NCBI GenBank assembly: GCA_000002445.1
Contig: CM000208.1
Location: 1,344,001 to 1,408,000 of the forward strand
Reading direction: 5' to 3'
Origin: Trypanosoma brucei
Taxonomy: Eukaryota
DNA: 64,000 nt
Shown: positions 1 through 64,000 of the stretch, in pieces
Layout of the letters: the number at the start of each line of letters is the position of its first letter
How positions within the stretch are numbered: position 1 is the first letter of the stretch
Made by a program: the position numbers and the translations under genes
The notes under the pieces: generated by a model
What the model saw: only the letters and a program-made list of their open reading frames with translations
What the model was told of the DNA's origin: nothing
The model's database searches: none

Positions 1-2
1 CT

Positions 3-2057
3 GTGTTCAACGGTTTCGAAGCTCACATTTCCAGAAATGTCGATTTCTACAGGGGAATTTTCATGTCTCCCTCAGCGCACAAGGAGGCGCTGCTACCACC
101 GTATGAGAAGGAAGTTACTCCGTTGCAGAGGATGATGTTCCTCAGATGTCTTCGACCCGATAAGTTAATGGAAGCTGTGCAAGATTTCGTCAGCAGTGAG
201 CTAGGAGAACGCTTCATCCGCCCACCGCCGTTTGACTTATTTACCTCCTTCAAGGAATCCAGTCCAACAGCGCCGCTTATTTTCATACTCTCTCAGGGAG
301 CGGATCCATTCGAGGACTGGAAGAAGTTTGCGGAGCAAAACAACATGGGTAAAAAATTGTCGGATATTTCACTAGGTCAAGGCCAAGGTCCGAGAGCCGA
401 GCGGATGCTGCAAGAGGGCATGGAGAATGGTACATGGGTACTCTTGCAGAACTGCCACCTGGCAACATCATGGATGCCAACACTTGAACGGTTAGTAGAG
501 GGAATGAAGTACGGTATTCATTCCTCTTTCCGACTGTGGCTTACCTCTATGCCTAGTCCTCACTTCCCTGCAACGGTTCTGCAGAACGGTGTGAAGATAA
601 CCAATGAACCACCTAAGGGAATGCGAGCTAATGTCACACGTTCTGTGTTGAGTTACCGTCCGGATTACCTGGACACTTGCAAGAAGTCAACAGAGTTTAA
701 AAAGCTTTTCTTCGCCATGTCGTTCTTCCACGCCCTTATCCAGGAGCGTAGGAAGTTTGGTCCGCTAGGGTGGAATATTCCGTACGAGTACACTTCCGGA
801 GATTTGGGTTGTTGTGTGGCGCAGATTCGAATGTTCCTTGACAAGTACGAAGAAATTCCCTACAAGGTCATCAAGGAATTGAGTGGAAACATTCACTATG
901 GCGGCCGTGTTACGGACGATTGGGATCGTCGAACACTGAATACATTGTTGGAGGTGTTTGTACATCCTGATGTGATGAAGGATGGCTACAAATTTTCTCC
1001 GTCGGGCACCTACAATTCTATACCTGTTGGATCACAGAAGAGCTATCTAGATTACATTGAGACCTGGCCGATGAATACAAACCCTGAAATATTTGGCTTG
1101 CACGAAAATGCAGACATCACGTGCGCACGTAATGAAACATTTGAGACATTAGAGGCAATTCTCTCTCTGCAGGGCGAGGCTGCGCCGAAGAGTGCCTCAG
1201 GTCAGTCTCCGGATGAGGTGGTTGTGGAGTTAGCTAAACTTATTAGAAAGCGCGTAAGTGAGCCATTTAATATTCCCGATTTTCAGAAGAAGTATCCAAC
1301 AATGTATGAAGATTCTATGAACACTGTGTTGGTGCAGGAGGCCATTCGATTCAATCGTCTCACCGCTGTTGTGCGCGAAACGCTGGAAGCCCTTCCCCTT
1401 GCTATTAAAGGTGAGGTGCTGATGAGCCGGGAACTGGAGGAGGCATACCGCTGTCTCTACAATAATCAAGTGCCTGCACAATGGGCTGAACGTGCTTATC
1501 CGAGTCTCAAACCACTTGGAGCTTGGGTGGATGACTTGGTTATGCGTTTGGAGATGATTTCATCATGGTACGAAGAGGGTCATCCGTCTGTTTACTGGAT
1601 TTCAGGATTTTACTTTCCTCAAGCATTCCTTACAGGCATTTTACAGAATTTTGCGCGTAAGATGCAAATATCCATTGATACGGTCAGTTACGGCTTCGAG
1701 TGGATGAAAGATGACCCTGAGAAAATCACTAGCCATCCAAAAACTGGTTGCTATGTCCACGGTGTTTTTATTGAAGGTGCAAGGATTGACCGCAGCAGCC
1801 TCAAACTTGTGGAGTCGATGCCGAAGGTGCTGTTCGAACAGGCTCCTTTATTGTGGTTACAACCCATCATAAACAGAGAGAAGCCAACTGATAGTGTTTA
1901 CATTTGCCCACTTTACAAAACCCTGCGTCGTGCAGGTACGCTAAGCACCACTGGGCACTCCACAAACTATGTTCTCACTGTCGAGATACCTACGTCCGTT
2001 TGTCCCAAACACTGGGTGAAGCGCGGCGTTGCTATGGTTTGCGCGTTGAATACGTAA
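3..2057 (+). CDS. Dynein heavy chain, C-terminal portion (5'-truncated by the window edge)
   Basis: 684-aa ORF open to the window start. It carries the dynein heavy chain AAA6 / C-terminal domain signatures (LLQNCHLATSWMPTLERL, FRLWLTSMPSPHFPATVLQNGVKITNEPPKGMRANV, WISGFYFPQAFLTGILQNFARK) that are conserved in axonemal and cytoplasmic DHCs. Confidence 0.85.
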   Translation: MFNGFEAHISRNVDFYRGIFMSPSAHKEALLPPYEKEVTPLQRMMFLRCLRPDKLMEAVQDFVSSELGERFIRPPPFDLFTSFKESSPTAPLIFILSQGADPFEDWKKFAEQNNMGKKLSDISLGQGQGPRAERMLQEGMENGTWVLLQNCHLATSWMPTLERLVEGMKYGIHSSFRLWLTSMPSPHFPATVLQNGVKITNEPPKGMRANVTRSVLSYRPDYLDTCKKSTEFKKLFFAMSFFHALIQERRKFGPLGWNIPYEYTSGDLGCCVAQIRMFLDKYEEIPYKVIKELSGNIHYGGRVTDDWDRRTLNTLLEVFVHPDVMKDGYKFSPSGTYNSIPVGSQKSYLDYIETWPMNTNPEIFGLHENADITCARNETFETLEAILSLQGEAAPKSASGQSPDEVVVELAKLIRKRVSEPFNIPDFQKKYPTMYEDSMNTVLVQEAIRFNRLTAVVRETLEALPLAIKGEVLMSRELEEAYRCLYNNQVPAQWAERAYPSLKPLGAWVDDLVMRLEMISSWYEEGHPSVYWISGFYFPQAFLTGILQNFARKMQISIDTVSYGFEWMKDDPEKITSHPKTGCYVHGVFIEGARIDRSSLKLVESMPKVLFEQAPLLWLQPIINREKPTDSVYICPLYKTLRRAGTLSTTGHSTNYVLTVEIPTSVCPKHWVKRGVAMVCALNT

Positions 2058-3451
2058 AAACATTCGTCGAAACGCCATGTACCTGAGAGGAGGTCATTAT
2101 TTCCTGTTTTTGTTGTGTGTCTGTGTAAACCTGTTTATGTGTTTAGTTGTCTTTTTTGTTGTTGGTTGACTTGAACATTTAGATGCAGGACAGTTCCGTC
2201 TACTTATTTTTCTTACCCACCTCCCCTTTTTTATCTTTTTTTCTCCTTCGTTAACTTTTCAAACCCACTTTATGTACACAGTATTCTATAGAGAAATAAG
2301 GGGGGGGAAGAGACCGTTTTTCTTTGATGACTCGGGACTTTCCAGTGGGTGGATGTACACGTTCGATACGCCATGAGTATGTATTTCTCTACACCCATAT
2401 ACATCTCGTACTAACTTTCTTTTATTTCTGAACCTCGCACTTCAAGACTCGTACTTGTATTTTCCCCGTTCACCATATTTCATTTCCTCTCTTCCTCCAT
2501 CTTTTTGTTCCTTCGGATAATATACGTTACATATAGCGTCCTTATATTCAGCAAGGGGGGAAAATGACAGAAACAGCAACAGTTCGATGATTTGGGTGGC
2601 AATTCGACTACCTCATTGCGACCTATGGTGAGGTTATTGTTTTTTTTGTACGTGTGGGAGGGGAATTCGCTACTACTTTCTGTGGGGGGATTGACTCGCT
2701 GCAATTTCCTCTTGTGAACATATGAGTCGCGTGTCTTGCGTTACCATGATCGGACAGAGTGATGGTGAAGGGCATATGCTTTTGTTATGCAATATGTGTG
2801 CTGGTGAAGTAATTATTCCGTGTGTGTGTTTGTGTGTGATCTACCTTCTCATTGGTATCATATATGTGATGCTGTGGTGTGTAACGTGCTCGAGTGGATG
2901 TATGAATAAAATGAGACTACGACAGAATATTTCATTTCTTCGTTTTCTAATGCTCTTGTCCTACACAACTCCTCAATGTAGTCAAGTGACAAATCTATTA
3001 ATGTGTCCCCACCTGTTGTTTCCGATCCTTACGGCCATTTCCCGTCAACAACACGCGCTGCATGTAAATATGCAGAGATTCGTACAACTCTGTAGTTTGT
3101 GGAATAGCGCAAGTTGTTTTAGAGGTTGAATGAACCCGGGTTGAGTTGCATAGAGCTACGATTACAATGGAGGTACAAGCTATCAACACGGATTGAAGGA
3201 GAGGTATAACTAATGCAGGTATACGAGTATTTAAATAGTGTATATTACCTCTTCCCTTTGAGGGCAAATATATTCTTAACTTTATAACAAAGAATAGGTG
3301 TACAACGTTAATGTATACAATACTTCTGGTTTGCTGTTTTAAAAATTATTGTCTTTGTTCCTTTTTCGTACAAATTACTGTTACGACTTCACTTCCCCTT
3401 CCTGTTGGTCTTCTTCATTTATGCCTGACCACCGGACAGCGCATCAGTAAC

Positions 3452-3970
3452 ATGACCACATACGTCCCAAAGAGCTCGCGCGATGATGTATACCGCTTCT
3501 TCTTCACGGAGGGCGTTGTTTCCTGCAAGAAGGACCCCCTCGGCACGTGGAAGGGAACTCTTGGTGGCAAGACGTTCAAGCTTCCCACTCTACAGGTAAT
3601 GCAACTGATGCGTTCCCTGAAGAGCCGTGGCCTCATTAAGGAGCAATTCGCCTGGCGCCACTTCTACTGGACTCTAAATGATGAAGGCATCAACTACATG
3701 CGGAAATACCTCTATCTGGGAGCAGATGCTGTGCCGAACACTCACAAGGTGGATCACAAGACCTTTGAACGCGAAGGCGGACGCGGGCGTGGGCGCGGTG
3801 ATGGCCGTGGCCGTGGGCGCGGGTTCGGACGTGGCCGTGGCGAGGGCCGTGGCTTCGGACGTGGACGCGGTGAAGGCCGTGGCCGTGGTTTCCATAGTGA
3901 GCGCGACCAGTACCGCGCCGGTGCTGCTGCCCAAGGCGAGGATGCCGCGCCCGTTGCTGCGGTTGAGTAG
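3452..3970 (+). CDS. RPS10: 40S ribosomal protein S10 (eS10), copy 1, with a C-terminal RG/RGG-repeat tail
   Basis: 172 aa starting MTTYVPKSSRDDVYRFF, with the eS10 (Plectin/S10) domain (DPLG.WKG, NYMRKYL). The supplied ORF begins further upstream, and I moved the start to the first ATG that gives the conserved eS10 N-terminus. It is 100% identical in nucleotide sequence to copy 2. Confidence 0.9.
   Translation: MTTYVPKSSRDDVYRFFFTEGVVSCKKDPLGTWKGTLGGKTFKLPTLQVMQLMRSLKSRGLIKEQFAWRHFYWTLNDEGINYMRKYLYLGADAVPNTHKVDHKTFEREGGRGRGRGDGRGRGRGFGRGRGEGRGFGRGRGEGRGRGFHSERDQYRAGAAAQGEDAAPVAAVE
3776..3892 (+). repeat. GC-rich tandem repeat coding the RG/RGG box of RPS10 (the 30-nt unit FGRGRGEGRG occurs twice, plus RGRG runs)
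   Basis: ggccgtggc / ggacgtgg periodicity is visible in the nucleotide sequence, and the protein reads GGRGRGRGDGRGRGRGFGRGRGEGRGFGRGRGEGRGRGF. The same repeat recurs at 5211..5327 in copy 2. Confidence 0.8.
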
Positions 3971-4187
3971 GAACGGTTTGGGTTACTGATGGCATTGTGT
4001 TTGTGTGGTGTTTATTTTACTAATTTATGCTTAACTGCGTCTCGTCTTGGTCATCTTACGGTGGTCATTGTTGGTCGTTGGTTTCTACAACCACTAAATG
4101 GCTGAGCGGTTATTTTTGTTTAAGGGGGCTGGAGGCGGACTCTATCATTCTTATGATTCTTTTTGTTTTTCCCAAACTAGGTAGACA

Positions 4188-4607
4188 GTGAGTGCTGACG
4201 GGTCCGAAGACTTGTGCGATGATGTGTACCGCTTCTTCAGGGAGGGCGTTGTTTGCTCCGAGAAGGACCCCCTCGGCGCGTGGAAGGGAAGTCTTGGCGA
4301 GAAAACTTTTAAAATTCTCAATGCGCAGTTTACAGAAGTGTTAAAATCGCCAAAGAGTCATGGCCTTGTCAAAGAACAGTCTCCTCGGCACAGCGTGTGG
4401 TGGACGCTGAATGTCGACGGCGTGAACTACATGCGGAAATACCTCTGCTTAGACGGGGATGTGATGCCGCCCCGTGACAAAGTGGATGCGGAGCCACACA
4501 AAAGCGACGCCACAAATGGCAGTTGTGGTGGGCGCGGAGGGGGTGGGAGACGCGGTGGATTCGGTTTTTTTTGGGAGGGGTGGTCCTCCTCCTACAGCAG
4601 AAGATAG
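4188..4607 (+). pseudogene. Degenerate RPS10-like relic between the two intact RPS10 copies (S10 domain retained, no in-frame ATG)
   Basis: Translation gives ..DDVYRFFREGVVCSEKDPLGAWKGSLGEKTFKIL..NYMRKYLCLDGDVMPPRDKVD..GGRGGGGRRGGFGFF, which parallels RPS10 along its whole length including a glycine/arginine tail. The frame opens just after a TAG at 4182..4184. The 'start' in the ORF track is GTG, and the first in-frame ATG is deep inside at the NYMRKYL motif. Confidence 0.45.
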
Positions 4608-4886
4608 GAATGGATTTCCTTCGGTTGAGAAATGAGAACTTTTGGGTTCTTGTGTGACGGTTTGTCCGCAGAGTGACTTGTTAATTTTCATCAATACATA
4701 CACCCCTTAAAGTCTTCCCAGCGTGGAGTAGGCTATGCGCTACGTTACCGTTCTCATTTTGTTTCCTCGAAATATTAAGTCAAATTTATCTAAATTTGTA
4801 TCTTGGTTTAGGGTAGCCGACCACATCTTTGCTATTATCGCTCTATTCCACCTTTTTTTTCTTTTACAACGACAAATAGGCAAACA

Positions 4887-5405
4887 ATGACCACATACGT
4901 CCCAAAGAGCTCGCGCGATGATGTATACCGCTTCTTCTTCACGGAGGGCGTTGTTTCCTGCAAGAAGGACCCCCTCGGCACGTGGAAGGGAACTCTTGGT
5001 GGCAAGACGTTCAAGCTTCCCACTCTACAGGTAATGCAACTGATGCGTTCCCTGAAGAGCCGTGGCCTCATTAAGGAGCAATTCGCCTGGCGCCACTTCT
5101 ACTGGACTCTAAATGATGAAGGCATCAACTACATGCGGAAATACCTCTATCTGGGAGCAGATGCTGTGCCGAACACTCACAAGGTGGATCACAAGACCTT
5201 TGAACGCGAAGGCGGACGCGGGCGTGGGCGCGGTGATGGCCGTGGCCGTGGGCGCGGGTTCGGACGTGGCCGTGGCGAGGGCCGTGGCTTCGGACGTGGA
5301 CGCGGTGAAGGCCGTGGCCGTGGTTTCCATAGTGAGCGCGACCAGTACCGCGCCGGTGCTGCTGCCCAAGGCGAGGATGCCGCGCCCGTTGCTGCGGTTG
5401 AGTAG
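4887..5405 (+). CDS. RPS10: 40S ribosomal protein S10 (eS10), copy 2
   Basis: 172 aa with a coding sequence identical to 3452..3970. The 5' flank differs from copy 1 right up to the ATG, and the 3' flank diverges about 25 nt after the stop codon. Confidence 0.9.
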   Translation: MTTYVPKSSRDDVYRFFFTEGVVSCKKDPLGTWKGTLGGKTFKLPTLQVMQLMRSLKSRGLIKEQFAWRHFYWTLNDEGINYMRKYLYLGADAVPNTHKVDHKTFEREGGRGRGRGDGRGRGRGFGRGRGEGRGFGRGRGEGRGRGFHSERDQYRAGAAAQGEDAAPVAAVE

Positions 5406-5842
5406 GAACGGTTTGGGTTATTCGTTTACCATCTCCATTCATAATTTTTCACACCCGTTTTCTTAAATTTGAAGATGTTTCATTTTATATTTTTAATCCT
5501 ATACTAAGGAGGAAAATTGTGTGCTCTGCTTTACTTTTGTTAGTGTCAAGCAATGTTATTATTAGTTAGCTACTTCTCCTTGCCTGTTTTTCTCGTGTCT
5601 ACCCTTGTTTCAATACTATCGTTGTGGACTTATATCCGCTCAAATTCATAACGTGAGGCTTAGTTCAATACAGAAATAGAACTTTTGCATTTGGGTGTGA
5701 AGTCACAATTGAGGGGAAAGGGGTGTGGTGAGGTGGCAACAAAGTTCAAAGGACAAAAAATCGGAGAAAGAGTAGAAGGGGAAGGTAAGATTTTCTTTTC
5801 TGTGCTGCTTCGTTTTGATCGCCTCTTAATATATTGTTTTCT

Positions 5843-8800
5843 ATGCTTAACACTGTGAAATGGGCTGAGCACTCAGGTGCCGAAGACGAGCCTAACCCAC
5901 CCGTCTACTCCCTCTCCTATCATCCGAGTGGAGAAACGATCGTGGCGGGTTGCGGTGTTCGTGTGGTGGTGTTCGATGCAACCACCGGCGCTGTGCGACT
6001 CTCACTCAAGGGACATACAGACGCGGTCTACACAGTGACGTGTTTCTCAGATGGCAAGTATTTTGCCAGTGGAGGGGCTGACAAGACAGTTATTCTGTGG
6101 ACTATCGATGGAGAGGGTGTATTGAAGTATCAGCACCGAGAGTCCGTACAGGCGCTGGCACACAACCCTGTAACGGGAGGACTTGTTTCAGTTGCAGGTC
6201 GCGATTACGGTACGTGGTCGGCTGAACAAATGAAAGTTGGGAAATCTTCATTACCAGCAAAGGGGCTTTGTTGCGCGTGGTCACGCAATGGACAAACATT
6301 GGCTATTGGTCTCTCTGACGGCAGTATCATTTTCGTACCTTCTCAGGGTGGTGAGAAGGTTACAGTGAAGCGCACTGCACCCGTTTGGGCGGTGGTATTC
6401 TCTCCTATTTCGGAAAGCGGAGCTGACGTCCTCGTCGTGGGGTCTTGTGATCGCCGTCTCTCCTTTTACACCAGCGACGGTAAGCCGGCAAGCAAAGAGA
6501 AGGAAATTTCCTGTGAACCATGCTCGCTCAGCTTTTATGGGGGAGGCAAGTTTTTGCTTGTTGGGGGGAGCAACTGCGAGGTTTCCCTCTTCACAAAGGA
6601 CGGCAACTTGCTTGTGAAAGTAGCCGATGCGGACGATTGCATATGGTCCGTACAGGCCAGCCCAAAGCATCAACAGCTGTGTTGCGGGACAAACAGCGGT
6701 GTTTTGAAGGTGGTGGATATAAATATACCAGTGGTACACAGCATTTTCAATGATCAGTTTGTATTTCGCGACAAAATGTCTGACGCCGTCGTTCACCAAC
6801 TTACGCTTGACAAGCGACTGCGTATTCCATGCAATGGCTACATCATCAAGCTGGCTGTTTATAGGGATCGCGTAGCTGTACAACTGTGTGATAAATTCAT
6901 AGTGTTCGAGTTGTTCTATGACGATGAGCGGAAGATGAAATTTCAGAACGTTGCAATCATCCGTAAACGGGTGAGCTGTGATCACCTTTGTGTTACTTTC
7001 AATGGTCTTGTGATATGCTGTGATCGTCGCCTAACCATGTATGATTTCCAGGGTAATATGCGCCAGGAGTGGACAGTGGAAAGCTCTGTTTGCTGCATCA
7101 AAGTGATTGGGGGAGTTGAAGGGAGGGAATGCCTTCTGCTTGGATTAAAGAACGGTTTGACGCTTCGTATGTTTGTCGATAATCCCTTCCCGACCACGCT
7201 GGCGAAGGTAAATAATTCAGTCAAGGCTCTTGATCTCAGTTGCGACAAGACGAAACTGGCGGTCGTCGATGATAACGGGTTGCTGCAAGCGTTTGATTTG
7301 CGGAACAAGAATGAGGTTCTCTTCATGGCAAATGGTGTTCAAGCGGTGGCGTGGAATTCAGAGTATGACGATATGATTTGCTACACAACTGCGGTAAATA
7401 CATTGAACATAAAGACCGGGGCTCTGCCTCCACATGAGCAGAGATTGCCGGGGTACGTTATTGGATTCAAGGCCAATCGTGTGTTCAATGTTTGTGGTAC
7501 TATTGTAGACAAGATTGATGTACCGCATTCCCAGTCTCTGTATCGGTACATAGAAAAGAGGGATTTTGAATCTGCACACCGCATCGCCCGTCTTGGCGTA
7601 CCCGATGGGGATTGGAAAATGCTTGGCATGCACGCGATGATGCACCTGCAACTCGACGTTGCTCGGAAGGCGTTTATTAACATCCGTGAGGTTAAACTCG
7701 TCGAACTGCTTAACCGCCTGGAGATGCAGCAGCGTCTAAAGGGCTCCAAAGGTGAAGAAGATGATGGACTCCTTATGGGTGATATTTTTGCTTTTCAAGG
7801 AAAGTATCAGGAGGCGTCACGACACTTCTTAAAGGCTGGACATGAAAATAAAGCGATTGATATGTTCTGTGACTTAAAAATGTGGACTGATGCGCAGCGC
7901 GTCTGTAGCAACGAATCTCATTTAAAGGAGTTGATTCGGCAGCAGGCGCGGTGGGCGGAGGATTCGGAGAACTATATTGAGGCTGCGGCGTTGTTTCAAG
8001 CTTGTGGGGACAAATCCAGAGCTATTGCAATGTTGTGTAATGCTGGTGACGCAGATAAGTTGATGGAGATGTGCCGTGCGATGTCCAAGTCTGAGGTGGC
8101 TCTCATTACGGAGTGTGCGAACTACTTTAAGAAGCAAAAGTTAATGCAGCCCGCGATGTACGCTTATGAGAAGGTTGGTGACTATCGCTCACTTATATGT
8201 CTTCATATGGAAATGAAAGAGTGGCGAAAGGCCTTTGCCCTCCTTGATCTTTATCCGCAATACATTCGTGAGGTGTACGTACCATGGGCCAACTGGCTGG
8301 CAGATAATGGGAATTTCACGGCGGCACTTGATGCATACCGTAAAGCCAAGTGGCCCAGGGAAGCTGTGCGCATGATGGAATCTCTTGCAGCCAACAGTGT
8401 GATATGCCGGAGGTTTCAAGAAGCGGCTTTTTATTTCATCCACTTAGCAGGAGAGTACGGAGTGCTAGAGGATGATCAGCAGCTTACCGAAGCAGAGTGG
8501 GCCGTCCGTATGAAGCGTAGCGCTGAGTGCGTCCGCCGCGCAGAAATTTACTACGCTTACCACTTTGTTTACCTACACGTGACCCAGCCTTTCACCTACG
8601 ATGAGGTAACATTGTTCAACGCTTCGAGGTTCGTAATTGCAATGACCAGTAACACCACTGTTCCTCTCAATGTTGGTAGAGGTGAGGTACTCTACACGCT
8701 GGCGCATATTGCTAGTCAATTAGATATGACGCGCACTGCGCGTATGGCCTTTGAGCGGCTGCACAACGTTGTACTGCCCACTAAAGTAATGGAGCAAATA

Positions 8801-9571
8801 GATGTGGATAGTCTTGTTTTACGCAGCAAGGGTTTCAATGATAATGAAGATCTGCTCGATGTTTGTTTTCGTTGCAAACAGATCGTTCAGCAATTTGCTA
8901 ATGCTGGAGACCGCTGTCCCACTTGTGCCCATCCTTTCGTTCGTTCGTTCGTGACTTTTGTGAATCTTCCGCTGGTAGAGTTTACCTTGTCAAATGAACT
9001 TAGTGATACAGAAGCAGAGCGAATAATTTTGACGGGAGCGGGGCGAAAGAATACAGAGAATAAAACCGACGGGAACAATGGCGAGTACAATGGGTGGAAG
9101 GCAGATACAGGTGCTGATGTCATCACGTTCGCGGAAGAGGAAGACAACATTGATGCCCTGATGGATCACCAGTTGGCAGCGTTGGGTCGAGGTGGAGCTA
9201 TGGGCACCGATCCATTCAGCGCGCAACTAAAATACATTTTACGGCCAGGGCGGACAAACAAAGGCTATCAACCCTTTGTCGTAAATGCCGATATGCTTTG
9301 CAGAATGCGTCGTGATGAGGTGTTCATTGTAAAGGCCGGATTTGGAAAGCTGCCGGTGCAAAACAAGTACTATCGTCTAGTGAACCGGAGTGTAGGAATT
9401 ATTCTATGTCCAGGTTGTCAGCACTTTTTCAAAGATGATGATTACGAGTATGAGTGTATGAAGGGTAACGGTTGCCCACTTTGTCAGTACAGGATGGGAA
9501 AGAAGCCGGAGAAATCAATGACTAAAGTTCTCAATGATGTTCTTGCCTCGATGGAGAAGAAAAAGGAGTAG
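5843..9571 (+). CDS. IFT122: Intraflagellar transport protein IFT122 (IFT-A complex; WD40 beta-propellers plus TPR-like alpha-solenoid plus C-terminal zinc-binding cysteines)
   Basis: It is collinear with human IFT122. The N-terminal WD repeats match (KGHTDAVYTVTCFSDGKYFASGGADKTVILWT). Mid-protein blocks match (VIGGVEGRECLLLGLKNG..RMFVDNPF, KLAVVDDNG). The C-terminal Cys pairs are present (CFRCKQ..CPTCAHPF; CPGCQHFF..CPLCQY). The ORF track starts at TTG 5834, and the first ATG is 5843. Confidence 0.85.
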   Translation: MLNTVKWAEHSGAEDEPNPPVYSLSYHPSGETIVAGCGVRVVVFDATTGAVRLSLKGHTDAVYTVTCFSDGKYFASGGADKTVILWTIDGEGVLKYQHRESVQALAHNPVTGGLVSVAGRDYGTWSAEQMKVGKSSLPAKGLCCAWSRNGQTLAIGLSDGSIIFVPSQGGEKVTVKRTAPVWAVVFSPISESGADVLVVGSCDRRLSFYTSDGKPASKEKEISCEPCSLSFYGGGKFLLVGGSNCEVSLFTKDGNLLVKVADADDCIWSVQASPKHQQLCCGTNSGVLKVVDINIPVVHSIFNDQFVFRDKMSDAVVHQLTLDKRLRIPCNGYIIKLAVYRDRVAVQLCDKFIVFELFYDDERKMKFQNVAIIRKRVSCDHLCVTFNGLVICCDRRLTMYDFQGNMRQEWTVESSVCCIKVIGGVEGRECLLLGLKNGLTLRMFVDNPFPTTLAKVNNSVKALDLSCDKTKLAVVDDNGLLQAFDLRNKNEVLFMANGVQAVAWNSEYDDMICYTTAVNTLNIKTGALPPHEQRLPGYVIGFKANRVFNVCGTIVDKIDVPHSQSLYRYIEKRDFESAHRIARLGVPDGDWKMLGMHAMMHLQLDVARKAFINIREVKLVELLNRLEMQQRLKGSKGEEDDGLLMGDIFAFQGKYQEASRHFLKAGHENKAIDMFCDLKMWTDAQRVCSNESHLKELIRQQARWAEDSENYIEAAALFQACGDKSRAIAMLCNAGDADKLMEMCRAMSKSEVALITECANYFKKQKLMQPAMYAYEKVGDYRSLICLHMEMKEWRKAFALLDLYPQYIREVYVPWANWLADNGNFTAALDAYRKAKWPREAVRMMESLAANSVICRRFQEAAFYFIHLAGEYGVLEDDQQLTEAEWAVRMKRSAECVRRAEIYYAYHFVYLHVTQPFTYDEVTLFNASRFVIAMTSNTTVPLNVGRGEVLYTLAHIASQLDMTRTARMAFERLHNVVLPTKVMEQIDVDSLVLRSKGFNDNEDLLDVCFRCKQIVQQFANAGDRCPTCAHPFVRSFVTFVNLPLVEFTLSNELSDTEAERIILTGAGRKNTENKTDGNNGEYNGWKADTGADVITFAEEEDNIDALMDHQLAALGRGGAMGTDPFSAQLKYILRPGRTNKGYQPFVVNADMLCRMRRDEVFIVKAGFGKLPVQNKYYRLVNRSVGIILCPGCQHFFKDDDYEYECMKGNGCPLCQYRMGKKPEKSMTKVLNDVLASMEKKKE

Positions 9572-10448
9572 TTAACGTGGAATAGCATTGCCGGAAGACG
9601 CGTAGATAGATGACAATGGCAAGGGATCCAATGTGCGGTGTGGGGAATGATAAGTGAGTTGAGGAGAAAAGATGTGGGGGGTAAGTTAGGATGTCTTAAT
9701 GTCGATTTTGGGGTCTGCTGTTAATTTTTTTTTTGAAGATTAAAAGAGCAAAAAAAAATGGATATGGAAAGGACACAAGACAAAGAATGAAAACGGGGAA
9801 TAGTCATAGATGCTCGCAAGTTTTGCTCATTTAGTGGGTGTGCCACACCGTTGATACGGAGTTGTGCGCACCTCACATACACGCATATACACGTGTATAT
9901 GCATCTTTTTGAGAAGGAAACCCCAACATGGGAATGTACTAGTAATATTTCGGTTTATTGTTGAGTGTGCCACTCTATCATTGCTGGAATGAAGAGGAAT
10001 AAACAATGAAGTTTAGGTGGGGCAATTTTTTTTCTTGCTTTTTTTTTCTTTTTAGTCCCACACCTTTCCGTCGGCAGGTCACCGTCTTTTCCTTCACAAT
10101 CTTTTACGCCTCGTTTTTTTTCTTTGCCTCCCTCGTGCCAGGAAAACCAGCGGCAGGAGAACCCATATATGCAAGCTGACGCCGTCTGTCTTTGGTGATG
10201 ATGTGTTACTGAGTCAAAGCACCTTGCCGGATCGCGTACCGGAACTGCTGCAATTCAAAGCTTTTCTCTAGTGTTTTCTGTTTGTTGTCTTTGAGAACTG
10301 CGTTACCCAGGTCAACAAATTACTCATGCTTGCTCTCTCTTTTTTTCTTTTCCTTTTTTTTTTAAGGATTTCCTTCCTCTCACTTGAAGTTTCAAGTTCT
10401 TTGTTTCTTTCCTTTAATAAGGGAAAGGGAAGGGAGGGGAAAGGGTAG

Positions 10449-13400
10449 ATGATGCAAAATGGTTTCGTTCTAATCCTTTTCCATCTTTTATTGTCAGTGG
10501 TGCCGCCTGGCAGGGGAGTTGAATGGGAGGGAAGCTCTGATGACCAGAAACACGGTTCACATCATCAATTTTTTAACGTCAGTGAAAATGAACGACTTCT
10601 CTCCAAGTTGAGGTTGCCATTTCGTCTTTCGCTAACGTCTGTGAAGGAAACGACCGATCTTGCACGTGAGGTCGTTTTCCTTCAAAGGGTAGGAGGGATG
10701 TGCCCGCGTTTGGATATGTGGGAAAGGGTAGAGGTTTTGTTCGGAATTGGAACTCCTTTAGAGGAAAAGTATGGCGTGGAGCGACTGGAGTTGGTGCAAG
10801 CACTTCTTGAACCAGCCGTCATCCGTTTCCATGAAGATGATTTGGAGACGGTTAGCGATCCCCTGGGGTTTATTGGTCTGATGGTGCAGGGACAGGGTAC
10901 GGTCATTTGGGTCCACTTCTCCGAGTTGGTGGTATCTCATATGGTCGGGCAACCCCCGAGCCTCAATGTTAATGTGGTTGCTGTATTTCAGCGCGTTGAG
11001 CGATGGGCAAAGAAAACGAGGTTAAACAGACACCGGCTGCAAATGGAGGCGGAGTACGCCAGAGTGCGCAGTGAGCATTTGATAGCCATCGATCATGATC
11101 GACATAAGATGAAAGAGGAGGCGACAGAACGGCGGCGTCGAAAAGAATTCTTACGTGATCTAAGGGAGTTTAATAAACAAAACTCACAAGGTACCGTACA
11201 TCATAATAAAGGGTTGGAGAATGCCGGCTTAAGTGACGACGGAGCAGCGGTTCGAGAGCAGATCGGCACTCGGTGTGAGAATATACGGCATGCCATACGA
11301 ACGGTTAAAAGTCAGGGAGTTCCAACTACAGAAACTCGAATGCAGTACTTGCTAAAGAAGGAAGGAAGGGTTTGCGTCACGCCACTGGAAGAGGAGGATA
11401 GTAACCTGACCGACGCGGATGTGTGTGATATTCGATGTCTTGCCTATTGTGACGGCGTGAGTGCGTTGCACAATTGGTCGGAGCGTAGTGGTTCTTCCAA
11501 TTCCGTCTCTCAACTACATGCCTTGTACCATACCGTACTGTTTAATAGGACGAATTCAAGCATGAGCGTGTCAAATGATTACCTCAGTTACCTGCGGCAG
11601 CTTGTAATGGAAGATGTAGAGCGCGGAGTATTTTCCACTTGCAGCGACATCTGTAGCCCATCACCTAGTTTGCGCAAGGAAATGAACTTCTTCGCCGGGG
11701 TGCTGGCTCTTCTCGATAATGGTGGAATGAGGAATAAGACTGCGCAGAAGGTAAAGTTAGCTCGCGTTGATAGTGAGTGGTGGTTTAGAGCTCGAAGCGG
11801 TTACCTACGCATTTGGGCAGCTGCGCGCTCCGGTTCTGAGAGGGCCCTGAAAGCTCTCGCAACGATGAGGGAGAACGGTATGCTCACACCGCAACAAAGT
11901 CGAATGGCACTGATCTTCTTGCATGTATCTCTCGCCCAAGACAAAAGTTCCATATGGAACATAGCAGCTGAAACCTTGACGGCCCCGCGCGGCTCATCGT
12001 TTTCCATTCCTATGGGAAAACTGCTCAGGACGGAGCGTTTTTTTGGTATGGAGAACAGCTGGAGTGCTGTGAACGAGCCGTACATGACTCGGTCGTATGT
12101 CGGCGCTGTTGGTGTTGAAGCTGACGGCGGGAACGATGATGAGCGAGAGGGCGCATTATATTATGCACCATCACAAAGTGTGCAACGTGATATTTTTATT
12201 GCTAAATTGTATATTGCTGGAATTAAGGGCGTTCAACGAGACATGCAACGCGCTGAGTGTCTTTTACTCACTATCCTACGCAAACTGGAGTACACATGCG
12301 ATGTGGAGCACGCTGCCAGTGAAGATGAGGTTTATTTCTCCGGTGGTGGTCGTGGAGGTGGCTGCGAAGAGCATATGGATCAGCTGAGGGTACTGCGGTA
12401 CAAGTTACCAGCTTTGGGGCGGTGCAGGTTTTCCACGACCGGGAACAACACGGCTTCCGCCTCGAGAACTGAGGCGTTATTGCGATTTGGAGGGATGTCA
12501 TGGTCGGAAGAAAGTTTTCCACTACTTCACGATACTTTGTTGTTGCTTAGCTATATTCATTTGGTGGATGGCTTGAAGTTTAACTTGTCCGCAAAGTATG
12601 CTTTTCAGGCTATTCAGTTAGGTGCGGCAGCATTTCATACGGCGTTGCGGAGCATTCCCGAGGCGGTAGTAGCCGAATTTTATGCGTACAGAAACAACTC
12701 AGAGCGTCTTAAGGTTTTAATGAGAGGAAGAAAACCTCCAGCGTCATCCTTGCTTATGCACGCTATGCGGCGAGGTGAACCTCGGGATGACCTGGAAGAT
12801 TTTACACGGTCGGGGTTTTTAACATCTGAGGCGCTTTTGCTCCTAGCGGTAGCAGCTCCGCAACTGGGCGCTGAAGGCGAACAACTCATGAGAGTTGTTG
12901 CCGAGTCTTTCTACGGTAGCGCTTCCTGTGTCGAGCATCCTAGCCGATCATCGTGCGTCATACAACTCAGTTTCTTTTTGCTGCGTGAAGCCGCAAGGTT
13001 GTGGAAGGATGAGGAGCGTGAACCTAGCGTCTTCGACAGTAGCTACGGGTCTCCTCACCGCGCCGATCCCTTTTTGTTGATGGCTTTGTTGCTGCAGAAG
13101 GGGAAAATAACTGTCGAGGATATACGACAGGGAAGCGTGTTTAATAAGGCGCTCTATGCCCCCAGCACTTCACATGTGTTACGGCCAACCGCAGCCGACA
13201 CACGGGATAGCTACGTCTCGAAGATACTAAAACTGGCGAGACAGACATCCCCGTATATCCTAAAACCGATAGCAAGGGAGAACAGCAAGAACGGGCGAAG
13301 GTTTATGGACAACTCCACAACCTTACGTGAATTCCAAGCCACACGCCTTGCCATACAACGAAGCCTTCACGAGCACGACATCCTGCCTTTGCTAGTTGTC

Positions 13401-14549
13401 AGCGACCTCCATGATTATTTGTATGAAAATGGGTGGACACGTATCCAGCGTTTTCTAGGCAACTTGTGGGACACCATTTGTGCACCCTTCACGAAATTGA
13501 AGGAAGAATACCTTGAGGAGCAGTTCGCCGAAGAGGTGATATCTGAAAAGCAGGGAGGCAATGCTTTGACTACCATTGCCGAGAAACTGGCCGAGTCCAT
13601 ATCTGCATCTAATTCCGTTCGGGAGGGGTCGATTGCATTGCAGTTACTCTCTGCAGCATTGCTATCTGGTGAACCTGATGGGTTTTCGATTCTTCTCACC
13701 GAGGAAATGGACCGTAAGAACCAGCATCTAAGTAGTTTCGCTGTCTTTTTGTCTGAACATCTTTGGTGTCGCGGTACGATCACCGGGGTCTGGGTGGAAG
13801 AACATAAGGCCGCGCAGTGGCACGACAAAAAACCAAAAACTAGAGGATATGGGGCTCTGTTTGACGTTAACACGCAAGCCCCTTTTGACTACACGCTTTC
13901 GGAGTCGCGTCTCGAGATGTTTGCATTACTTGCTTTAAAGCGTGCATTGAGCAGACAGGCATCCACTTCCCATGGTGATGTCATATCTTCGTCGGCAAAT
14001 CGGTCCCTCTCGCAGGAAGAAGTAGACAAGTCTGTCGGTGAGTTGGCGTTGTGCGGTGGCGTGTTGATCGGCACCTTTTTGGAGAAACAGCGACCTTTCC
14101 CACCACATAAACCCTATGAGGGGATGCATCTTCCTGTGGGGAATTCCCGTTGCTTGCGCCAACTGCTGAAACATATCGAGATAACTGGAGTTTCACCCTT
14201 TAAAGGTATTAGTGCAGCTGAGGTGGAAATATGGCTGTTGAATACACTAGTTAGTTTCACTGAACTGCAGTCTAAATATTACACAATCTCCCTGTTGGGG
14301 AGGTACCGCGGTCTCTCGTCAAAGAAGGAAGAATGGGAGGGGAGACGGCTCCGCAAGCGGCTTGTGGAACCGTGGCGGAGAGTCAATGGCGAGGAATGGA
14401 CTGAAATGTGGGTTCCCGACGTTGGCGAAGGGGCGGTGTACAACAGACGGTTGCACGACATTTCCGGGACGTACCTTGGCGCCCGTGTGAAGTGGTTCTT
14501 CAAGAATGTTATTTTCTATGGAAGCCACTTGCTTCGCTGGTTTTGGTAA
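10449..14549 (+). CDS. Large hypothetical protein (1366 aa), kinetoplastid-type, no domain recognised by eye
   Basis: Uninterrupted 4.1-kb ORF on the coding strand of the polycistron, with an ATG at 10449. Its complexity is not low. A poly-Y tract lies upstream (10300..10440). Confidence 0.6.
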   Translation: MMQNGFVLILFHLLLSVVPPGRGVEWEGSSDDQKHGSHHQFFNVSENERLLSKLRLPFRLSLTSVKETTDLAREVVFLQRVGGMCPRLDMWERVEVLFGIGTPLEEKYGVERLELVQALLEPAVIRFHEDDLETVSDPLGFIGLMVQGQGTVIWVHFSELVVSHMVGQPPSLNVNVVAVFQRVERWAKKTRLNRHRLQMEAEYARVRSEHLIAIDHDRHKMKEEATERRRRKEFLRDLREFNKQNSQGTVHHNKGLENAGLSDDGAAVREQIGTRCENIRHAIRTVKSQGVPTTETRMQYLLKKEGRVCVTPLEEEDSNLTDADVCDIRCLAYCDGVSALHNWSERSGSSNSVSQLHALYHTVLFNRTNSSMSVSNDYLSYLRQLVMEDVERGVFSTCSDICSPSPSLRKEMNFFAGVLALLDNGGMRNKTAQKVKLARVDSEWWFRARSGYLRIWAAARSGSERALKALATMRENGMLTPQQSRMALIFLHVSLAQDKSSIWNIAAETLTAPRGSSFSIPMGKLLRTERFFGMENSWSAVNEPYMTRSYVGAVGVEADGGNDDEREGALYYAPSQSVQRDIFIAKLYIAGIKGVQRDMQRAECLLLTILRKLEYTCDVEHAASEDEVYFSGGGRGGGCEEHMDQLRVLRYKLPALGRCRFSTTGNNTASASRTEALLRFGGMSWSEESFPLLHDTLLLLSYIHLVDGLKFNLSAKYAFQAIQLGAAAFHTALRSIPEAVVAEFYAYRNNSERLKVLMRGRKPPASSLLMHAMRRGEPRDDLEDFTRSGFLTSEALLLLAVAAPQLGAEGEQLMRVVAESFYGSASCVEHPSRSSCVIQLSFFLLREAARLWKDEEREPSVFDSSYGSPHRADPFLLMALLLQKGKITVEDIRQGSVFNKALYAPSTSHVLRPTAADTRDSYVSKILKLARQTSPYILKPIARENSKNGRRFMDNSTTLREFQATRLAIQRSLHEHDILPLLVVSDLHDYLYENGWTRIQRFLGNLWDTICAPFTKLKEEYLEEQFAEEVISEKQGGNALTTIAEKLAESISASNSVREGSIALQLLSAALLSGEPDGFSILLTEEMDRKNQHLSSFAVFLSEHLWCRGTITGVWVEEHKAAQWHDKKPKTRGYGALFDVNTQAPFDYTLSESRLEMFALLALKRALSRQASTSHGDVISSSANRSLSQEEVDKSVGELALCGGVLIGTFLEKQRPFPPHKPYEGMHLPVGNSRCLRQLLKHIEITGVSPFKGISAAEVEIWLLNTLVSFTELQSKYYTISLLGRYRGLSSKKEEWEGRRLRKRLVEPWRRVNGEEWTEMWVPDVGEGAVYNRRLHDISGTYLGARVKWFFKNVIFYGSHLLRWFW

Positions 14550-15093
14550 GTTTCTAACATTTCTTTTTTCCAAACTTGCTTTATTAAAGATGCTGGGCCT
14601 GGGGATGTGCCGTGTGTTATTTCACGTGATGTCTCAGGGGGTGAGAGCATGGTGCTCTGCAGCAGCTCTTGTCTCCCTCTTTTTTACCCTACCCTCCGTC
14701 TCTTGTTCTGCCTATTTTTTCATTTGGATATATTAGTTTAAGCTACCAGTATTATTCTCCTAATACTTCAATATTATTTACAACAAAACCCCCTTTTGAC
14801 TGCTCGATTGGAGGTGAAGGCCTACCCCTCGAAGGTTTAGGGGGTTTCTAAAGGTTAACTCAAATCGATGTCTTAGTGGACTCGTACACCCTTGGTAGGG
14901 TTTCCACGCACATTCAAAGGTGGTTGCCTACAAACTATTTTATGTTTTATTTGTTTTTTTTTCACTACCGCCGATGTGTGGGAAAGTATCGTTCAGTATT
15001 TTCGTCCTTCTTACTTACCGTCCTTCTCGTATCTCCCCCCTCTCCTTTCCTTTTAACCCTCGCTTGATTAATGTTTGTAAGAAACATAGGAGG

Positions 15094-16818
15094 ATGACAC
15101 CCGGAGCAATGTACTTATCGTCCGTAACGCTAACTCTCTGCATAGTGCTGTTGGCAACAGGGGCACGGCAATCAGCTGCCGCTGCAGCGGCGGTCGGGGA
15201 GACTGTAATATTAGATCAAGGATCCAGCGAGTCCATACGTATTGTGGAAAGTGGTGGTTCAACCACGGACGCTTCTTTTGACTTTGTTGGATTGTGGCCG
15301 CATGGTGAACACCGTGAAAGTGATGCCATGTTCTTTGACGAAGAGGACGCCAAGTATGAGAAATGGATGGTTAAGGAGAGAGAAAAGAAACGGAAGCAGG
15401 AAAAGGAGAAACGAGAGGAAAAGCAGAAGGCAATGAACAAGTCGAAGGATAAGCCCCGAAAGCCACCAAAAGGAGCTTCCACCTTTCAACTCACTCAAGC
15501 TGCTGTGCGAGCCCGGACAACCGAGCGTCGCAGTCGACTGAGAGCACTGAGGAAACCTAACTCTTTATTATTTGATGCTGCATGGAGCGCTGTTCTCGAG
15601 GATTCAGACAATTTACGAAAGTTGCTCTCCGCGGATTCTATTATGCGCTCTCGGGAAGGGGAGGGGAACAACCCTGAATCGCAGTATGTCCAACTCCTCT
15701 CTACGGCATTCAGCCACACGGTGAGAAACTTAACGACCGAGTCGCGCAGTGATTGGATTTCTCCGCTGATATACGCTTTGCCGTTTCCAGTACTTCTGGA
15801 CAACGGGGCATTGGTGTCTGCGGAGCAGGAGGTGCGGGCCCTAATGACGGACTTGCAAGTAATGAAAGCGACACCGGTTCCTCAGCCGTCATCCAATGGC
15901 AGTGAAAAGAAGGTGCCAAGCAGCACAGATGTGGAAGCCACAACGCAGTTGGTTGAAGACAACCTCCGAATTGCTTCCACCACTATATCCGCAAGCAAAA
16001 GCGCTCACCGCGTCGTGGCGCAGCTTGCTCTGCCTATCATGGGGCATGCGAAGAGCAGTGTCTCCGACCAACTCCGTGAAGTTGAGAAGCAAATAAGGGC
16101 AAACGATGAGTCTACAGTCGCTAAGCGCCGGGAGCTGAAGGACTTAGCGAAACTGAAGAAGGTGGTGAAGGCCACCAAGGACCGCATTCACGCCGCTGAC
16201 GGTGAGTTGCGAAACGCCTACTTCTCTACCACGCCGATGCTGTCGAAGAGTTCCTTTCTAATTTCCCTGGCTCTAATTTGCCGGTTACGTCTTTCAAGAA
16301 ACACGTACGTCGATGCTGTCGATATGCTTCCGGGCATAGACGCTTTTGCTGATTTTACTGGGTCGATGAGGGCCGAGCTGTATTCTTTTCTCTTTTATCC
16401 ACTAGGAGTGGGCGTTGCCGTATCAGCGGCTACAACGTGGTGCTTGTTGTCAACACGTCAGCTGATAACGAAGAAACTCAAACGGCAAGCCGGGCGTCTG
16501 CTACAACAAACTTCAACCAGTGGAGGTAGACCCGGTAAAGTTTCAGGTATAACGATGTTTGCACTGCGAGCGAATCTGCTGTTGGAGGCACTGTCCCCTC
16601 TGTTTGTACCACTAGTTACCTTCTATATCATCAACAGAACGTTAACTAAAGATTTGTTGTATCCGATTGTAATCACTGTGAAGCCGGCCCAGAGGCTAGT
16701 TTTGGGTTTCGTGGTGATAAGTGTTCTTGTGGCGAGTGTAATCGTGTCACGTGTGCTCACGGCCGTAGACAGGTGGTCCTTGAACCGACACAATGCCAAT
16801 AAGAGAAAAGTGCAGTAG
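15094..16818 (+). CDS. Hypothetical membrane protein with a predicted signal peptide, a charged coiled-coil middle region and 3-4 C-terminal TM helices
   Basis: The ORF track begins at GTG 14920. The first ATG that gives a plausible signal peptide (MTPGAMYLSSVTLTLCIVLLATGARQSAAAAAAVG) is at 15094. There is a K/E-rich segment (KEREKKRKQEKEKREEKQK). Hydrophobic helices lie near the C-terminus (LYSFLFYPLGVGVAVSAATTWCLL; LLLEALSPLFVPLVTFYIIN; LVLGFVVISVLVASVIVSRVL). Confidence 0.5.
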   Translation: MTPGAMYLSSVTLTLCIVLLATGARQSAAAAAAVGETVILDQGSSESIRIVESGGSTTDASFDFVGLWPHGEHRESDAMFFDEEDAKYEKWMVKEREKKRKQEKEKREEKQKAMNKSKDKPRKPPKGASTFQLTQAAVRARTTERRSRLRALRKPNSLLFDAAWSAVLEDSDNLRKLLSADSIMRSREGEGNNPESQYVQLLSTAFSHTVRNLTTESRSDWISPLIYALPFPVLLDNGALVSAEQEVRALMTDLQVMKATPVPQPSSNGSEKKVPSSTDVEATTQLVEDNLRIASTTISASKSAHRVVAQLALPIMGHAKSSVSDQLREVEKQIRANDESTVAKRRELKDLAKLKKVVKATKDRIHAADGELRNAYFSTTPMLSKSSFLISLALICRLRLSRNTYVDAVDMLPGIDAFADFTGSMRAELYSFLFYPLGVGVAVSAATTWCLLSTRQLITKKLKRQAGRLLQQTSTSGGRPGKVSGITMFALRANLLLEALSPLFVPLVTFYIINRTLTKDLLYPIVITVKPAQRLVLGFVVISVLVASVIVSRVLTAVDRWSLNRHNANKRKVQ

Positions 16819-17680
16819 ATTTACACGGGGTGATTTAAAGGGGGATTTACTTGTGATGTGTACTTTGCGTGACTGAGAAGCGACTTGAATTCCTGTCACT
16901 GTATTCATTAAGTATTAATTTTTCTTTTTGATCTATTGGCGTTTGCACTGCCGCCCCTGTCGTCTCCGTCCAATTGACATTTCCCCAAAGGGCGTGTGAA
17001 ACGCGGGTCGGAAGCGGAGGGTTCCCCTAATATCGCTTTACTTTTTTTTTGTTTAATGGATCTATGTGTGCTAGGGGAGAGACATCCAATAAGCAGAGTG
17101 GGGAAAGGGGGGGTTAACCCTCTCCTTGGGGAGGTATAATGGAGTTGTTTATCACGTTCTCTTTGTACGTGGCTTGGGATTCTTATGGTGCGACGGTTTA
17201 CATTCGACAACTTACCATTGCTATTTTCACGTCCCCCTTCCTTTCTTTTTCTCGTTTCCCGCAAGAATTGTAAAAATTTCCTCACGCATGAGATTGCCAA
17301 ATGTAAGTTATTGCGAATGTGCTCCCCACAACGGGCCCCTTCGGGGTGCACAAGCAGAATGTTTTGCACTATCAAATAGCTTTGCGGTAGAGAACCTAAG
17401 CAACCTCTTCAGGAAAGGGTTTCATTTGGTGATAATTTGGCTTGGATGTCCCCGCGTCTCTCAATTTTTTTTTGTTGTTCTATCTTACTGTTTTTCCTTT
17501 TCTTTTCTTTCTTTGTTTCGTTTTACCGACACTAAAGGCGTCACTCTCCCTGCTTATTAGGAGAAATAGGGAGAGGGCGGAGGAGAATACTTCTTCGTTT
17601 TCGCTGGCGTGAGGCTAACCGACTTGTTTTGTCCCCTCGTTTGGCCGAAGGATAGGTTACCTGTAGTTTGGTGCGACTTT

Positions 17681-20600
17681 ATGCGTGTGACATGTGTAGT
17701 TGCTTGCGGCTTACGCTCTAGTAGTTCCGACCTGAAGCGGCGGCGAATACGTCAGTTGGAGCGGCAATATGGTCCCGCGTGGCGCTACACTGCAGGGTGG
17801 ACATCGCAACTGTCGCCAGTGGGTATGTTTGACGCATTGGAAGTTCCGGTTTTTCCACCAAACGTGGTGCAAACGCGTGAATTAGATCACGTGGGATGCG
17901 CTAGTGCACCGCGCACTACCGTGGTGTCAAGGGGCCTCGTACAAAACGGAAACCCTAGAGTAAAAGATTCACAACCAACTTCAGTTTTAGACGAAAATAA
18001 CGCTTACTTCAATCCACAACATGATGCAGGTACAAGTTCGAGCGATGACCCCTTGTTCGAGTTTTTAAGGCATGATGATGAACACAGTGCCCTTCTGCTA
18101 GCCATGTGGACTTCCCTTTATCGGTGCTGCGTTCACGCATCCGAGTTGTCCGAGTTTCTTGCATTTCGTGTGCGGTGGTTTCTGCATCATCTCATTCATA
18201 TGCGTGCAACAGCAGCCGCGGTCCGATTTTATCATCGTTTACTGTTGTTGGGCGTACATCTTCAAAAGAAGGATGTGTCGTTGTTGCTTAGCAGTTTACC
18301 CTATGAGCATTACGTAGTGAATGTGGACTTTAAAGGTGAAAGCAAGAAGAAATGTAGCCGTTTTCGTACGATGCGACAGGCTGATACCACTCATGTAGAC
18401 AAAAAGAGTGCTACAAATGGTGATAAGGGAGGTACTGTTGTTTTTAGCGGTGATGGAGGAACTGTTGGTGAGGAGGAGCGTCTTCTGTTCGCTTCAACGA
18501 TAACGTCCACCGGAGCGGACACTTCTTGCGATACTAGTGCTAGAGTGTGCCCGGCAGGAGACACATGCGGGGTGGAGTCGGTTGATTTTGAGTTGACACC
18601 AGCGGGTAGCCGATACTTGCGAGACCAACCAGAATGGGTTAAGCGCTGGGTTCTTTATGAGGCATCCATGGGTAATATTGATCTCTACGATGAGGAGAAC
18701 GCCACCACCCTGCGCGCCGACAAATATGTTGATTCATCTTCCGTGGGATTAGATTGTGGTGATGAATGCACACCATCTGAGGTGAAATGGGCCGAAGGGT
18801 GTATCGATGTGGTTACCCTTCTTAATCATTTGATGCTTCTGCATGATGGAAATCATTTAATCCACAGAGAAACTAGAAAACGTCGAGTGAATGGTAAGGG
18901 AAGATCTGGCATAACTCTAAGAGGAGAAATGCAGCGACACTATTGGGCAGAGGCCCTCCAGATTGCAGGTGCATTCCTCAGTGCGCGCAGCTCAAGGGGA
19001 CGGGAGAGAAAAGCGGAAGAGGGACAATATGAAGTGGGTTGCAGCGTACCGCCTGAGTTCCGCAGTGAGTTGTGTCGTGCGTTAGTTGCCGCTGGCAGTT
19101 GGAAGGTGGCACTCCGATGGCTCAAAGTTGCTGAGCAGTACAGAGTGGGTTTCACGCATAGTGAGTACGCGAGGATTTTCCTTTGTCTTGCTGAGTCAGA
19201 GCCTTGGGAAACATCTCGTGCTGCGGAACGTTTTGTTGCTCGTAATATGATTCCTCTCTTGCCAGAAGAAACCGTATGTGGTTACGCGTCCCGCGCCATG
19301 TGGTTGGCACATGTTTGTTCCCAAAGGGATAATAGGGTGGAAGAATGTTTGGAATTGATGGAATCTACCTCCGGAAATCTCCCTGCGTGCGTAAAACAAA
19401 GTATAGTGTACATCAAGCTCGCTGCGTCATTACTTCGCGTTGATGCTGACAGGTTTTTTGCCGCTGCTGCGCTCCAACAGTTTGAAGCGGCTTCAATTCG
19501 CTTAGGTGTGTTTCATCCCGCGGCCGATCTATCGCAGCGGCATTCCCCTCCCATACAGTTGGTGACTAGGGATATGGCGAGCGCCGGGAGCGGCGCTCTT
19601 CTTACTGTTCAACTGCAGGATTCCTTTGTCTTAGTGTCCATAGCCCTTCCACGCGTTGTAGAACTTGTATCGGTCGCCGCTGCTTCGCAGGAGGATGAAG
19701 TGCAGCTGGCCACCCTTCTGGCTGACGTGCTGTACGGTCCCAATGGTTTGTGGAAGTTTTTTTCTGATGTATGCCTTGTGGGAGAAAGCAAGCAGTTAAC
19801 AAGTCACCGGACTTCAGAAGTCGTGCGAATTTCTTTGTACATGTCACTGTGTCTACTAAAAATTGGTGTTGCGCTTTGCCGGGTGGTTGGGCACGAGAGG
19901 CAAGGCGTTCAAGGAAATCCTCATTTGAGGGAAAAACATTTGACGCTTATATTGGGATTGCTTGAGGAGAGTCTTGGCGCCATTCCGGCGCGAAACGCTG
20001 TGGAGATCAAAGATCGACGGATCATGTTATCACTGGTAGCCACATCGGCCAAGCTAACTAAACATGTTTTTCGACAAATCGGTGTTTATCCCTGCAATGA
20101 GAAAGTTATTTTCGGCTCATTCAGCGAGGAAACTTCTGAAACTGTTGCTTTGATGCTCCGTATTCACGTGCTACTGTGGCGGCGCGTTAGTTCACTCCGT
20201 AGGCATCTTCAGCTTGCCGCAGGGTCGGCGTTGCGTGCTGTGTTCCGACCAACTAGTGAGTTGGGTAAGCACGTACGTGGGCATATACCCCGGCATCAAC
20301 AGCAGGAACTAGACTCGATGCTTGCTTATGGGCGACTACGGAAGTACGGAGAGCGTAGGGCGGGTGCAGCGATCGCGACAAAATCAAAATCGGAGGCGCG
20401 TGTGCATTCACCCGAGGATGTTGCGCGAATCAAGGCGGTCGCGAAAACGCACAGAGTTGTTTATGCATTGTCTCTTCAGCACGTAAACAACGGTGCGGCG
20501 CTCGAGCGTGACTTAATAACTTATCTCAGTAGGGCAAGTTGGGACGGTGCTCTTACGATGCTGCACGTTTCTCTTCACCACTTACGCCTTCCGCATGGTA

Positions 20601-21766
20601 CATTTGGTCTCCCCTTCTTTGCGGGTGTGTTGGCTCGTTTGTGTAAAGCACCCCACAGAACGAAGTCGCTCTGGTTTCAAGCAATTGGGGTGTACTGGGA
20701 CGCCGTGGAGCACGTCCCTCGCCCACACGTATCCGCCAATACAAGTCATGTTGTGGATAGTAAGAGCCAACTCCGCTTACACGAGAGGAATGTTCTAACA
20801 CAACTGCTACTGCCATTACTGCGCTTTAGCGTGTCGACAAGGCAAAAGGAAATGGGATGGTCGTGGATGAGGCGTTGGGACTTGATGCACAAATCAGATG
20901 AACGTGATGTGGAGTATGAAGCACTGAGCGTGTGGGCACGATCGGTGCTTGAGGACCGCTCGGCACTCAAGAGGTGTCAACGGCTGATGGAAAAATATCA
21001 ATATCAACACATGAGGCAAAAAAACCTACCGATGATACCACCGCTGGAAAATATTCTGTGCGACGTTGCAGTCAATCATGCTGATTGGTGTGCTGCTCTC
21101 CACGCACTGGAGACGGTGTTTTGGACACCACAGCGTGGAGGTGACTTCATCACGACACCACTCCCGCCGCGAGCGGCAACTGCGGTGCTTCGTATACTTT
21201 GCAAGGCACCCACGAACTTGTGCAATACGGCTCGCCGTCTCCGAGAGATTCAGGGAAGCTGCTGGGATTTACGTAGCGCCAACAGTCTGCTTCTATTGTT
21301 GGTAAGGCAGAGGCGTTGGCAGCTTGCATTGCAACACGTTGCTGAAATGCTTCCAGTTGTGCAGAACGGCCGCCAAAAGTCTGATGTGGTGGGTGGGAAT
21401 AGCGTCTTCGATATGTGCTTGGAGGGTGATGGCAAGACAGAGCAGGCTTTATTCCTAGTTCATGGGTTGCGGGCGTGCGCAAATGGAGGTCGTGCGGAGG
21501 AGGCAGCGACGTTGTATGACCTTGTTAAACAATTGGCTGGCTTGGAAGCGGTGGTTCGTGCTGCGGACATAAACGTTGAGAGTAGTGTAACCTATGCTCT
21601 AAAGCGGCCGGAAGACATGTTGTTTTTCATGTGCAACCAAACTGATCAACCACAAGATACACTGGCATGTGACGAAGATGAGCGAATGCGCATGCTAGTT
21701 GGACAAGCGCGTGTTTACTTTCTCCGAGCGATGACTAAGAAAACTCTGCGTTGCAACAGGCGATAA
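17681..21766 (+). CDS. Large hypothetical protein (about 1361 aa) with an arginine-rich N-terminus (possible mitochondrial presequence)
   Basis: The ORF track starts at GTG 17609, and the first in-frame ATG is 17681 (MRVTCVVACGLRSSSSDLKRRRIRQ). It is a long unbroken ORF on the coding strand. Confidence 0.55.
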   Translation: MRVTCVVACGLRSSSSDLKRRRIRQLERQYGPAWRYTAGWTSQLSPVGMFDALEVPVFPPNVVQTRELDHVGCASAPRTTVVSRGLVQNGNPRVKDSQPTSVLDENNAYFNPQHDAGTSSSDDPLFEFLRHDDEHSALLLAMWTSLYRCCVHASELSEFLAFRVRWFLHHLIHMRATAAAVRFYHRLLLLGVHLQKKDVSLLLSSLPYEHYVVNVDFKGESKKKCSRFRTMRQADTTHVDKKSATNGDKGGTVVFSGDGGTVGEEERLLFASTITSTGADTSCDTSARVCPAGDTCGVESVDFELTPAGSRYLRDQPEWVKRWVLYEASMGNIDLYDEENATTLRADKYVDSSSVGLDCGDECTPSEVKWAEGCIDVVTLLNHLMLLHDGNHLIHRETRKRRVNGKGRSGITLRGEMQRHYWAEALQIAGAFLSARSSRGRERKAEEGQYEVGCSVPPEFRSELCRALVAAGSWKVALRWLKVAEQYRVGFTHSEYARIFLCLAESEPWETSRAAERFVARNMIPLLPEETVCGYASRAMWLAHVCSQRDNRVEECLELMESTSGNLPACVKQSIVYIKLAASLLRVDADRFFAAAALQQFEAASIRLGVFHPAADLSQRHSPPIQLVTRDMASAGSGALLTVQLQDSFVLVSIALPRVVELVSVAAASQEDEVQLATLLADVLYGPNGLWKFFSDVCLVGESKQLTSHRTSEVVRISLYMSLCLLKIGVALCRVVGHERQGVQGNPHLREKHLTLILGLLEESLGAIPARNAVEIKDRRIMLSLVATSAKLTKHVFRQIGVYPCNEKVIFGSFSEETSETVALMLRIHVLLWRRVSSLRRHLQLAAGSALRAVFRPTSELGKHVRGHIPRHQQQELDSMLAYGRLRKYGERRAGAAIATKSKSEARVHSPEDVARIKAVAKTHRVVYALSLQHVNNGAALERDLITYLSRASWDGALTMLHVSLHHLRLPHGTFGLPFFAGVLARLCKAPHRTKSLWFQAIGVYWDAVEHVPRPHVSANTSHVVDSKSQLRLHERNVLTQLLLPLLRFSVSTRQKEMGWSWMRRWDLMHKSDERDVEYEALSVWARSVLEDRSALKRCQRLMEKYQYQHMRQKNLPMIPPLENILCDVAVNHADWCAALHALETVFWTPQRGGDFITTPLPPRAATAVLRILCKAPTNLCNTARRLREIQGSCWDLRSANSLLLLLVRQRRWQLALQHVAEMLPVVQNGRQKSDVVGGNSVFDMCLEGDGKTEQALFLVHGLRACANGGRAEEAATLYDLVKQLAGLEAVVRAADINVESSVTYALKRPEDMLFFMCNQTDQPQDTLACDEDERMRMLVGQARVYFLRAMTKKTLRCNRR

Positions 21767-22568
21767 CGGTAATATCGACTTTTGTATAAATATGAAATGA
21801 ATCGTATCGACATCTGCTCCCTTTTATTTTTTTCATACATGCATAATCCGGATAAATATTCCGTAACCTAGCTTTTAGGTGGTTATTGTCTTGTTTATCG
21901 TTCTTAATTATTTTTTTCGTGACAGCGTGTTGACGGACTAAAGCGCTTGCGTACGTCTGCCGTTGCAACTGTTCAAACTAGGACTATTGTCCCTCTTTGT
22001 GATAAATACACCGGTACGTGAGAAAAAACAAAAAAAGAGGAGGGGCTTGGGGCGGTTGTGAGATGGTAAATTTGCCAGCAGTCGTTTGGCAACAATTATT
22101 TTACCATGATGTAAATCTTTACGTCCTCACTTGCCTCTTCATCTATGTTTTGGGTGCGCGCTGTGTGTTTGTGCGCGTACGTGGCACCACAACCCTCGGT
22201 TTGAGATACTCACATTGTTTTCTACTCTTTGTTGGTATATTTGCGTACATATTCTGGTTTCTTTTTTTTTTCCTCTTCGCCTCCCACGTACGTGGATGTG
22301 CGTGTTACATGCTGAGCGCGCGTTTCATATCCTCTTCAACCACTTTTTTATTTTTGTGCTGCAGCAAGGTAAAGCACACGGGGCAACTAAGGAGGGAAAG
22401 TTGGGAAAGGCAACTGTTGTGAGCATAAGAGGGAGAACGGGCAGGGCCAGCACAAGTTCACCGACCCTTCACAGTTTCTCCCACCATTGCATCGATTTAC
22501 CGTAGATTTAAGAGTGGATTATCAATTAATAAAAGGCAGGACGGGAAATATTTCATTAGACGTATTAC

Positions 22569-23414
22569 ATGGCACAGTCTTTGGTGTGGCGGTACTTGGG
22601 ACCGGAGGACACGCATCGGTGTCTCGATGCGCCTGATGTGCCTTCTGTTCGGAACCTGTTGGTTGAAATTGACGACGGAATGGATGGAAAGCTTATCAAC
22701 TGTCGCAACTACAATAAGGGGCAGCTGATGATTGTGCTAGACATGCTTGCGCATCTAATTGTGTTCACTAAAACATGTTCCATGTCGCTAGAGAAGGTTA
22801 GTACAATTGTGGGTATTATGCTGGAGTTGCACCGAGAGAGCATGTCGAATCAGTATACACGATCCCAATCGTATCACCGACTGCGTGAGCTGATGCTACT
22901 CCACAGTGTTCCCCGCCCACCGTTCTCATGTGGCATCTTTAGTGTGGCGGATGTACAGCATATAGACGAATATCTCTTATTGTCTTATTTCCGCCATTAC
23001 AAAATGTATGTGTACGCTTTCGTGCCTCAGCGTTTAGCGAATATTCACAGCGTTTCCGTCGGGCACAACCACTGTGTACCTCCTTTAGGACTCCCCGCCC
23101 TTACGACAGCGACGCCACGGGCAGAATGGATAGCGAAAGTGGAAGACACACACCGACAGATGGAGGAACGGCAGATGGAAGTGGAGGATGTGCGGTCTGC
23201 TGAATACGAGGAAGAATGGTTGAAACACCGCTACCTTAACGGCACGCACTACAGCGAGGGGTTGAGGGAACAGCTGCAGAGTATAAAGAGGGATGTTTCT
23301 GATAAAGCACTCAACCAACTGGATTTGATTGAGGCGCGTCTGGTGGAAATAGAGAAGAAGGTGGAGATAGTGCAGCAGCGACAGGATGGGAAGGGTGGTA
23401 AGCGAAAAAAATAG
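22569..23414 (+). CDS. Hypothetical protein, 281 aa, with a C-terminal coiled-coil / charged tail
   Basis: ATG at 22569. The C-terminus (EDTHRQMEERQMEVEDVRSAEYEEEWLKHRYL..LIEARLVEIEKKVEIVQQRQDGKGGKRKK) has heptad-like charge periodicity. Confidence 0.5.
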   Translation: MAQSLVWRYLGPEDTHRCLDAPDVPSVRNLLVEIDDGMDGKLINCRNYNKGQLMIVLDMLAHLIVFTKTCSMSLEKVSTIVGIMLELHRESMSNQYTRSQSYHRLRELMLLHSVPRPPFSCGIFSVADVQHIDEYLLLSYFRHYKMYVYAFVPQRLANIHSVSVGHNHCVPPLGLPALTTATPRAEWIAKVEDTHRQMEERQMEVEDVRSAEYEEEWLKHRYLNGTHYSEGLREQLQSIKRDVSDKALNQLDLIEARLVEIEKKVEIVQQRQDGKGGKRKK

Positions 23415-23838
23415 GGGTGCCGGCACCTGGTTTTCTCTTCCTCTTCTTCTCTTACTCACTTGTACGCACAGCATGGATAACCCAAAGTGCATGTGGTTCA
23501 TATCAAAGTATCCGGACCACAAAGGGATGGTTGTTGGTGTGTGGTGGTGCTATGTATAAAGTAGAAGGTTTTTTTGGTTGTTTATTTCATCTGTTTTGCT
23601 CGGATGGACAATCGTTGGATTCAACGTTGGCCCCGGGTGCTGGTAAAGCCAAGGTACAGTGTACACTGCGCAAGGAACCACGAACTTCAGTGTTCACTTA
23701 CCTCCCACCACATATTATGTTTTACTCCCCTCCTCTCCTCTCTTCCCCATTGTTATTAACCTTAATTTTCATGTGTTTTTTCTCTTAACTATTCAAATAT
23801 CATGAGGTACTGCTGGCAATTTGAAGTAAGGCATTACC

Positions 23839-25455
23839 ATGGAGCGCGGAGGGCGCTGCCTCTTCAGGAGGTGGAGTACCCGCGCATTGCCCTCCGTGTC
23901 TCACACACTACGATGTCGTGGAACAATTTCTAACTCAGGTGGGGAGGGAAATGATGCAATCGCTGAACCTCGTCGCGTGCGTCTGGTGCCGTCTGCACCT
24001 CATGGGAACAATTCTTCGGAGCTATTTTCTGTCGGTGTGGATCCCAGAAGTCATACATGTGATCCCGATGATCCATATTCCCACATCCAAATATACAGAA
24101 AGGACATGGTAGCGGACGCCGGTGGTCGAGCGTTTCAACTAAGTGTTGATGTTCCGTTGAAAAAATTTGTGGACCTCTTCAGTGATTTCGATGGAAAACG
24201 TTGTAAGCTCTGCAACGAAAGCTACATGCAGTGGCATAGTCATAGCAGTGTTATTCCCCACTCAGGGAGGGAGGCACTTATGCTTGAGATGGTCCGTGCA
24301 TACTGCGGCCTACCGGAGGATATTGCAAAAATGTGGTGGCATCGACTCAATACGTCGCCCGCGTTCAATCGCATCCCGAAACTGAGTCATGACAATAGTC
24401 ACACCAGAAAGCGCAGGTTACAGTACCTTCTGAAATTTCTGAAAGATAGGGACGTGATCCGCGACACATTCAACGTTCACAACAGCTCTGGAACTGCTGG
24501 TCGTTCGTGGGAATTCGAACGTCTCGAATGGATTGGGGATAATGTTGTGAAGTATGTGTTTAACGATCGGTTTAATGTCATATTTCCTGTGCGTGAGGGC
24601 GGTATTCGGGGCCGATTGGGGTACGCGCAATTTATGATAGATGGCAATGATGGCTTGGCACGCGCCTATGACTACTTGGAGCTTCAGAAGCTGACTCTAA
24701 GTGACCGGGTTGTGAGCAAATTCAAGAGCGATGTGGTGGAGACATTGTTTGGTGAACTTCAGCTTTATATTTGGTCTTCAGAGACGGACGCCGGCACTAC
24801 CTGTTACCCACTTCCATTTACTGGCGAGATGTTTTCCCTTCGTGCTCTCGTGTGGCACGTGATGGAGGAGTTGGCACATGTAATGTTTATGTATCACGTG
24901 GAACACGCGCTTGCGGCTATTCAGCGTGTTGTAAGGGAAAATCAACTGCAATTTATCCGTGCAGATCCTGCACTGCGCGGTCATGCGGACCTGCAGAGTG
25001 AGTTGGCAAACACGGTTTACGCTAAAAAAGCTGCGTCTGGGCCAAGCAAACTCACGTCGACAAAAGTGTCTCCTGGTGCCCGTTTCAGGGACGGTGGTGC
25101 CTCGTTTTACCACGAAGCATCGAACTATGATGGTTTCAAACGTGTGTGCACTCTTGGGGGTCTCCTGCCCCGACCATTTTCACCCCGTGAGTTGACGTCC
25201 ACAACGTCTTTTCTTCCTCATTTGCAGGAAGACAGTGCGATGACACGCCGAGTGCCTGTGGACTGGACACGTAAACTTTTTGACGATTGCACTGGCAACG
25301 CCACGAAGAAGCCCGGAGCCCCCAACTTTTTACCATGGCAGGCCGTCACGCTACAGCCCCGTTCCCGTTGTTCTGCAGAGGAGGCTGGACGGTCAACTTC
25401 ACGCCTGGGTATTCCTGAATTGAAGGACGCACTACTAGTGGCCGAATTAGTTTAG
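23839..25455 (+). CDS. KREN-type mitochondrial RNA-editing endonuclease (U1-like C2H2 zinc finger plus RNase III domain); by synteny with the NLP gene probably KREN2/KREPB2, with KREN3/KREPB3 as the alternative
   Basis: The N-terminus is Arg-rich (MERGGRCLFRRWSTRALPSVSHTLRCRG), consistent with mitochondrial import. A U1-like zinc finger is present (CKLCNESYMQWHSHSSVIPH, about 24203..24262). The RNase III signature is present (ERLEWIGDNVVKYVFNDRF, about 24517..24573; compare the canonical ERLEFLGDA). ZnF plus RNase III is the editosome endonuclease architecture. Confidence 0.7.
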   Translation: MERGGRCLFRRWSTRALPSVSHTLRCRGTISNSGGEGNDAIAEPRRVRLVPSAPHGNNSSELFSVGVDPRSHTCDPDDPYSHIQIYRKDMVADAGGRAFQLSVDVPLKKFVDLFSDFDGKRCKLCNESYMQWHSHSSVIPHSGREALMLEMVRAYCGLPEDIAKMWWHRLNTSPAFNRIPKLSHDNSHTRKRRLQYLLKFLKDRDVIRDTFNVHNSSGTAGRSWEFERLEWIGDNVVKYVFNDRFNVIFPVREGGIRGRLGYAQFMIDGNDGLARAYDYLELQKLTLSDRVVSKFKSDVVETLFGELQLYIWSSETDAGTTCYPLPFTGEMFSLRALVWHVMEELAHVMFMYHVEHALAAIQRVVRENQLQFIRADPALRGHADLQSELANTVYAKKAASGPSKLTSTKVSPGARFRDGGASFYHEASNYDGFKRVCTLGGLLPRPFSPRELTSTTSFLPHLQEDSAMTRRVPVDWTRKLFDDCTGNATKKPGAPNFLPWQAVTLQPRSRCSAEEAGRSTSRLGIPELKDALLVAELV

Positions 25456-25957
25456 TGATTACATTCCCTACTTTCCGGCTGGCAAAGTCTGCGTATGTGT
25501 GTGGTGAAGATAAGATGTTGTTTGTTTGAGCAAACTTTATACCGTGGTGCGGGAGATCACGACGCCTCGTGTTTATCGTTGCTACCGTTTGCACTCGTTT
25601 CCCTATGTGATTGGAGTCATGCAAGGCGTTTATCAACTGTCAAGTAAACACCACCTACGCCCAAAGCCCCCTTGATGTCCCCCCTTTCTTCTTTATGTTC
25701 ATGTGCCACCGGGTGTGCATCCATTTGCACGCGACGATTTCAAGACAACGGTAACAGTAGCAACAGCTTTATACACCAAAGTGAGAGAAGGTGCATTACA
25801 GGGAAAGGAAGGTAAGGAAACGTTTGATAGATTAATTAGGGCTGCGCGAGAGATTTATTTTTGTCATTTAGCGAGTGCTGAATCCGTGGTACAACTTTGA
25901 TCGTCCAGAGGGAAGTACCAGGCGGATAAATATACGTTTCTTAAATTTTGGTATTAT

Positions 25958-28831
25958 ATGTCACAGAAAGAGGAGAATAGCGTCAACGGCGATGAGACCA
26001 ATACAACCCTGCCGCGTGCGGTGTTAAAGACGCGTACAGCGTCTCAGCTCTACAAAGAAGGGGGGAGCGTAGGCACCATGGCGTCGTTTAACTCATTGCC
26101 GCAGGTTGAACAGCTGTTATTCAAGGTACAGGCAGCAGAAATGACCCTTCTCGCAGCACTTGATGTTGCTGAACGAAGTCCTGAAGATAAGAAAATATTT
26201 GGCCATGCCACACTTACCATGGCAGAGAACTACCTCTCGGAAATTATTTCCATCATTCCACACTGCAGTCGCTCGACTGACGCACCCCACCTTTCTATCA
26301 ACAGTTCCGCGATTCAGCGGCTCATTGCGTTGTATGGGGCGTCCGATGATGTCGTTAAGTTTGTCGCGCACCTTTCCACATCGCAGCCGAGAGTAGCTGA
26401 ATTATCTCCTCGTGACGTAACAACTGTAGTATACAACATTAGTGAGGTCGCTCGGCTGTTCAAGCAGTCTATGAAAGAGAGTGGAGAGCAGTGCGGTGTT
26501 TTCACCAAATCAACAACAAGCTTACAGCCTTCACCGATGAAGGAAAGTGAATCAGCCGTAGCTGATGAAGGGACTGTTCCTCCCGCACCAACGGCTGGCC
26601 GGAAACGAGGCCGACCTTCGCGGAATAAGTCTTCGGATACACCAGCGGAGCCTGGAGCTGAAGGTTCTCCTGAACACGGGACTTTCACGGGGGAGGGTGG
26701 CGCGGCGGCAAAGGATAAGAGGAAAAAATCTGAGGAGACTTCTTCTCGGAAACCGAAAAGTAACGAAGGAACACCGAGCGGTCCAAGAAAAATAAGTTAT
26801 TGTCGCCTACGTGCGCTGACAACCGCGGAAAAGAGAGTCACCACCAGTCTCAACCAGATAGTCCAGCTTCTGGGACATTTATATGCTCACCAATACAACG
26901 ATTTGTTGCCAGTGTTTGGATTTCTTGAGGCACGGGTGAAACAACTGCAAGAAACCATTGATGTGGAGCGTGCTGCCTTTGCAAAGAAAGATATCGCAAC
27001 GAGATCCCCAGAGCCTTTCATTGGGGTTTCAGTGCAGTCCATCATAGCTGCAATCCGATCTTCTCTTCACACTTACTCAACGGAGGAATGGTGTCGGCAA
27101 GAATTCGATGAGGACCTGCTTCACCCCGTAGCTCATGCGTGCATGACAGAGGTAAACCGCATTGAGGGTTTCGCAACCGAGCCTTTTGTAGGAATTACTG
27201 CTGAAGCACTAGCTGCAAAAATCGCCACTCGGAAGGCTGCACGCATCAAACTGGAGGAAAAGTGGGAGAAAGAGCGGGAACGTGCGAGGGAGAAGGAGGA
27301 GGCACAGGTTAAATACAACGAAGAACGACGTTGGCTGCGAGCGCGGTTTGGTGATATAGACAAGGCGAGCCTTGTAGAAGACACTTCTATAGATAATCCT
27401 GCTGTGTCTGCTCCTGTGTACTACAGCGATCTCCCGTTGCAAGATGTGGAATTGTATGAGCGGGCACTTTTTGTTTGGACGATGCTTGTGTCCGTTCCTC
27501 AAGCTTTGCGTCTTTCACAGATGCCCTTCAATATATTTCTGAAATCTGTTACCACGGGAGTTGGTGGAACTGATACACTGATTGAGGAAATTGTGAAGTC
27601 TTTGTTAGAGGTGCTAGTGGAAAACCTCCGTGCGGGCAACGGCTCACGAATCAACATCAAGGGAAAGTATTGGTTTGACGCCATGGTGGAGTTCGTTGCA
27701 GTGACAAGTGGAAACCGGAGGAAGCGGGATAACAAGCAGAAAAAGGACATCAAGGAGGAAGAAGAAGAGGAGGAGGAGGAAGAAGAGGAAGGGGAAGAAA
27801 CGGAGGATGAGACAGTTGAGGAACAGGAGGAGGATGAAGAAGAGGCGCAGGAAAAAATAGAGGGCAGTACTGACACAGAAAAAACCGGTAACGACCGAGA
27901 ACCCCAGAACTCTGAGGACTTGAAGCAAGATGTGGAAGAGGAAAAAAGTAAGGAAGAGAATGAAGGCGAAAATCTCGCCAACATGATCAGGGGGACCATG
28001 GAAAACGTGGCTGAGCTCCGCAACATGGCGACGTGGTTTAACATAAACTTACCTGATCGTCTCAACCTCCTGTATTACTTGGTGTTAGAAGCGCTGCATA
28101 CTCCCGTGGTGCAGGGCGAAGCCGAAAAGATGCGGAAAAGGTACGAGGAGCAACAGTTGCTCGTCGGAAAGTGCATCAAGGAAGTTTGTGAGGAGGCATG
28201 TAAAGAGTTCAAGGGCCTTGCCAGGAAACTAGCGGTGTCGAAATCTGAAGACGAGGAGCAGTCTGTCGAAGAGAAACGGAAAGAAATTCTGCAGGAGTGC
28301 AGTAACCGCCTCAAAAGTACTGTCGAGGAACAAATAGGGGTACAAGACGGTAAGGATGTTGGTACTATAATCCGTCCCATAGGCATGGACCGCTACAAGA
28401 GAGTGTACTGGCGTTTGCCATTTGATCGCCACATTACGGTTCAAAGTACACAGGCCACAAACTTGGATTTCCCAGCTCTGCGTGGTGTTACGTATTTGGC
28501 GGAGCGCACCTCCCACAGTTTCGCTGGAAACTTGCTTGATGACGATGATTGTGAAACAGGCGTGCAGGTGGGGAGCACCGAAAGCGCTAGTGCCCAGGGC
28601 AGTGCCAATGATCAGATACCTCAGAAGGTTTGGGGAACTGTGCCACTAACCTGCCTGGGTACTTTTATAGAAGGTTTGGATAGGCGTGGCGTTCGTGAAG
28701 GGGAGCTCAGGCGGAACCTGGAGATTTTGCAGCCGTACCTAGCAAGCATGAGCGAAATAACTGGGGGACGCATCACAAGATTCAGGTCTCAGACCTTCGG
28801 TTATCAGAACAAGCTAAGGCTCGAGTTGTGA
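25958..28831 (+). CDS. NLP: Chromatin protein with an AT-hook, a DDT-like domain, a poly-acidic tract and a WHIM/WSD motif. It is consistent with the T. brucei nucleoplasmin-like protein NLP, an ISWI-complex partner.
   Basis: AT-hook GRKRGRPSR (about 26596..26625). DDT-like helix LFVWTMLVSVPQALRLSQMPFNIFLKSV (about 27467..27550). E/D-rich run EEEEEEEEEEEEGEETEDETVEEQEEDEEE (27754..27855). WHIM-like GMDRYKRVYWRLPFDRHI (28381..28440). At 957 aa (about 106 kDa) it fits the reported size of NLP. I assigned it from memory. Confidence 0.65.
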   Translation: MSQKEENSVNGDETNTTLPRAVLKTRTASQLYKEGGSVGTMASFNSLPQVEQLLFKVQAAEMTLLAALDVAERSPEDKKIFGHATLTMAENYLSEIISIIPHCSRSTDAPHLSINSSAIQRLIALYGASDDVVKFVAHLSTSQPRVAELSPRDVTTVVYNISEVARLFKQSMKESGEQCGVFTKSTTSLQPSPMKESESAVADEGTVPPAPTAGRKRGRPSRNKSSDTPAEPGAEGSPEHGTFTGEGGAAAKDKRKKSEETSSRKPKSNEGTPSGPRKISYCRLRALTTAEKRVTTSLNQIVQLLGHLYAHQYNDLLPVFGFLEARVKQLQETIDVERAAFAKKDIATRSPEPFIGVSVQSIIAAIRSSLHTYSTEEWCRQEFDEDLLHPVAHACMTEVNRIEGFATEPFVGITAEALAAKIATRKAARIKLEEKWEKERERAREKEEAQVKYNEERRWLRARFGDIDKASLVEDTSIDNPAVSAPVYYSDLPLQDVELYERALFVWTMLVSVPQALRLSQMPFNIFLKSVTTGVGGTDTLIEEIVKSLLEVLVENLRAGNGSRINIKGKYWFDAMVEFVAVTSGNRRKRDNKQKKDIKEEEEEEEEEEEEGEETEDETVEEQEEDEEEAQEKIEGSTDTEKTGNDREPQNSEDLKQDVEEEKSKEENEGENLANMIRGTMENVAELRNMATWFNINLPDRLNLLYYLVLEALHTPVVQGEAEKMRKRYEEQQLLVGKCIKEVCEEACKEFKGLARKLAVSKSEDEEQSVEEKRKEILQECSNRLKSTVEEQIGVQDGKDVGTIIRPIGMDRYKRVYWRLPFDRHITVQSTQATNLDFPALRGVTYLAERTSHSFAGNLLDDDDCETGVQVGSTESASAQGSANDQIPQKVWGTVPLTCLGTFIEGLDRRGVREGELRRNLEILQPYLASMSEITGGRITRFRSQTFGYQNKLRLEL
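27754..27855 (+). repeat. GAG/GAA (poly-Glu) coding microsatellite inside the NLP-like gene
   Basis: gaggaagaagaagaggaggaggaggaagaagaggaagg... Confidence 0.8.
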
Positions 28832-29724
28832 GTTCGTTAGTTTTTTTTTTCGCTTCTCTGTAATTAATTTTTTTTTTTTGTACAACGAATTTTCGCTTAA
28901 TATTTTATGGTTTGGGTGTTAGGAAACCTTCAATTTATCCTTCTCTCCATATACATACGTTTGCACGTAATTGTCTCTGCGCGTTTCTTATTTATTTGGA
29001 GTCATTTCTTCAGCGGACGGTTCAACTTTTCCGCAGCTTGGGGTATGTCGCAATGTTCTTATCGATTTGCTTTTTGGCGGGGACTGAGATCCGCAGGGGA
29101 AAGTTATTGATGAGAAGCATGCGGTACATGACGAGGCGAGAGTTAAATGACAAGAGATAAAAGAAGGTAATAGGCAATTAATAATGGTGAGGACGATGAG
29201 GCCACCGCCTTCTGCCCAAGTATCGTGGCACAACTCTTTCTTTTCTTCTTAAATAATTCTTCTTCAGCCTTATCTTTCACCCATGGAAGTGATTCCCTAT
29301 TTTCTTCACCTCCAACTTACCGTGGTTGGGACAACTCCCGGTGTGTGCGTGAAGGGAAGAAAATGTTGGAATGACTATGGGATACTGGATACATAAGGCA
29401 GAGAGACAATCAGTGCACTGGATACAGAGTAACGCTCTCGCTCTTTTGCTCCCTGTGACTGAAATGGGCAGAAGAACCTGCGACTAAGTTTATGCATGTG
29501 TGCGCACCATTTTTTTTTTTTCGTATTGATTTGCTTGGTGAGTCCATTTGTTCTCTTCTTTGCACTACCTAAGGGGTATTTCCCCTTCCTTCTTCCCACT
29601 TCCTGCACAAACGTACGGCAATCTTTCTGTTTGTGTTGAGCACTTCCGCTTCAGCAGGCACTTGCATTCTCATTCATTGTTTTTTCTTCCTTCGTATTTT
29701 GGTTTGCTTAACAGTTCGAAGACC

Positions 29725-30102
29725 ATGCGGACGATTGACTGCGAGTTCTCGCACTTCGCTGTACATCCGGGCCATGGCCGCCGCTACGTCCCGTTTGCCT
29801 TCTTATCAACGAAGCCTGTGCTGACATTTGCGCGCCCGAAGTGTTTCGCGATGTACATGCGCAAAAAGAACCCACGCTTTATTGCCTGGACCCGCACGTA
29901 CCGCCGCATTCATCGGAAGACGACGACCGACCGCGTGGGCCGCCGCCGTGCCGCCCGCACAGTGAGGACAGAGCGCGCCATCGTCGGTGCTGAGCTCTCC
30001 TACATTCAAGAAGTGCGAGCAAAGGCGAAGAAGGTTGACCGTACCGCCAAGGGCAAAGCCGTGCGTGAGGAGATGGCTGCTCGTAAGGCAGCGAAGAAAT
30101 AG
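29725..30102 (+). CDS. RPL24: 60S ribosomal protein L24 (eL24), copy 1
   Basis: 125 aa starting MRTIDCEFSHFAVHPGHGRRY. The eL24 / TRASH-type signature is present (C.F....I.PGHG; KKNPRFIAWTRTYRRIHRK compared with human KRNPRQINWTVLYRRKHKK). The ORF track begins upstream, and I moved the start to the eL24 N-terminal ATG. Confidence 0.85.
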   Translation: MRTIDCEFSHFAVHPGHGRRYVPFAFLSTKPVLTFARPKCFAMYMRKKNPRFIAWTRTYRRIHRKTTTDRVGRRRAARTVRTERAIVGAELSYIQEVRAKAKKVDRTAKGKAVREEMAARKAAKK

Positions 30103-30428
30103 AGGCGGTGAAATACACTTGATCTGCAAAACTCTAACACCCAATGGTCTGTGGGCAAACAGCTTTTTAACCGTTTAGTTTTCTTTTTGTTTTAAAAATT
30201 GGATGCATATGGCAAGGTGGGTGTTGGTTACCCCAACGACCGCCACGTTAACAGGTGATCCAAGGGTTCAACGGCGGATCTTTTTTTGTTGACTGTTATT
30301 CTTTGTGCCTTTCTTCTTCGCATGCTTTATTACTCTAATGAATTTGTATTCATTTTTTCTTTCCCTACCTTTACACCTTCATTATACGTGCCACCCTACG
30401 GCAACCAACTGTCGTTAACGTCCATTAT

Positions 30429-31865
30429 ATGATATCTTACAAGCGGCGAAACATGTTCCTTGCAGATGGTAGACGAGTTTTGGTTGGAAACTTTATTATG
30501 TCCATTTCCACTATAATAGTTACCTTTTATCTCACGCAGGGGCACTTACAGGTGGGTCAGTGGCGCCTCCTGGATGACATCTCTCCGCGGTTGTCAGAGG
30601 CTGCGCGGAAGATTGGAATGCTTGAGGTTGAGTTGCCATATCCTTTCAACCACGTTAGCGCCGTTGTCGCCAGTCCAACAGGTATAGCAGACGCTGGTCA
30701 TAAGGTTATGCGTTTTTTTGGTACAAATTTGCGTTCCAACATCATAACGGAAAAAGTGAATGGGGAAGCAGCAAACTTGCTTGCTACTGGTTTTAGCAGT
30801 GAAAGTACAATATTGGCTCACCTGCTGTCGCCTAAGGCTGATGGACCCCTCGGAATAATGGGAATACTTCATCTGTGCTCGGCCACCAGCTGCATGGCCC
30901 CTTATTTCACACAACAATATGCAACTGTAACGGTACGGCCTTCAGGAAATTATCGCCTATTCGTAGGTGCACTTGTTTACGGAGACGTCTTCTTGGGTTC
31001 GGTCGTTGAGAATGACCTTGCCGCTCTTGATGTTGTGCTGCCTCGTGCCTCCAGGGGGAGGGAAGCAACAGGAGCTATGCCACTCCACGGCGTTGTTGGC
31101 GGGAGCTATGCGGGGAAGAGCGTGACTGTTAAGTGTTCGGTCTCAATCAATAGTTGTCAGTATGAGTTTCGAGACGATGACACTGACGCATCACATCCTT
31201 CAGTCACCGTCGTTCACCTGGATGACGTAAAGTTGGGCGAGGCCGAGCTCCCTGTGATGGGGTTTCGTGTGGTTCACATTGATCTTAATTCTGAAGAACA
31301 ACTTGCGATCGTGACTTATCTCACGGGTTTGTTGCACGTGTCCGCGAGGCCTGAGCATATCATTGTTACGCTCTACCCCTCACCCTTTCTCGAAGAGACT
31401 ATAACGGCTGTGGACGTTTTGAGAGTAAGTGTGCCTTACAATGTTTTTATCGAGGGCGGCAGGTGCAGGTTAACGACAAATTCATCAACTGTGCCCTCCG
31501 CTGAAGTTCTGCGCCTCGTTTTGCGTCGGGCAGGTACCTCAGCGTCATCTGCCCTCAACACTCGGAGCTACGCGGCCGAACCATTATGTGTCCTAGTACT
31601 GTCAAAGTCAATCACGTCGTTGTCACAACTGTTGGAGCATGTTGCACCGACCAAGCAGGAAGACGTTATGAAAACATTCCTGGGTACAAGCTTGGATCAG
31701 GGCAGTCACAGAGGAGTACCATGCAGAGGGAAACACAGCAAACCAAATGCTTTCAAATGGATCTTGCTAATAACAGTGCCGCTGCTGGTTGCTGGACTGC
31801 TCGCTTGCGGCATGCTTTATGGGAGAAGGCGTGTGCCGTTGTTGTGGGAGGACAAAAGACCATAA
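30429..31865 (+). CDS. Hypothetical type-I-like membrane protein (N-terminal signal-anchor, about 400-aa lumenal/extracellular domain, one C-terminal TM, short basic tail)
   Basis: N-terminal hydrophobic segment FIMSISTIIVTFYLTQ. C-terminal TM WILLITVPLLVAGLLACGMLYG followed by RRRVPLLWEDKRP. It lies between the two RPL24 copies. Confidence 0.5.
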   Translation: MISYKRRNMFLADGRRVLVGNFIMSISTIIVTFYLTQGHLQVGQWRLLDDISPRLSEAARKIGMLEVELPYPFNHVSAVVASPTGIADAGHKVMRFFGTNLRSNIITEKVNGEAANLLATGFSSESTILAHLLSPKADGPLGIMGILHLCSATSCMAPYFTQQYATVTVRPSGNYRLFVGALVYGDVFLGSVVENDLAALDVVLPRASRGREATGAMPLHGVVGGSYAGKSVTVKCSVSINSCQYEFRDDDTDASHPSVTVVHLDDVKLGEAELPVMGFRVVHIDLNSEEQLAIVTYLTGLLHVSARPEHIIVTLYPSPFLEETITAVDVLRVSVPYNVFIEGGRCRLTTNSSTVPSAEVLRLVLRRAGTSASSALNTRSYAAEPLCVLVLSKSITSLSQLLEHVAPTKQEDVMKTFLGTSLDQGSHRGVPCRGKHSKPNAFKWILLITVPLLVAGLLACGMLYGRRRVPLLWEDKRP

Positions 31866-32612
31866 TTTCATGAAAGCCCCAATATATATTGGTGGTTCCT
31901 ACTCGTCGCATTTTAGGTGCTCGTGACGATCTGGGGACCAATCCCTCGCTTGCAGGTGAGTATATAGTGACAACCGCACTGGTCAGAAAGGTAAAGTGGA
32001 CTCGCTTTGCCTAAGCTGGCGGTAGTTTTATCCATTTTCGTGACTTGGACTTTACCCGTGGATCATAATGTTGGCGGGTGTTACATGGTGGAAATACAAA
32101 TGAGTCAAGAAAGAGGAGGTGCAAGATCCTTTCATCACAATTGCTGCTTGTTTCACCTCCACCGAGTCAAGGGACTGGCTGCTAGCCCACTGTGAAAGGG
32201 GCGAATTGTGTTGACATACGGCTGCGGCTGGCGGAGTAGCTCTACCGGGTTAAATATGGAACTTCACCGTTGTAATGCGAATGGAAAACGTCCAATGGTG
32301 AACAATCAAAAACTACGGTTGTGCTGTCCGATATCTGCACACCCCGATAGGTCATTACACGGGGAAGTACAACATCTTATCGTATATTTTGTCCCTTCCA
32401 TCGTCTAAGTGCCATCTCCTTCTTGGAAAGGATAAACATACTTCTTTCTTCTATTTCGCTGTTAGAAAGAGTGGTTTCAACAAAATTGCAGGTCATTGCC
32501 TTCGGTAGTTAATATTGTGCAGCCCTTTTCTTATTCAATCTACATATCTCATTGCTCTCATGACCCCTTTTGCCCCTCGTTGAATTTGTACTACGACACG
32601 TAGGAAGTAGTC

Positions 32613-32990
32613 ATGCGGACGATTGACTGCGAGTTCTCGCACTTCGCTGTACATCCGGGCCATGGCCGCCGCTACGTCCCGTTTGCCTTCTTATCAACGA
32701 AGCCTGTGCTGACATTTGCGCGCCCGAAGTGTTTCGCGATGTACATGCGCAAAAAGAACCCACGCTTTATTGCCTGGACCCGCACGTACCGCCGCATTCA
32801 TCGGAAGACGACGACCGACCGCGTGGGCCGCCGCCGTGCCGCCCGCACAGTGAGGGCAGAGCGCGCCATCGTCGGTGCTGAGCTCTCCTACATTCAAGAA
32901 GTGCGAGCAAAGGCGAAGAAGGTTGACCGTACCGCCAAGGGCAAAGCCGTGCGTGAGGAGATGGCTGCTCGTAAGGCAGCGAAGAAATAG
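32613..32990 (+). CDS. RPL24: 60S ribosomal protein L24 (eL24), copy 2
   Basis: The coding sequence is identical to copy 1 except for one nucleotide (G at 32856 versus A at 29968), which changes Thr82 to Ala82. The flanks are unrelated to those of copy 1. Confidence 0.85.
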   Translation: MRTIDCEFSHFAVHPGHGRRYVPFAFLSTKPVLTFARPKCFAMYMRKKNPRFIAWTRTYRRIHRKTTTDRVGRRRAARTVRAERAIVGAELSYIQEVRAKAKKVDRTAKGKAVREEMAARKAAKK

Positions 32991-33431
32991 AGGCGCGCAG
33001 GATTCGTTTCTCACTACTCCAATTCCTTCAATGAGATTTGTCTTTGTTAGTTTTTAGTTAGTGCTTTCCACGCCAACACCAATAGCGCTTTCTCATGTTC
33101 ACTGTTGTGAGGTGTGAACTGCTCAGCAGAGGCGAAGGCCATCGATTACCTTGTGTAGTATTTGCGTTTTATCTGCCTGATTGCGCCCTTGTTTATAGCT
33201 GCTGACACTATATGCTGCTTTTCCTTAATTTTTGTAGTCTTTTTTTTTTGAAGTGGTTCCCTTGTTTCGCTGTCCAATTTGTGCCATCGTTTTACCGTTT
33301 ATTATCGGCCTTTGGGGAAAATCGGCCTGTGCGGCTGGGAAGAAGGACCTTAAAAAAAAACGAATTGGCCAGGGAAAGAAAACAAACAGAAAAAGAAATC
33401 GAAGATTACTGTCGGAGATTATCGCAACTAC

Positions 33432-34703
33432 ATGACATCCACCGCGACGGAGGTTACTCAGACCCAAAGTCTTGCAGCCGTACGAAACTTTATTCGTGTG
33501 GCCGTTTCGTGCGTCACTTACCTTCGTGGATTGTGCAGTGATGAATCGTATCAACCCCGTCAGTTTCTTGGACTGCAGCTGAAGCAGCTTGTTCGCTCAT
33601 CTGGAGATGCCGGTGCCATTTCACGCTGGATGGAAGAGGGTGCTTTCGACGCGCTCAACAGGGGTTACCTTAAGGAACTCTCACTTTGTGTTCACGAACC
33701 AAACTGCACTGAGTTACTTGAGAGATACTCGTTTATGGTGTCATACAGCCCCGGCGGCCAGCGGGCCGCACTCTCGCTTACAGGTGAATCGATGAAGGAA
33801 AACCTCAGTTGCTCCTTTGGCACAGTGGGAGGAGGAGGAGGAGGAGATAAAATGGGTAAAGTATTGAGAAAACGTCGCTGCCGTCAGGAGGTACAGCAAG
33901 CGCTGGCAAGTATCATCACCAAACTCATGGAGGTTGTGGAGGGACTTCCACCGTTACTGTGCGAGCGTGTCCTCACCATGCAACTCAAATACTACGAGGA
34001 TGTAACACCTCCCTCTTATGAACCCCCTTGCTTTGCCCCTGCCAGTCCCAGCACTGTTGCGGCTCATTACAGAGAAGAAAAGAACAGCACCGATATCGCC
34101 ACACTCGACACGGGTCACCACACGCTCTCTATTAACATTCGACACAAATTCTTCGAACAACTGCGGCCACACAATTTGTCGCAAATGAACATGTACGATG
34201 CGAGCTCCTCGTCGGCGCGAAGGGACCCGACGAAGGGAGGCAAGGATGACGCTGCAGCTTATGGTTGTAGGAACGAGAGAGGTACCACAGAAAATCGCAC
34301 CAGTAGGGGGATTACCAACGACTGGGCCCATGCAGATGAAGTTGCGTTCCTTGTCTTCACAAGTTTTATATTAACAAAGTCTCCCACGGTATCCCGTGGC
34401 CGTATAACCATGGGTGAAATAGAAGAGTACCTTCGTGTCGCTTGTCCCATGGAAATTGAGATGAAACAGGTTCAATCAATGATGCGGCGACTTGAAACTA
34501 GCGGTATCGTTTCGTTAGAAGCACCGCTTGAATGGGCTGTGAGTGAGCAACGTTCTGCAGCGGTAGTAAGTGCAATACTTGAACGACAAGATGTAGTCTC
34601 TCTGCTCAGCGTTCAAACACGCATGGATTTGCGATATCTCACCACTGGACGGAAGGTATCCCGTCTTAGCTCTTCTAAAGGGCGTAAGCGAGTTCGTGCA
34701 TAG
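33432..34703 (+). CDS. HOP1: HORMA-domain protein, meiotic HOP1-like
   Basis: The N-terminal roughly 200 aa has the HORMA pattern (SLAAVRNFIRVAVSCVTYLRGLCSDESY..., then the safety-belt region). The C-terminal part is divergent and includes a poly-Gly segment (GGGGGGGD). In my recollection the T. brucei meiotic HOP1 lies in this chromosome neighbourhood. Confidence 0.65.
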   Translation: MTSTATEVTQTQSLAAVRNFIRVAVSCVTYLRGLCSDESYQPRQFLGLQLKQLVRSSGDAGAISRWMEEGAFDALNRGYLKELSLCVHEPNCTELLERYSFMVSYSPGGQRAALSLTGESMKENLSCSFGTVGGGGGGDKMGKVLRKRRCRQEVQQALASIITKLMEVVEGLPPLLCERVLTMQLKYYEDVTPPSYEPPCFAPASPSTVAAHYREEKNSTDIATLDTGHHTLSINIRHKFFEQLRPHNLSQMNMYDASSSSARRDPTKGGKDDAAAYGCRNERGTTENRTSRGITNDWAHADEVAFLVFTSFILTKSPTVSRGRITMGEIEEYLRVACPMEIEMKQVQSMMRRLETSGIVSLEAPLEWAVSEQRSAAVVSAILERQDVVSLLSVQTRMDLRYLTTGRKVSRLSSSKGRKRVRA

Positions 34704-35187
34704 TACCTGACAAATAACATTCGTCACATCTATGATTTTACTTTTCTTATTTCCCCTCTGTGTTGCTGTTAGGACGTTATTTATTCTCACCCTTTGTATC
34801 ACAGGTGCGTAAATGCACGTCCGAAGGTGTTTTTTTTTTAATCATCACATACAGTTTTAATTATTTACTTTCTTTTCCCTCGCGAAACTTATTGGAGTGA
34901 CGTACGATCTTTCTGGGATGTATGCTTTTTGGCTTCTCTAGGGTGTAACCCACAAAAAGTGCACCGTTGATTATTTTTTTTTCTTGTTTCCTCCATTTCC
35001 CACATTACTTTTTTTAATGTCACTAAATACATTGACAGATATTAAATTCAACCGTCTTTCCTTTGAATTATTGTTTGACTCCCGTAAATTGTCTCTCTGG
35101 CACGTTGACATAAACGATTAAAATCATCAGAAACAAAAGGACCATTGCTTTCTTCGCTATTTTCCTCAAGTCCTTTCAGCGGGTTAA

Positions 35188-36228
35188 ATGCGGTCGGTAG
35201 GTGGTGCCGTTGGTGCTACATGCTGCTTAGTTCCGTCTGTGGGTACCCAAAGGCGTCAGTATCATGCTTTTCAGTTCGCAGGGTTCCATGGGTGGAAGAT
35301 ACCATACGAGGGTAAAACGAAAGTGACGAAAGAGGAGCTAGACAACATTCGTTTCTTCACGCAGCGGTCCAAGGATAAATGGGACTACCACCGAGTCGAT
35401 GAAAACATTAACTCGAGTTCGGAGTTCCGCAAAACACATGACAGACCAGAGTTTGAACAGGGTATGCGTGAAGACAACTCAACGACCGATCACGGAGACT
35501 TACACACGCCCAAAAAGTACCGTCTGTATGAACACTTTGATGAGTATACAAAACCTGGGGTGAACAAAAAGGTTGCTGCTTGCTATGCCGTGAAAGAGCA
35601 GTGGGATGCTGAGGAGTTTTATTACCCTGGCGAGGCATGGAAGAAGAACCGACCCGGTTTCCGGAGTGTACCTAAGGAACTCTTGAACCGTCAAACGTGG
35701 TATCATTGGTCCGACACTATCATGAAGTGGGATGAGATTCAACCCACTATACGAACCCGTTCCTGGAACCCTGACTGGCCACCTCCTGGATATAAAGTGC
35801 CATCAATGCATTGCAAGAAGGAGTTTGTATTTGGTGTGGAGGATCCTGCTGTTGTGTCCGAAGTAGAGCGCTACAATTGGTATCGATCTTGGAGTGATAG
35901 TAATCTACGTTGTGGTTGGAAGGACATATGGTTGTTCGGTGTGCTGTTCGGAGCTATGTATTATATGGCCCGTAACGCGCTCGACATCGTTAGCATGCGT
36001 GCCATGATGAGCAACATGTTTTACCCGGGCCGCCAGTTTATCCGCTCTTTTGGCACACCGAGGGATTGGGAAACTGATGTTTTTTGGTGGCAACGCCCAC
36101 TTGAGGAATTTCCCAATCAGGGCGAAGTGTGGTACATTAATGAAAGCCGTTACAAGTACATTAACTATATAAAAAAACGTGACGCGATGGAACGGGCCTT
36201 AGCGGAAGCAGAAATGAATGCAGTTTAG
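35188..36228 (+). CDS. Hypothetical protein, 346 aa, with a presequence-like N-terminus and one predicted TM helix (possibly mitochondrial)
   Basis: N-terminus MRSVGGAVGATCCLVPSVGTQRRQY. TM helix IWLFGVLFGAMYYMARNALDIV. It is rich in W/Y. Confidence 0.5.
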   Translation: MRSVGGAVGATCCLVPSVGTQRRQYHAFQFAGFHGWKIPYEGKTKVTKEELDNIRFFTQRSKDKWDYHRVDENINSSSEFRKTHDRPEFEQGMREDNSTTDHGDLHTPKKYRLYEHFDEYTKPGVNKKVAACYAVKEQWDAEEFYYPGEAWKKNRPGFRSVPKELLNRQTWYHWSDTIMKWDEIQPTIRTRSWNPDWPPPGYKVPSMHCKKEFVFGVEDPAVVSEVERYNWYRSWSDSNLRCGWKDIWLFGVLFGAMYYMARNALDIVSMRAMMSNMFYPGRQFIRSFGTPRDWETDVFWWQRPLEEFPNQGEVWYINESRYKYINYIKKRDAMERALAEAEMNAV

Positions 36229-37261
36229 ATGTTTTTGTTAGTAGGGCTGGCGAGTGACTGGTTTTCCCTACCTTACCTCAGTAAATACCCTGAAGAGAGA
36301 GAGCAAGAGGTTAGGCGAGTGGAGTAGTATGATATGGGGAGCTTAACGAAGGGTGATTATTTTACTATTATCATTGTCTGGAGAGGGGAAAAGCGGGACG
36401 CTGTACTTAACAGTGGACAGAACAGTGAAGTAGGAACATGTAGTGTAGCAGTCGTAGAATATTGAGGAGTAAGGTAATATAGTTCGGTACTGAGAAATGG
36501 AGGGAAACGGTCTCCCTTTCAAACACTTTCTTTTTTTACTTCTTCCTTGCGGTTCCGGCTCATTGAAACGTGTTCAATATGATTTGCGTAGGCGAATTAT
36601 GTGCATCTTTGTGCCGCTGTGTTCGCGTGTGGGTAGTACTTGGAAGGACGCCGTGCTGCAGTGCATCATCAGAAGTTTTGTTCACTGTCATCCCCTTCTA
36701 CTTTCTTTTTGTCATTCTCAGCGCCGAGCTTCAACCGGGAAGAGGCGTTGTGGGGCGGTGACGTATAACATTATCGTTTAGTGAGTTCCTTTTTTGGTTG
36801 TTTGCTAGTTGGAACCGAGCACTGTGGTAGTTGAGAGGTGTGATGATTACTGGAGGAACAATTGATGAGGTGTATCCGGTGCCTTAAATTCGGTGGTCTC
36901 GCATTTATGCGATAGTGTCATTCTGATATGATCGCACACCTCCACTGTTTCAGTGGTGGCACTTGACAACTTCAGCACATACCTTCAAACTTTCTTCGCT
37001 TCATACCGGAGCGAAGCTAAACCACAAACATTGGCGTTTCACCTTCTTCGTACTACACGTTGGAAGGGCTCAACGCTTCGTGTTGCCAATTCTTGAGGAT
37101 TTTGTTTCCCCTCCCGCACGATTTCCTTGCGCTGTCTAGTTCATCAAAACTCTTATTTTATTTTATTTCTTGCATGGTTGTTGCCCTTCTGTCTTGTCCA
37201 TTCCCATTCAGTAGTGTTGTAGTTTTTGTAACTCTGTGGGTGAAAGAAGGGGGGGGAGCAT

Positions 37262-37300
37262 CACACCAAAACCCTCCTCTCTCTTTCTCTCTTTGCTCAG
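37262..37300 (+). promoter_or_regulatory. Polypyrimidine tract plus AG: candidate spliced-leader trans-splice acceptor for the inositol 5-phosphatase gene
   Basis: cacaccaaaaccctcctctctctttctctctttgctcag / gttgcagagg, with the ATG 18 nt downstream. This matches kinetoplastid trans-splicing signal architecture (established knowledge). Confidence 0.5.
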
Positions 37301-37317
37301 GTTGCAGAGGAGGTGGA

Positions 37318-39012
37318 ATGAGGGCTGCCGAGGGTGATCACGTGGCGGAAGGCGCTGAGAACACTACCGCCACATCGCCCGGTCCCGGTTCAGTGCGGGA
37401 ATCGAGCAAAAGCCCAAAGTCGCGGTCGAGATGTCATTCCCCTCGAAATGGAAGAAGGGGCGACAGGAGCAAGCGCGGTTCAGTACAACATACACCTCCT
37501 AGGAATTCGGTCCGTGATCCGAGTGCCATTCCTAAGCAGTTGGACATTGATGCCATGCAGGTTGCCATTGCCACTTCCCTACCGCGCCGGCTTGACCAGT
37601 TCTGTGATGAATTCCACAGTATTCCTTTCGTTATACGTAATGAAACCTTCCCCGTGCCGGATTCTTTGAAGCGTAACTCATGGATTCCTGGGGAGGTGCT
37701 GCGAGTGGCGTACATTACCTGGAACATGGCGCACGCAAAACCAGACTTTTACAGGGTGTCAAAATATTGCATTTGTCCCAACGCCCATCTTGTGGTTGTG
37801 TGCACGCAGGAAAACGGTTGTAACTGGTACGCCAAGAAAAAACAGCAGCGACAATGGAGAGATCATATCACGCAGGCTTGCCTCAAGAATTCGTATGAAC
37901 TAGTGGGGTGCAACTCACTCTGGTACATTCACATGCTGGTCTACGCTAGAAAGCACGATGTAGCCCCCCATGTGGGGCATGTGGAAAAAGCGAAAGTGCG
38001 AACCGGAATTGGCAATGGTTTAGGCGGAAACAAAGGTGGCGTGGGCATTGCCCTGTCCATTTCAACAGAATGTAGGTTTAATGCGTTGAGTGATCCTCGC
38101 GGCCATAGAAGGGGTGCGCGGGCATCAAAACAGCAGCGCCAAGACATTTCTTGCTCTCATATGAACCCAATAGAGTGCGGTGGTGGTGATGATTCTTTAC
38201 ACAGTGCATTACCTCAGCCAGCACGTTTCACGATCTTATTTGTTGGCGCTCATCTTGCTGCCCATCAGGATGCAGTTGGTCTACGAAATAGAGACTACCG
38301 GAACATTGTCAAGATGTTGCATGTGGGACTTCGTGGGAAGTTTAAAGAGTTTCACGCAAGCATCCGGAGGAGTAGAGCTCTCGCGTGCTGCCCTCTGGAC
38401 ACCGAAAGCGCAAGGGGGTTAAACATCACGGAAGATCAGGCCACGCGCCAAAATGCTGTTTGCTCCAATGGCGGCTGTAAAGCAATGAATGGCTCAGCTG
38501 CTGTGTCTAACGAACGTGATGAAGACGATGGAGGCCCAGTTGGTATAATGAAACTTCCTTTTTGTATGAAGAATCAACCGCAAGAAGAGCGTCGAGATGC
38601 GACGGATGAGTTTGACCTTGTCTTCTTTGGAGGTGACCTGAATTACCGTCTCGACGGTACATCAAAGGCGATCCGGGATATAATTGATAATAAGAAGAAT
38701 GTTCGATCCGTACTTTGTAACAACGACCAGCTCAATCGAGAAAGAGCGAAGGGTGAAGTATTTAGGGGGTTTAAGGAGGGCAATCTCTTCTTCCGCCCAA
38801 CTTACAAGTACGAGTTGAGGAGTAGAAATTACAGTACTACTGATAAGCGCATACCGGCCTACTGTGACCGCGTTTTGTTCAAGAAGCCAGCTCAATCGTG
38901 TGTTGGAAAGGTAAGAATACGACTCTACACAGACGTCCAGGCGGTGCAAACAAGTGATCATCGCCCGGTAGTTGCAATTTTTGACGTTGCAACAATTCCA
39001 AGCAACAAATAA
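37318..39012 (+). CDS. Inositol / phosphoinositide polyphosphate 5-phosphatase (endonuclease/exonuclease/phosphatase fold) with a Ser/Arg/Pro-rich N-terminal extension
   Basis: Catalytic 5-phosphatase motifs FFGGDLNYRL (about 38628..38657) and SDHRPVVAIFDV (about 38954..38989). The ORF track starts at 37060. I chose ATG 37318 (MRAAEGD), which is immediately preceded by a poly-Y tract and an AG at 37299..37300. Confidence 0.8.
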   Translation: MRAAEGDHVAEGAENTTATSPGPGSVRESSKSPKSRSRCHSPRNGRRGDRSKRGSVQHTPPRNSVRDPSAIPKQLDIDAMQVAIATSLPRRLDQFCDEFHSIPFVIRNETFPVPDSLKRNSWIPGEVLRVAYITWNMAHAKPDFYRVSKYCICPNAHLVVVCTQENGCNWYAKKKQQRQWRDHITQACLKNSYELVGCNSLWYIHMLVYARKHDVAPHVGHVEKAKVRTGIGNGLGGNKGGVGIALSISTECRFNALSDPRGHRRGARASKQQRQDISCSHMNPIECGGGDDSLHSALPQPARFTILFVGAHLAAHQDAVGLRNRDYRNIVKMLHVGLRGKFKEFHASIRRSRALACCPLDTESARGLNITEDQATRQNAVCSNGGCKAMNGSAAVSNERDEDDGGPVGIMKLPFCMKNQPQEERRDATDEFDLVFFGGDLNYRLDGTSKAIRDIIDNKKNVRSVLCNNDQLNRERAKGEVFRGFKEGNLFFRPTYKYELRSRNYSTTDKRIPAYCDRVLFKKPAQSCVGKVRIRLYTDVQAVQTSDHRPVVAIFDVATIPSNK

Positions 39013-39785
39013 TTAAGCTGAGACCGTGTGAATTTCGAGAGATGTGGCCTATTGCGAACATTTCTGCTTTTCTTTTCCACCATTTGAATTCGCTCTTTTA
39101 TTCCAATACTGTTCCTTCCCACCACGAATCCCTTCTGCATCGGTTTCACTATTTTTTTTCTTCCTGCCTCTTGAGCCCTTTGTTTTGTCCCCCTATTTTT
39201 GTAGCCTAGCTGTCGACCCATTTAGCAAACGCTTTTTCGTTGTCTGCATCTCTCTGTGTATGAGTGATTTCACTTTTCTGAGTTATTTTTCGTAAGCTTC
39301 GAATTATTGTAACGGCTTTAGTCGAGCAGTTCCCTTTGCATCATTTATCCTTTTTTTCCTTCTAGATGTATAAATGTATTTGTGACCTTTCATTTACTTT
39401 CCGTTCTGCTGCTCCTTTTCGTAGTGTTTTCCCCTCCTCCAGTTCTTTTCGGTGGTGTCGATCTTTCGATTTACCAAATTCTACCTTTGTATTTTTCATT
39501 TTTGTTTTGCTTATTCCTCACAGCCACGATTGAGCCGTTTTCTATTTATGAGTGCGTGCTATTTTGCGGCAATTACGAAACTCCATGTTACAATATTTCC
39601 AACAAACTTTTTCATTTTTGTTTTTGTCATTTTTCCTCCTTCGTGTTTCTGCATCTTTTTTTTTTGGTAAATTTTTTTCCAATTACGATGTGGAAATGAC
39701 GATTGGGGGAAGGTGTGCCTCCCTCCCCCCAAGCTGCAAAGCGAAAAAAAGGTTATGAAAAAACATATTTGATTATTTCCCCCTG

Positions 39786-39813
39786 CTCTCTCTCTCTCTC
39801 TTTTTTTTTTTTG
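39786..39813. repeat. (CT)8 followed by a T13 homopolymer within a 1.8-kb intergenic spacer
   Basis: ctctctctctctctctttttttttttttt. Confidence 0.8.
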
Positions 39814-40854
39814 CCTCCTTTTCGAAACAAAATTTGTTGTTTTTTTTTTTTGTAAAAAAGAATGGTAGAAAAAAGGGTTGTTGTGGAGCACCAAAAGGAA
39901 AGGATGTTGAGTTTGAGGAGGGGAAAAGTTTACTTTCACGTGTAGTTTGTTGATATTGCGCAGCTTCTTTCCTTTTTTCTCTACTGTTGTTTCCATTAAT
40001 TTTTTTTTTGCTTTTCGGTCTTTGTGCCTTCTGTTATAGTTGTGGAAATGGCGTGCGGTGGTGTGGGCTTCAAGGAGCGGCGTAAAATGAGGGGAAGCGA
40101 CCAATATAATAACGGGTTTAATGACGAATATTACAACGTAAAGTACGAAAGGAAAAAAAGATTGTGCGGGATGGTCGCTGAACAAACAAAGAGGGAGAAT
40201 AACGGAGAGAAAAATTTGGCATACATGCATATAAATTCTCTCGCGTGTATGTATTCATTTCATGCATATGTTCTGATTTGTTGTTATTTTTGTTTGTTGC
40301 GGAGGCGGTGAGTAAAATGTTAGGAGTCTCACAAATTTTAACGAAAAAAAAAACAAGTCATATTATGTTATGTTATGTGGCGTGATGTGAAGTAAACATT
40401 AGAGCATCGGCATCCCTCACCTTTTTTCTTCGCCAGTTTATCTTTCATCCCCATCTTTTCCTGCTCATCTCTCCTCAATACTATCTTTTCTATTCTATTT
40501 TTTAACTGATTTGCCTTCTCCATTGCAGTGGTTCGCAAAATACTTTTTTTTTTTTAAATACCTCTAGAGCACGCGTTAACACCCTCGTGTCAACTAAAAG
40601 AAGATTGAAGCGGTGCCTTTGCTCCCTTTCCGGTTTCTTTCGCTGCGCGCTGAACCTCCCAACTGGCGCTGTGACAAAATTCAGGCTGCTCGTGTTTGCT
40701 TGTGTCCCGTGGGTTCGTTTGGGAAAATAATAAACAAAACTAAACAAGGACGGCACCGAAACCCAAAAGGTTGCGAGTGGGGAGCAGTGACGTACCACAA
40801 AAGAAACAACGCCACTGTCTGGTGGATCAAGAAGGAATAAACATCAAGAAAGGC

Positions 40855-41826
40855 ATGACATACTCACGCCGCGCCACTCATGCGGGTTCATGGTATGAGG
40901 GGTCCCCCAACGCACTTAAAGCTCTTGTGGACACATTGTTTAGCACAGCGAGCAAATCCCCACTGAAAGAGAGCGAGAAGATGATTGGTGTCATAAGTCC
41001 GCACGCTGGAATCAGCTACTCGGGCAACACCGCTTCTCATGTGTATGTTCATCTCCGTGATTACATATACGGTCATAAAGGCCGCAGTATTACTCGCATC
41101 TTCTTGTTAGGTCCCTCACATCATAAGGGGTTTGATGGAGTTGAGGTTTGTGCTGCGCAGAGGTATGAAACACCATTTGGGCCCCTCGTTGTTAACGCAA
41201 AGGTGGGGCAGGAGGTGGAAAAAGAACTTCGCGCCGCCGGTGTTCCTGTGGGTACGATGCATCGAATGACGGATGAGGATGAACACTCGATTGAAATGCA
41301 ACTGCCCTTTATTTCACACCTACTGCATTATCCACCAAACGGCTACAAACCGGCAATGGATCGTGTTGAACTTGTGCCGCTGCTCATCGGGGGAACAAAT
41401 CGCAAAATGGAAAACTTGATAGGTTCGGTTCTTTCCAAGTACCTGAAGGATAATCAGAATTTTTTTGTAATAAGTTCTGACTTCTGCCACTGGGGCGCAC
41501 GTTTTCAATACATGTATCACTATGAGAAAGCGGAATATCCAGACATTGGTGACGCTATTATTTCAATGGATCATGAGGGCATGCGACTGCTGGAGGCGCG
41601 GGATATGGACGGCTGGTATAAATATTTATCGACTACAAACAATACCATTTGCGGGCGCCGGCCAATTTCGGTACTGATGGCAGCTCTCGACTCAAAAAAG
41701 GAAGCCGTTGTGCGATTTCTTCACTACTCTCAATCCAACCGCTGCAAAAACATGTCTGACTCCTCTGTAAGTTATGCGGGAGCAATCGTTACTCTAGACG
41801 AGAGCGGTGATAAATCTGCGCCATGA
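40855..41826 (+). CDS. MEMO1: MEMO1-family protein (Memo-like, AmmeMemoRadiSam B fold)
   Basis: Collinear with human MEMO1: HAGSWYEG, ISPHAGISYSG, LLGPSHH, DEDEHSIEMQLPF, SSDFCHWGARFQY, NTICGRRPI, DSSVSYAGA. I moved the start to ATG 40855 (MTYSRRATHAGSWY). Confidence 0.85.
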   Translation: MTYSRRATHAGSWYEGSPNALKALVDTLFSTASKSPLKESEKMIGVISPHAGISYSGNTASHVYVHLRDYIYGHKGRSITRIFLLGPSHHKGFDGVEVCAAQRYETPFGPLVVNAKVGQEVEKELRAAGVPVGTMHRMTDEDEHSIEMQLPFISHLLHYPPNGYKPAMDRVELVPLLIGGTNRKMENLIGSVLSKYLKDNQNFFVISSDFCHWGARFQYMYHYEKAEYPDIGDAIISMDHEGMRLLEARDMDGWYKYLSTTNNTICGRRPISVLMAALDSKKEAVVRFLHYSQSNRCKNMSDSSVSYAGAIVTLDESGDKSAP

Positions 41827-42745
41827 TGGGAAATGAAGAAACGAACAGGAAAAATAGGGGAAACAAAGGGTGAGAATGTTGCAAGCGCGGATGCAGAGGG
41901 TTATGCACTGCCATTCAGTTTGCTCTATTCCCTTGACAAATGAAAATGAGGTGAGGAGTTTTTTCTGTGCGTCAGTTATTTGTGTTCTTTAACACCTGTA
42001 ATTGTTCTATTATTTTTATTGTGGGGGTTACAAAATTCGTGATTGTCTTGCTCTGTGTGCTTCTTAAGGTTTCTGCTCATTTCCACACATCGGTGTTTAT
42101 GTGTTACCTTCCTTTCTACGGAGCCCCAAAACTTCCTATTGTTGTTACGAAAACTTAGTGATACTGTTGTTACCATTATTGTTTTTATTGAATTATCGAC
42201 AGGTTTCGGACAAGCTGCGGCGGCACCCATCTGCCTTACACCTCGCAGCTTACGTGTCTTCTGCACTTTGATACGGAGGCGTGTTTACGCGCAACCATGT
42301 TTACCAACTCGTTATAGGGGCTATGAACTTGATATGTGTATATCCGAAAGGTGTTACTGCTTTTTGTTCGTTTTGGCTAAATGTTACCTTCTCATTTCAA
42401 TACAAACATGTACATGTGCGCACGTCTCGTGCGTGAGGTGTATCTTTCCTGAAAGGAACACTTTGCAATGACATTGTGTTTACTCGGTTCTTCTCGTCTT
42501 TTTTTTTCCTTTTTTCCCTCTTGCATTATTACATTTTTTTTTTTTGACGACTGCATCCGAACACGTTACATGTTTCAAAGAGTACCGCTTGCATTACCAT
42601 AGCGAACAAGGAGAGAGAAGTAAGAGGCAGTACAAGGTGAAATTAAAATTAATATAATAACAATAAAGAAGTTTGCTTTAGTTAACGTCCTGTGTTCCCT
42701 TACACCTTATTAAATCTACCTGTGTAGGAAAGGGTGCGCTTCCTT

Positions 42746-42762
42746 TATATATATATATATTT
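42746..42762. repeat. (TA)8 microsatellite
   Basis: tatatatatatatatat. Confidence 0.8.
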
Positions 42763-43184
42763 GGGAGTTAACACATCTCCATGAAATTGCAGCTGACACA
42801 CGAGTTGTACCACGGCACATAACACATAGACTCCATCACTTTACACAGAATAAAACCTACAACCTCCAATCGTTGCTACTTTAAACATCACACAGAAAGG
42901 GGTGGGAGGTGGCAAGGGGGGGGGAGAGAAAAGTAAAGCAAAGGGTTTACAAAAGTTTGAGGTGGTGTCAACAACTGTTGTGCCATTACAGAAACGGAAA
43001 AAGCACAGTGCTGAAGCTACTGTGCGATACAGTCAGCAATTTAAGTTTACCCAAGAATTGTTAAAGATAAACCGTCACTACCTTCAGCGACTTTGGATTT
43101 TACCAGAGGTGTGGACAGGCGGTAACACAAAACATAATTACAGGTGACGGTTTGGAACGTAGAGCCCTCCATTTAGTTTCTGTT

Positions 43185-44747
43185 ATGAAAGCCCGGCGAC
43201 GTGGAGGGTCCCTACATGCAGAACTCCCCTTTACATATACGCTGTTCAGCACCATTGACGTCTACGGTGATGACTTACTCGATTTTACAGGAGATGACAA
43301 ACCTGAAAGACATGCTGAGGTTACGGAATTCCTGCGCAGGAGGGGATCGGGTGCATGTCGTGATGCTCCTCTTGGGCCGTCATCGTACCTTCACATGAGA
43401 GAACCCTTCAGTTACATTGCCGAAGGCTCCATCAGTGAAAACACATCCGATGCAGGCGGCAGCTTTGCCCGTGTGGAAGATGCCATGCAACACGTGTGGT
43501 TCATTTCGCAGCGTGATGGAATCAGCACTCCGTTTGCTCTCAACTTCTCGACATCTGCGCAGTTTTTAAGGTACGCGGAGAGGGAATCGTTGCAGTTTCC
43601 GACGTTAAGATGTGGATCATCCACAATGGCTTCGGAGCCCATTGCAGCACATGAAGGACCTGCTAAGTGGTTGGATATTCAAACAAAGAACAAAACTCTC
43701 GTTACGGATATTCTTTCCCACTTCCCCGTCTCGGCGGATACAGTCGAACACTGCTGCTATCCAGATGATATGGATCGTGTTATTGCACATTCCACGCTTG
43801 GATATTTCTTCTTTAACCTCATGTGTACACCCATCGCCTTAGGGGAAGTGGCACGTGGCCGCCATCAAGTGAAAAGCGTCATACAGCAGCGACTTGAAGC
43901 TGCAATGAGCGCCGGTCCGCGTTCTTCGACCCCATCGGCTGTCGCCGTTTCTGTTATAGTTTTCTTTGATTGGGTCGTAACGGTGCATGAGGAGCCCTTT
44001 CATGAGTTTGATGACTTACTGCGTTTTATACTGATTAACTGTGGTAATCGGGCGCCCGCATCAAACAACCGAAGGCTCATGCAGGTGATGACGGCCCCTT
44101 TCATATTCGCTAGTTTCTTTCAAATTGTTGTGGGACACTTATTAGACAGCGAATCGCTAACCATGATAGTGGACGAGGTCAGTGATCTTGTGTTTCTTTC
44201 CAAGAGCACAGAAGGTCACAACGAAGAGGTTGTGCAGCGTATTACCAACGCGCGCCGGTGCTTTGCCGAGTACGCCGCCGAGTTGACTAGACGTGAGTAC
44301 ATTGCTTCTGTTCTTCTACATTCGCATATGATGGATTCGTTTCTCACAAAAGACAAAGTTTGCCGTACACAAATAGAGAGCGCTCAAGCTTACCTTTATC
44401 GTATGAGTGATGAAGTTGGGGACTGTCGTGACACAGTCGCACTGACAAATTGGTACCAGAATGTGAAGGACACGTGGCACCATCTTCAGTACGGTAATAA
44501 GGCACTCCGTCAAACAGTTTTGTTTACTGAGTTGATTAACATTATGTACCCCCTCATCACACTTCAAACGCTTTTCTCCCTTAACGTGCGGATCCCTTTC
44601 GCTTACTACGAGGATCAAATGGAAAAGGATTTGAAACCGTTTTTCATTATGATGGGGATTGTGTTATTCTTTTTGTTGTTGTGTGGGCGTGCGATGTATG
44701 CTCTGTGGCACAAGAAACACTGGTCGACGCGCCTGCTGGCAACGTAG
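43185..44747 (+). CDS. Hypothetical protein with two closely spaced C-terminal TM helices (CorA/Mrs2-like topology, but no GMN motif)
   Basis: The ORF track starts at TTG 43152, and the first ATG is 43185. The C-terminus reads ...LINIMYPLITLQTLFSLNVRIPF - AYYEDQMEKDLKP - FFIMMGIVLFFLLLCGRAMYALW - HKKHW. Confidence 0.45.
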   Translation: MKARRRGGSLHAELPFTYTLFSTIDVYGDDLLDFTGDDKPERHAEVTEFLRRRGSGACRDAPLGPSSYLHMREPFSYIAEGSISENTSDAGGSFARVEDAMQHVWFISQRDGISTPFALNFSTSAQFLRYAERESLQFPTLRCGSSTMASEPIAAHEGPAKWLDIQTKNKTLVTDILSHFPVSADTVEHCCYPDDMDRVIAHSTLGYFFFNLMCTPIALGEVARGRHQVKSVIQQRLEAAMSAGPRSSTPSAVAVSVIVFFDWVVTVHEEPFHEFDDLLRFILINCGNRAPASNNRRLMQVMTAPFIFASFFQIVVGHLLDSESLTMIVDEVSDLVFLSKSTEGHNEEVVQRITNARRCFAEYAAELTRREYIASVLLHSHMMDSFLTKDKVCRTQIESAQAYLYRMSDEVGDCRDTVALTNWYQNVKDTWHHLQYGNKALRQTVLFTELINIMYPLITLQTLFSLNVRIPFAYYEDQMEKDLKPFFIMMGIVLFFLLLCGRAMYALWHKKHWSTRLLAT

Positions 44748-45486
44748 CATGATCACTTGGAACTTTATGGTATGGAATGATATGTCTACCTATCAAAAGG
44801 TTGGCCGGAAATTTTATCAAGCAGATAACGCGACTGTTGTGTTTTGCGGCACCTGACTTATGCAGATTTTTTAAAATTTTCTCTGCAGTGTTTACTGATG
44901 CCGTTAGCGGTTTGCCCAAGCGAATTTCATCACAGGCTCTTTGGAGGCTTGAAGGCAGCGAGGGGAGGGGTAATGCTCTGAGGAGGGGGATGGGTGAATA
45001 TAATGTTTTCAGTGTTCTACTGCATTCCGCTTGTGCTGTTAGCAGGTGGAGGGTGGTAGTAGTTGACCAACCGTCGATTCTTTTCGGGTGAAGATCATCG
45101 ATTTATTTATTGTTTATGAAGACGCGGGTGAATGGATACAGTTGTTTACTATGGAACGAAGTGGGTGTTTCCTATCTGGTATAGGTTCCTGAAAGTCAGC
45201 GCTTAATTCACTTAATTTGTGTACGCGAACTTGTGGTGGTGGAGAATCTCTTCCCCGGACTCCGTTGCTGGCCCATCATTCATGTTTTTTTTTGAATTAT
45301 CTTTCCTTGGGACACAACGGAGTTAGTCGCCGCCCTCTCCAGTACTTTGCATATTTTCTGCCGCCGTTTCAGTAGGGGAGCGTATTTTAGTCGAGGGCTG
45401 AATAGAAACAAAGAGGTTGAAGCTCAGCAAGGATAGGGGTAGGTGATTGCGGGAAAATTTAGTGAAAGCAGTACCATAAAAAGCCG

Positions 45487-46302
45487 ATGCTTAGCCGCTG
45501 TTTTGTCGTGTACCGCAAGGCGGTAGCGCAATTCAGTGCGAGAGACTTTCGCCCGCGTCAGAGTATTGCCCTGACGCCAGAGAACGTAACTCTGATGTTG
45601 AAATCGAAACTACACCCGAATGATCGGCTGCTCCGCCAATCAACCGTTGGTCCCGGTGCTTCCCGCTTTTTAATAGTGGATCGAAACCAATGTGTGCGTG
45701 GAATTTATCGTCCTCTGCTCTGTTTACCATATCCAATGGCCGGGTCCAGTGTGTTGGGAGTACCCGTAGAATCATATCTGCAGGTGGTGGAGCAAAAACT
45801 GCTGTCAGAAGAGAATACTACGCTTATTTTTGTTTCGCATGCAAATGGGTTTAGCTTCACAGTGTATGGAATAGACGGGAGTCTTCGCCTTCCATTGGTC
45901 CATCTCAAGTTGCCCGGTGAACGGTCTGTGACGGCGGGTAAAATGAGTGACCGTGACATGCGACCTTTTGTGAATACGACAAATCTCATGGATGACCTTG
46001 CAGAGCTAGTTACTGACCACTATGCAACTTCTATACATCCATGCAGCTCATTTTTTTACCTATCGGGATCAGATTCCGTCTTGTCTTTTTCAGAAACCAA
46101 AGCGGCATGGAGAGAGCGGGGATATGCCGATAAACTGCCGCTTAGTTTTGAAGACAAGCGGTGGGTGAGTCTTCCAGATTTAGCTGCTCAGCACCGAGGT
46201 GTTACTCCACTTTATTGTACAGATTTTGACGGCTACAAAGTCGTAGATGAGAGGGGACTCACCACAAGGGTAAAATTGGGGCGACTTGAACTGGATTCGT
46301 GA
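45487..46302 (+). CDS. Hypothetical protein, 271 aa
   Basis: ATG-initiated ORF on the coding strand. No recognisable domain. Confidence 0.45.
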   Translation: MLSRCFVVYRKAVAQFSARDFRPRQSIALTPENVTLMLKSKLHPNDRLLRQSTVGPGASRFLIVDRNQCVRGIYRPLLCLPYPMAGSSVLGVPVESYLQVVEQKLLSEENTTLIFVSHANGFSFTVYGIDGSLRLPLVHLKLPGERSVTAGKMSDRDMRPFVNTTNLMDDLAELVTDHYATSIHPCSSFFYLSGSDSVLSFSETKAAWRERGYADKLPLSFEDKRWVSLPDLAAQHRGVTPLYCTDFDGYKVVDERGLTTRVKLGRLELDS

Positions 46303-46633
46303 CAGGCTGTGGGAAATGAATGAGTTACATCGTCGTGTCATTGTTTCCCTTCCTTGTAACACTTTTTTTTTTTTTGGTGGGTAAAATATGGATTTTCGGT
46401 GAAGTGTTTGTGGAAGGGAAGGAAGAAGGGAGGGAATATAACATGAATGGGTCTCCAGCAGTGCACCCGAAAAAGCGGCAGAGGGGTCGGTTGTGATGTA
46501 ACGGAAGTGGATCCTTTCCGTTGTATCAAACGGTTTCATCTCCCCCTACTTTTTTGTGTGCTTTAGACGCTGTTTTCCCCAAATCTAAAACGTCTAATCC
46601 CACATAGCGTACGTCAATTCTCTTCTAATCCTT

Positions 46634-46650
46634 TGTGTGTGTGTGTGTGT
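46634..46650. repeat. (GT)8-9 microsatellite
   Basis: tgtgtgtgtgtgtgtgt. Confidence 0.8.
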
Positions 46651-47147
46651 CGTTCCGGTCATGCGCCGGTTCCACCCAGACCACCACAGTTGCTCGTAAC
46701 ACTTCCGAAGGATGGTTGTTTGGCTTTGTCGGGTGGGGAGCAGAGGGTTTTCGCTGAAAGGGACCAAATTAATGTGAAAGAGGCAGTGGCTGAATACATG
46801 AGAGGGGGGAATTTGAAGTCATTTTACGCCATTCACACTCTGAAATAGAGAACCATACATTTGACCTTCGTCATAAACCACGATCGATAGCTGCAGGGGA
46901 GGTAATCCCAACCTTCAAATAATTTCATGTGTTTTTTTTGTTTTTGCTACATCCGGCAACGTCAAAAAGTGTTTTTTTTTGCCTTCTAAATAATGAGCAA
47001 ATGAAAATCCATTACCTCTTTTACTTCTTTCTTTCTCATTGCCCCCCTTGAGTTACCAGTGCAAGAGACAGCTTCTCGTAAATTAGTAGGGTCTCTAACA
47101 AGTGCCACGAGCAGAGGTGGTATTGCAAAGACATCGAGTGTTTCGTG

Positions 47148-47567
47148 ATGCGGCGCTCGTTCGTCGTGGCACCAGTAGTCGCAACTGCGTGTTCGTTAAG
47201 CACACCCATACGAACCATCATCGCTTGTAAAGGTATTGTGGAGAATCGGATCACGAAACACTATTCGAACCGCACCGTAGAGGAGGCTAAGGCGGCACGC
47301 GAAGCACAGATAGCAAAGGCGAAACACCCAAACCCACGCAACCGTAAGGAGGAGCTCAGTCATTTAACGCATCACTGTAGTTATGAGTATGTACCAGAGT
47401 TTCAACGCTGGGCAAATGACATGCTTGCGGTTTACAGTGATCCGCACGGGTATGGTCACGACATGGCGTACCATTACCATCGAATCTGGAAGGCAAAGAG
47501 TCCGACACGGAGGGGCATTGAAGACGGTAGTGGTGCATTCGATGTGTGCAAAATACATCCGAAGTAG
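47148..47567 (+). CDS. Small hypothetical protein (139 aa) with a presequence-like N-terminus
   Basis: The ORF track starts at GTG 47145, with the ATG at 47148. N-terminus MRRSFVVAPVVATACSLSTPIRTIIACKG. Confidence 0.4.
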   Translation: MRRSFVVAPVVATACSLSTPIRTIIACKGIVENRITKHYSNRTVEEAKAAREAQIAKAKHPNPRNRKEELSHLTHHCSYEYVPEFQRWANDMLAVYSDPHGYGHDMAYHYHRIWKAKSPTRRGIEDGSGAFDVCKIHPK

Positions 47568-47981
47568 GGGTAGTATTTTTGTTAATTTTTCCTATGCTTG
47601 TTGGTGGCCTGACTGCGCCAAGTAGGGAGTTGTGGGAGCAATTTGTATGAATGGCGATGGTGTTTTTTTTTTTCCTGTAAGAGCGTGGGAAGTTAGACAA
47701 TTTGTCTTCTTTTCACCCGCTTATCTCCACCCCATTTTTCCGTTTAGGTATTGAGCGTAACGTCTGTGAAGGGACTCGGCCCACGACCTCATTATTTTCT
47801 CTTTCGCCTACGACTTTGATATTTCTTCTGTCCTGGTGATCAAACCCGCTGCAACCACGTGTAGGTTGTGGTGACAAACGTATGCAGTGTATACATAAAC
47901 ATGTACATATGTATTTTATTTATTTATTCAAAATTATATTCTTCTTAGTTTTGTTCGAAGGGTTTATTATTTGACACATTA

Positions 47982-49751
47982 ATGAAGCGAGCACCTTGTT
48001 TGTCACGGTCACTTGCTGTGGGTAGTGCCGCCGTAATCTTAAGTGATGTCGCATCGGATTCCATTAAGCCTTACATGCCGTGGTGGTTGATTTCTCTCAC
48101 CTTCATTTATCGCCTATTTCTTTGTGCGACTATTCGCACTGTGGAGGCCCCGGACGAGTGGTGGCAGAGCACAGAAGTGGCATATAATATGGTTTTTGGA
48201 AAGGGGCATTTGCCGTGGGAATGGCGTTACGGGTTGCGCTCTGTTTTTTTTCCGGCTGTTGTGGCACTACCTTTCTATCTGTTGAAGTTGCTTGGACGCG
48301 ACACAACGTGGGCTGTTTGGTTCGCCCCACGTGTGTTGCAAGCACTGGTTCTCACACTAATAGATGTTAGTGTATTTCGCATGGGTGCTACGCTGGATGA
48401 ACTACTGGCGAAACGTGAACTGGAATTAGCTGAGGAAATGCGGCAGTCAAAGACAAAGGGATTTTCTTATTTTCGTGAAGTCTTCGTGTCTCGCAGTCGA
48501 CGAGGTATTTGCAACTCCATATCGTATACGGCACTGTTGCTCTCATTGAGTAACTGGTACATGGCCTACTGTGGAGTGCGGCTGTACGGCAACGTCATTG
48601 AAGCCTTGCTGGTGCTTTTAACGCTGCAGCAGCGTCGCTACGTCCCGTTTCTGCTTCTCACTGGACTCGCCTCAGCAATTCGAGTGACATCCGCCGTTGT
48701 CCTTTCACCCCTTGTTTTTCGTCACTTAGCGAATGCCACGCGAGAACATGGATTCACTCGGGGGCTGTTCCGGATCGTTTTAACAGGCCTAATCGTGCTT
48801 GTAGCTGTGTTAGGGGGAGTAATGGTACTCGATTACTGTTTTTATGGCCGGTGGGTCCTGACGCCACTTGCTTTTTTCCGATTCAATGTGCTACACAACC
48901 TCAGCCGCTTCTTTGGTGAGCATCCGTGGTACTTCTACGTGGGCCCTGTGCTCGTTGGTATTGTGGGTCCCCATGTTCTCTTCACAATTGCAGCGCCTCT
49001 TGTGTTGTGGCGTGATACCGCTTCCCGTGCCGTCTCCCGGCCTGTTCTTGGGATGCTGGGCATCGGTGCATGGACACTAGGATTCTATTCCTTGATTGAT
49101 CACAAAGAAATGCGTTTTGTTTTTGTAGTCATCCCATTGTCCCTTATTACAGCTGCCTTTGTGCTGGTGCGTTGGAGTCGAACATCGGCTGTAGTAGTGA
49201 AAATGAACCGTCTGTTTGTATTGTTCAACATTGTTATGATCTATTTGATGGGCTACGTGTACCGGAGAGGCCCTCTGGATGTAATGGCTGAGGTGCGTGA
49301 CGGCCCGAGAATTAACCGGCTCGACGTAATTGCAACATGTTACACGGTGCCCGGATATAGCTACATGCACAGGAAGGTAAATCATCTGGGTTTCGTTGAC
49401 TGTTCTATTGACTTGGATGAGAAAACGGGACTTCCTAAAGTTACGGAAGATATAATGTTTCGCCGCTATCCGAAAGAATATGTGTTGTGGAGATATGATG
49501 GTAAACATAGTTTTAACATGGGTGATCTGGAGGAAAGTCGAAAGGCTTCGGAGCTGCAGAGTGTTGTGATGCCGAAATCTGCGCCTCATCCCGACGCAAT
49601 GGTAATGACTCGTGCAGTAGCGAAGGAAATAGAGGAACCATTCCTTAAGAGACACGGTTACAGACTTTATCGTACGTTTCTACACAGTCCATTAACACTG
49701 GCTCCCTATGAAGACATTTATATACAAATGTGGGTCAAGGTGACGAAGTGA
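47982..49751 (+). CDS. GPI10: GT22-family Dol-P-Man-dependent alpha-mannosyltransferase, most like GPI mannosyltransferase III (PIG-B / GPI10)
   Basis: It has the family signature near the N-terminus, APDEWWQSTEVAYNMVFGKGHLPWEWRYGLRS (48148..48245; compare the PIG-B pattern HPDE.FQS.EVAH....G.G.LTWEW...IRS). At least 8 further TM helices follow. At 589 aa its size matches PIG-B/GPI10. Confidence 0.7.
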   Translation: MKRAPCLSRSLAVGSAAVILSDVASDSIKPYMPWWLISLTFIYRLFLCATIRTVEAPDEWWQSTEVAYNMVFGKGHLPWEWRYGLRSVFFPAVVALPFYLLKLLGRDTTWAVWFAPRVLQALVLTLIDVSVFRMGATLDELLAKRELELAEEMRQSKTKGFSYFREVFVSRSRRGICNSISYTALLLSLSNWYMAYCGVRLYGNVIEALLVLLTLQQRRYVPFLLLTGLASAIRVTSAVVLSPLVFRHLANATREHGFTRGLFRIVLTGLIVLVAVLGGVMVLDYCFYGRWVLTPLAFFRFNVLHNLSRFFGEHPWYFYVGPVLVGIVGPHVLFTIAAPLVLWRDTASRAVSRPVLGMLGIGAWTLGFYSLIDHKEMRFVFVVIPLSLITAAFVLVRWSRTSAVVVKMNRLFVLFNIVMIYLMGYVYRRGPLDVMAEVRDGPRINRLDVIATCYTVPGYSYMHRKVNHLGFVDCSIDLDEKTGLPKVTEDIMFRRYPKEYVLWRYDGKHSFNMGDLEESRKASELQSVVMPKSAPHPDAMVMTRAVAKEIEEPFLKRHGYRLYRTFLHSPLTLAPYEDIYIQMWVKVTK

Positions 49752-50267
49752 AAATTAGTAGTCGGTGAAGGGGACGCAATCGGGGTGTGTCTAAATATTT
49801 GTTTATTATGATAATGCTGCCTCCTGTAGTGTTCTACAATTTTGTTTGTGTCAAATGGATAAATGACGGTTATCCCTTTCTCCCTTCTTGCGTTTCCTTA
49901 CCGACAAATCAAACGTTCACATTTTTTTTTTGATTTGTATATTCACTTAGCCTACTAACCCCATTCTTGGTCCTCGGTTCAGTATTCGTTGTTTGTGCAT
50001 GTGCGTGCAAGCTGTTTCCCGCGCTGACCGTTTGGTCTTAAGGTATTGTTACGTGAACAAACGGCAGTGGCTCGTTCAACAATAATAAACGTGAGCGTTA
50101 CAAGGAACGACAGCGGAACGAAAAAAAAGAGTGATAATGTACTTCGTACTGCCTTGTTGCACCAACAAGTGGACCACGTTCTTTTTTTCTTTTTCTTGTC
50201 TCAAAATCTTCATTTCCAGGTGCGCGAAGGTGAAAGAGCACAATCGGTGGGCGAGGGAGTTTGAACC

Positions 50268-50966
50268 ATGGAGTCTCCGCCCTCAAATGATGAAAAGCAT
50301 GAATTGGCTGTTGCACTTCGTTTGAAAGAAGAGGACGACGCACTTTTGTGTGCCTTCGGACCAGATTACTTCAATGGGGCACGTGTGGGTGCCGGTTGCG
50401 GCGGAGTGTTTACGGCATTTCTCGCATGGTGGTCCTTTGTTGATTTAAAGGAGGATCACAAACTGTGTGACTCGGCACTGCCGACTCACATGCGTGATAG
50501 ATCATGGACTATAAGACGAGGTTTTCACTCGAGGCCCTTCTTCACAGTTGGCTGTGTTGCACTAGGTATTACAACACTAATGAAAGCAACCAAGTTTTGT
50601 TTGGCGAATTATCGGTATCAGGAATTTGCTGCGGATGATATTGGTTTCGAGTTGTTGAAGAGCATGTACGTTAGCTCGCCTGAAGGGCACCGGCAGTTTG
50701 AGGCCTTTGTGAAGAAAACGATTGGTAATGAAAAAGTATTGGAATTACCATCGCCTTCCACTAACTTTGCAACGGGTGGAAAAATCCGCAACAATCAGAA
50801 TCTTACGGAAACACTAGTGAGCAGTACATCGTCATTTTGTGATCGTAAACCACCGTCGTTTTGGGATGGAGTGGCTGTTGGAATTATGGGTTCCGTCATG
50901 GACTGCTACTTACCGTGCAAACCCCTCTATAGTTACTATGGCATGAGGTGCGGTATGCGCCTTTGA
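50268..50966 (+). CDS. Small hypothetical membrane protein (232 aa) with a glycine-zipper TM segment
   Basis: GARVGAGCGGVFTAFLAWWSF, and a second hydrophobic segment FFTVGCVALGITTLM. Confidence 0.45.
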   Translation: MESPPSNDEKHELAVALRLKEEDDALLCAFGPDYFNGARVGAGCGGVFTAFLAWWSFVDLKEDHKLCDSALPTHMRDRSWTIRRGFHSRPFFTVGCVALGITTLMKATKFCLANYRYQEFAADDIGFELLKSMYVSSPEGHRQFEAFVKKTIGNEKVLELPSPSTNFATGGKIRNNQNLTETLVSSTSSFCDRKPPSFWDGVAVGIMGSVMDCYLPCKPLYSYYGMRCGMRL

Positions 50967-51120
50967 GGACCACGAGGTGTCGTAGGACGCGGGCGTAGAC
51001 TTGCGTGCGATTGGCGCATTTTGGAGAAGCGGCAACTTACAAACTGAGTACAAACTTTCTGAGCATCTTTACCTTCCCCTGTTGCAGCAATGCTTAGCCT
51101 CTGCCACTGGGAGCATAGTT

Positions 51121-51208
51121 TATATATATATATTTTTTCGTGTTTTCCTTTTTCTCCGCTTGTGTGTGGTGTGTTGCCCGGGTGAACCCCCTCTCGTTTC
51201 CCTTGCAG
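51121..51208 (+). promoter_or_regulatory. (TA)n plus a long polypyrimidine tract ending in cccttgcAG: candidate trans-splice acceptor for the gene starting at 51305
   Basis: tatatatatatattttttcgtgttttcctttttctccgcttgtgtgtggtgtgttgcccgggtgaaccccctctcgtttcccttgcag. Confidence 0.45.
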
Positions 51209-51304
51209 ATTGCCTTTCCATTTTCGTTTCTTCTCTACATCATTCTGTCTAGCAATTTAGTGAAGTGCATCATCGGCGAACTTCAGTGTTGGAAGATGGT
51301 CCTT

Positions 51305-52336
51305 TATGTAATGGGCCCCCCGCGAGGGAGGGGTGGTGCCAACACCTCACGCCCAATTATAGCAGTCCTTGCTGATGTGTCGTTCGACACCTTTCGGGTC
51401 CGAGTGTTATGTATTGAATCAATAGTCAACCGTCCGATGGCATTCACAGCACTTAAAAACACATATTGTGATGCATATAATCCTACTAGTTCCGGGCCTT
51501 TTCTCTCCGCGGGGAATTCGGACTCGTTAATGGATTTAACTGTTGATGATAAAAAGCAAGAATTAGGCGCATTGAAAGGGTTTCAAGCGTCTCCACCGAG
51601 TGCATTGGGGTCTGTGCTGATTGATATACCCTTAGACACCTCGCACATGTCGCCCGATGACTTCATGTCAATTGCGTTCTCCCCTCGGTGCAATCCACTG
51701 GGAAGCTTCCACCGTCTTAGTGTTTCCGCACCTCTCGTAAAGGCGGCGTACATTCACGACTACGTGATACACGGCCCCGATTCCCCTGGGCGGAATGACT
51801 TTATACGTGCGATGGAAAGGCGCGGTAGTGCGACGAGGCGGGATACCTCCACGCGCTCTGTTAGCCCCCTAACTCTTCCTCCTACATTTCCTTTACCCAG
51901 TGGTGTTTATGAACCCCTGATGTGGGAGGAGGTAGAGGCACGTGCACGCTTAGTACACTTGGAAGATGTCACCCGCCGACAGTGTCATTCAGCAGAGGTG
52001 TCAGGTTATCTTCGGGCTCAGCGGCTCACACGTTGCAAAACGTCATTTCACTTCTCCGACTTCTCAGCGAAGAAAAGAATACATGAGGCCGAGGTGAAAC
52101 TTTTGCGCGAAGATATGGAGGTGCGAGCAAAGCGGGAAAGAGCTGAACATGAGGAGTTCATGCGAGCGATGACGCGTGGGCGGACGCAGTTGTTGAAACT
52201 GCCAACTATTACAACATCCGGTAAAAAATACAAACCTACGGAGGTAGACAAGCACGTAGCGCGGGTCTTAACCTTCAGGAAACGTGCGGCTAACAAATCA
52301 GACAGCAAGGAGAGACATTTTCTTGAAATACTCTAG
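51305..52336 (+). CDS. Hypothetical protein (about 343 aa) with a basic coiled-coil C-terminus
   Basis: The ORF track starts at GTG 51140. The first ATG is 51305, downstream of a strong poly-Y tract and an AG at 51207..51208. C-terminus KKRIHEAEVKLLREDMEVRAKRERAEHEEFMRAM. Confidence 0.45.
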   Translation, partial: YVMGPPRGRGGANTSRPIIAVLADVSFDTFRVRVLCIESIVNRPMAFTALKNTYCDAYNPTSSGPFLSAGNSDSLMDLTVDDKKQELGALKGFQASPPSALGSVLIDIPLDTSHMSPDDFMSIAFSPRCNPLGSFHRLSVSAPLVKAAYIHDYVIHGPDSPGRNDFIRAMERRGSATRRDTSTRSVSPLTLPPTFPLPSGVYEPLMWEEVEARARLVHLEDVTRRQCHSAEVSGYLRAQRLTRCKTSFHFSDFSAKKRIHEAEVKLLREDMEVRAKRERAEHEEFMRAMTRGRTQLLKLPTITTSGKKYKPTEVDKHVARVLTFRKRAANKSDSKERHFLEIL

Positions 52337-53094
52337 TAATGTACAAATTGTGGTGATATACTTAGAACAGCCGGTGCAACTCTGCGGTTGCGATATGTAT
52401 TTCTATTATCTTACTTCATTTTTTTTAAAATGTTCTTATCGCATTTCTTCTCGTCACACCGATATTGGCGTATACTAATATTTGTTGATATGATCTATCG
52501 GCAAAAGTAAATAAGCTATATAGTGCCGTGTTCATTGAAACTATTTTCATTTTTGGAAGTCTTCCCCACGCGCTGTTGATGCCGGGATAGATACCTTGAT
52601 GTGACCATTAAACATATATTATTCATGTGATGCACCAGGGATGAGGAGGGAGAGAGACTTTTGAAAATTTTGTGGCCCCTTTTTTTATAACACCTACTGT
52701 CGTGTCTGGTTATTACCCGCCTTGTATCTCTGTGTTAATTGTGATGAGTACCCCAACAGTAACACCATGAAGAAACTGTCAGAGAGCAGGGGGAAATAAC
52801 AACAGAAAAGACAACGATTGAGGTGGTTATATGTAAAGCTTGTAGAAGTGATCAGTTTTCTGTGTTTGTGGTTGCTGTACGTGTACTTATAATTCCTCGT
52901 TTCTTCCTTTTTTCCATTACTCATTGCTTAAATTCTTTTGATTTGGTGCGGTGACTGCCGGGCCCCTTCATTCTGTATTCCGGTTGTGAAGAGAACCTTA
53001 AAAGTGTGAAATGTTGTTTTTCTTTTTTGAGGAAGGGGGGAGAGGATACCAGTTTTTGTGCCCCGACTTATGAATATATACAAATAGATAAACA

Positions 53095-53130
53095 TATATA
53101 TATATATATATAGATAGATATGTTTTTTCC
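53095..53130. repeat. (TA)9 followed by (TAGA)-like repeats
   Basis: atatatatatatatatatatagatagatat. Confidence 0.75.
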
Positions 53131-53286
53131 CGTTTGTTGCCGCAGCGCATCCCCTATTATTACTGGTCTTGTTTGCTCTTCACAATAACAATAATAATAA
53201 TTGTCATTTTTTTTATTACTTTTCGATTAAGTGGCGGATCGAATTGCGAAAAAAAGCATAGGTTTCACCAACGATCGAACTGAAAC

Positions 53287-55083
53287 ATGTCCGGTCAGGG
53301 AAATTTGCTGCGTATGTTCCCCCTTCAACACAAGAAGATGTCCCAATTTTCGCTCAGATTTTTATCCGTCGGTGTTTGTGAAATGATGAATTGCGCGGAA
53401 AGGGAATACATGAGCTCATTCACTGTGCATAACAAGTTTAACCGCAGTGCTTACGCTGGTATCAACCCTCTTTCTTCCTCTTCAACCATTCAGTCACCTC
53501 TGATGGCGGATGTCGTGGCGGCTGGACTATTTGATAGTTACACAGGACATTCCTGCTCTCGGTTCATCTCGAAGTACCTTGCGAGGGCATTAAGTATGCA
53601 CTCCACGCTACCTGAAGAAATTGCATGGTTGCGGGGAGAGTTGAAGGATGACCCACTCGTTACAGTTATGACATCTTCATTATCGCGCTCAAGGGCAATG
53701 CATGGGACACAAATAGATAAACAAGGAGGAAACGGGGATATGCATACCATTCGCCCGCTGTTCTCAGAGTGGGACATGCAGCAATACGCGATGCTTGCTG
53801 ATATAGCTTTCTTAAGGGCTTGCGAGGACTCCAAGTTTGAGAGTTCCCTACCTGCTACAGAGTTGGCTAACGAAGGGTCCCGTGCTGTGTGGTTCACAGC
53901 AACAGCCGCCCCTTTTTCATTGCACGAGCAGCGCCGCTGCGAGCGGAGTCGTGAGGAAGCGAGCCATTGTGGTATGGCCCCGCCCCCTCTTCGCTCTCTC
54001 GATATGCCACAAGTTGCTTCAGAATCGCAAAGGCGCGCTTCTGCGGATGGGAAAGTTGGTAAGAAGTCACCAAAGTTCGCGGCGGATGAAAAGGAAGACT
54101 TTGAGCGAGAGTTCTGTGTTGACGTGTTGGTGAGCAATGTGGGTGATTCGCGTGCTTTCGGTATCGCCCGTAATCCCCTCACGTGGGGGCAGCGGAGCTT
54201 GCTGGACTCAACGCGGGAACGAGTAGTACCTTTGAGCGTCGATCACAAACCTCTACGTACGCCTGAGTTTCAACGCATCGTTTCCGCCGGCGGAGAAGTA
54301 CGCTCTGAAGTGGGTGACATGATTGATGCGAACCCCTTTTATAACGTGTCGCGTAGCTTCGGTCACTGGTCGATGAAACGTAACCCCAAGCGGGCGCCTA
54401 GTGAGCAGAAAATTACCGCTGTACCCACATGTAGTTCTTGGGAAATGTTACCAGGTGATGTACTTGTCTTGTGTAACCATGCAGTGTTCGAGACGCGGAG
54501 CCAGGAGGACACATCTATCGATGAAGCAGCAAAAGTTGTTGCACGTGAAATCAAACATGGAGCCTCACCGGGGGAAGCTGCGGGAGCGCTATGTGACTAC
54601 GCACTGCGTTTCGGTGCTGGACACTCACTGCAGGTGTTAGTTGCTTTGGCAACGGATGGGGGTGAGCACTGTCAGCAGGATAAGTCGGGGGAGCCGTATC
54701 GCTACGATTCAGTGATTCCTGGACCCATTTATGTACAACCATGCCGCCATTCCCTGTCGTATTCCGCGGCGCTATTAGCTGACTGCAGGCGTTGTGGTAT
54801 TACGTTGCCTGATTTACTGGAGAAAAGATGGCTTCACGTTCGAGATGAGCTTTGTAGCAGATACAAATTACCACTAATGTACTGTTATGGGAAAGAGTGC
54901 AGTGCTCTTCAGCAGCAAATGGAGGAAGAGGCTCTTCTTTTCAGCGGTGTGTCTTTCCCGCCAGGAAAGAGAGAATTGAGCGAACTGACAGAAAAAGAAT
55001 TGAGATGCGTTCGGGAGGAGTTTGAAAAGGTGGCGAGATCTATTATGCCATCCAAAAATCGTTTGCCGGAAAGGAAGGTTTGA
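53287..55083 (+). CDS. Divergent PP2C-family (PPM) protein phosphatase-like protein with N- and C-terminal extensions
   Basis: PPM motifs are present but atypical: GLFDSYTGHSCS (53524..53560) in place of GVFDGHGG, VSNVGDSRAF (54136..54160), and VDHKP (54238..54252). The usual DG(L/M)WD metal-binding motif is not evident (VLVLCNHAVFE). Confidence 0.65.
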   Translation: MSGQGNLLRMFPLQHKKMSQFSLRFLSVGVCEMMNCAEREYMSSFTVHNKFNRSAYAGINPLSSSSTIQSPLMADVVAAGLFDSYTGHSCSRFISKYLARALSMHSTLPEEIAWLRGELKDDPLVTVMTSSLSRSRAMHGTQIDKQGGNGDMHTIRPLFSEWDMQQYAMLADIAFLRACEDSKFESSLPATELANEGSRAVWFTATAAPFSLHEQRRCERSREEASHCGMAPPPLRSLDMPQVASESQRRASADGKVGKKSPKFAADEKEDFEREFCVDVLVSNVGDSRAFGIARNPLTWGQRSLLDSTRERVVPLSVDHKPLRTPEFQRIVSAGGEVRSEVGDMIDANPFYNVSRSFGHWSMKRNPKRAPSEQKITAVPTCSSWEMLPGDVLVLCNHAVFETRSQEDTSIDEAAKVVAREIKHGASPGEAAGALCDYALRFGAGHSLQVLVALATDGGEHCQQDKSGEPYRYDSVIPGPIYVQPCRHSLSYSAALLADCRRCGITLPDLLEKRWLHVRDELCSRYKLPLMYCYGKECSALQQQMEEEALLFSGVSFPPGKRELSELTEKELRCVREEFEKVARSIMPSKNRLPERKV

Positions 55084-55984
55084 CATGGTGAATCTCCACA
55101 CCTTTTCTCCCATCCAAGGGGGAATGAGTTTTTGCCGTACCGTTTACTTTGTGAAGAAGAAAGGATGCGACAGTTTTTCATTGTCCTTTTTTTTGTTTGT
55201 TTTACCAGGGGACTTCCTGTACTGTCTGTTCCATGCAGGAACATCAACAGGGCGCCACACCGCTCAGCGCCACAACTACACACTACCCGCAGGCCGTTTC
55301 GTTCGTATATTTTTTTTGTTGTGCTTCAACAAAAAGCATCCCCTCGCGAACTATTCGTGCTGGGAAGCCCGCGAAAGAAATGGCCGGACCCTAAAACGTT
55401 AAAAATTTACGTTTTCTCTTTGATAACGTTACAGAAAAGAGGACCGAACGTAAGTTTTTTTTTTTTGAAAGCCCACCCATCCGACCCCTCCTCACCTCGC
55501 GTGGGAGGCGAGTTAGTGACAGTTTCAGCACTTCCTTATCGCAAATTTTCTTTAACTTGAAATGTTGATTAACCCCTTCTGTTCTTTGAGCGTGCTGATG
55601 ACCTACCAATTTATAAAACCTTTTTAATTTGTTTTTTCCTTTTTTTTTGGGGGGGGTGGTGGTGGTGTAAGGTAGGTAAGGTACTAACTTTTCTGCTCCC
55701 TTTAAACAGAAGATACGATCGAACCAAAAAAAAAATACGAAGGAGAAATTCTTTTTTTAGTGGAGAATTCTTCAAAGGTGTGATCAAGTTAAAGAGGGGC
55801 CACGGCAGCGGTTCTCAGCGCAGACTTCATTAGATAATAAGAACGTACCAAAAAACGGGCGGTGACAGCAACGAGAGGGGGAACATTTCGCATAATTTAT
55901 TTATTATTATTATTTTTTTTTTTTTGGCTTCTAAGCAGAAGCCAATAACGGCAACGACGACAGGGTGAGTAGTGGCAAAGTTGA

Positions 55985-57790
55985 ATGCATCACACGGGGA
56001 TGCCCAATACCCCGCCTCGCGCTTCACAGCCCCGTTACAACTGGTTGGCGGATAACAGAGCCTTGACGCAGGTGCTCACGCACTCAGATAATATGGGTCG
56101 ATTACCCGTTGACATTGTTAGGGATGCCGTTTGCGGTGGCGTTGTATGCGCCTTCACGGACGAAAAAAACCGATACGATGATCAGGTATTTCTTCCGTCG
56201 TCGTGTGATCTTACGGCACTTGCCTTTCTTATATCAGAGGGTTTCTTCGCACCATTTCTCCACCGTACTGTGGGGGATTGGTTTCAGCAATACACAATAC
56301 TGACGGAATCGGGATTTTTTGAACCACTTTCAATTCCTGTGCTTCTTTTCCCCGATTGTTTTTATGACGCCTCGTTCATTGACACATCATTGCCGAGAGT
56401 TTTGTCTCCTACGCCCAGCACAAATGGTAGCATTTCGAGCATGCCAAGTGATTCAATTTCATCGACAGCAGCTGATGTGTTGCACCTCCACAATCTGCGG
56501 TTGCAGGTGGGTGTTCTTCTTCTTAAAAGTATCAATGAGGTCCTACGAGATGCGGAAGTTTGGAAACTGAAGGCCAATAGACAAAAAAGAGGGCAAACCC
56601 CTCCTTCCGATGTGGTCGTTGCCAACGCTGTCATCGCACTCTTTTATGAAGTGAAGATGCTGTTACTCTGCTGTATTATTAGCACAGAACAGGCTTACCC
56701 AAAGGATGGCAGTCATGAAGAAACCCCTTTTAAGTCTGCGAGGAGCTACTTTGAAAGTATATTTAGCACAAAGGAGTTACGTAGAATTTTTGAGGAGCGT
56801 AGCAGACCGGGGGCGGAAGAAGTGATGAGGTGGTTTGATTCCACCTTGGGTGCGTTAACATCGACAGTATCGGGATTATTTTCCAGTTTGCAAGAACGAC
56901 TGCAGGAATTGCTGAATGATGTGTCAGTTGACGGCCGCAGGGTAACAGGAACTCCTGTACAAATTCTTCACCGTCCTCACGACTCCACGAGCACTAATGT
57001 GCTACAACTTCCTTTTGTTCAATCAAAACTCCCTCACCTCCCTCTCCAAACAGGTGAGTTGGCGACACTTCTTTCGCCAAACCCCGGAGAGATGCTGCTG
57101 TGTGATTCAGTTCCATCCCCACTCTCACTGTTGCTACGGCGTTGTGCCACGGTTAAGATGTCTGCCCTGGAACTTCGAGACGGGGTGGAGCAACTCGCAA
57201 TGAATCCGTGGTGGGCTCTTCATTATGCAGCTTCGCAAACCGTCCAGCGCCAGCTATCCGATACTCAGTTTATTCGTTCGGCTGTGGGGAAGAATTCTTG
57301 CTTCCTGATCGAGATAGTGCGGTGGTTGCGGGATGTACCTTCTGATGAGGCAAAGGATGTAGCAAAGGAGAGAGGCAGCGCTTGTAGCAATTCCGAGGGC
57401 ACGAAGCAACAAAATGGAAGAACAAATGGGGAAAGTAATAGGGAGCAGCGGCTTTTGTTGGGGTTGTCTACTTCAAATGAAATTATCGACCACGTTGTTC
57501 ACGATCTCCCCTTTGGCACCGCCGTTGCACAATTAATACGTGAACTCGTTGGCAGTAACTTGTTCACAGAGGAACAGTTGCACAGGTGGATCGGGCGCTC
57601 ACTTAAAGATGTAGAGAGTAAACCACCTGCAACAATCGGATGTTTTGCGGCACTTCTTGTTTTCGTTCTTCTTCACAGTAGGTGGGAACTCCCAGCAGAT
57701 ATACGAGAGATGACAGTCCAACTCTGCTCGCAGAACAAACAGCAGCAGGACTGTGTTCAACTGATTAACATTTTGCAGCGGGGCGCTTAG
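55985..57790 (+). CDS. Hypothetical protein, 601 aa
   Basis: ATG-initiated long ORF on the coding strand. No recognisable domain. Confidence 0.5.
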
Positions 57791-58479
57791 CGTTGACGCA
57801 CTCGCGCAAACGTTGAGTGGTGCCGCATTTGGAAGACATTTCCTTGATGGGTGCTGAGTGGAGTTGTCTTCCGAGGGACTTTGTGCCAAACAGTGTAACA
57901 AATTGCTAAAATCGAATAACGCGCCTCTGGGCAGAACAATCGCGCATGAGGTTTCCCTTGTGACTTCACTGGAACAATAGGTGTTATTATGGAAGAGTGT
58001 GCCCCAGCAGGAGGAAAAAAGGGGGTGAGGGAAAACCACGTCACAACACAAGCCTCATATTCGTGTAAAAAATAATAACAATAATTTTTCATTTACCAGT
58101 TGTATCAGTCTTTACTCTTTAAAAAAAAATGCTTCGACTCACCTGACACGTACCCTTAAGCATCAATAAAGCGGTTGCTTGCTACTCGTGTTATTATTCG
58201 CTCGCCTGTCCAAAGCGTGAGGAAGCGAGCTTTGTTGCTGTGCACGTTTGTCCGCTTTGAGTTTATTTAGTCCCCGTCCTTTGTGTCGTATTGGTAGTAA
58301 CTTTTTCAGTGTCCAAGCAAATTTATTTGGTGCTAATGTAACATGAATAATGAAAGTCGAATCGCCCTCTCGATGTGTTTGCTCCCCTGTACAAGCGCTT
58401 CCTCTTCCTTTTCTTTTCGTGCCTACACTAACTTTTATTTATGTATTGCATTATTTACGTGCTTACGAAAGGGGTTAAA

Positions 58480-59052
58480 ATGCGCAACTACAACAACTTC
58501 AACCGTGTTTGGAAGGCCCCACGACGCCCCTTCGAGAAGGAGCGTCTCGACCGCGAGATGAAGCTCTGCGGGCAGTACGGTCTCCGCTGCAAGCGCGAGA
58601 TTTGGCGCGTCAACATGACTCTCTCAAAGATGCGTCGCACCGCGCGTCTTTTGCTGACGCTTCCGGAGAACCACCCGCGCCGCCTTCTTGAGGGCTCTGC
58701 AATTATGCGCCGCTGCCACGGATATGGTTTCCTCGACGAAGATAAGGACAAACTCGATTATGTGCTTTCGCTCACCGTTCCCGACATTCTCGAGCGCCGC
58801 CTTCAAACGGTCGTCTTCAAGCATGGCCTCGCAAAGTCCGTTCACCACTCCCGTGTTCTTATCCAACAGCGGCACATTGCCGTTGCTAAGCAGATTGTTA
58901 CGATTCCTTCCTTCATTGTCCGCGTGAGTTCTGAGCACCATATCGCCTTTGCGGATGCGTCGCCATTCGGCAACGGCCGACCGGGTCGCGTGAAGCGTGT
59001 GAAGAGGAACGCTGCGAAGAAGGGTAGCGGTGGCGGTGATGATGACGAGTAA
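58480..59052 (+). CDS. RPS9: 40S ribosomal protein S9 (uS4 family)
   Basis: Collinear with human RPS9: [30 protein letters not shown]...[45 protein letters not shown] moved the start to ATG 58480 (MRNYNNF), because the track ORF starts 13 codons upstream. Confidence 0.9.
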
Positions 59053-59363
59053 AGATGTGAATGTGTCAAAAACCCTCATTACTGACGTTCTTTCTACTTT
59101 CTTTATTCTTTCTGAGTAAAATCTTTTCTCCTCATCAGCATTGCTGGGTCTGTTGCGCGACCAGGACGCGGGTGCTCAAGCTGTGTAGAGCACGCGCTTC
59201 CTTACATATTTCTCTAACAGGCAGGGAAGCCTAACAAAAACACTTGGCTTATTTTTTGCCCCCTCATGTCTTGTACAAATATTTGCGATAGCTTAGCTAT
59301 CAGCCACATTAATCAAACAAGTATACCAACAAGCCCGAAAACATAAACTCAACTGCAACGAAG

Positions 59364-60482
59364 ATGTCCAAGCGTGTTGAAGTTCTGCTTACCCAACTCC
59401 CTGCGTACAACCGCCTGAAGACGCCATATGAAGCGGAACTGATTGAAACCGCCAAAAAGATGACCGCCCCCGGTAAGGGTCTCCTCGCCGCCGATGAGTC
59501 CACTGGTTCATGTTCGAAGCGCTTTGCGGGCATCGGTCTCAGCAACACTGCAGAGCACCGCCGTCAGTACCGCGCTCTCATGCTGGAATGCGAAGGTTTC
59601 GAGCAGTACATCAGCGGTGTCATCCTGCACGATGAGACCGTGTATCAGAAAGCTAAGACCGGCGAAACATTCCCTCAGTACCTCCGTCGTCGTGGTGTGG
59701 TGCCTGGCATCAAAACCGATTGCGGTCTCGAGCCCCTCGTGGAGGGCGCCAAGGGCGAGCAGATGACTGCTGGTCTCGACGGTTACATCAAACGGGCCAA
59801 GAAATACTACGCTATGGGCTGCCGCTTCTGCAAGTGGCGCAACGTGTACAAGATCCAGAACGGCACCGTGTCTGAAGCTGTTGTTCGTTTCAACGCTGAA
59901 ACACTCGCTCGCTACGCTATCCTCTCCCAACTCTGCGGTCTTGTCCCTATTGTGGAGCCTGAGGTGATGATCGATGGCACTCACGACATTGAGACTTGCC
60001 AACGCGTTTCGCAGCATGTGTGGTCGGAGGTGGTTTCTGCACTCCACCGCCACGGCGTTGTATGGGAGGGATGCCTGCTGAAGCCCAACATGGTCGTCCC
60101 TGGCGCTGAATCCGGCCTCAAGGCCACTGCGGAGCAGGTTGCCGAGTACACCGTCAAAACCCTCGCCCGTGTTATTCCCCCTGCGCTCCCCGGCGTGACG
60201 TTCCTATCAGGTGGCCTCAGTGAGGTTATGGCCTCCGAGTACCTCAACGCTATGAACAACTGCCCGTTACCACGCCCATGGAAACTGACCTTTTCATACG
60301 CCCGTGCACTTCAGTCCAGCGCCATAAAGGCGTGGGGTGGAAAGGAATCTGGTGTCGAAGCTGGCCGCCGTGCGTTCATGCACCGCGCAAAGATGAACTC
60401 ACTTGCCCAACTCGGCAAGTACAACCGTGCTGATGACGACAAGGACTCGCAGTCTCTGTACGTTGCTGGCAACACATACTAA
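59364..60482 (+). CDS. ALD: Fructose-1,6-bisphosphate aldolase, class I, glycosomal (N-terminal PTS2)
   Basis: 372 aa. The class I aldolase core is present ([19 protein letters not shown], the Schiff-base lysine region [11 protein letters not shown], and LSGG). The N-terminal nonapeptide RVEVLLTQL (59373..59399) fits the PTS2 consensus R[LVI]x5[HQ][LA]. From memory the protein matches the published T. brucei glycosomal aldolase. Confidence 0.95.
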
Positions 60483-60946
60483 AATAATTATGCCCATTTA
60501 GTTGGCTTTTCCCTTGTCTCGTGTCTTTTCCGTGGAAAGGTTCCCGGAGTAATCTGATGGCACAGCAGGGAGGTGCGCCTGCAGGTTGGTTAGGAAGGGG
60601 GGATGATGTAAAAGAAAAAAATGGGGGGATATCTTATGTTTAAGAGGATAAATAATGTGAAGGGGCTTTATATGCTTGCTTGGTTGTCTCGTTGGTGTAT
60701 GGGGAATTTGCATGTTTGCTTTGGAGCACGCGTGGTACATCAATGGGATCATATCTTGCTGCCTCCCACAGTCACCGTGCGGAGCTGCCGGTGCCCCGTT
60801 TCTCATAGGCGTGTGCACCTTCCGTCTGAGACCTGTAAATGGTTAAAAAGGAATATATAATTACCTTTTGAAAAGTGGTAAAAAACGAATATATGTTTTT
60901 TTTTGGTTTTAATACGCTCTTTTGTGTGTATGAGAGGAATAAATAA

Positions 60947-60965
60947 GTGTGTGTGTGTGTGTGTT
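60947..60965. repeat. (GT)9 microsatellite in the aldolase 3' flank
   Basis: gtgtgtgtgtgtgtgtgtg. Confidence 0.8.
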
Positions 60966-61348
60966 GTTGAAAAAATGAAGGACACGAAAGCGCTCATTAA
61001 GGGTGGGGATACACCAGGCATAATTATCCGAAAATATTTTGATGCACCAAATAAGTGAACATACTGACGAAATCAAAGAGTTGGAGGATGGATAGGGAGG
61101 CCTCATTGGCAGTGGTAAATTGATTTGACTTGAATATGATACCCTCTTACTGTTTCATTGCCACTACAAGTTGGTTTCCTTCCCCGGATGAATGGTCGTG
61201 AGGACATCCTTTTATGTGCCTTTGAGCCTCTTTATTTTCACTTCTTGTACCCTTATTTTACTCGCCATGCCATCGATACTTTGCTTGTGGTGGCGGTCGT
61301 GTGGGTTACCTGTTCGCTTGTTAAGGTGGTTAATTCCTTTGGTAGAAG

Positions 61349-61906
61349 ATGGATGATGGTGTAGAAGCCAAGCCCCTCTGCTTGACACGGGAACAAATTG
61401 ATAAGCAAGTAGAGCGGCTGTCGCGCCGGCCGGAGCAGCGAACGCTACCGGATCCGTTTCCTGTTTGTCCGACTGTGCGAATGTCGAAGGAGCAACTTGA
61501 GCAAGTTACGAAACGTGTGTTTTATCATTATTCGGAGAAACACGCCGAAGCGTTGCGACTTGCGGAAGAAAGGCGCGAGAAGGAATGCGGGGTTGCATCC
61601 ACTGTATTGAGCGCGAGTGATGTGGATGACATCGTGAAGCGTTTGTACTATGAGGGAATGGAGCGTGTGAAGGTGGGTCGCAAGGAGGCTAGTGACCGTC
61701 TGTTGTTTAAGTCAACCAAGGTTCTTCCAGTTATCTCGCTAAAGAGGTTTGTCAACGACATGTATCTACGCGGTTTGGAACGGGAAAAGAAGAAGGAGGA
61801 AAAGCTGTACGAGAAGTACATTCTCCCTACAGAGATTCCCAATCTGAGGATATCGAAGTCTCAAGCCGCGGAGTCAGCAGTGCGCTTGTCACGTCGACAT
61901 GAATAA
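61349..61906 (+). CDS. Hypothetical coiled-coil protein, 185 aa
   Basis: ATG at 61349. Charged heptad-like segments (EQLEQVTKRV..., EREKKKEEKLYEKY). Confidence 0.45.
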   Translation: MDDGVEAKPLCLTREQIDKQVERLSRRPEQRTLPDPFPVCPTVRMSKEQLEQVTKRVFYHYSEKHAEALRLAEERREKECGVASTVLSASDVDDIVKRLYYEGMERVKVGRKEASDRLLFKSTKVLPVISLKRFVNDMYLRGLEREKKKEEKLYEKYILPTEIPNLRISKSQAAESAVRLSRRHE

Positions 61907-62299
61907 TCACTGTGTATCATTTATCCGGGTGTAGTGACGGTGAGTTTCTCGTGGCTGAAGGGGGTTCCTTGCACCATTTGTACTGTGCACTGCGTAACTA
62001 GCATTTTGCCTCTGTTGCTCCTTAAGGGCATAGGTTCATGTAGATTAGCGTCCCGGAGGAATTAGTGTGGAATTGTGTTGGAGAAGCTTCTTGCCTCCGT
62101 TTTAGACCACGATTGTGATAGCCATGACTGTGTGGACGTTTTCCGTGTGTCCCGTGATTGGTGCCCTGTGTTTCCACCTGAAGGTGATTTCCTCCTTATC
62201 ATTTGATTCTTCACTATGATATTCATTTTCACCTTTTAATTTTTTCGTGTGTATGCATTTCACGTAAGGAGTTTAACTAGGGGTAGTCAAGGCGAGCTG

Positions 62300-63787
62300 A
62301 TGGAAGACGATGCTGATGCCTACCTTCGGCGGGTGTCTCAACTGAAGCGGAAACACTTCAGAAAGGATTCTGTCACTGCATATCATCCCACGCCGGTGGA
62401 GGTGGAAACAGCCGACACCAGACCTATACATACCGTGGCTCGAAGGCTACCAATGAAGAAACGAAAGCGGATGTGTGATGATGATGAATTTGACGTTATT
62501 TCTCTTGTGAGGGACGCTGTCAATGTTTCTTCTGGTGGAGTTTTTGTCGCGGATATTCCTTCTACCGGTCCATTGGTTGGTTGTAGTGGTGATAGAAAAG
62601 TATTGCAACAACCGGTGAAAATTACGCTGATGGAAAAGTGGTTTCCTGGGAGGACGTTGCAGAATGCGACTCTGGACCCTGCCCAAGCACCACTGTACCA
62701 GTACACGGAAGTGTCGACGAAGCGAATGAAGGATGCCCGAGAGCGTTTTGTTTCCTTAAAAGCCGGGGTGGAGGATGCGTTGAAGTACTCTTTTGTGGGC
62801 GAGTGCACTAATTTTGACGAAGTTGTCTCCAGAATGACCAAAGAGAGTTGGATTGAGCTTCGCAACACCCTATTTCAAATATCGTCGCGTGCTTCCTTGC
62901 GAAGGAAAAAGGGTGCAGTGAGGGCCATGAAGTACATTTTGTCAACAAATGTTGGGGAACATGTGCCGAAATCCTCAATTTTGCGGCACTGGAACGAATA
63001 TCTTTTGATTCATGGCCCAGAACAGGGATTCCAGCCTACCCTTTCGCTTTTCGTTTGGGTCGAAAGTGCGGGCATTACCGCTCTCTTCACTGCCGTCGTT
63101 AGCCGCGCACTAAAATTGTTTAAGCAAGGCAAAAAACCAATGGCGTACTCGTTTTATGATGCTCAGGAGGAGTCTGAGCCCAGTTGTTGTGATGAGGCTG
63201 CTACAAGTGAAGAAGACGAGTGCGTTGACAGCGGCGAGGTGCTTTCTTGTGAAGGGAGCGTTGAAAAATCGGCAAAGGAGAGTGAACCGATCGCAGTGGG
63301 GACTGGGGAAGGAAACGATAATAATTTAGTGAGGCCGCCTTCCCTAGTGGAGCGCCTTCCTCGACTCGGCGGCTGTTCAGAAGATGTAATATCGCTTCTT
63401 TCGTTCTTGCGCGTATTAATGCCAGTGGACTATCTGGACGAGGATGGGAGGATGATTGGTCGTTCCGCTGGTTACGGCGTTTGGTTGTATGCCTGCTTGA
63501 CCGCTGTTGACACACCCTTTGACCCGGACTTGGACCGACTTGTTCATGAGTTTTTCCGTACTTGTTGCTTACAATTACGGGTACTCGGGGAGGCACACAA
63601 CGTCCGCGGAGATGATCGTGGGGCGATACTGAAAGTTTTCCCATCCCGCAAAGATGACCCCCCTCAGTCGTCACAATACAACTCCCTTGGTGATGTGAGG
63701 AAGGAGGATGTGTTGGCACTCCACACCATTATCGTTGTGCTAGCCAAGTTATTCCGCCTAAATGGTAATCGTTTGGTTCCGCTGTAA
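62300..63787 (+). CDS. Hypothetical protein (about 495 aa)
   Basis: The ORF track starts at GTG 62249, and the first in-frame ATG is 62300 (MEDDADAYLRRVSQLKRKHF). It is a long ORF on the coding strand. Confidence 0.5.
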   Translation: MEDDADAYLRRVSQLKRKHFRKDSVTAYHPTPVEVETADTRPIHTVARRLPMKKRKRMCDDDEFDVISLVRDAVNVSSGGVFVADIPSTGPLVGCSGDRKVLQQPVKITLMEKWFPGRTLQNATLDPAQAPLYQYTEVSTKRMKDARERFVSLKAGVEDALKYSFVGECTNFDEVVSRMTKESWIELRNTLFQISSRASLRRKKGAVRAMKYILSTNVGEHVPKSSILRHWNEYLLIHGPEQGFQPTLSLFVWVESAGITALFTAVVSRALKLFKQGKKPMAYSFYDAQEESEPSCCDEAATSEEDECVDSGEVLSCEGSVEKSAKESEPIAVGTGEGNDNNLVRPPSLVERLPRLGGCSEDVISLLSFLRVLMPVDYLDEDGRMIGRSAGYGVWLYACLTAVDTPFDPDLDRLVHEFFRTCCLQLRVLGEAHNVRGDDRGAILKVFPSRKDDPPQSSQYNSLGDVRKEDVLALHTIIVVLAKLFRLNGNRLVPL

Positions 63788-64000
63788 AAGGATTTGAGGT
63801 ACTGCAGTTACAACGTTCGAGTGGGCACTATACGAGATGGCAGTCGGGGCATAGGTGAGAGCGACTGCTAATGAAACGGAAAGGAGAGTAGTTACTTCAG
63901 CTATAAAGTTTCATGGACAACATTTGCACCTGGTTTCAGTGTTACTTACGTGCGGTGGGTTGCAGTTTGCTTTCCTCCTTTTACGAGGATGTCAGCAGAC

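What the first reader, a model, noticed from the sequence alone, without database searches (positions are those of the whole stretch)
4188..4607. Degenerate third RPS10-like copy lacking a start codon, wedged between the two intact copies
The segment translates to a recognisable eS10 homologue along its whole length (DDVYRFF, DPLGAWKG, NYMRKYL, Gly/Arg tail) but is highly diverged. Its frame opens right after a TAG and has no ATG until the NYMRKYL motif. Either it is a decaying paralogue that escaped the gene conversion homogenising its neighbours, or it is an expressed, fast-evolving S10-domain gene whose true start lies in a strain-specific variant. Both would be unusual inside an array that is otherwise under strict concerted evolution.
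Basis: partly seen in the sequence, partly recalled or inferred. Interest (0 to 1): 0.55.

Follow-up and report, generated by a model that had tools for sequence, protein, structure and literature searches.

The report
Dead ribosomal protein S10 gene copy
Between the two identical working genes for ribosomal protein S10 of Trypanosoma brucei sits a third copy with no start codon and near-neutral drift, an ordinary duplicated pseudogene that the public records reachable here do not list.

Summary
Window 4188-4607 (+) is an open 139-codon frame with real eS10 similarity (Pfam S10_plectin 51 bits, E 1.6e-13; 52% identity to the neighbouring RPS10). A TAG lies two codons upstream, and the first in-frame ATG is codon 82.

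It is best read as a non-processed pseudogene, the middle unit of a three-unit tandem array.
- GTG sits exactly where the parent has ATG.
- About 100 nt of the Arg-Gly tail is deleted.
- The conserved 3' end (GTTGAG, stop) is now in another frame.
- 11 of 26 highly conserved eS10 positions are changed, including the invariant Trp.
- Substitutions on its lineage fall evenly on codon positions (26/25/20; intact lineage 2/0/10).

The same ATG-less allele type occurs in T. b. gambiense and a T. equiperdum assembly. T. vivax, T. cruzi, T. melophagium and another trypanosomatid have only two copies. No protein database entry matches the frame.

Two nuances: it did not fully escape gene conversion, since 4216-4297 is 8.5% diverged against 42% elsewhere. 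The open frame is only mildly improbable under neutrality (P about 0.04-0.07).

Expression could not be tested, and T. congolense could not be reached. Interest is low: a new member of a known kind.

The parts
3452..3970 (+). Intact RPS10 (eS10) copy 1, 172 aa (Tb927.10.5360 by neighbour order)
   Evidence: S10_plectin 116 bits; CDS 519/519 identical to copy 2. Gene IDs.
3971..4187 (+). Spacer A (copy 1 to relic). Carries a pyrimidine tract at 4157-4173 followed by AG at 4179-4180 and 4183-4184, a putative trans-splice acceptor.
   Evidence: homologous to spacer B (z 4.9, 67% identity, many gaps) and not to the outer flanks; pyrimidine runs and AG positions. The acceptor rule is from PMC6597758.
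4182..4184 (+). In-frame TAG two codons upstream of the former start; it blocks any upstream extension of the frame
4188..4190 (+). GTG at the position homologous to the ATG of the intact copies (start-codon loss)
   Evidence: alignment ACA-TGACC versus ACAGTGAGT. The same GTG is present in L001 and L003.
4188..4607 (+). psi-RPS10: a degenerate eS10-like open frame of 139 codons, ending in TAG at 4605-4607
4219..4344 (+). First AUGs downstream of the putative acceptor (4219, 4222). They are out of frame and open a 41-aa nonsense ORF.
4216..4297 (+). Low-divergence block (7/82 differences from the intact copies, against 42% elsewhere); probable gene-conversion patch
   Evidence: permutation p < 1/300; the block carries all 4 T. 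brucei-specific derived states in that interval.
4425..4446 (+). 22-nt run identical to the intact copies (NYMRKYL); possibly a second micro-conversion patch. It is broken by AAA to AGC in the gambiense-type allele.
4527..4565 (+). Remnant of the Arg-Gly repeat tail (GGRGGGGRRGGFG); about 100 nt of repeats are missing relative to the intact copies
   Evidence: alignment
4608..4648 (+). Former 3' end of the gene. GTT GAG AAA TGA (4624-4635) plus GAACTTTTGGGTT are homologous to GTT GAG TAG GAACGGTTTGGGTT of the intact copies, but lie in frame 1 rather than the frame of the domain. This implies a net frameshift between about 4578 and 4624.
   Evidence: frames (ORF 4474..4635)
4636..4886 (+). Spacer B (relic to copy 2), with pyrimidine tract 4851-4865 and AG 4878-4879
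4887..5405 (+). Intact RPS10 copy 2, 172 aa (Tb927.10.5370)
   Evidence: gene IDs

Best explanation
The segment is a non-processed (duplicative) pseudogene of RPS10/eS10. It is the middle unit of a three-unit tandem array, each unit being a CDS plus a spacer of about 220-250 bp.

Origin (inferred). The array arose by unequal crossing-over from the two-copy array ancestral to trypanosomatids, on the T. brucei branch after its split from T. vivax.

Decay (shown unless marked).
- The middle unit lost its initiation codon (ATG to GTG) and has a stop two codons upstream.
- It lost most of its Arg-Gly tail and suffered a frameshift before the old stop codon.
- It has since drifted almost neutrally.
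- The outer two CDSs are kept identical by gene conversion plus purifying selection.
- Short conversion tracts from the neighbours have occasionally overwritten parts of the relic, most clearly 4216-4297 (inferred from the divergence pattern).

Expression (inferred). The relic lies in a Pol II polycistron and keeps a pyrimidine tract plus AG just upstream. It is therefore probably still transcribed. It is either processed into a short-lived spliced-leader RNA whose first AUGs are out of frame, or carried within the 3' UTR of copy 1. No eS10-like protein is expected from it.
For: Homology and array structure:
- Homology to the intact gene runs from the start-codon position to beyond the stop codon.
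- Spacers A and B are homologous to each other but not to the outer flanks.

Disabling lesions:
- ATG to GTG, with an upstream TAG.
- The conserved 3' end is in a different frame, and about 100 nt of RG repeats are deleted.
- 11 of 26 columns that are at least 85% conserved in 109 eS10 proteins are changed, including invariant W68 to R and Y72 to W. The median for real eS10 is 1.

Relaxed selection:
- Polarised changes per codon position are 26/25/20 on the relic lineage and 2/0/10 on the intact lineage. Omega is 0.62 against 0.077.
- Bootstrap omega is 0.45-0.75, and the interval includes 1 in four of six treatments.
- Inside the young conversion block, 6 of 7 differences are non-synonymous.
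- Between T. brucei subspecies there are 6 non-synonymous codons (7 nt) against 3 synonymous, and the relic is the fastest-diverging segment of 11.4 kb.

Distribution:
- The same ATG-less relic is present in DAL972 and GCA_003543875.
- It is absent from T. vivax, T. cruzi, T. melophagium and an unnamed trypanosomatid, where the two copies are 218-640 bp apart.
- It is nearest to T. brucei RPS10 even outside the conversion blocks, and shares T. brucei-specific and Salivaria-specific states.

No matching protein:
- An exhaustive HMMER search finds only ordinary eS10, at no more than 41% identity.
- The exact sequence is absent from 15 billion proteins.
- The TREU927 protein accessions EAN77953 and EAN77954, and the IDs Tb927.10.5360 and .5370, are consecutive.

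Concerted evolution of the outer copies: three synonymous strain differences are shared by both copies.
Against: - The frame has stayed open for 139 codons, and the first ~112 codons carry only one in-frame 3-nt deletion. The homologous spacers, by contrast, are full of gaps.
- Under strict neutrality the absence of stops has P of about 0.04-0.07.
- The omega point estimates are below 1.
- Together these allow a past period as a translated, relaxed paralogue, or residual constraint.
- No transcript, ribosome-profiling or proteomic data could be consulted, so non-translation is inferred, not shown.
- T. congolense, the closest outgroup, could not be retrieved.
- Only two distinct relic alleles were available.
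Confidence: 0.82

Rival explanations
1. A still-functional, fast-evolving eS10-domain paralogue. It would be translated from the GUG (or another non-AUG codon) or from an ATG present in other strains, and would serve a specialised ribosomal or extraribosomal role.
For: - The open frame of 139 codons is mildly improbable under neutrality (P 0.04-0.07).
- There is no frameshifting indel in the domain.
- Omega point estimates are 0.45-0.75.
- The Pfam domain is still above threshold.
- The pyrimidine tract and AG are retained upstream.
- eS10 paralogues with tissue-specific roles exist in other eukaryotes (PMC11274626).
Against: - No ATG occurs in either of the two alleles found across three assemblies.
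- The first AUGs after the acceptor are out of frame.
- The invariant Trp and 10 other conserved positions are lost.
- The C-terminal end is frameshifted and the RG tail is largely deleted.
- Substitutions are even across codon positions.
- Within-species changes are mostly non-synonymous and hit the NYMRKYL motif.
- There is no orthologue in other trypanosomes and no similar protein anywhere.
Confidence: 0.06
2. The protein-coding capacity is dead, but the DNA is retained because its RNA matters. It could be the element that positions trans-splicing and polyadenylation for copy 1 and gives copy 1 a 3' UTR different from that of copy 2. Alternatively it could be a regulatory non-coding RNA with 8.5%-diverged and 22-nt identical stretches to RPS10 mRNA. 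This is compatible with the pseudogene reading and adds a function to it.
For: - A pyrimidine tract at 4157-4173 with AG at 4179 and 4183 is arranged like that of copy 2.
- In T. brucei the poly(A) site of the upstream gene is set about 100 nt upstream of the active pyrimidine tract (PMC6597758).
- Copies 1 and 2 have unrelated 3' flanks beyond 15 nt.
Against: - Other trypanosomes manage with a spacer of 218-256 bp and no relic.
- The relic is the fastest-evolving segment of the locus between subspecies.
- There is no Rfam match.
- Nothing indicates antisense transcription.
Confidence: 0.1
3. An ancient paralogue that predates the trypanosome radiation, lost in all other lineages and kept only in T. 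brucei.
For: Outside the conversion blocks the divergence from the intact copy is very high, 44% raw.
Against: - It is still nearest to T. brucei RPS10 (0.443 against 0.50-0.525).
- It shares 5 of 11 T. brucei-unique and 6 of 10 Salivaria-specific states outside the blocks.
- It is absent from four other lineages, which would need several independent losses.
- A neutral rate over the time since the T. vivax split is enough to explain the divergence.
Confidence: 0.02

Closest known systems
Non-processed (duplicated) pseudogenes inside tandem gene clusters, such as the psi-alpha and psi-zeta globin genes of vertebrate globin clusters (my own recollection, not checked here; human psi-alpha1 also has an ATG to GTG initiator change)
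   Same: It arose by tandem duplication next to its parent, and its flanking spacer was duplicated with it. It was disabled by initiator loss and a frameshift, drifts near neutrally, and is occasionally patched by gene conversion from its functional neighbours.
   Different: It lies in a trypanosome polycistron, where there is no promoter to lose. Transcription therefore probably continues, and the RNA-processing signals are retained.
T. brucei tandem gene arrays under concerted evolution (Jackson 2007, PMC1855330; T. b. gambiense genome paper, PMC2854126)
   Same: The outer RPS10 copies behave like those arrays. Their CDSs are identical, the conversion tract is confined to the CDS, and strain differences are shared by both copies.
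   Different: The middle unit is not homogenised apart from short patches. The RPS10 array is not mentioned in the main text of the first paper (term search), and the passages returned by the term search of the second do not mention it.
Functional eS10 paralogue pairs (yeast RPS10A/B, Drosophila RpS10a/b; PMC11274626)
   Same: Duplicated genes encoding the S10_plectin domain.
   Different: Those paralogues are intact, nearly identical or tissue-specialised, and translated. This copy has no start codon and has lost invariant residues.
Processed ribosomal-protein pseudogenes of mammals (my own knowledge)
   Same: Dead copies of a ribosomal protein gene.
   Different: Those arise by retrotransposition to unlinked sites and carry poly(A) remnants. 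This one is in situ, with homologous spacers on both sides and no poly(A) tract.

Membership tests
eS10 / Pfam S10_plectin (PF03501) sequence family | Domain match above Pfam's gathering score | tested here: met
   51 bits against a cut-off of 26.9, E 1.6e-13, covering profile positions 12-87 of 93
Functional eS10 ribosomal protein | Complete ORF with an initiation codon | tested here: not met
   GTG replaces ATG, TAG lies two codons upstream, and the first in-frame ATG is codon 82. This holds in all three assemblies that carry the relic.
Functional eS10 ribosomal protein | Conservation of the near-invariant residues of the globular domain (for example the F-A-W-R-H-F-Y-W block) | tested here: not met
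   11 of 26 columns conserved at 85% or more are changed, including W68 (100% conserved) to R, Y72 to W and F66 to S. The median for real eS10 is 1.
Functional eS10 ribosomal protein | C-terminal extension colinear with the parent (Arg-Gly repeats and acidic end) | tested here: not met
   About 100 nt of repeats are deleted, and the conserved end GTTGAG-stop lies in another frame.
Functional eS10 ribosomal protein | Purifying selection (dN/dS well below 1) | tested here: not met
   Omega is 0.45-0.75 on the relic lineage against 0.077 on the intact lineage. Changes per codon position are 26/25/20.
Functional eS10 ribosomal protein | Translated and incorporated into 40S subunits | not testable with these tools
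   No ribosome-profiling, proteomic or cryo-EM density data were accessible.
Non-processed (duplicative) pseudogene | Full-length homology to a neighbouring functional parent, with duplicated flanks and no retrotransposition hallmarks | tested here: met
   homology runs from the start position to past the stop, spacers A and B are homologous (z 4.9), and there is no poly(A) tract.
Non-processed (duplicative) pseudogene | At least one disabling lesion fixed in the population sampled | tested here: met
   Start loss and the tail frameshift are present in the window, L001 and L003. Only two distinct alleles were available.
Non-processed (duplicative) pseudogene | Neutral or near-neutral substitution pattern | tested here: inconclusive
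   The codon-position pattern and within-species ratio (7 non-synonymous against 3 synonymous nucleotide changes) look neutral. However, omega point estimates are below 1, and the open frame has P 0.04-0.07.
Member of the concertedly evolving RPS10 array | Sequence homogenised with the other array members | tested here: not met
   33% nucleotide divergence overall, against 0% between the outer copies. Only 4216-4297 (8.5%) and a 22-nt run look converted.

The most novel reading that the evidence does not exclude
African trypanosomes of the T. brucei group evolved a lineage-specific, rapidly diverging eS10-like protein from a third array member. It was translated for much of its history, and perhaps still is from a non-AUG codon, as a variant 'beak' protein or an extraribosomal factor. 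The open 139-codon frame and the lack of frameshifts in the domain would be the trace of that constraint.
Probability: 0.06. Interest if true: 0.55.

Novelty: new member of a known kind. Interest (0 to 1): 0.2.

Why it matters
Mostly for annotation and bookkeeping.
- The interval between Tb927.10.5360 and .5370 should carry an RPS10 pseudogene.
- In T. b. gambiense it carries instead an antisense 'hypothetical protein, unlikely' model.
- Read mapping or peptide searches against RPS10 should take into account the 82-nt near-identical block.

It is also a small, clean example of birth-and-death alongside concerted evolution in a trypanosome array. The outer copies are homogenised exactly over the CDS, while a dead middle copy is patched only in short tracts.

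Because trypanosome genes have no individual promoters, the relic offers a natural test. It can show what happens to the RNA of a dead gene in a polycistron, and whether it reshapes the 3' UTR of the upstream paralogue.

Tried and rejected
- Protein search with the relic returned only the T. brucei-group RPS10.
- Exhaustive HMMER search and exact look-up found no protein of its own kind.
- T. congolense could not be reached. Its IFT122 protein (P0111) is not on record in the contig collection, and no T. congolense RPS10 was returned.
- A weak tblastn hit in the T. vivax spacer (E 0.56) was checked. It is no better than shuffled sequence, so it was rejected as a relic.
- The T. equiperdum OVI assembly (L002) has one RPS10 and no relic. 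I treat this as probable collapse of the identical repeats, not as evidence of deletion. It cannot be decided here.
- The Logan contig L014 ends at the stop of copy 1 and adds no further allele.
- The Rfam scan of 2000-6000 gave no match.
- The bacterial promoter and terminator scan is irrelevant for a trypanosome and was ignored.
- A single continuous recent conversion tract in the gambiense-type allele, as an explanation for the clustered differences at 4206-4278, was rejected. Relic-specific differences persist between those sites.
- Literature searches for the locus IDs and for an RPS10 pseudogene found nothing specific.
- The supplementary splice-site tables of Siegel et al. 2010 are not held.

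Full report
**Locus.** The window is a Trypanosoma brucei-group chromosome 10 segment. All genes lie on the + strand.
- The 3' end of a dynein heavy chain gene ends at 2057.
- An intact RPS10 gene lies at 3452..3970.
- The finding lies at 4188..4607.
- A second intact RPS10 gene lies at 4887..5405.
- IFT122 begins at about 5843.

Papers give Tb927.10.5350 as this dynein, and Tb927.10.5360 and .5370 as ribosomal protein S10. No identifier was therefore reserved for anything between the two RPS10 genes. The TREU927 protein accessions of the two copies, EAN77953 and EAN77954, are also consecutive.

**Observation.**
- The frame 4188..4607 is open for 139 codons and begins with GTG.
- A TAG lies two codons upstream, at 4182-4184.
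- The first in-frame ATG is codon 82, in NYMRKYL.
- Similarity to eS10 is unambiguous. BLASTP against the neighbouring copy gives 52% identity over 102 residues, E 2e-35.
- Pfam S10_plectin scores 51 bits, E 1.6e-13, above the 26.9-bit threshold. The intact protein scores 116.5 bits.
- The two flanking CDSs are identical at 519 of 519 positions. Identity begins exactly at the ATG and ends 15 nt after the stop.

**Anatomy.** A nucleotide alignment shows that the relic is a full-length derivative of the gene, not a fragment.
- Its GTG sits at the position of the parental ATG (ACA-TGACC against ACAGTGAGT).
- One TTC of a TTCTTCTTC run is deleted in frame.
- About 100 nt of the Arg-Gly repeat region is missing.
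- The conserved end of the gene is still recognisable: GTTGAG-TAG-GAACGGTTTGGGTT in the parent against GTTGAG-AAATGA-GAACTTTTGGGTT at 4624-4648.
- That end lies in frame 1, whereas the domain is in frame 0. There is therefore a net frameshift between about 4578 and 4624, and the TAG at 4605 is a premature stop in a shifted frame.

The spacer before the relic (3971-4187) and the spacer after it (4636-4886) are homologous to each other: z 4.9 against shuffles and 67% identity, with many gaps. Neither resembles the DNA outside the array. The locus is thus a three-unit tandem array whose middle unit has decayed.

Each unit keeps a pyrimidine tract followed by AG a few bases before the start position or former start position.

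**Selection.** Pairwise Nei-Gojobori omega between the relic and the intact copy is 0.32-0.38, with dS of about 0.9.

I polarised the differences with T. cruzi, T. melophagium and an unnamed trypanosomatid as outgroups.
- The relic lineage carries 26, 25 and 20 changes at codon positions 1, 2 and 3. The intact lineage carries 2, 0 and 10.
- Omega is 0.62 for the relic lineage and 0.077 for the intact lineage.
- With T. vivax added and three treatments of ambiguous sites, omega for the relic lineage is 0.45-0.75. The bootstrap interval includes 1 in four of six treatments.

Of 26 alignment columns that are at least 85% conserved in 109 eS10 homologues, the relic differs at 11. These include the invariant Trp68 (to Arg), Tyr72 and Phe66. 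A typical eS10 differs at 1.

**Comparison between T. brucei subspecies.** The relic is present, gapless and without an ATG in T. b. gambiense DAL972 (L003) and in GCA_003543875 (L001). These two share one allele, which differs from the window at 10 of 420 positions. The differences comprise six non-synonymous codons, one of them K to S inside NYMRKYL, and three synonymous changes.

The relic is the fastest-diverging segment of the 11.4 kb compared: 2.38% against 0.79% for non-coding DNA, p about 0.003.

The two intact copies differ between strains only by three synonymous changes that are shared by both copies, plus one copy-specific change. This is the signature of concerted evolution.

**A mosaic.** Divergence from the intact copies is not uniform.
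- Positions 4216-4297 differ at 7 of 82 sites (8.5%), against 41.6% for the rest. The permutation test gives p below 1/300.
- There is also a 22-nt identical run at 4425-4446.
- The low-divergence block carries all four T. brucei-specific derived states found in that interval.
- Six of its seven differences are non-synonymous (read from the alignment).

The simplest reading is a gene-conversion patch copied from an intact neighbour, followed by unconstrained drift. The relic has therefore not wholly escaped conversion.

**Age and distribution.** T. vivax, T. cruzi (two assemblies), T. melophagium and the unnamed trypanosomatid all have dynein, two RPS10 copies and IFT122.
- The two copies are separated by 218 bp in T. 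melophagium and in one T. cruzi assembly, and by about 640 bp in the unnamed trypanosomatid. tblastn finds no third S10-like segment.
- In T. vivax the two copies are 256 bp apart. A weak hit in that spacer is no better than shuffled sequence.

Even outside the conversion blocks, the relic is nearer to T. brucei RPS10 (0.443) than to the others (0.50-0.525). It shares 5 of 11 T. brucei-unique states and 6 of 10 Salivaria-specific states.

The triplication therefore happened on the T. brucei branch after the split from T. vivax. T. congolense could not be retrieved, so the date cannot be narrowed further.

**Is there any protein like it?** No.
- A word-indexed search of 5.8 billion cluster representatives returned only the T. 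brucei-group RPS10.
- An exhaustive HMMER scan of 1.84 billion representatives returned only ordinary eS10 proteins, at 31-42% identity.
- Neither relic allele occurs as an exact sequence among 15 billion proteins.
- The only model annotated in the interval is an antisense 100-aa 'hypothetical protein, unlikely' in DAL972.

**What speaks for residual function.** The frame is open, and the domain has no frameshifting indel.
- Simulated neutral decay of the parental sequence to the observed divergence leaves no in-frame stop in 112 codons in 4-7% of trials.
- This is mildly improbable.
- Together with omega point estimates below 1, it is compatible with an early phase as a translated, relaxed paralogue before the start codon was lost.
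- It does not outweigh the lesions.

**Likely fate of the RNA (inference).** In T. brucei, trans-splicing uses the first AG after a pyrimidine tract. The poly(A) site of the upstream gene is set about 100 nt upstream of the active tract (PMC6597758).
- If the tract at 4157-4173 is active, copy 1 ends near 4050-4060. The relic is then a separate capped RNA whose first AUGs (4219, 4222) open an out-of-frame 41-codon ORF.
- If the tract is skipped, the relic lies inside a copy-1 3' UTR of roughly 780 nt.

Neither case was testable here. Rfam finds no known RNA family in 2000-6000.

**Verdict.** This is an ordinary duplicated pseudogene, psi-RPS10, unannotated in the records I could reach. It has a conversion-patched 5' block. 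The expressed-gene alternative is unsupported but not formally excluded. Interest is low.

Noticed in passing
window 2058-3451; compare L004 3886-7701, L005 3011-6970, L007 2443-6123, L010 2636-3568: Other trypanosomatids carry two genes between the dynein gene and the RPS10 array: a divergent membrane-like protein, and a well-conserved protein of about 200 aa (62-77% identity between T. cruzi, T. melophagium and an unnamed trypanosomatid). Neither has any tblastn trace in the 64-kb T. brucei window. T. vivax keeps only the first. The locus was remodelled in Salivaria.
   Followed up: partly
window 3311-3451 (L003 4425-5084): Public annotation models copy 1 as a 219-aa protein starting at an upstream ATG (3311; CBH15569, EAN77953, Q38B67). 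The pyrimidine tract and AG acceptor (3392-3439) lie downstream of that ATG, and copy 2 is modelled at 172 aa. The N-terminal extension is therefore probably an annotation artefact.
   Followed up: partly
window 4369-4671 minus strand (L003 5483-5785): T. b. gambiense DAL972 annotates an antisense 100-aa 'hypothetical protein, unlikely' (CBH15570) across the relic. The same frame is not open in the window. It looks like a chance ORF on the antisense strand of GC-rich repeat remnants.
   Followed up: partly
L002 (GCA_001457755.2, T. equiperdum OVI) 4606-6957: This assembly has a single RPS10 copy joining the upstream flank of copy 1 to the downstream flank of copy 2, with no relic, at 99.9% identity to the window. 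It is probably a collapse of the identical 519-bp repeats in a short-read assembly, though a real unequal-crossover deletion is possible.
   Followed up: no
window 4206, 4210, 4226, 4278: Four of the ten between-strain differences in the relic cluster within 73 nt, and at all four the gambiense-type allele has the state of the intact copies. This suggests micro-conversion patches or a local mutation burst. Half of the ten changes are at CpG. It would account for the excess divergence of the relic (2.38% against 0.79%), but is unresolved.
   Followed up: partly
window 3452-3970 and 4887-5405 versus L001/L003: Three synonymous differences between strains (CDS positions 57, 303, 471) are present in both RPS10 copies of each genome. 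One further difference (position 18) is in copy 1 only. This is direct evidence of concerted evolution within the T. brucei group, with the conversion tract bounded by the ATG and by stop+15 nt.
   Followed up: yes
window 2722-3129: A 135-aa ORF annotated as a gene in DAL972 (L003 3836-4243) has no Pfam hit on record. It lies in the gene-poor interval left by the missing genes and is probably not a real gene.
   Followed up: no

What the first reader, a model, noticed from the sequence alone, without database searches (positions are those of the whole stretch)
23839..25455. Editosome-type endonuclease (U1-like zinc finger plus RNase III) encoded immediately upstream of a chromatin factor
The combination of an Arg-rich presequence, a C2H2 U1-like zinc finger (CKLCNESYMQWHSHSSVIPH) and the RNase III catalytic signature ERLEWIGDNVV is diagnostic of kinetoplastid RNA-editing endonucleases (KREN1-3). 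It could alternatively be a catalytically inactive paralogue (KREPB4/5-type). The catalytic acidic residues (E..D in ERLEWIGD plus the distal D/E) can be checked directly. The C-terminal half (about 200 aa) shows no clear dsRBM by eye, so this should be verified.
Basis: partly seen in the sequence, partly recalled or inferred. Interest (0 to 1): 0.5.

Follow-up and report, generated by a model that had tools for sequence, protein, structure and literature searches.

The report
Known trypanosome RNA-editing endonuclease KREN2

Summary
The ORF at 23839..25455 (+) is real and encodes 538 aa. It is 100% identical to T. b. brucei TREU927 XP_822788.1 / Q38B60, "RNA editing complex protein MP61", and about 99% identical to solved chain 9z0h_C. 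Residues G95, A375 and terminal V538 match the numbering published for T. brucei KREN2 (Tb927.10.5440). KREN3 is 596 aa, so this is KREN2 specifically.

The zinc ligands C122, C125, H135 and H141 are invariant in 38 orthologues. So are the catalytic residues E227, E230, D234, D298 and E301. It is therefore the catalytic type, not a KREPB4/5-type pseudoenzyme.

An AlphaFold2 model gives a confident core at aa ~100-380: zinc finger, helical linker, RNase III domain and a long RAM helix. The C-terminal 160 aa are low-confidence, contain no beta strand and give no dsRBM or PUF hit, so I found no dsRBM.

The neighbouring DDT/WSD gene is probably an incidental neighbour in what looks like a polycistronic unit.

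Verdict: interpretation supported, already known, low interest.

The parts
23839..25455 (+). KREN2 (TbMP61, Tb927.10.5440) coding sequence, 538 aa plus stop codon
   Evidence: The ORF is listed. It is 100% identical to XP_822788.1/Q38B60 and about 99% identical to PDB 9z0h_C. G95, A375 and V538 match the published KREN2 numbering.
23839..23973 (+). N-terminal Arg-rich, poorly conserved, disordered segment (aa 1-45), the presumed mitochondrial presequence
   Evidence: It has 8 Arg and 0 Lys, pLDDT below 50 and 0.11-0.22 identity across orthologues. The targeting role is inferred and no cleavage site was determined.
24139..24450 (+). Zinc-finger module and helical linker (aa 101-204)
   Evidence: pLDDT is mostly 92-97, with one 10-residue block at 78. 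The model has a strand at 128-131 and helices at 138-151, 159-172 and 187-203. Conservation is 0.6-0.7. No Pfam zinc-finger model detects it at E<=10.
24202..24261 (+). C2H2 U1-like/matrin-type zinc finger, C122-x2-C125-x9-H135-x5-H141
   Evidence: The motif is located. C122, C125, H135 and H141 are invariant in 38 orthologues.
24502..24822 (+). RNase III catalytic domain (aa ~222-328)
   Evidence: Pfam PF00636 matches aa 227-305 at 16.8-20.2 bits, below the curated 27. A profile search hits Dicer-like 3, Drosha and bacterial RNase III. Foldseek hits RNase III nuclease domains.
24517..24549 (+). RNase III signature ERLEWIGDNVV carrying catalytic E227, E230 and D234
   Evidence: These residues are invariant and align to E. 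coli RNase III E38, E41 and D45.
24724..24756 (+). Distal catalytic motif KSDVVETLFGE carrying D298 and E301
   Evidence: Both residues are invariant and lie inside the Pfam RNase III match. Correspondence to E. coli D114/E117 rests on motif similarity only, so it is inferred.
24823..24942 (+). Long RNase III-associated motif (RAM) helix, aa 329-368, formerly annotated as PUF-like
   Evidence: The model gives a single helix at 329-368 with pLDDT 92-98. The RAM concept comes from PMC9508840.
24961..25452 (+). C-terminal tail (aa 375-538), predicted mostly disordered, with no dsRBM
   Evidence: pLDDT is 38-65 and there are no beta strands. There is no dsrm or PUF hit at E<=10 and no PDB match other than itself. 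The same region was trimmed as low-confidence in the published T. cruzi model.
25099..25233 (+). Conserved island in the tail (aa 421-465, ...FKRVCTLGGLLPRPF...)
   Evidence: V436, G440, G441, L442, P444, F447 and L452 are at least 90% conserved. Identity rises to 0.49-0.55 against 0.1-0.28 in the flanks. Its role is unknown.
25399..25452 (+). Conserved C-terminal end (aa 521-538, ...IPELKDALLVAELV)
   Evidence: Identity is 0.49, occupancy 0.99, and L533 is nearly invariant. Short helices are modelled at 525-530 and 535-537.

Best explanation
The ORF is the nuclear gene for KREN2 (TbMP61, formerly KREPB3; Tb927.10.5440) of Trypanosoma brucei. KREN2 is the catalytic RNase III subunit of the U-insertion RNA editing catalytic complex RECC2. 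According to the literature, the protein is imported into the mitochondrion. Its single RNase III domain pairs with the catalytically dead RNase III domain of KREPB7, which leaves only one active site. The zinc fingers of the two partners are modelled to hold the mRNA/guide-RNA duplex. The one active site (E227, E230, D234, D298, E301 with Mg2+) nicks only the mRNA strand at insertion editing sites. Uridines are then added by KRET2 and the mRNA is religated. Shown here: the identity of the gene, the domain anatomy, and conservation of the catalytic and zinc-binding residues. Taken from the literature: the partner, the complex and the substrate specificity.
For: The protein is an exact match to XP_822788.1/Q38B60 'RNA editing complex protein MP61' of T. 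b. brucei TREU927 and to a T. equiperdum 'RNA editing endoribonuclease'. PDB 9z0h_C 'MP61' matches at E=0 with 5 substitutions. KREN2 = Tb927.10.5440 in two papers. The published T. brucei KREN2 numbering M1-G95 and A375-V538* fits this protein residue for residue, whereas KREN3 is 596 aa ending in G. All 48 homologues recovered are MP61 orthologues or unnamed kinetoplastid proteins. The next PDB relatives are MP90/KREN1 (1.5e-19) and MP46/KREPB4 (2e-5), followed by Dicer-like 3, Drosha and bacterial RNase III. C122, C125, H135, H141, E227, E230, D234, D298 and E301 are invariant in 38 orthologues. E227/E230/D234 align to E. coli E38/E41/D45. The AF2 core at aa ~100-380 is confident and includes the RAM helix 329-368. 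The top Foldseek hits are three chains of the solved RECC1 editosome 9dei. The N2/B7 heterodimer, insertion-site cleavage and specificities distinct from KREN3 are reported in PMC9508840, PMC5416837, PMC6800513 and PMC12936278.
Against: The nomenclature table of the 2026 review PMC12936278 labels KREN2 as TbMP67 and KREN3 as TbMP61, which conflicts with the PDB and NCBI naming of this sequence. The same table still gives KREN2 = Tb927.10.5440, and the length and residue numbering in PMC9508840 settle the matter, so I read this as a label swap. The Pfam RNase III model scores below its curated cut-off (16.8 against 27 bits) and no Pfam zinc-finger model hits, so family membership rests on motifs, conservation, fold and identity rather than on curated HMM thresholds. 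No biochemical property could be tested here.
Confidence: 0.97

Rival explanations
1. It is KREN3 (the COII-preferring insertion endonuclease) or KREN1 (the deletion endonuclease) rather than KREN2.
For: The review table in PMC12936278 attaches the alias TbMP61 to KREN3.
Against: PMC9508840 gives T. brucei KREN3 as 596 aa ending in G and KREN1 as 818 aa ending in A. It gives KREN2 as 538 aa with G95, A375 and V538, exactly as here. MP90/KREN1 in PDB matches only at E=7e-10 over the core. The T. cruzi KREN2 model is 532 aa ending in V, like orthologue P0005.
Confidence: 0.015
2. It is a catalytically inactive RNase III pseudoenzyme of the KREPB4/B5 (or B6-B10) type with a structural role only.
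For: It shares the zinc finger, RNase III and RAM architecture with those paralogues. MP46/KREPB4 is a detectable relative.
Against: All five catalytic acidic residues are present and invariant across 38 orthologues and align to the bacterial catalytic residues. The literature states that only N1-N3 retain them. The MP46 match is weak (E=0.005) and does not cover the distal D/E motif.
Confidence: 0.005
3. It is a non-editosome RNase III protein: Dicer-like DCL1/2, the guide-RNA processing nuclease mRPN1, or the mitoribosomal protein mL44.
For: There is generic RNase III similarity to Dicer-like 3, Drosha and bacterial RNase III. A human mitoribosomal large-subunit assembly-intermediate chain appears only at Foldseek rank 22 with E=1.1.
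Against: The best and only strong relatives are the editosome proteins. The exact sequence is deposited as an RNA editing complex protein and is solved within an editing complex entry that also holds MP46.
Confidence: 0.005

Closest known systems
T. brucei KREN2 / TbMP61 / KREPB3 (Tb927.10.5440; UniProt Q38B60; PDB 9z0h chain C)
   Same: The amino-acid sequence is identical to the TREU927 entry. Length, G95, A375 and V538 all match.
   Different: Nothing differs from the TREU927 entry. The PDB/gambiense-type sequence differs at five positions: A40P, T219A, P495A, L498V and L505P. Four of these lie in low-confidence regions of the model and T219A lies in the loop just before the RNase III domain.
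KREN1 (TbMP90; PDB 9dei chain C), the deletion-site endonuclease of RECC1
   Same: It has the same zinc finger, linker, RNase III and RAM core. The alignment covers aa 113-357 of the query and includes ERLE-IGDN and K-DVVE. It is the top Foldseek hit.
   Different: It is only distantly related (E=7e-10), has 818 aa with a different C-terminal extension, and has a different partner (KREPB8, plus KREX1) and substrate (deletion sites) according to the literature.
KREPB4 (TbMP46) and the other non-catalytic editosome RNase III paralogues (KREPB5-B10)
   Same: They share the U1-like zinc finger and the RNase III-like/RAM architecture. MP46 sits in the same PDB entry 9z0h.
   Different: According to the literature those proteins lack the catalytic acidic residues. 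This protein keeps all of them.
Class 1 bacterial RNase III (E. coli Rnc, A. aeolicus RNase III)
   Same: The signature motif and catalytic residues are the same: E227/E230/D234 correspond to E38/E41/D45. The nuclease-domain fold matches 1jfz, 3n3w and 3o2r.
   Different: The bacterial enzymes are homodimers with two active sites and a C-terminal dsRBD, and they cut both strands. KREN2 has an N-terminal zinc finger, no detectable dsRBD and an extended RAM helix. According to the literature it pairs with a dead partner and so nicks one strand.

Membership tests
Kinetoplastid RNA-editing endonuclease KREN2 (TbMP61) | Sequence identity or orthology to the characterised T. brucei KREN2 protein | tested here: met
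   The protein is 100% identical to XP_822788.1/Q38B60 and matches 9z0h_C at E=0. G95, A375 and V538 with a length of 538 match the PMC9508840 supplement.
Kinetoplastid RNA-editing endonuclease KREN2 (TbMP61) | U1-like/matrin-type C2H2 zinc finger N-terminal to the nuclease domain | tested here: met
   The pattern C122-x2-C125-x9-H135-x5-H141 has all four ligands invariant in 38 orthologues. The region is modelled at pLDDT of about 78-94.
Kinetoplastid RNA-editing endonuclease KREN2 (TbMP61) | RNase III domain retaining the catalytic acidic residues | tested here: met
   E227, E230, D234, D298 and E301 are invariant. The signature motif aligns to E. coli E38/E41/D45. The fold matches RNase III nuclease domains. 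The Pfam score is sub-threshold at 16.8-20.2 against 27 bits.
Kinetoplastid RNA-editing endonuclease KREN2 (TbMP61) | RNase III-associated motif (RAM) helix C-terminal to the nuclease domain | tested here: met
   The model has a single long helix at aa 329-368 with pLDDT 92-98. The definition is from PMC9508840.
Kinetoplastid RNA-editing endonuclease KREN2 (TbMP61) | Heterodimer with KREPB7 and exclusive presence in RECC2 | not testable with these tools
   This rests on the literature only. PDB 9z0h holds MP61 together with MP46, but the other chains were not examined.
Kinetoplastid RNA-editing endonuclease KREN2 (TbMP61) | Cleavage of mRNA at U-insertion editing sites | not testable with these tools
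   This is a biochemical and genetic property reported in PMC5416837.
Kinetoplastid RNA-editing endonuclease KREN2 (TbMP61) | C-terminal dsRBM (attributed to KREN1-3 in older domain schemes, from my own recollection; not in the current PMC9508840 table) | tested here: not met
   There is no dsrm hit at E<=10 on aa 375-538, no beta strands and low pLDDT, and no PDB sequence match other than itself. The current domain table lists only ZnF, RNase III and PUF (now RAM). I do not treat this as a defining feature.
Kinetoplastid RNA-editing endonuclease KREN2 (TbMP61) | Mitochondrial targeting | tested here: inconclusive
   The N-terminus is Arg-rich and poor in acidic residues, and it is disordered and poorly conserved. 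No targeting predictor was available.
Non-catalytic editosome RNase III paralogues (KREPB4/B5 type) | Loss of the RNase III catalytic acidic residues | tested here: not met
   All five residues are present and invariant.
Non-editosome RNase III proteins (Dicer-like, mRPN1, mL44) | Best sequence or fold relatives are those proteins | tested here: not met
   The best relatives are MP61, MP90 and MP46. Dicer-like 3 and Drosha match only the signature motif, at E of 1e-5 to 1e-3.

The most novel reading that the evidence does not exclude
The two conserved islands in the otherwise disordered C-terminal tail (aa 421-465, 'FKRVxxLGGLLPRPF', and aa 521-538, 'IPELKDxLLVxEL') could be short linear docking motifs. 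They might tether KREN2 to the common RECC core or to the substrate-binding complex, taking the place of the dsRBD found in classical RNase III enzymes. This may already be answered by the deposited 9z0h structure, which I could not inspect.
Probability: 0.35. Interest if true: 0.2.

Novelty: already known. Interest (0 to 1): 0.05.

Why it matters
KREN2 carries out the first catalytic step of uridine-insertion RNA editing. According to the literature this process is confined to kinetoplastid mitochondria and is essential to the parasite. The gene, its protein, its knockouts, its partner protein and a solved structure already exist, so this window adds no new biology. There are two practical lessons. 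Curated Pfam thresholds miss this genuine RNase III (16.8 against 27 bits), so motif-level reading outperformed automated annotation in this case. Also, the older dsRBM and PUF labels for this protein should not be propagated.

Tried and rejected
- **Paralogue in the window.** KREN3 is Tb927.10.5320, only about 12 genes away, so I searched for a second editosome RNase III gene. tblastn of the protein against the window found only itself, and Pfam scans of the other 20 large ORFs showed no RNase III.
- **dsRBM or PUF domain in aa 375-538.** Pfam at E<=10 gave nothing relevant. A PDB sequence search found only the protein itself. The AF2 model has no beta sheet there.
- **Pfam zinc-finger models on aa 101-204.** There was no meaningful hit.
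- **Original KREN2/KREN3 papers.** PMC1283813 and PMC2223309 are not held. Literature searches for the MP61/KREPB3/KREN2 equivalence returned only the review with the apparently swapped labels. I resolved the naming through the residue numbering in the PMC9508840 supplement instead.
- **Paper behind PDB 9dei/9z0h.** I did not find one. PMC13631411 does not mention the endonucleases.
- **Structured RNAs.** Rfam and tRNA scans of the whole window found nothing.
- **Functional link to the downstream DDT/WSD gene.** I rejected this. All large ORFs lie on the + strand and have unrelated functions, as expected of a trypanosomatid polycistronic unit.

Full report
**Observation**

Both quoted motifs are present. 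CKLCNESYMQWHSHSSVIPH is at aa 122-141 (nt 24202-24261) and ERLEWIGDNVV is at aa 227-237 (nt 24517-24549). The distal acidic motif KSDVVETLFGE is at aa 296-306. The first 45 residues contain 8 Arg and no Lys. The downstream ORF (25958..28831) matches the Pfam WSD motif above its curated threshold and matches DDT weakly, so "chromatin factor" is a fair label. The upstream ORF (22569..23414) is a CLAMP / flagellar C1a-32 protein.

**Identity**

The translated protein is already in the public collections as an exact sequence. It is XP_822788.1 / EAN77960.1 / UniProt Q38B60, "RNA editing complex protein MP61" of T. brucei brucei TREU927. It is also a T. equiperdum "RNA editing endoribonuclease".

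It matches the solved chain 9z0h_C ("RNA editing complex protein MP61") at E=0. There are five substitutions relative to that gambiense/PDB-type sequence: A40P, T219A, P495A, L498V and L505P. A T. equiperdum contig shows the same gene order around it.

All named homologues recovered from other trypanosomatids are MP61 orthologues: T. congolense, T. cruzi, Leishmania, Leptomonas, Angomonas and a Trypanoplasma transcript.

**Which endonuclease**

The 2026 review PMC12936278 lists KREN2 = Tb927.10.5440 but attaches the alias TbMP67 to it and TbMP61 to KREN3. That conflicts with the PDB and NCBI names for this sequence. From my own knowledge KREN2 is TbMP61 (formerly KREPB3), but the original papers are not held in the library.

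The supplement of Carnes et al. 2022 (PMC9508840) resolves it:
- It confirms KREN2 = Tb927.10.5440.
- It states that the trimmed regions of the KREN2 model correspond to T. brucei M1-G95 and A375-V538*, where * marks the C-terminus. KREN3 runs to G596 and KREN1 to A818.
- The window protein has G at 95, A at 375, and V538 as its last residue.
- T. cruzi KREN2 is given as 532 aa ending in V, like orthologue P0005.

The ORF is therefore KREN2, and the review's MP labels appear to be swapped. No paralogue lies in the window. Aldolase about 15 ORFs downstream fits chromosome 10 near Tb927.10.5620, although that gene ID is from my memory.

**Anatomy**

An alignment of 38 orthologues (A1) shows these invariant residues:
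- the four zinc ligands C122, C125, H135 and H141;
- the RNase III acidic residues E227, E230, D234, D298 and E301;
- E253.

A profile built from A1 aligns ERLEWIGD onto E. coli RNase III E38-R-L-E41-F-L-G-D45. The correspondence of D298/E301 to E. coli D114/E117 rests on motif similarity and on the Pfam match spanning aa 227-305, so it is inferred.

Conservation is high from about aa 100 to 380, low in the N-terminal 80 residues, and patchy in the tail. The tail has two conserved islands, at aa 421-465 and aa 521-538.

The AlphaFold2 model has mean pLDDT 70.5 and 202 residues at 90 or above. Its features are:
- a confident core at aa ~100-380;
- a small beta element and helix at the zinc finger;
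- a helical linker;
- the all-helical RNase III domain;
[quoted passage not shown] 2022 proposed in place of the earlier "PUF" annotation.

**The dsRBM question**

I find no dsRBM:
- Residues 375-538 give no dsrm or PUF hit in Pfam even at E<=10.
- They give no PDB sequence match other than the protein itself.
- They are modelled at pLDDT 38-65 without a single beta strand. A dsRBM is an alpha-beta-beta-beta-alpha fold (established knowledge).
- The published T. cruzi model was trimmed over the same region for low confidence.
- The current domain table lists only ZnF, RNase III and PUF (now RAM) for KREN2.

**Relatives**

By profile search against PDB the order of relatives is:
- MP61 itself;
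- MP90/KREN1 (1.5e-19);
- MP46/KREPB4 (2e-5);
- Dicer-like 3, Drosha and bacterial RNase III, through the signature motif only.

By fold, the three best hits are chains C, A and D of 9dei, the solved T. brucei RECC1 U-deletion complex. These are followed by RNase III nuclease domains from Entamoeba, Campylobacter, Aquifex and yeast.

**Mechanism**

This part comes from the literature and was not tested here. KREN2 is the single catalytic RNase III subunit of RECC2. It heterodimerises through its RNase III domain with the non-catalytic KREPB7. The dimer therefore has one active site and nicks only the mRNA strand of the mRNA/guide-RNA duplex. The zinc fingers of both partners are modelled on either side of the RNA at the active site, and the RAM helices flank the dimer. 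KREN2 and KREN3 complexes both cleave insertion sites but prefer different sites, and KREN1 cleaves deletion sites. My analysis shows that the sequence features this mechanism requires are present and conserved: an intact active site, the zinc ligands and the RAM helix.

**Context**

Almost all ORFs of 200 aa or more in the window lie on the + strand; the three exceptions are on the - strand and two of them overlap larger + strand ORFs. GC skew is positive almost throughout. The functions are unrelated: dynein heavy chain, ribosomal protein S10, IFT122, CLAMP, KREN2, a DDT/WSD protein, a HORMA protein, a phosphatase, Memo, an ALG9-like mannosyltransferase, PP2C and aldolase. This is the pattern of a trypanosomatid polycistronic unit, where adjacency carries no functional implication (established knowledge). 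The neighbouring chromatin-factor gene is therefore probably incidental.

**Verdict**

The gene is already known in detail, including knockouts, mutagenesis of its partner, cross-linking data and a deposited structure. The only loose end is the role of the conserved islands in the disordered C-terminal tail, which the 9z0h coordinates may already explain. Interest is low.

Noticed in passing
window 23839-25455 (literature point): The nomenclature table of review PMC12936278 pairs KREN2 with TbMP67 and KREN3 with TbMP61. The PDB and NCBI names, together with the lengths and residue numbers in PMC9508840, show the reverse, so the review's aliases appear to be swapped.
   Followed up: yes
window 3311-5405: There is a small tandem array of ribosomal protein S10 (Plectin/S10 domain) genes. 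Two copies share an identical 300-nt core at 3452-3751 and 4887-5186, each with an RG-rich C-terminal repeat (tandem repeats at 3788-3888 and 5223-5323). Between them sits a diverged third copy (4188-4607, about 62% nucleotide identity) that still has an open frame.
   Followed up: partly
window 24517-24756: Pfam's Ribonuclease_3 model scores this genuine RNase III below its curated cut-off (16.8-20.2 against 27 bits). Precomputed Pfam is blank for 46 of its 48 homologues. Automated annotation would therefore miss the domain.
   Followed up: yes
window 23956, 24493, 25321, 25330, 25351 (codons 40, 219, 495, 498, 505): Five amino-acid differences separate the window (TREU927-type) protein from the gambiense/PDB-type sequence. 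Four fall in low-confidence, poorly conserved regions and one (T219A) falls in the loop just before the RNase III domain.
   Followed up: partly
window 25958-28831: The downstream 957-aa protein has WSD and weak DDT motifs plus a long acidic, Glu-rich tract in its middle (roughly aa 580-660). The rest has no Pfam match.
   Followed up: no
window 10449-14549, 14920-16818, 17609-21766, 30429-31865, 35188-36228: Five large + strand ORFs (346 to 1385 aa) have no Pfam match at E<=0.001. The three upstream of KREN2 are also called as genes in the T. equiperdum contig.
   Followed up: no
window 1-64000: Nearly all ORFs of 200 aa or more are on the + strand and GC skew is positive almost throughout. 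No tRNA or Rfam family was detected. This is consistent with the interior of one polycistronic transcription unit.
   Followed up: partly
window 55985-57790: A 601-aa ORF matches Pfam DUF5393, a family of unknown function (E=1.8e-14).
   Followed up: no

What the first reader, a model, noticed from the sequence alone, without database searches (positions are those of the whole stretch)
25958..28831. AT-hook plus DDT-like plus poly-acidic plus WHIM-motif protein (NLP-like ISWI partner)
Four chromatin-associated modules appear in one 957-aa ORF: an AT-hook (GRKRGRPSR), a DDT-like helix (LFVWTMLVSVPQALRLSQMPFNIFLKSV), a 30-residue Glu/Asp tract, and a WHIM/WSD-type motif (GMDRYKRVYWRLPFDRHI). DDT and WHIM domains are the hallmarks of ISWI-binding BAZ/WSTF/Ioc3-type subunits. 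In T. brucei the nucleoplasmin-like protein NLP is an ISWI partner that controls VSG expression sites. The DDT/WHIM assignment made here by eye would mechanistically explain that interaction.
Basis: partly seen in the sequence, partly recalled or inferred. Interest (0 to 1): 0.55.

Follow-up and report, generated by a model that had tools for sequence, protein, structure and literature searches.

The report
Trypanosome NLP: Acf1-like ISWI partner
This gene is the already characterised Trypanosoma brucei chromatin protein NLP, and its DDT and WHIM motifs are real and mark it as the trypanosome version of the Acf1/BAZ-type partner of the ISWI remodeller, but that domain assignment has already been published for the T. 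cruzi orthologue.

Summary
It is T. brucei NLP (Tb927.10.5450). Both published RNAi primers match the window exactly, 835 bp apart as published. Length, mass and AT-hook position also agree with the 2010 paper.

The DDT/WHIM reading holds:
- Pfam WSD (WHIM2) passes its curated cutoff in this protein.
- DDT is sub-threshold here but passes in 5 of 6 orthologues at the homologous position.
- WHIM1 appears weakly between them.
- An NLP-family profile retrieves WAC-DDT-WHIM1-WSD (Acf1-type), DDT-PHD-WSD and BAZ1A proteins from 1.84 billion sequences.
- Profile-profile alignment with Acf1-type proteins gives 99.4% probability (E 2.5e-21) over NLP aa 497-927.

NLP therefore most likely binds ISWI through a DDT-WHIM module, as Acf1, Itc1 and Ioc3 do. 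The direct contact is inferred; structure models were too poor to test it.

This is not new. DDT and WSD were reported for T. cruzi NLP in 2020, and databases label the T. vivax and T. congolense orthologues "WHIM2 domain-containing".

Smaller additions from this work:
- The "nucleoplasmin-like domain" is really DDT plus an acidic linker.
- The canonical AT-hook occurs only in T. brucei among 15 orthologues.
- Deep-branching relatives carry a PHD finger in the linker.

The parts
25958..28831 (+). Complete NLP coding sequence (957 aa plus stop), T. brucei Tb927.10.5450
   Evidence: ORF listing. Published RNAi primers match exactly at 27480-27494 (+) and 28300-28314 (-), giving the 835 bp stated in PMC3064810. 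The computed mass of 107.3 kDa equals the published 107 kDa.
26015..26515 (+). N-terminal helical domain, aa 20-186, conserved in the NLP orthologues; function unknown; not a WAC domain
   Evidence: The only confidently modelled part (pLDDT about 85-93). Conserved in all 15 NLP-family orthologues. No Pfam hit. No PDB fold match with E below 1. Not aligned to the WAC domain in hhalign.
26519..26809 (+). Disordered basic Ser/Pro/Gly-rich linker, aa 188-284, including KDKRKK
   Evidence: pLDDT below 50 and no secondary structure. Composition. Poorly conserved apart from a basic RKR-type patch.
26597..26623 (+). AT-hook GRKRGRPSR, aa 214-222; canonical RGRP core with basic flanks; found only in T. 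brucei among the sampled orthologues
   Evidence: Position, equal to the published AT-hook at 214-226. Expected by chance 0.010 times per protein. T. congolense has TKRGRGSRR and T. vivax KRKRLSQ; none of the 14 orthologues has GRP at this site.
26804..27187 (+). Conserved helical region, aa 283-410 (GRLRALT..EKK; DEDLLHP..NRIEGF); function unknown
   Evidence: Dense invariant columns. Helices modelled at pLDDT 55-80. No Pfam hit.
27200..27349 (+). Long charged helix or coiled coil, aa 415-464
   Evidence: Single helix 415-464 in the model. Published coiled-coil prediction at 429-458.
27446..27706 (+). DDT domain, aa 497-583 (Pfam match aa 501-555 = window 27458-27622, plus the following conserved helix WFDAMVEFVAV)
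   Evidence: Pfam DDT 14.8 bits here. Orthologues score 23.2-26.4 bits, at or above the cutoff of 22, in 5 of 6 cases. Aligned to the DDT domain of Acf1-type proteins in hhalign. Helices 497-511, 524-532, 540-558 and 572-583 appear in the model at low confidence.
27740..27967 (+). Acidic Glu/Asp-rich disordered linker, aa 595-670, encoded by an imperfect GAA/GAG repeat
   Evidence: 25 of 30 residues are D/E at aa 600-629. Tandem GAR repeats at 27753-27853. Present at the same position in all NLP orthologues and in Acf1-type hits P0047 and P0048. Lies within the published 'nucleoplasmin-like domain' 497-647.
27971..28117 (+). WHIM1 motif region, aa 672-720 (core WFNINLPDRLNLLYYLVLEAL)
   Evidence: Pfam WHIM1 is sub-threshold in four orthologues (17.4, 17.2, 12.7 and 11.7 bits against 19.1) at the homologous site. 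Aligned to the WHIM1 segment of Acf1-type proteins and of BAZ1A. W693, N695, R701, N703 and L704 are invariant in 15 orthologues.
28103..28336 (+). Long helices between WHIM1 and WSD, aa 716-793
   Evidence: Helices 716-760 and 770-793, pLDDT 56-75. Aligned collinearly with the corresponding spacer of Acf1-type proteins.
28373..28723 (+). WSD / WHIM2 (D-TOX E) domain, aa 806-922, with the G-x-D-R...YW signature (IGMDRYKRVYWRLPFD) and a variable insert at about aa 845-888
   Evidence: Pfam PF15613 31.7 bits against a cutoff of 25.4, E 1.7e-7. Scores are 32.8-44 bits in all five full-length orthologues from the first search. G809, D811, R812, R815, W818 and R819 are invariant.
28754..28828 (+). 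Conserved basic C-terminal tail, aa 933-957 (GRITRFRSQTFGYQNKLRLEL)
   Evidence: T940, R941, Y949 and N951 are invariant in 15 orthologues. A similar R.TR.R...Y.N.L ending occurs in Papus, the euglenid relatives and the Acf1-type hits. Its identity, possibly WHIM3-like, was not established.

Best explanation
The ORF encodes T. brucei NLP, the largest non-catalytic subunit of the single major trypanosome ISWI complex. Its C-terminal half (aa ~497-930) is a collinear DDT - acidic linker - WHIM1 - long helices - WSD/WHIM2 module, homologous to that of the Acf1/Itc1/BAZ/Ioc3-type ISWI accessory subunits. In other eukaryotes this helical module binds the SLIDE region of ISWI and linker DNA. By analogy, NLP docks on TbISWI (which has HAND and SLIDE domains) through DDT/WHIM and helps position the remodeller on chromatin. 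The disordered basic linker, which in T. brucei includes a canonical AT-hook, adds low-affinity DNA contacts. The acidic linker may contact histones. The NLP-family-specific N-terminal and middle domains probably hold the other subunits (RCCP, FYRP) or provide targeting. Loss of NLP therefore resembles loss of ISWI in the derepression of silent VSG expression sites. Shown here: the identity of the gene and the homology and order of the domains. Shown in the literature: physical association with ISWI and the silencing phenotype. Inferred: that the DDT/WHIM module is the ISWI-binding surface, and the roles of the other regions.
For: Identity: exact primer matches 835 bp apart, and 957 aa, AT-hook at 214-226 and 107 kDa as published. 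Domains: WSD above the Pfam cutoff. DDT hits 7 of 7 family members and is above the cutoff in 5 of 6 orthologues. WSD hits all six full-length members of that seven-sequence set, and WHIM1 hits 4 of 7 weakly. An exhaustive profile search found 53 hits. Beyond the NLP orthologues these include proteins with WAC+DDT+(WHIM1)+WSD, DDT+PHD+WSD and WHIM1+WSD+PHD+bromodomain (BAZ1A) architectures. hhalign of 15 NLPs against 3 WAC-DDT-WSD proteins gives 99.4% probability, E 2.5e-21, 340 columns, NLP aa 497-927. Association with ISWI: tandem affinity purification in T. brucei (PMC4646403) and affinity purification with mass spectrometry in T. cruzi (PMC7233268). TbISWI has HAND and SLIDE domains. DDT and WHIM form the SLIDE-binding pocket in other systems (review PMC8536118).
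Against: DDT is below Pfam's threshold in the T. brucei protein itself (14.8 against 22 bits), and WHIM1 is not detected in it directly. Both AlphaFold models are of low confidence over this module (pLDDT 52.6 and 46.4). Fold searches against the PDB gave nothing with E below 1. Sequence profiles did not reach any DDT/WHIM structure in the PDB, so the three-dimensional module and the contact with SLIDE are untested. The acidic linker contributes some of the hhalign score. NLP lacks the WAC, PHD and bromodomain parts of Acf1/BAZ proteins.
Confidence: 0.85

Rival explanations
1. NLP is primarily a nucleoplasmin-type histone chaperone. Its 'nucleoplasmin-like domain' (aa 497-647) would bind and deposit histones as nucleoplasmin does.
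For: The original description reported a weak MyHits nucleoplasmin match (e = 2.3e-3) and a Glu-rich tract. The acidic tract is real and positionally conserved. Histones H2A, H2B and H4 co-purify with the complex.
Against: There is no Pfam nucleoplasmin hit at E up to 10 in this protein, or at E up to 1 in any of 7 family members. The region aa 497-647 is accounted for by the DDT domain (501-555) plus the acidic linker. It is predicted helical and then disordered, not a beta-sandwich (low confidence). The same acidic linker occurs in Acf1-type proteins. [quoted passage not shown]
Confidence: 0.07
2. NLP acts mainly as an AT-hook DNA-binding repressor that recognises AT-rich repeats (177-bp and 50-bp) on its own. 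Its association with ISWI would be secondary, and the DDT/WHIM similarity functionally irrelevant.
For: NLP was first isolated by DNA affinity on 177-bp repeats and is enriched on simple-sequence repeats in ChIP. The AT-hook matches the canonical core and is unlikely by chance.
Against: The AT-hook core is absent from all 14 other orthologues, including T. congolense and T. vivax. The DDT, WHIM1 and WSD residues, by contrast, are invariant. NLP is a stoichiometric-looking ISWI partner in both T. brucei and T. cruzi, and T. cruzi NLP has no AT-hook. A single AT-hook normally acts as an auxiliary DNA contact.
Confidence: 0.08
3. The DDT/WHIM resemblance is a chance or low-complexity artefact.
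For: DDT is sub-threshold in this protein. The acidic tract draws spurious hits in PDB searches.
Against: WSD is above the curated cutoff in the window protein and in all five full-length orthologues from the first search, and in 19 more distant relatives scanned. The domain order is collinear. The search is reciprocal: the NLP profile finds proteins whose Pfam DDT and WSD scores are strong (51.3 and 72 bits in P0047). hhalign gives 99.4%.
Confidence: 0.01

Closest known systems
T. brucei NLP (Tb927.10.5450) and its T. cruzi orthologue, subunits of the trypanosome ISWI complex (Narayanan 2011, PMC3064810; Stanne 2015, PMC4646403; Diaz-Olmos 2020, PMC7233268)
   Same: It is this gene: the primers, length, AT-hook position and mass are identical. 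The DDT and WSD domains and their link to ISWI SLIDE binding were already described for the T. cruzi protein.
   Different: The T. brucei papers describe it as AT-hook plus 'nucleoplasmin-like domain' with no significant homology to known ISWI partners. The analysis here shows that this description is superseded for the T. brucei protein as well.
Acf1 / Itc1 / BAZ1A-BAZ1B (WAC-DDT-WHIM) ISWI accessory subunits
   Same: Collinear DDT - acidic linker - WHIM1 - helical spacer - WSD/WHIM2 module (hhalign 99.4%), and partnership with an ISWI ATPase.
   Different: NLP has no WAC domain, PHD finger or bromodomain. It has instead two NLP-family-specific conserved regions (aa 20-186 and 283-410) and, in T. 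brucei only, an AT-hook.
Yeast Ioc3 (ISW1a), the structurally solved DDT/WHIM subunit bound to Isw1 HAND-SANT-SLIDE
   Same: An accessory subunit that has the DDT/WHIM helical module but lacks PHD and bromodomain. It is the mechanistic template for SLIDE and linker-DNA binding (general knowledge; review).
   Different: No sequence-profile or fold link to any DDT/WHIM structure in the PDB could be obtained here. The structural equivalence is untested.
Euglenozoan DDT-PHD-WSD proteins (Euglena longa, Papus ankaliazontas and unnamed metagenomic relatives)
   Same: These are the closest relatives outside the full-length NLP orthologues found by the NLP profile. They share DDT, WHIM1-like, WSD and the C-terminal R.TR.R..Y.N.L tail.
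   Different: They carry a PHD finger inside the DDT-WHIM1 linker, where NLP has only the acidic tract with no Cys or His at aa 556-690.
Nucleoplasmin / nucleophosmin histone chaperones
   Same: A long poly-Glu/Asp tract.
   Different: No nucleoplasmin core domain is detectable. The protein is about five times larger, and the region so named is DDT plus linker.

Membership tests
DDT/WHIM (BAZ/WAL, Acf1/Itc1/Ioc3-type) ISWI accessory subunits | DDT domain (Pfam PF02791) | tested here: met
   The window protein scores 14.8 bits at aa 501-555, below the cutoff of 22. Five of 6 orthologues score 23.2-26.4 bits at the homologous site, and 7 of 7 members hit at E up to 1. The region aligns to the DDT domain of Acf1-type proteins. 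Met at family level, marginal for the single sequence.
DDT/WHIM (BAZ/WAL, Acf1/Itc1/Ioc3-type) ISWI accessory subunits | WHIM1 motif (PF15612) between DDT and WHIM2 | tested here: inconclusive
   Not reported for the window protein. Sub-threshold in 4 orthologues (17.4, 17.2, 12.7 and 11.7 bits against 19.1). hhalign does place NLP aa 672-717 on the WHIM1 segment of Acf1-type proteins and of BAZ1A.
DDT/WHIM (BAZ/WAL, Acf1/Itc1/Ioc3-type) ISWI accessory subunits | WSD / WHIM2 (PF15613) with the G-x-D-R...YW signature | tested here: met
   31.7 bits against a cutoff of 25.4, aa 806-922. Scores of 32.8-44 bits in all five full-length orthologues from the first search. The G809-x-D811-R812...W818 residues are invariant.
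DDT/WHIM (BAZ/WAL, Acf1/Itc1/Ioc3-type) ISWI accessory subunits | Collinear order DDT -> WHIM1 -> WHIM2 in one polypeptide | tested here: met
   Positions. A single collinear hhalign alignment covers NLP 497-927.
DDT/WHIM (BAZ/WAL, Acf1/Itc1/Ioc3-type) ISWI accessory subunits | Stable physical association with an ISWI ATPase | not testable with these tools
   From the literature only: tandem affinity purification in T. brucei (PMC4646403) and affinity purification with mass spectrometry in T. cruzi (PMC7233268).
DDT/WHIM (BAZ/WAL, Acf1/Itc1/Ioc3-type) ISWI accessory subunits | DDT and WHIM motifs fold into one helical module that contacts SLIDE and linker DNA | tested here: inconclusive
   AlphaFold models have pLDDT 52.6 (full length) and 46.4 (aa 484-957). 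Foldseek against the PDB gives no hit with E below 1. No complex modelling tool was available.
Acf1/BAZ1 subfamily | N-terminal WAC DNA-binding domain (PF10537) | tested here: not met
   No hit in NLP or any orthologue. The hhalign alignment with WAC-containing proteins starts only at the DDT domain.
BAZ subfamily | C-terminal PHD finger and bromodomain | tested here: not met
   No PHD or bromodomain hit. The protein ends 35 residues after WSD.
Nucleoplasmin/nucleophosmin | Nucleoplasmin core (pentamer-forming beta-sandwich) domain | tested here: not met
   No Pfam nucleoplasmin match at E up to 10, or at E up to 1 in 7 members. The named region is predicted helical and then disordered (low confidence).
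AT-hook proteins | R-G-R-P core flanked by basic residues | tested here: met
   GRKRGRPSRNK at aa 214-224, with a chance expectation of 0.010. Pfam's AT-hook model gave no reported hit, which is usual for so short a motif.
AT-hook proteins | Conservation of the motif among orthologues, as expected for a functionally required element of the family | tested here: not met
   The GRP core is absent at this site in all 14 orthologues. Only a basic patch is kept.

The most novel reading that the evidence does not exclude
The canonical AT-hook is a recent acquisition of the T. brucei lineage, laid on an ancient Acf1-like ISWI subunit. T. congolense has KRGRG and T. vivax KRKRL at the same site. The AT-hook would help redirect a housekeeping remodeller to the AT-rich 177-bp and 50-bp repeats and so to the silencing of VSG expression sites and minichromosomes. 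In parallel, the NLP orthologues lack the PHD finger that their Papus and euglenid relatives carry in the DDT-WHIM1 linker, leaving only the acidic tract that was mistaken for a nucleoplasmin domain.
Probability: 0.25. Interest if true: 0.4.

Novelty: already known. Interest (0 to 1): 0.15.

Why it matters
The finding does not reveal a new system. It confirms that a well-studied regulator of antigenic variation is the trypanosome counterpart of the Acf1/BAZ-type ISWI subunit. The practical value is a corrected annotation for the T. brucei protein: "nucleoplasmin-like" is a misnomer, because that region is a DDT domain plus an acidic linker. It also gives a precise domain map for truncation and point-mutation experiments. 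The main targets are the GMDRY..YW signature, the DDT helices, the T. brucei-only AT-hook, and the two conserved regions of unknown function that may hold RCCP and FYRP.

Tried and rejected
1. A sequence search of the single protein against the PDB returned only acidic-tract noise.
2. Profile searches of the full alignment, the DDT sub-alignment and the WHIM1-WSD sub-alignment against the PDB reached no DDT/WHIM structure. The hits were designed helical repeats and coiled coils.
3. The AlphaFold2 full-length model (7 sequences) had pLDDT 52.6, and the cropped aa 484-957 model had 46.4. Foldseek against the PDB gave nothing with E below 1 for either, so no structural conclusion was drawn.
4. 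A word-indexed homologue search with the C-terminal 268 aa found nothing. The search with aa 1-595 returned only the same six proteins.
Acidic false positives were recognised by the matched profile region (hits limited to about 575-667, for example P0049-P0051, were ignored).
6. The exact protein sequence is not in the protein collection, so identity was established from the published primers instead.
7. Aravind and Iyer 2012, the WHIM definition paper, is not held in the library. The contact residues it describes could not be checked.
8. The nucleoplasmin reading was considered and rejected.
9. The antisense 188-aa ORF at 27499-28065 was rejected as the mirror image of the GAA/GAG repeat.
Full report
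**Observation.** The window holds a 957-aa ATG-initiated ORF at 25958-28831 on the + strand. An in-frame stop lies 19 codons upstream with no earlier ATG.
- AT-hook GRKRGRPSR at aa 214-222.
- The DDT-like stretch at aa 504-531.
- An acidic tract with 25 of 30 Glu/Asp at aa 600-629.
- GMDRYKRVYWRLPFDRHI at aa 809-826.

The acidic tract is encoded by an imperfect GAA/GAG repeat at 27753-27853. All 21 ORFs of at least 250 aa in the window are on the + strand, as expected for a trypanosomatid polycistronic unit.

**Identity.** The best homologues are annotated 'nucleoplasmin-like protein (NLP)' in T. grayi, T. theileri, T. rangeli and T. conorhini, and 'ISWI complex protein' in T. cruzi, at 43-48% identity. 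The paper that defined T. brucei NLP (Tb927.10.5450; PMC3064810) gives these properties: 957 aa, AT-hook at residues 214-226, a Glu-rich region at 600-671, a predicted mass of 107 kDa, and an 835-bp RNAi fragment with printed primers. Both primers match the window exactly and uniquely, at 27480-27494 (+) and 28300-28314 (-). They span exactly 835 bp. The computed mass is 107.3 kDa. The ORF is therefore T. brucei NLP. The exact sequence is absent from the protein collection, so the identification rests on these primer and property matches. The upstream ORF has a sub-threshold RNase III match. The gene numbered immediately before NLP, Tb927.10.5440, is the editing endonuclease KREN2, which is consistent with the locus.

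**The DDT/WHIM claim.**
- In the window protein, Pfam WSD (WHIM2, PF15613) scores 31.7 bits against a curated cutoff of 25.4, over aa 806-922.
- Across the family the picture is firm. DDT hits 7 of 7 members, and 5 of 6 orthologues exceed the cutoff (23.2-26.4 bits) at the homologous position.
- WSD exceeds the cutoff in all five full-length orthologues from the first search (32.8-44 bits).
- WHIM1 (PF15612) appears just below threshold in four of them (best 17.4 against 19.1). It lies between DDT and WSD, at the site of T. brucei WFNINLPDRLNLLYYLVLEAL.

**Reciprocal test.** A profile of seven NLPs was searched without a word index against 1.84 billion representative proteins. It returned 53 hits with E up to 1e-3.
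- About a dozen are full-length NLP orthologues. The named ones are T. vivax and T. congolense (both 'WHIM2 domain-containing protein' in UniRef) and Leptomonas NLP.
- The more distant hits have textbook ISWI-accessory architectures. P0047, P0048 and Balamuthia P0052 are WAC+DDT+(WHIM1)+WSD. Euglena longa, Papus and one unnamed relative are DDT+PHD+WSD. A moth BAZ1A is WHIM1+WSD+PHD+bromodomain.
- hhalign of 15 NLP orthologues against three WAC-DDT-WSD proteins gives 99.4% probability, E 2.5e-21, over 340 collinear columns. These span NLP aa 497-927 and run DDT, acidic linker, WHIM1, helical spacer, WSD.
- Against the single BAZ1A sequence, the WHIM1-to-WSD part aligns with E 1.2e-4.

The homology of the C-terminal half of NLP to the DDT/WHIM module is therefore established at sequence level.

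**What could not be established.** The three-dimensional module and its contact with ISWI remain untested.
- Only shallow alignments were allowed for structure prediction, and both models were poor over this region (mean pLDDT 52.6 and 46.4).
- Foldseek against the PDB returned nothing with E below 1.
- Sequence profiles did not reach any DDT/WHIM structure in the PDB.

**Mechanism.** In other eukaryotes the DDT domain and WHIM motifs form one helical module. It binds the SLIDE domain of ISWI and linker DNA, and has been proposed to act as a spacing ruler (review PMC8536118). TbISWI has HAND and SLIDE domains, and NLP co-purifies with it together with RCCP and FYRP (PMC4646403). The same four proteins co-purify in T. 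cruzi (PMC7233268). The best-supported explanation is that NLP is the Acf1/Itc1/Ioc3-equivalent subunit and docks on ISWI through DDT/WHIM. This accounts for the shared phenotype of expression-site derepression. That step is inferred from homology, not shown.

**Other regions.**
- aa 20-186 is a confidently modelled helical domain (pLDDT about 85-93). It is conserved throughout the NLP orthologues and has no Pfam or PDB match.
- aa 283-410 is a second conserved helical region.
- aa 415-464 is a long charged helix.

None of these aligns with the WAC domain. I suggest they are candidates for binding RCCP and FYRP or for targeting, but this is speculation.

**Corrections to the older description.**
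- *The 'nucleoplasmin-like domain'.* The published domain (aa 497-647) coincides with the DDT domain (501-555) plus the first part of the acidic linker. No nucleoplasmin profile matches this protein or any relative. The same acidic linker sits between DDT and WHIM1 in Acf1-type proteins. The nucleoplasmin label is a misnomer.
- *The AT-hook.* It is a good canonical motif (chance expectation 0.010), but it is not conserved. None of 14 orthologues has the GRP core there. T. congolense reads TKRGRGSRR and T. vivax KRKRLSQ. It is an accessory feature limited to T. brucei among the sampled species, sitting in a disordered basic linker. It cannot explain the conserved ISWI partnership.

**Novelty.** The 2010 and 2015 T. 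brucei papers did not recognise the DDT/WHIM module, and stated that the ISWI partners lack significant homology to known ISWI-associated proteins. Diaz-Olmos et al. 2020 did report DDT and WSD domains in T. cruzi NLP, and cited SLIDE-DDT binding as the rationale. Public databases already name the T. vivax and T. congolense orthologues by their WHIM2 domain. The incremental points from this analysis are:
- the quantitative link to Acf1-type proteins;
- the reassignment of the 'nucleoplasmin-like' region;
- the restriction of the AT-hook to T. brucei;
- a PHD finger in the DDT-WHIM1 linker of Papus and euglenid relatives that the NLP orthologues lack;
- a conserved C-terminal R.TR.R..Y.N.L tail shared with distant relatives.

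**Verdict.** Interest is low (0.15).

Noticed in passing
window 26597-26623 (NLP aa 214-222): The canonical AT-hook core RGRP is found only in the T. brucei protein among 15 NLP orthologues. T. congolense has TKRGRGSRR, T. vivax has KRKRLSQ, and the stercorarian species keep only RKR. It may be a lineage-specific gain linked to binding of the AT-rich 177-bp and 50-bp repeats.
   Followed up: partly
window 26015-26515 (NLP aa 20-186): A confidently modelled N-terminal helical domain (pLDDT about 85-93) is conserved in all 15 NLP orthologues. It has no Pfam match and no PDB fold match with E below 1. It takes the place of the WAC domain of Acf1-type proteins but does not align to it.
   Followed up: partly
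window 28754-28828 (NLP aa 933-957); P0027, P0031, P0041, P0047 C-termini: A conserved basic C-terminal tail (R.TR.R....GY.NKL) recurs at the extreme C-terminus of Papus, the euglenid relatives and the WAC-DDT-WSD proteins. It may correspond to a further WHIM-type motif; this was not established.
   Followed up: partly
P0043 (Euglena longa) aa 722-765; P0027 (Papus) aa 542-583; P0031 aa 695-739: Deep-branching euglenozoan relatives of NLP carry a PHD finger inside the DDT-WHIM1 linker, flanked by acidic stretches. T. brucei NLP has only the acidic tract there, with no Cys or His in aa 556-690. This suggests the PHD finger was lost in the lineage leading to the NLP orthologues.
   Followed up: partly
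window 27499-28065 (- strand): A 188-aa antisense ORF rich in poly-Ser lies opposite the acidic tract. It is the reverse-complement shadow of the GAA/GAG repeat (27753-27853), not a gene.
   Followed up: yes
window 23839-25455 (+): The 538-aa ORF immediately upstream has an RNase III-like signature (ERLEWIGDN) and a sub-threshold Pfam Ribonuclease_3 hit (16.8 bits, E 0.012). The gene numbered just before NLP, Tb927.10.5440, is the RNA-editing endonuclease KREN2 according to PMC12936278, so this ORF is probably KREN2. That is inferred from gene numbering only.
   Followed up: partly
window 22569-23414, 29725-30102, 33432-34703, 37060-39012 (+): Neighbouring genes with clear Pfam domains: flagellar C1a-32/CLAMP, ribosomal protein L24e, a HORMA-domain protein, and an endonuclease/exonuclease/phosphatase-family protein. 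Several large neighbours have no Pfam domain at all (10449-14549, 14920-16818, 17609-21766, 30429-31865, 35188-36228).
   Followed up: no

What the first reader, a model, noticed from the sequence alone, without database searches (positions are those of the whole stretch)
33432..34703. Meiotic HORMA-domain gene (HOP1-like) co-transcribed with ribosomal-protein genes
A HORMA domain is followed by a divergent tail. The gene sits in the same polycistron directly downstream of RPL24 and upstream of constitutive genes. HOP1 is one of the few meiosis-specific markers in trypanosomes, expressed in salivary-gland stages. Its stage restriction must therefore be entirely post-transcriptional, through its 3'UTR (34704 to about 35150) and the trans-splice site choice.
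Basis: partly seen in the sequence, partly recalled or inferred. Interest (0 to 1): 0.5.

Follow-up and report, generated by a model that had tools for sequence, protein, structure and literature searches.

The report
Known trypanosome meiotic gene HOP1
This is the already well-studied Trypanosoma brucei meiosis gene HOP1 (Tb927.10.5490), sitting in an ordinary, anciently conserved gene array; the identification is right, but nothing here is new apart from a candidate for its still-unassigned C-terminal closure motif.

Summary
The ORF at 33432..34703 (+, 423 aa) is real. It carries a full-length HORMA domain (Pfam E=1.3e-52). It is 100% identical to the T. brucei-group protein known as HOP1 (Tb927.10.5490, UniProt Q38B55).

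The "divergent tail" is structured. It has a disordered linker (aa 251-296), a confident winged-helix domain (aa 295-405) and a basic C-terminal end. The winged helix was already published for this exact protein (Milano et al. 2024). That paper leaves the closure motif as "?". I find a conserved terminal [RK]-hydrophobic-Ser plus KRKR element that is a candidate.

RPL24 lies directly upstream, and the whole 64-kb window is one + strand array. The order RPL24-HOP1-346 aa-phosphatase is conserved in T. vivax and T. cruzi, and RPL24-HOP1 also in L. major.

Post-transcriptional control fits the literature: a modest mRNA rise in gamete and meiotic cells, and a polysome shift in procyclics. No 3'UTR element was detectable, and the 3'UTR probably ends near 34860-34915, not 35150. 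The trans-splice-choice idea has no support. Verdict: already known, low interest.

The parts
33432..34703 (+). HOP1 coding sequence (423 aa plus stop), Tb927.10.5490 / UniProt Q38B55
   Evidence: ORF. It is 100% identical to a T. brucei-group protein on a 4.05-Mb contig. The sequence matches the Q38B55 row in Table EV1 of PMC10907721. The gene ID comes from PMC8939820 and PMC8509897.
33468..34121 (+). HORMA domain (aa 13-230 by Pfam; the AF2 core spans aa 10-254)
   Evidence: PF02301 E=1.3e-52, full profile. AF2 pLDDT is mostly above 90. The best Foldseek hit is HORMAD1 8j69, E=7.5e-13. BLASTP against human HORMAD1 gives 30% identity over 197 aa, E=1e-20.
33756..33860 (+). Disordered, variable loop inside the HORMA domain (aa 109-143). 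It contains a (GGA)6 repeat at 33828-33845 that encodes six glycines.
   Evidence: pLDDT below 50. The alignment columns are variable in length and sequence. The repeat was read directly in the sequence.
34182..34319 (+). Disordered linker (aa 251-296), highly variable in length between Trypanosoma and Leishmania
   Evidence: pLDDT below 50. Large indels in alignment A1.
34314..34646 (+). Winged helix-turn-helix domain (aa ~295-405), the chromatin-binding-region equivalent. It has a C338-P339 loop at the position of the type-2 'FP' motif.
34647..34700 (+). C-terminal end GRKVSRLSSSKGRKRVRA: [RK]-hydrophobic-Ser motifs (K408-V-S, R411-L-S) followed by a basic cluster (R418-K-R). It is a candidate closure motif and/or nuclear localisation signal.
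   Evidence: [RK]-[MILVF]-S occurs in the last 30 aa of 18 of 28 orthologues, against 8% of background 30-aa windows, and 0 of 2000 shuffles reach 18. A basic cluster is present in 26 of 28 and persists in the more distant kinetoplastid hits. AF2 leaves aa 412-423 below pLDDT 50 and undocked. The closure motif is recorded as '?' in Table EV1 of PMC10907721.
33238..33253 (+). Predicted HOP1 trans-splice signal: polypyrimidine tract 33238-33249 and the first AG at 33252-33253. This gives a 5'UTR of about 178 nt (33254-33431) with no upstream ATG.
   Evidence: Pattern scan. The PPT+AG rule is from Kolev et al. 2010 (PMC2936537). This is an inference, not mapped experimentally here.
34704..34914 (+). 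Probable HOP1 3'UTR. Poly(A) addition is predicted around 34859-34914, that is 123-178 nt upstream of the next gene's likely splice acceptor at 35037.
   Evidence: The longest PPT is at 34974-35001, with the next AG at 35037. The median distance from poly(A) site to splice acceptor is 142 nt, IQR 123-178 (PMC2936537). This is an inference. If the proximal AG at ~35179 is used instead, the UTR would end near 35037.
32613..32990 (+). RPL24 (L24e) copy 2, the gene directly upstream of HOP1
   Evidence: PF01246 E=3.9e-20. Its CDS is 99.74% identical to copy 1 at 29725-30102.
35188..36228 (+). Conserved 346-aa ORF directly downstream of HOP1, function unknown
   Evidence: No Pfam hit and no credible PDB hit. 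An ORF of similar size occupies the same position in T. vivax, T. cruzi and L. major; its homology across species was not checked.

Best explanation
The ORF is the Trypanosoma brucei meiotic chromosome-axis protein HOP1 (Tb927.10.5490). Shown here: it has an N-terminal HORMA domain of the Hop1/HORMAD clade, a disordered linker, one winged-helix domain and a short basic C-terminal end. Inferred from the family: the HORMA domain captures short closure motifs under its safety belt, either in an axis partner or in its own C-terminus. The winged helix contacts DNA or chromatin. The terminal [RK]-hydrophobic-Ser plus KRKR element serves as closure motif and/or nuclear localisation signal.

The gene is one unit of a long + strand array transcribed polycistronically. 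Its position behind RPL24 is inherited synteny that predates the Trypanosoma/Leishmania split, not a functional coupling. Because neighbours in such arrays share transcription, restriction of the protein to meiotic cells in the tsetse salivary gland has to be imposed after transcription. The published data point to modest mRNA enrichment plus translational repression outside meiosis. The responsible cis-element is unknown. The 3'UTR (about 34704-34900) is the most likely site, by analogy with other trypanosome genes.
For: Identity: full HORMA match. The protein is 100% identical to the T. brucei-group protein and to Q38B55 as printed in PMC10907721 Table EV1. HOP1 is given as Tb927.10.5490 in PMC8939820 and PMC8509897.

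Clade: phmmer and profile searches of all PDB sequences return only HORMAD1, HIM-3 and HTP-1/2. The Foldseek order is HORMAD1 (23% id), HTP/HIM-3 (20-22%), MAD2 (15%), REV7 (11-13%). BLASTP against HORMAD1 gives E=1e-20 and a shared YY[ED][DE]VTPP.Y.PP.F signature.

Context: all genes are on the + strand with no tRNA or Rfam hit. Synteny holds in T. vivax, T. cruzi and L. major. PPT/AG signals are present.

Expression and function from papers: YFP::HOP1 appears only in meiotic salivary-gland cells (PMC3928991, PMC6320599). mRNA log2FC is 0.80 in the gamete cluster (PMC8509897). The polysome shift is 35% to 75% without an abundance change (PMC5015846). Leishmania HOP1 is required for mating but not for growth (PMC10630298).
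Against: No closure motif is demonstrated. AF2 did not dock the C-terminus onto the HORMA domain, and the published survey marks it '?'. No conserved, enriched or structured element was found in the downstream region, so the 3'UTR mechanism rests on analogy. Splice and poly(A) sites are predicted, not mapped. Continuous transcription across RPL24-HOP1 is inferred from strand and the absence of Pol III genes, not measured. DNA binding by the winged helix is untested in any kinetoplastid.
Confidence: 0.9

Rival explanations
1. The HORMA protein belongs to another HORMA family (MAD2, REV7, p31comet, Atg13/101) and was mislabelled as HOP1.
For: By fold alone, MAD2 and REV7 structures also match with probability 1.0, as expected for any HORMA domain.
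Against: No MAD2, REV7 or other non-meiotic HORMA sequence reaches E<=10 in phmmer or profile searches of all PDB sequences, while HORMAD1 reaches 1.1e-28. Identity is 23-30% to HORMAD1 against 11-16% to MAD2 and REV7. The wHTH after the HORMA domain is typical of meiotic HORMADs. Expression is meiosis-restricted (PMC3928991).
Confidence: 0.02
2. HOP1 in kinetoplastids has a second, non-meiotic job. It would be expressed at a low level throughout the life cycle, for example at the unconventional kinetochore whose KKT16-18 subunits descend from the SYCP2/3 axis proteins.
For: HOP1 mRNA is present in cultured procyclics, and a third of it is on polysomes (PMC5015846). It is detected in 1.8% of non-gamete salivary-gland cells (PMC8509897). 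KKT16-18 are the only SYCP2/3 homologues in kinetoplastids (PMC8131943).
Against: YFP::HOP1 was seen only in meiotic dividers and 'nowhere else' (PMC6320599). KKT16-complex purifications from mitotic cells did not recover HOP1 (PMC8131943). Leishmania HOP1 null mutants grow normally but cannot mate (PMC10630298).
Confidence: 0.05
3. Stage restriction is set mainly at the 5' end, by alternative trans-splice site choice or 5'UTR elements, as the first reader also proposed.
For: Several AG dinucleotides follow the polypyrimidine tract (33252, 33341, 33344, 33371), so alternative acceptors are possible. Splice-site heterogeneity is common in T. brucei (PMC2936537).
Against: No ATG lies between the first predicted acceptor and the start codon, so there is no upstream ORF to switch. 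The upstream region does not align between species. N-terminal YFP tagging of the endogenous locus preserved meiosis-specific expression (PMC3928991). From my own memory of the tagging vectors, not checked here, such tagging replaces the native 5'UTR.
Confidence: 0.08
4. The decisive control is on the protein: HOP1 is translated at a low level everywhere but is degraded outside meiosis, or is stabilised only when bound to the meiotic axis.
For: mRNA enrichment in meiotic and gamete cells is small (log2FC 0.80), and 35% of the procyclic mRNA is polysomal, yet no YFP::HOP1 is seen there. In other eukaryotes HORMADs are actively removed by the remodelling ATPase Pch2/TRIP13 (PMC10907721).
Against: There is no direct evidence. 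The polysome shift on heat shock shows that translation itself is regulated. A 3'UTR alone confers sexual-stage expression for another gene of the same cell cluster, Tb927.10.12080 (PMC8939820).
Confidence: 0.15

Closest known systems
T. brucei HOP1, Tb927.10.5490 (old ID Tb10.70.1530; UniProt Q38B55)
   Same: It is the same gene: 423 aa, 100% identity in the database cluster, and the sequence matches the published table row. It is the published meiosis marker, visualised as YFP::HOP1 (PMC3928991).
   Different: Nothing differs. The window is simply the genomic locus of this gene.
Mammalian HORMAD1/HORMAD2
   Same: The HORMA domain is of the same clade (30% identity, E=1e-20; best PDB hit by sequence and fold). 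The tail is disordered, and the extreme C-terminus is rich in basic residues next to a hydrophobic-Ser pair (vertebrate closure motif KRRKFSEPKEHI).
   Different: Mammalian HORMADs have lost the chromatin-binding region, while the trypanosome protein keeps a winged helix. The order of the basic cluster and the hydrophobic-Ser is reversed in most trypanosomatids. Binding to the HORMA domain is unproven.
Hop1/ASY1-type HORMADs with a chromatin-binding region (S. cerevisiae Hop1 PHD-wHTH-HTH-C; A. thaliana ASY1 with two wHTH; S. mansoni Hop1 CBR, PDB 9mug)
   Different: There is a single wHTH with no PHD finger and no HTH-C extension. The wHTH is not detectable by Pfam. Its sequence family is confined to 15 kinetoplastid-like proteins among 1.84 billion representatives. 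The generic winged-helix matches (APC2, cullin, Stn1, RPA32) score higher than the Hop1 CBR.
Leishmania HOP1 (LTRL590_360017200 / L. major Q4Q1W5)
   Same: It is the orthologue, with ~52% identity over the aligned part (58% of the query; 38-40% over the full-length alignment) and the same HORMA+wHTH layout. It sits in the same position behind RPL24. It is genetically required for mating (PMC10630298).
   Different: Leishmania proteins are ~130 aa longer because of linker and wing insertions. The tail is only ~25% identical.

Membership tests
Meiotic HORMAD (Hop1/HORMAD/ASY1/HIM-3) | N-terminal HORMA domain | tested here: met
   PF02301 E=1.3e-52, aa 13-230, profile 1-209/209. The AF2 model is confident.
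Meiotic HORMAD (Hop1/HORMAD/ASY1/HIM-3) | HORMA domain closer to meiotic HORMADs than to MAD2, REV7 or other HORMA families | tested here: met
   PDB sequence searches return only HORMAD1 (1.3e-16 single sequence, 1.1e-28 profile), HIM-3 and HTP-1/2. No MAD2 or REV7 appears at E<=10. The Foldseek order and identities agree. BLASTP against HORMAD1 gives E=1e-20. No full phylogeny was built.
Meiotic HORMAD (Hop1/HORMAD/ASY1/HIM-3) | Central chromatin-binding region (PHD and/or wHTH). It is common but not universal: found in 107 of 149 HORMADs. | tested here: met
Meiotic HORMAD (Hop1/HORMAD/ASY1/HIM-3) | C-terminal closure motif that binds the HORMA domain under the safety belt | tested here: inconclusive
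   A conserved terminal [RK]-hydrophobic-Ser (18 of 28) plus a basic cluster (26 of 28) is present. AF2 did not dock it (aa 412-423 below pLDDT 50), and the literature marks it '?'. The basic cluster could equally be a nuclear localisation signal.
Meiotic HORMAD (Hop1/HORMAD/ASY1/HIM-3) | Meiosis-specific expression and nuclear or axis localisation | not testable with these tools
   From the literature only: YFP::HOP1 is nuclear and restricted to meiotic dividers in tsetse salivary glands (PMC3928991, PMC6320599). mRNA is up in the gamete/meiotic scRNA-seq cluster (PMC8509897, PMC8939820).
Meiotic HORMAD (Hop1/HORMAD/ASY1/HIM-3) | Required for meiotic recombination or mating | not testable with these tools
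   Shown for the Leishmania tropica orthologue (PMC10630298). I found no T. brucei knockout in the papers searched.
MAD2 / REV7 HORMA proteins | Sequence similarity to MAD2 or REV7 above that to HORMADs; a single-domain protein of about 200 aa | tested here: not met
   No sequence hit at E<=10. Identity in structural alignments is 11-16%. The protein has an extra 190-aa tail with a wHTH.
Gene inside a kinetoplastid polycistronic transcription unit | Same-strand array with no strand switch or Pol III gene between neighbours, and PPT+AG processing signals in the intergenic regions | tested here: met
   All Pfam-supported ORFs across 64 kb are on the + strand. There are no tRNA or Rfam hits. PPT/AG signals lie up- and downstream of HOP1. 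Actual co-transcription and the absence of an internal start site cannot be tested with these tools.
3'UTR-controlled stage-specific trypanosome mRNA | A recognisable regulatory element in the 3'UTR (conserved block, known RBP motif or stable structure) | tested here: inconclusive
   No alignable block among T. brucei, T. vivax and T. cruzi. One UAUUUAU at 34778, and one UA(U)6 at 34972 inside the PPT, with no enrichment. Folding z=+0.68. Absence of a detectable motif does not exclude control through the 3'UTR.

The most novel reading that the evidence does not exclude
The conserved extreme C-terminus of kinetoplastid HOP1 would be the closure motif that the 2024 pan-eukaryote survey could not assign. 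In T. brucei it reads RKVSRLSSSKGRKRVRA; in most trypanosomatids it is R-[MILV]-S-[VITC] followed 2-6 residues later by KRKR. It would let HOP1 self-close and self-assemble. Matching motifs in the SYCP2-like kinetochore proteins KKT17/KKT18 would then recruit HOP1, which would tie the unconventional kinetoplastid kinetochore directly to the meiotic axis.
Probability: 0.25. Interest if true: 0.4.

Novelty: already known. Interest (0 to 1): 0.15.

Why it matters
HOP1 is one of the few molecular handles on meiosis in trypanosomes, so recognising it from raw sequence is a correct call. But the gene, its stage-specific expression, its domain layout including the winged helix, and the need for post-transcriptional control in polycistronic arrays are all published. 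What remains open and testable is narrow. First, which sequence is the closure motif, and what does the HORMA domain bind in an organism whose only SYCP2/3 homologues are kinetochore proteins? Second, which cis-element and RNA-binding protein keep HOP1 mRNA untranslated outside meiosis?

Tried and rejected
(1) MAD2/REV7 identity: rejected, with no sequence hit at E<=10.

(2) Pfam on the tail, for 19 orthologues: no family; only scattered sub-threshold winged-helix models.

(4) Closure motif by structure prediction: full-length AF2 left the C-terminus undocked.

(5) Phylogenetic footprinting of the downstream and upstream intergenic regions across T. brucei, T. vivax and T. cruzi: only T-rich tracts align.

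(6) Known RNA motifs (RBP10 UA(U)6, ARE, PUF, ZC3H11 UAU repeats): no enrichment.

(7) RNA structure of 34704-34960: z=+0.68, ordinary.

(8) Rfam and tRNA scans of the whole window: nothing.

(9) Mapped splice and poly(A) sites: the gene ID is absent from the held supplementary text of Kolev 2010 and Nilsson 2010. The original Peacock 2011 paper is not held.

(10) The afdb50 fold library was unavailable.

(11) Neighbouring 346-aa and 478-aa ORFs: no Pfam hit and no credible PDB match.

(12) I considered that RPL24 adjacency means co-regulation. I rejected it, because the same order is found in T. vivax, T. cruzi and L. major, which is ordinary conserved synteny.
Full report
OBSERVATION

An ATG-to-stop ORF lies exactly at 33432..34703 on the + strand and encodes 423 aa. 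Pfam's HORMA model (PF02301) matches residues 13-230 over its entire length (1-209 of 209), with E=1.3e-52 and 178.7 bits against a cut-off of 24. The N-terminus MTSTxxxVxQxQSLAA is conserved in all orthologues, so the start codon is right. The ORF immediately upstream (32613..32990, +) is ribosomal protein L24e (E=3.9e-20).

ORGANISM AND GENE

The protein is 100% identical to a database cluster named from Trypanosoma equiperdum that sits on a 4.05-Mb contig. Orthologues at 53-58% identity exist in T. cruzi, T. vivax, T. theileri, T. grayi, T. rangeli and T. conorhini. Orthologues at 38-42% full-length identity exist in Leishmania, Leptomonas, Angomonas and others.

Two single-cell RNA-seq papers give HOP1 as Tb927.10.5490 (PMC8939820; PMC8509897). 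An earlier paper gives the old ID Tb10.70.1530 (PMC3928991). The sequence printed for T. brucei Q38B55 (423 aa) in Table EV1 of Milano et al. 2024 is this protein. The rest of the window fits T. brucei chromosome 10: dynein heavy chain, RPS10, IFT122, a C1a-32/CLAMP protein, Memo, an ALG9-like mannosyltransferase, PP2C and class-I aldolase.

HOP1 OR ANOTHER HORMA FAMILY?

I ran three checks.

- A phmmer search of every PDB sequence returns HORMAD1 (1.3e-16) and HIM-3 (4e-5 to 5e-4), with no MAD2 or REV7 at E<=10.
- A profile of 28 trypanosomatid orthologues sharpens this: HORMAD1 1.1e-28, HIM-3 4e-7, HTP-2 0.32, HTP-1 1.2. Again no MAD2 or REV7 appears.
- The AlphaFold2 model (mean pLDDT 77, HORMA core mostly above 90) matches every HORMA structure by fold, as it must. 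The order is HORMAD1 first (E=7.5e-13, 23% identity), then HTP-1/2 and HIM-3 (19-22%), MAD2 (14-17%) and REV7 (11-14%).

BLASTP against human HORMAD1 gives 30% identity over 197 residues, E=1e-20, with a shared YY[ED][DE]VTPP.Y.PP.F stretch. The refutation test therefore fails to refute. I did not build a full phylogeny.

THE TAIL

Alignment shows three parts:

- a linker that varies greatly in length and sequence, about aa 245-300;
- a block conserved across all trypanosomatids, with R322, G323, Y333, P339, L354, W368 and L400 invariant in the 15-sequence alignment (G323, W368 and L400 also in all 28 sequences of A2);
- a short basic end.

AlphaFold2 predicts aa 251-296 as disordered. It predicts aa 295-405 as a confident domain with helix-strand-helix-helix-strand-strand topology followed by three helices. 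A tail-only model reproduces this with pLDDT 84.5 and pTM 0.74 in all five models.

A profile of the tail finds only 16 proteins among 1.84 billion representatives. Fifteen of them are HORMA+wHTH proteins and one is a spurious bacterial repeat protein. So the domain is a narrow sequence family with a common fold.

This is not new. Milano et al. 2024 (PMC10907721, Fig. [quoted passage not shown] The C338-P339 loop between the second and third helix sits where that paper describes the type-2 'FP' motif. That positional match is my reading of the alignment and the model.

CLOSURE MOTIF

In the same published table the closure-motif column reads '?' for both T. brucei and L. major. Vertebrate closure motifs in that table are KRRKFSEPKEHI and KKRKVSEP.

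The T. brucei protein ends in TTGRKVSRLSSSKGRKRVRA. Across 28 orthologues, [RK]-[MILVF]-S occurs within the last 30 residues in 18. The background rate is 8% of 30-aa windows elsewhere in these proteins. Shuffled tails give a mean of 3.2 and a maximum of 9, and 0 of 2000 shuffles reach 18. A basic cluster is present in 26 of 28. The orthologues are related, so this measures conservation, not independent recurrence.

In more distant kinetoplastid-like sequences the basic cluster persists, while the R-hydrophobic-S part is less regular. AlphaFold2 did not dock the terminus onto the HORMA domain (aa 412-423 below pLDDT 50). The element is therefore a candidate closure motif. It could equally be a plain nuclear localisation signal, and the matter stays inconclusive.

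GENOMIC CONTEXT

All ORFs with Pfam support across the 64 kb are on the + strand. There is no tRNA gene and no Rfam match. This fits one uninterrupted polycistronic unit. An internal transcription start cannot be excluded from sequence alone.

RPL24 is present twice (29725..30102 and 32613..32990). Only the coding sequence is duplicated: 384 nt at 99.74% identity, with unrelated flanks.

The order RPL24 / ~450-aa ORF / RPL24 / HOP1 / ~346-aa ORF / inositol-5-phosphatase-like / Memo is the same in T. vivax and T. cruzi. L. major keeps RPL24 / HOP1 / 363-aa ORF. So the adjacency to RPL24 is old synteny and carries no implication of shared regulation.

PROCESSING SIGNALS

Upstream of HOP1, a polypyrimidine tract at 33238-33249 is followed by AG at 33252. 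This predicts a 5'UTR of about 178 nt with no upstream ATG.

Downstream, the longest tract is 34974-35001, with the next AG at 35037. In T. brucei the poly(A) site lies a median 142 nt (interquartile range 123-178) upstream of the next splice acceptor (PMC2936537). That puts the end of the HOP1 3'UTR near 34859-34914, a UTR of roughly 155-210 nt. If the proximal AG at about 35179 were used, the UTR would end near 35037. These are predictions. The held supplementary text of two transcriptome papers does not list the gene.

REGULATION

Published data support control after transcription.

- YFP::HOP1, tagged at the N-terminus in the endogenous locus, is seen only in meiotic cells of the salivary gland in several T. 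brucei subspecies (PMC3928991; PMC6320599).
- At the RNA level the rise is small: log2 fold-change 0.80, detected in 7.5% of gamete-cluster cells against 1.8% of others (PMC8509897). PMC8939820 reports 'some signal'.
- In cultured procyclics the mRNA is present. It moves from 35% to 75% polysomal after one hour at 39 C with no change in abundance (PMC5015846). This points to translational repression as a major layer.

I looked for a cis-element and found none that stands out.

- The downstream regions of T. brucei, T. vivax and T. cruzi align only in T-rich tracts, and the same holds upstream.
- Known motifs are not enriched. There is one UAUUUAU at 34778, and one UA(U)6 at 34972 that lies inside the polypyrimidine tract.
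- The region folds no better than shuffles (z=+0.68).

The 3'UTR remains the likeliest site by analogy. A 3'UTR alone confers sexual-stage expression on Tb927.10.12080 (PMC8939820). But that is inference. Nothing supports trans-splice site choice. Control through protein stability is not excluded.

VERDICT

The specifics are either inaccurate or unsupported: the tail, the 3'UTR extent, the trans-splice choice, and the word 'entirely'. The gene, its expression, its domain layout and the functional requirement for its Leishmania orthologue (PMC10630298) are all published.

The one small open point that this analysis sharpens is a conserved C-terminal element that could be the unassigned closure motif. 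Its natural candidate partners are the SYCP2-like kinetochore proteins KKT17/18 (PMC8131943). Novelty: already known. Interest: low.

Noticed in passing
window 29725-30102 and 32613-32990: RPL24 is duplicated, but only the coding sequence (384 nt, 99.74% identical, one amino-acid difference). The flanks are unrelated, and a 478-aa ORF lies between the copies. T. vivax and T. cruzi have the same split arrangement. An old duplication has therefore been kept nearly identical, which suggests gene conversion limited to the CDS.
   Followed up: partly
window 33828-33845: A (GGA)6 microsatellite inside the HOP1 CDS encodes six consecutive glycines (G133-G138). It lies in the disordered loop of the HORMA domain, and the run is absent from the other species in the alignment.
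   Followed up: partly
window 35188-36228: A 346-aa ORF lies directly downstream of HOP1. An ORF of similar size (346-363 aa) sits in the same position in T. vivax, T. cruzi and L. major. It has no Pfam family and no credible match to any solved structure, and it has a hydrophobic stretch near residue 250. Its function is unknown.
   Followed up: partly
window 30429-31865: A 478-aa ORF lies between the two RPL24 copies, with no Pfam or PDB match and a hydrophobic, transmembrane-like segment near the C-terminus. ORFs of similar size occupy the same position in T. vivax (444 aa) and T. cruzi (458 aa).
   Followed up: partly
window 39013-40770: An unusually long gap of 1.76 kb separates the 5-phosphatase-like gene and Memo. 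Its GC content is lower (about 0.43-0.45). It holds only a - strand 223-aa ORF (39559-40230) with no Pfam hit. It is probably a long UTR rather than a gene.
   Followed up: no
window 37060-39012: The mechanical ORF for the Exo_endo_phos2 (inositol polyphosphate 5-phosphatase-like) gene starts at a TTG and gives 650 aa. The gene call in T. equiperdum is 564 aa, so the real start is an internal ATG further downstream.
   Followed up: no
window 59364-60482 and 3311-3970: Class-I fructose-bisphosphate aldolase and ribosomal protein S10 lie in the same + strand array as HOP1. From my own knowledge, not tested here, aldolase mRNA is strongly stage-regulated. If so, genes with very different expression share this array.
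   Followed up: no
P0038 (hit of the tail-profile search): The only non-HORMA hit of the tail profile is a 915-aa bacterial protein. It has many SHOCT-like repeats and a TrbI conjugation domain. The match (E=1.6e-5, five short stretches) looks like a repeat-driven artefact.
   Followed up: partly
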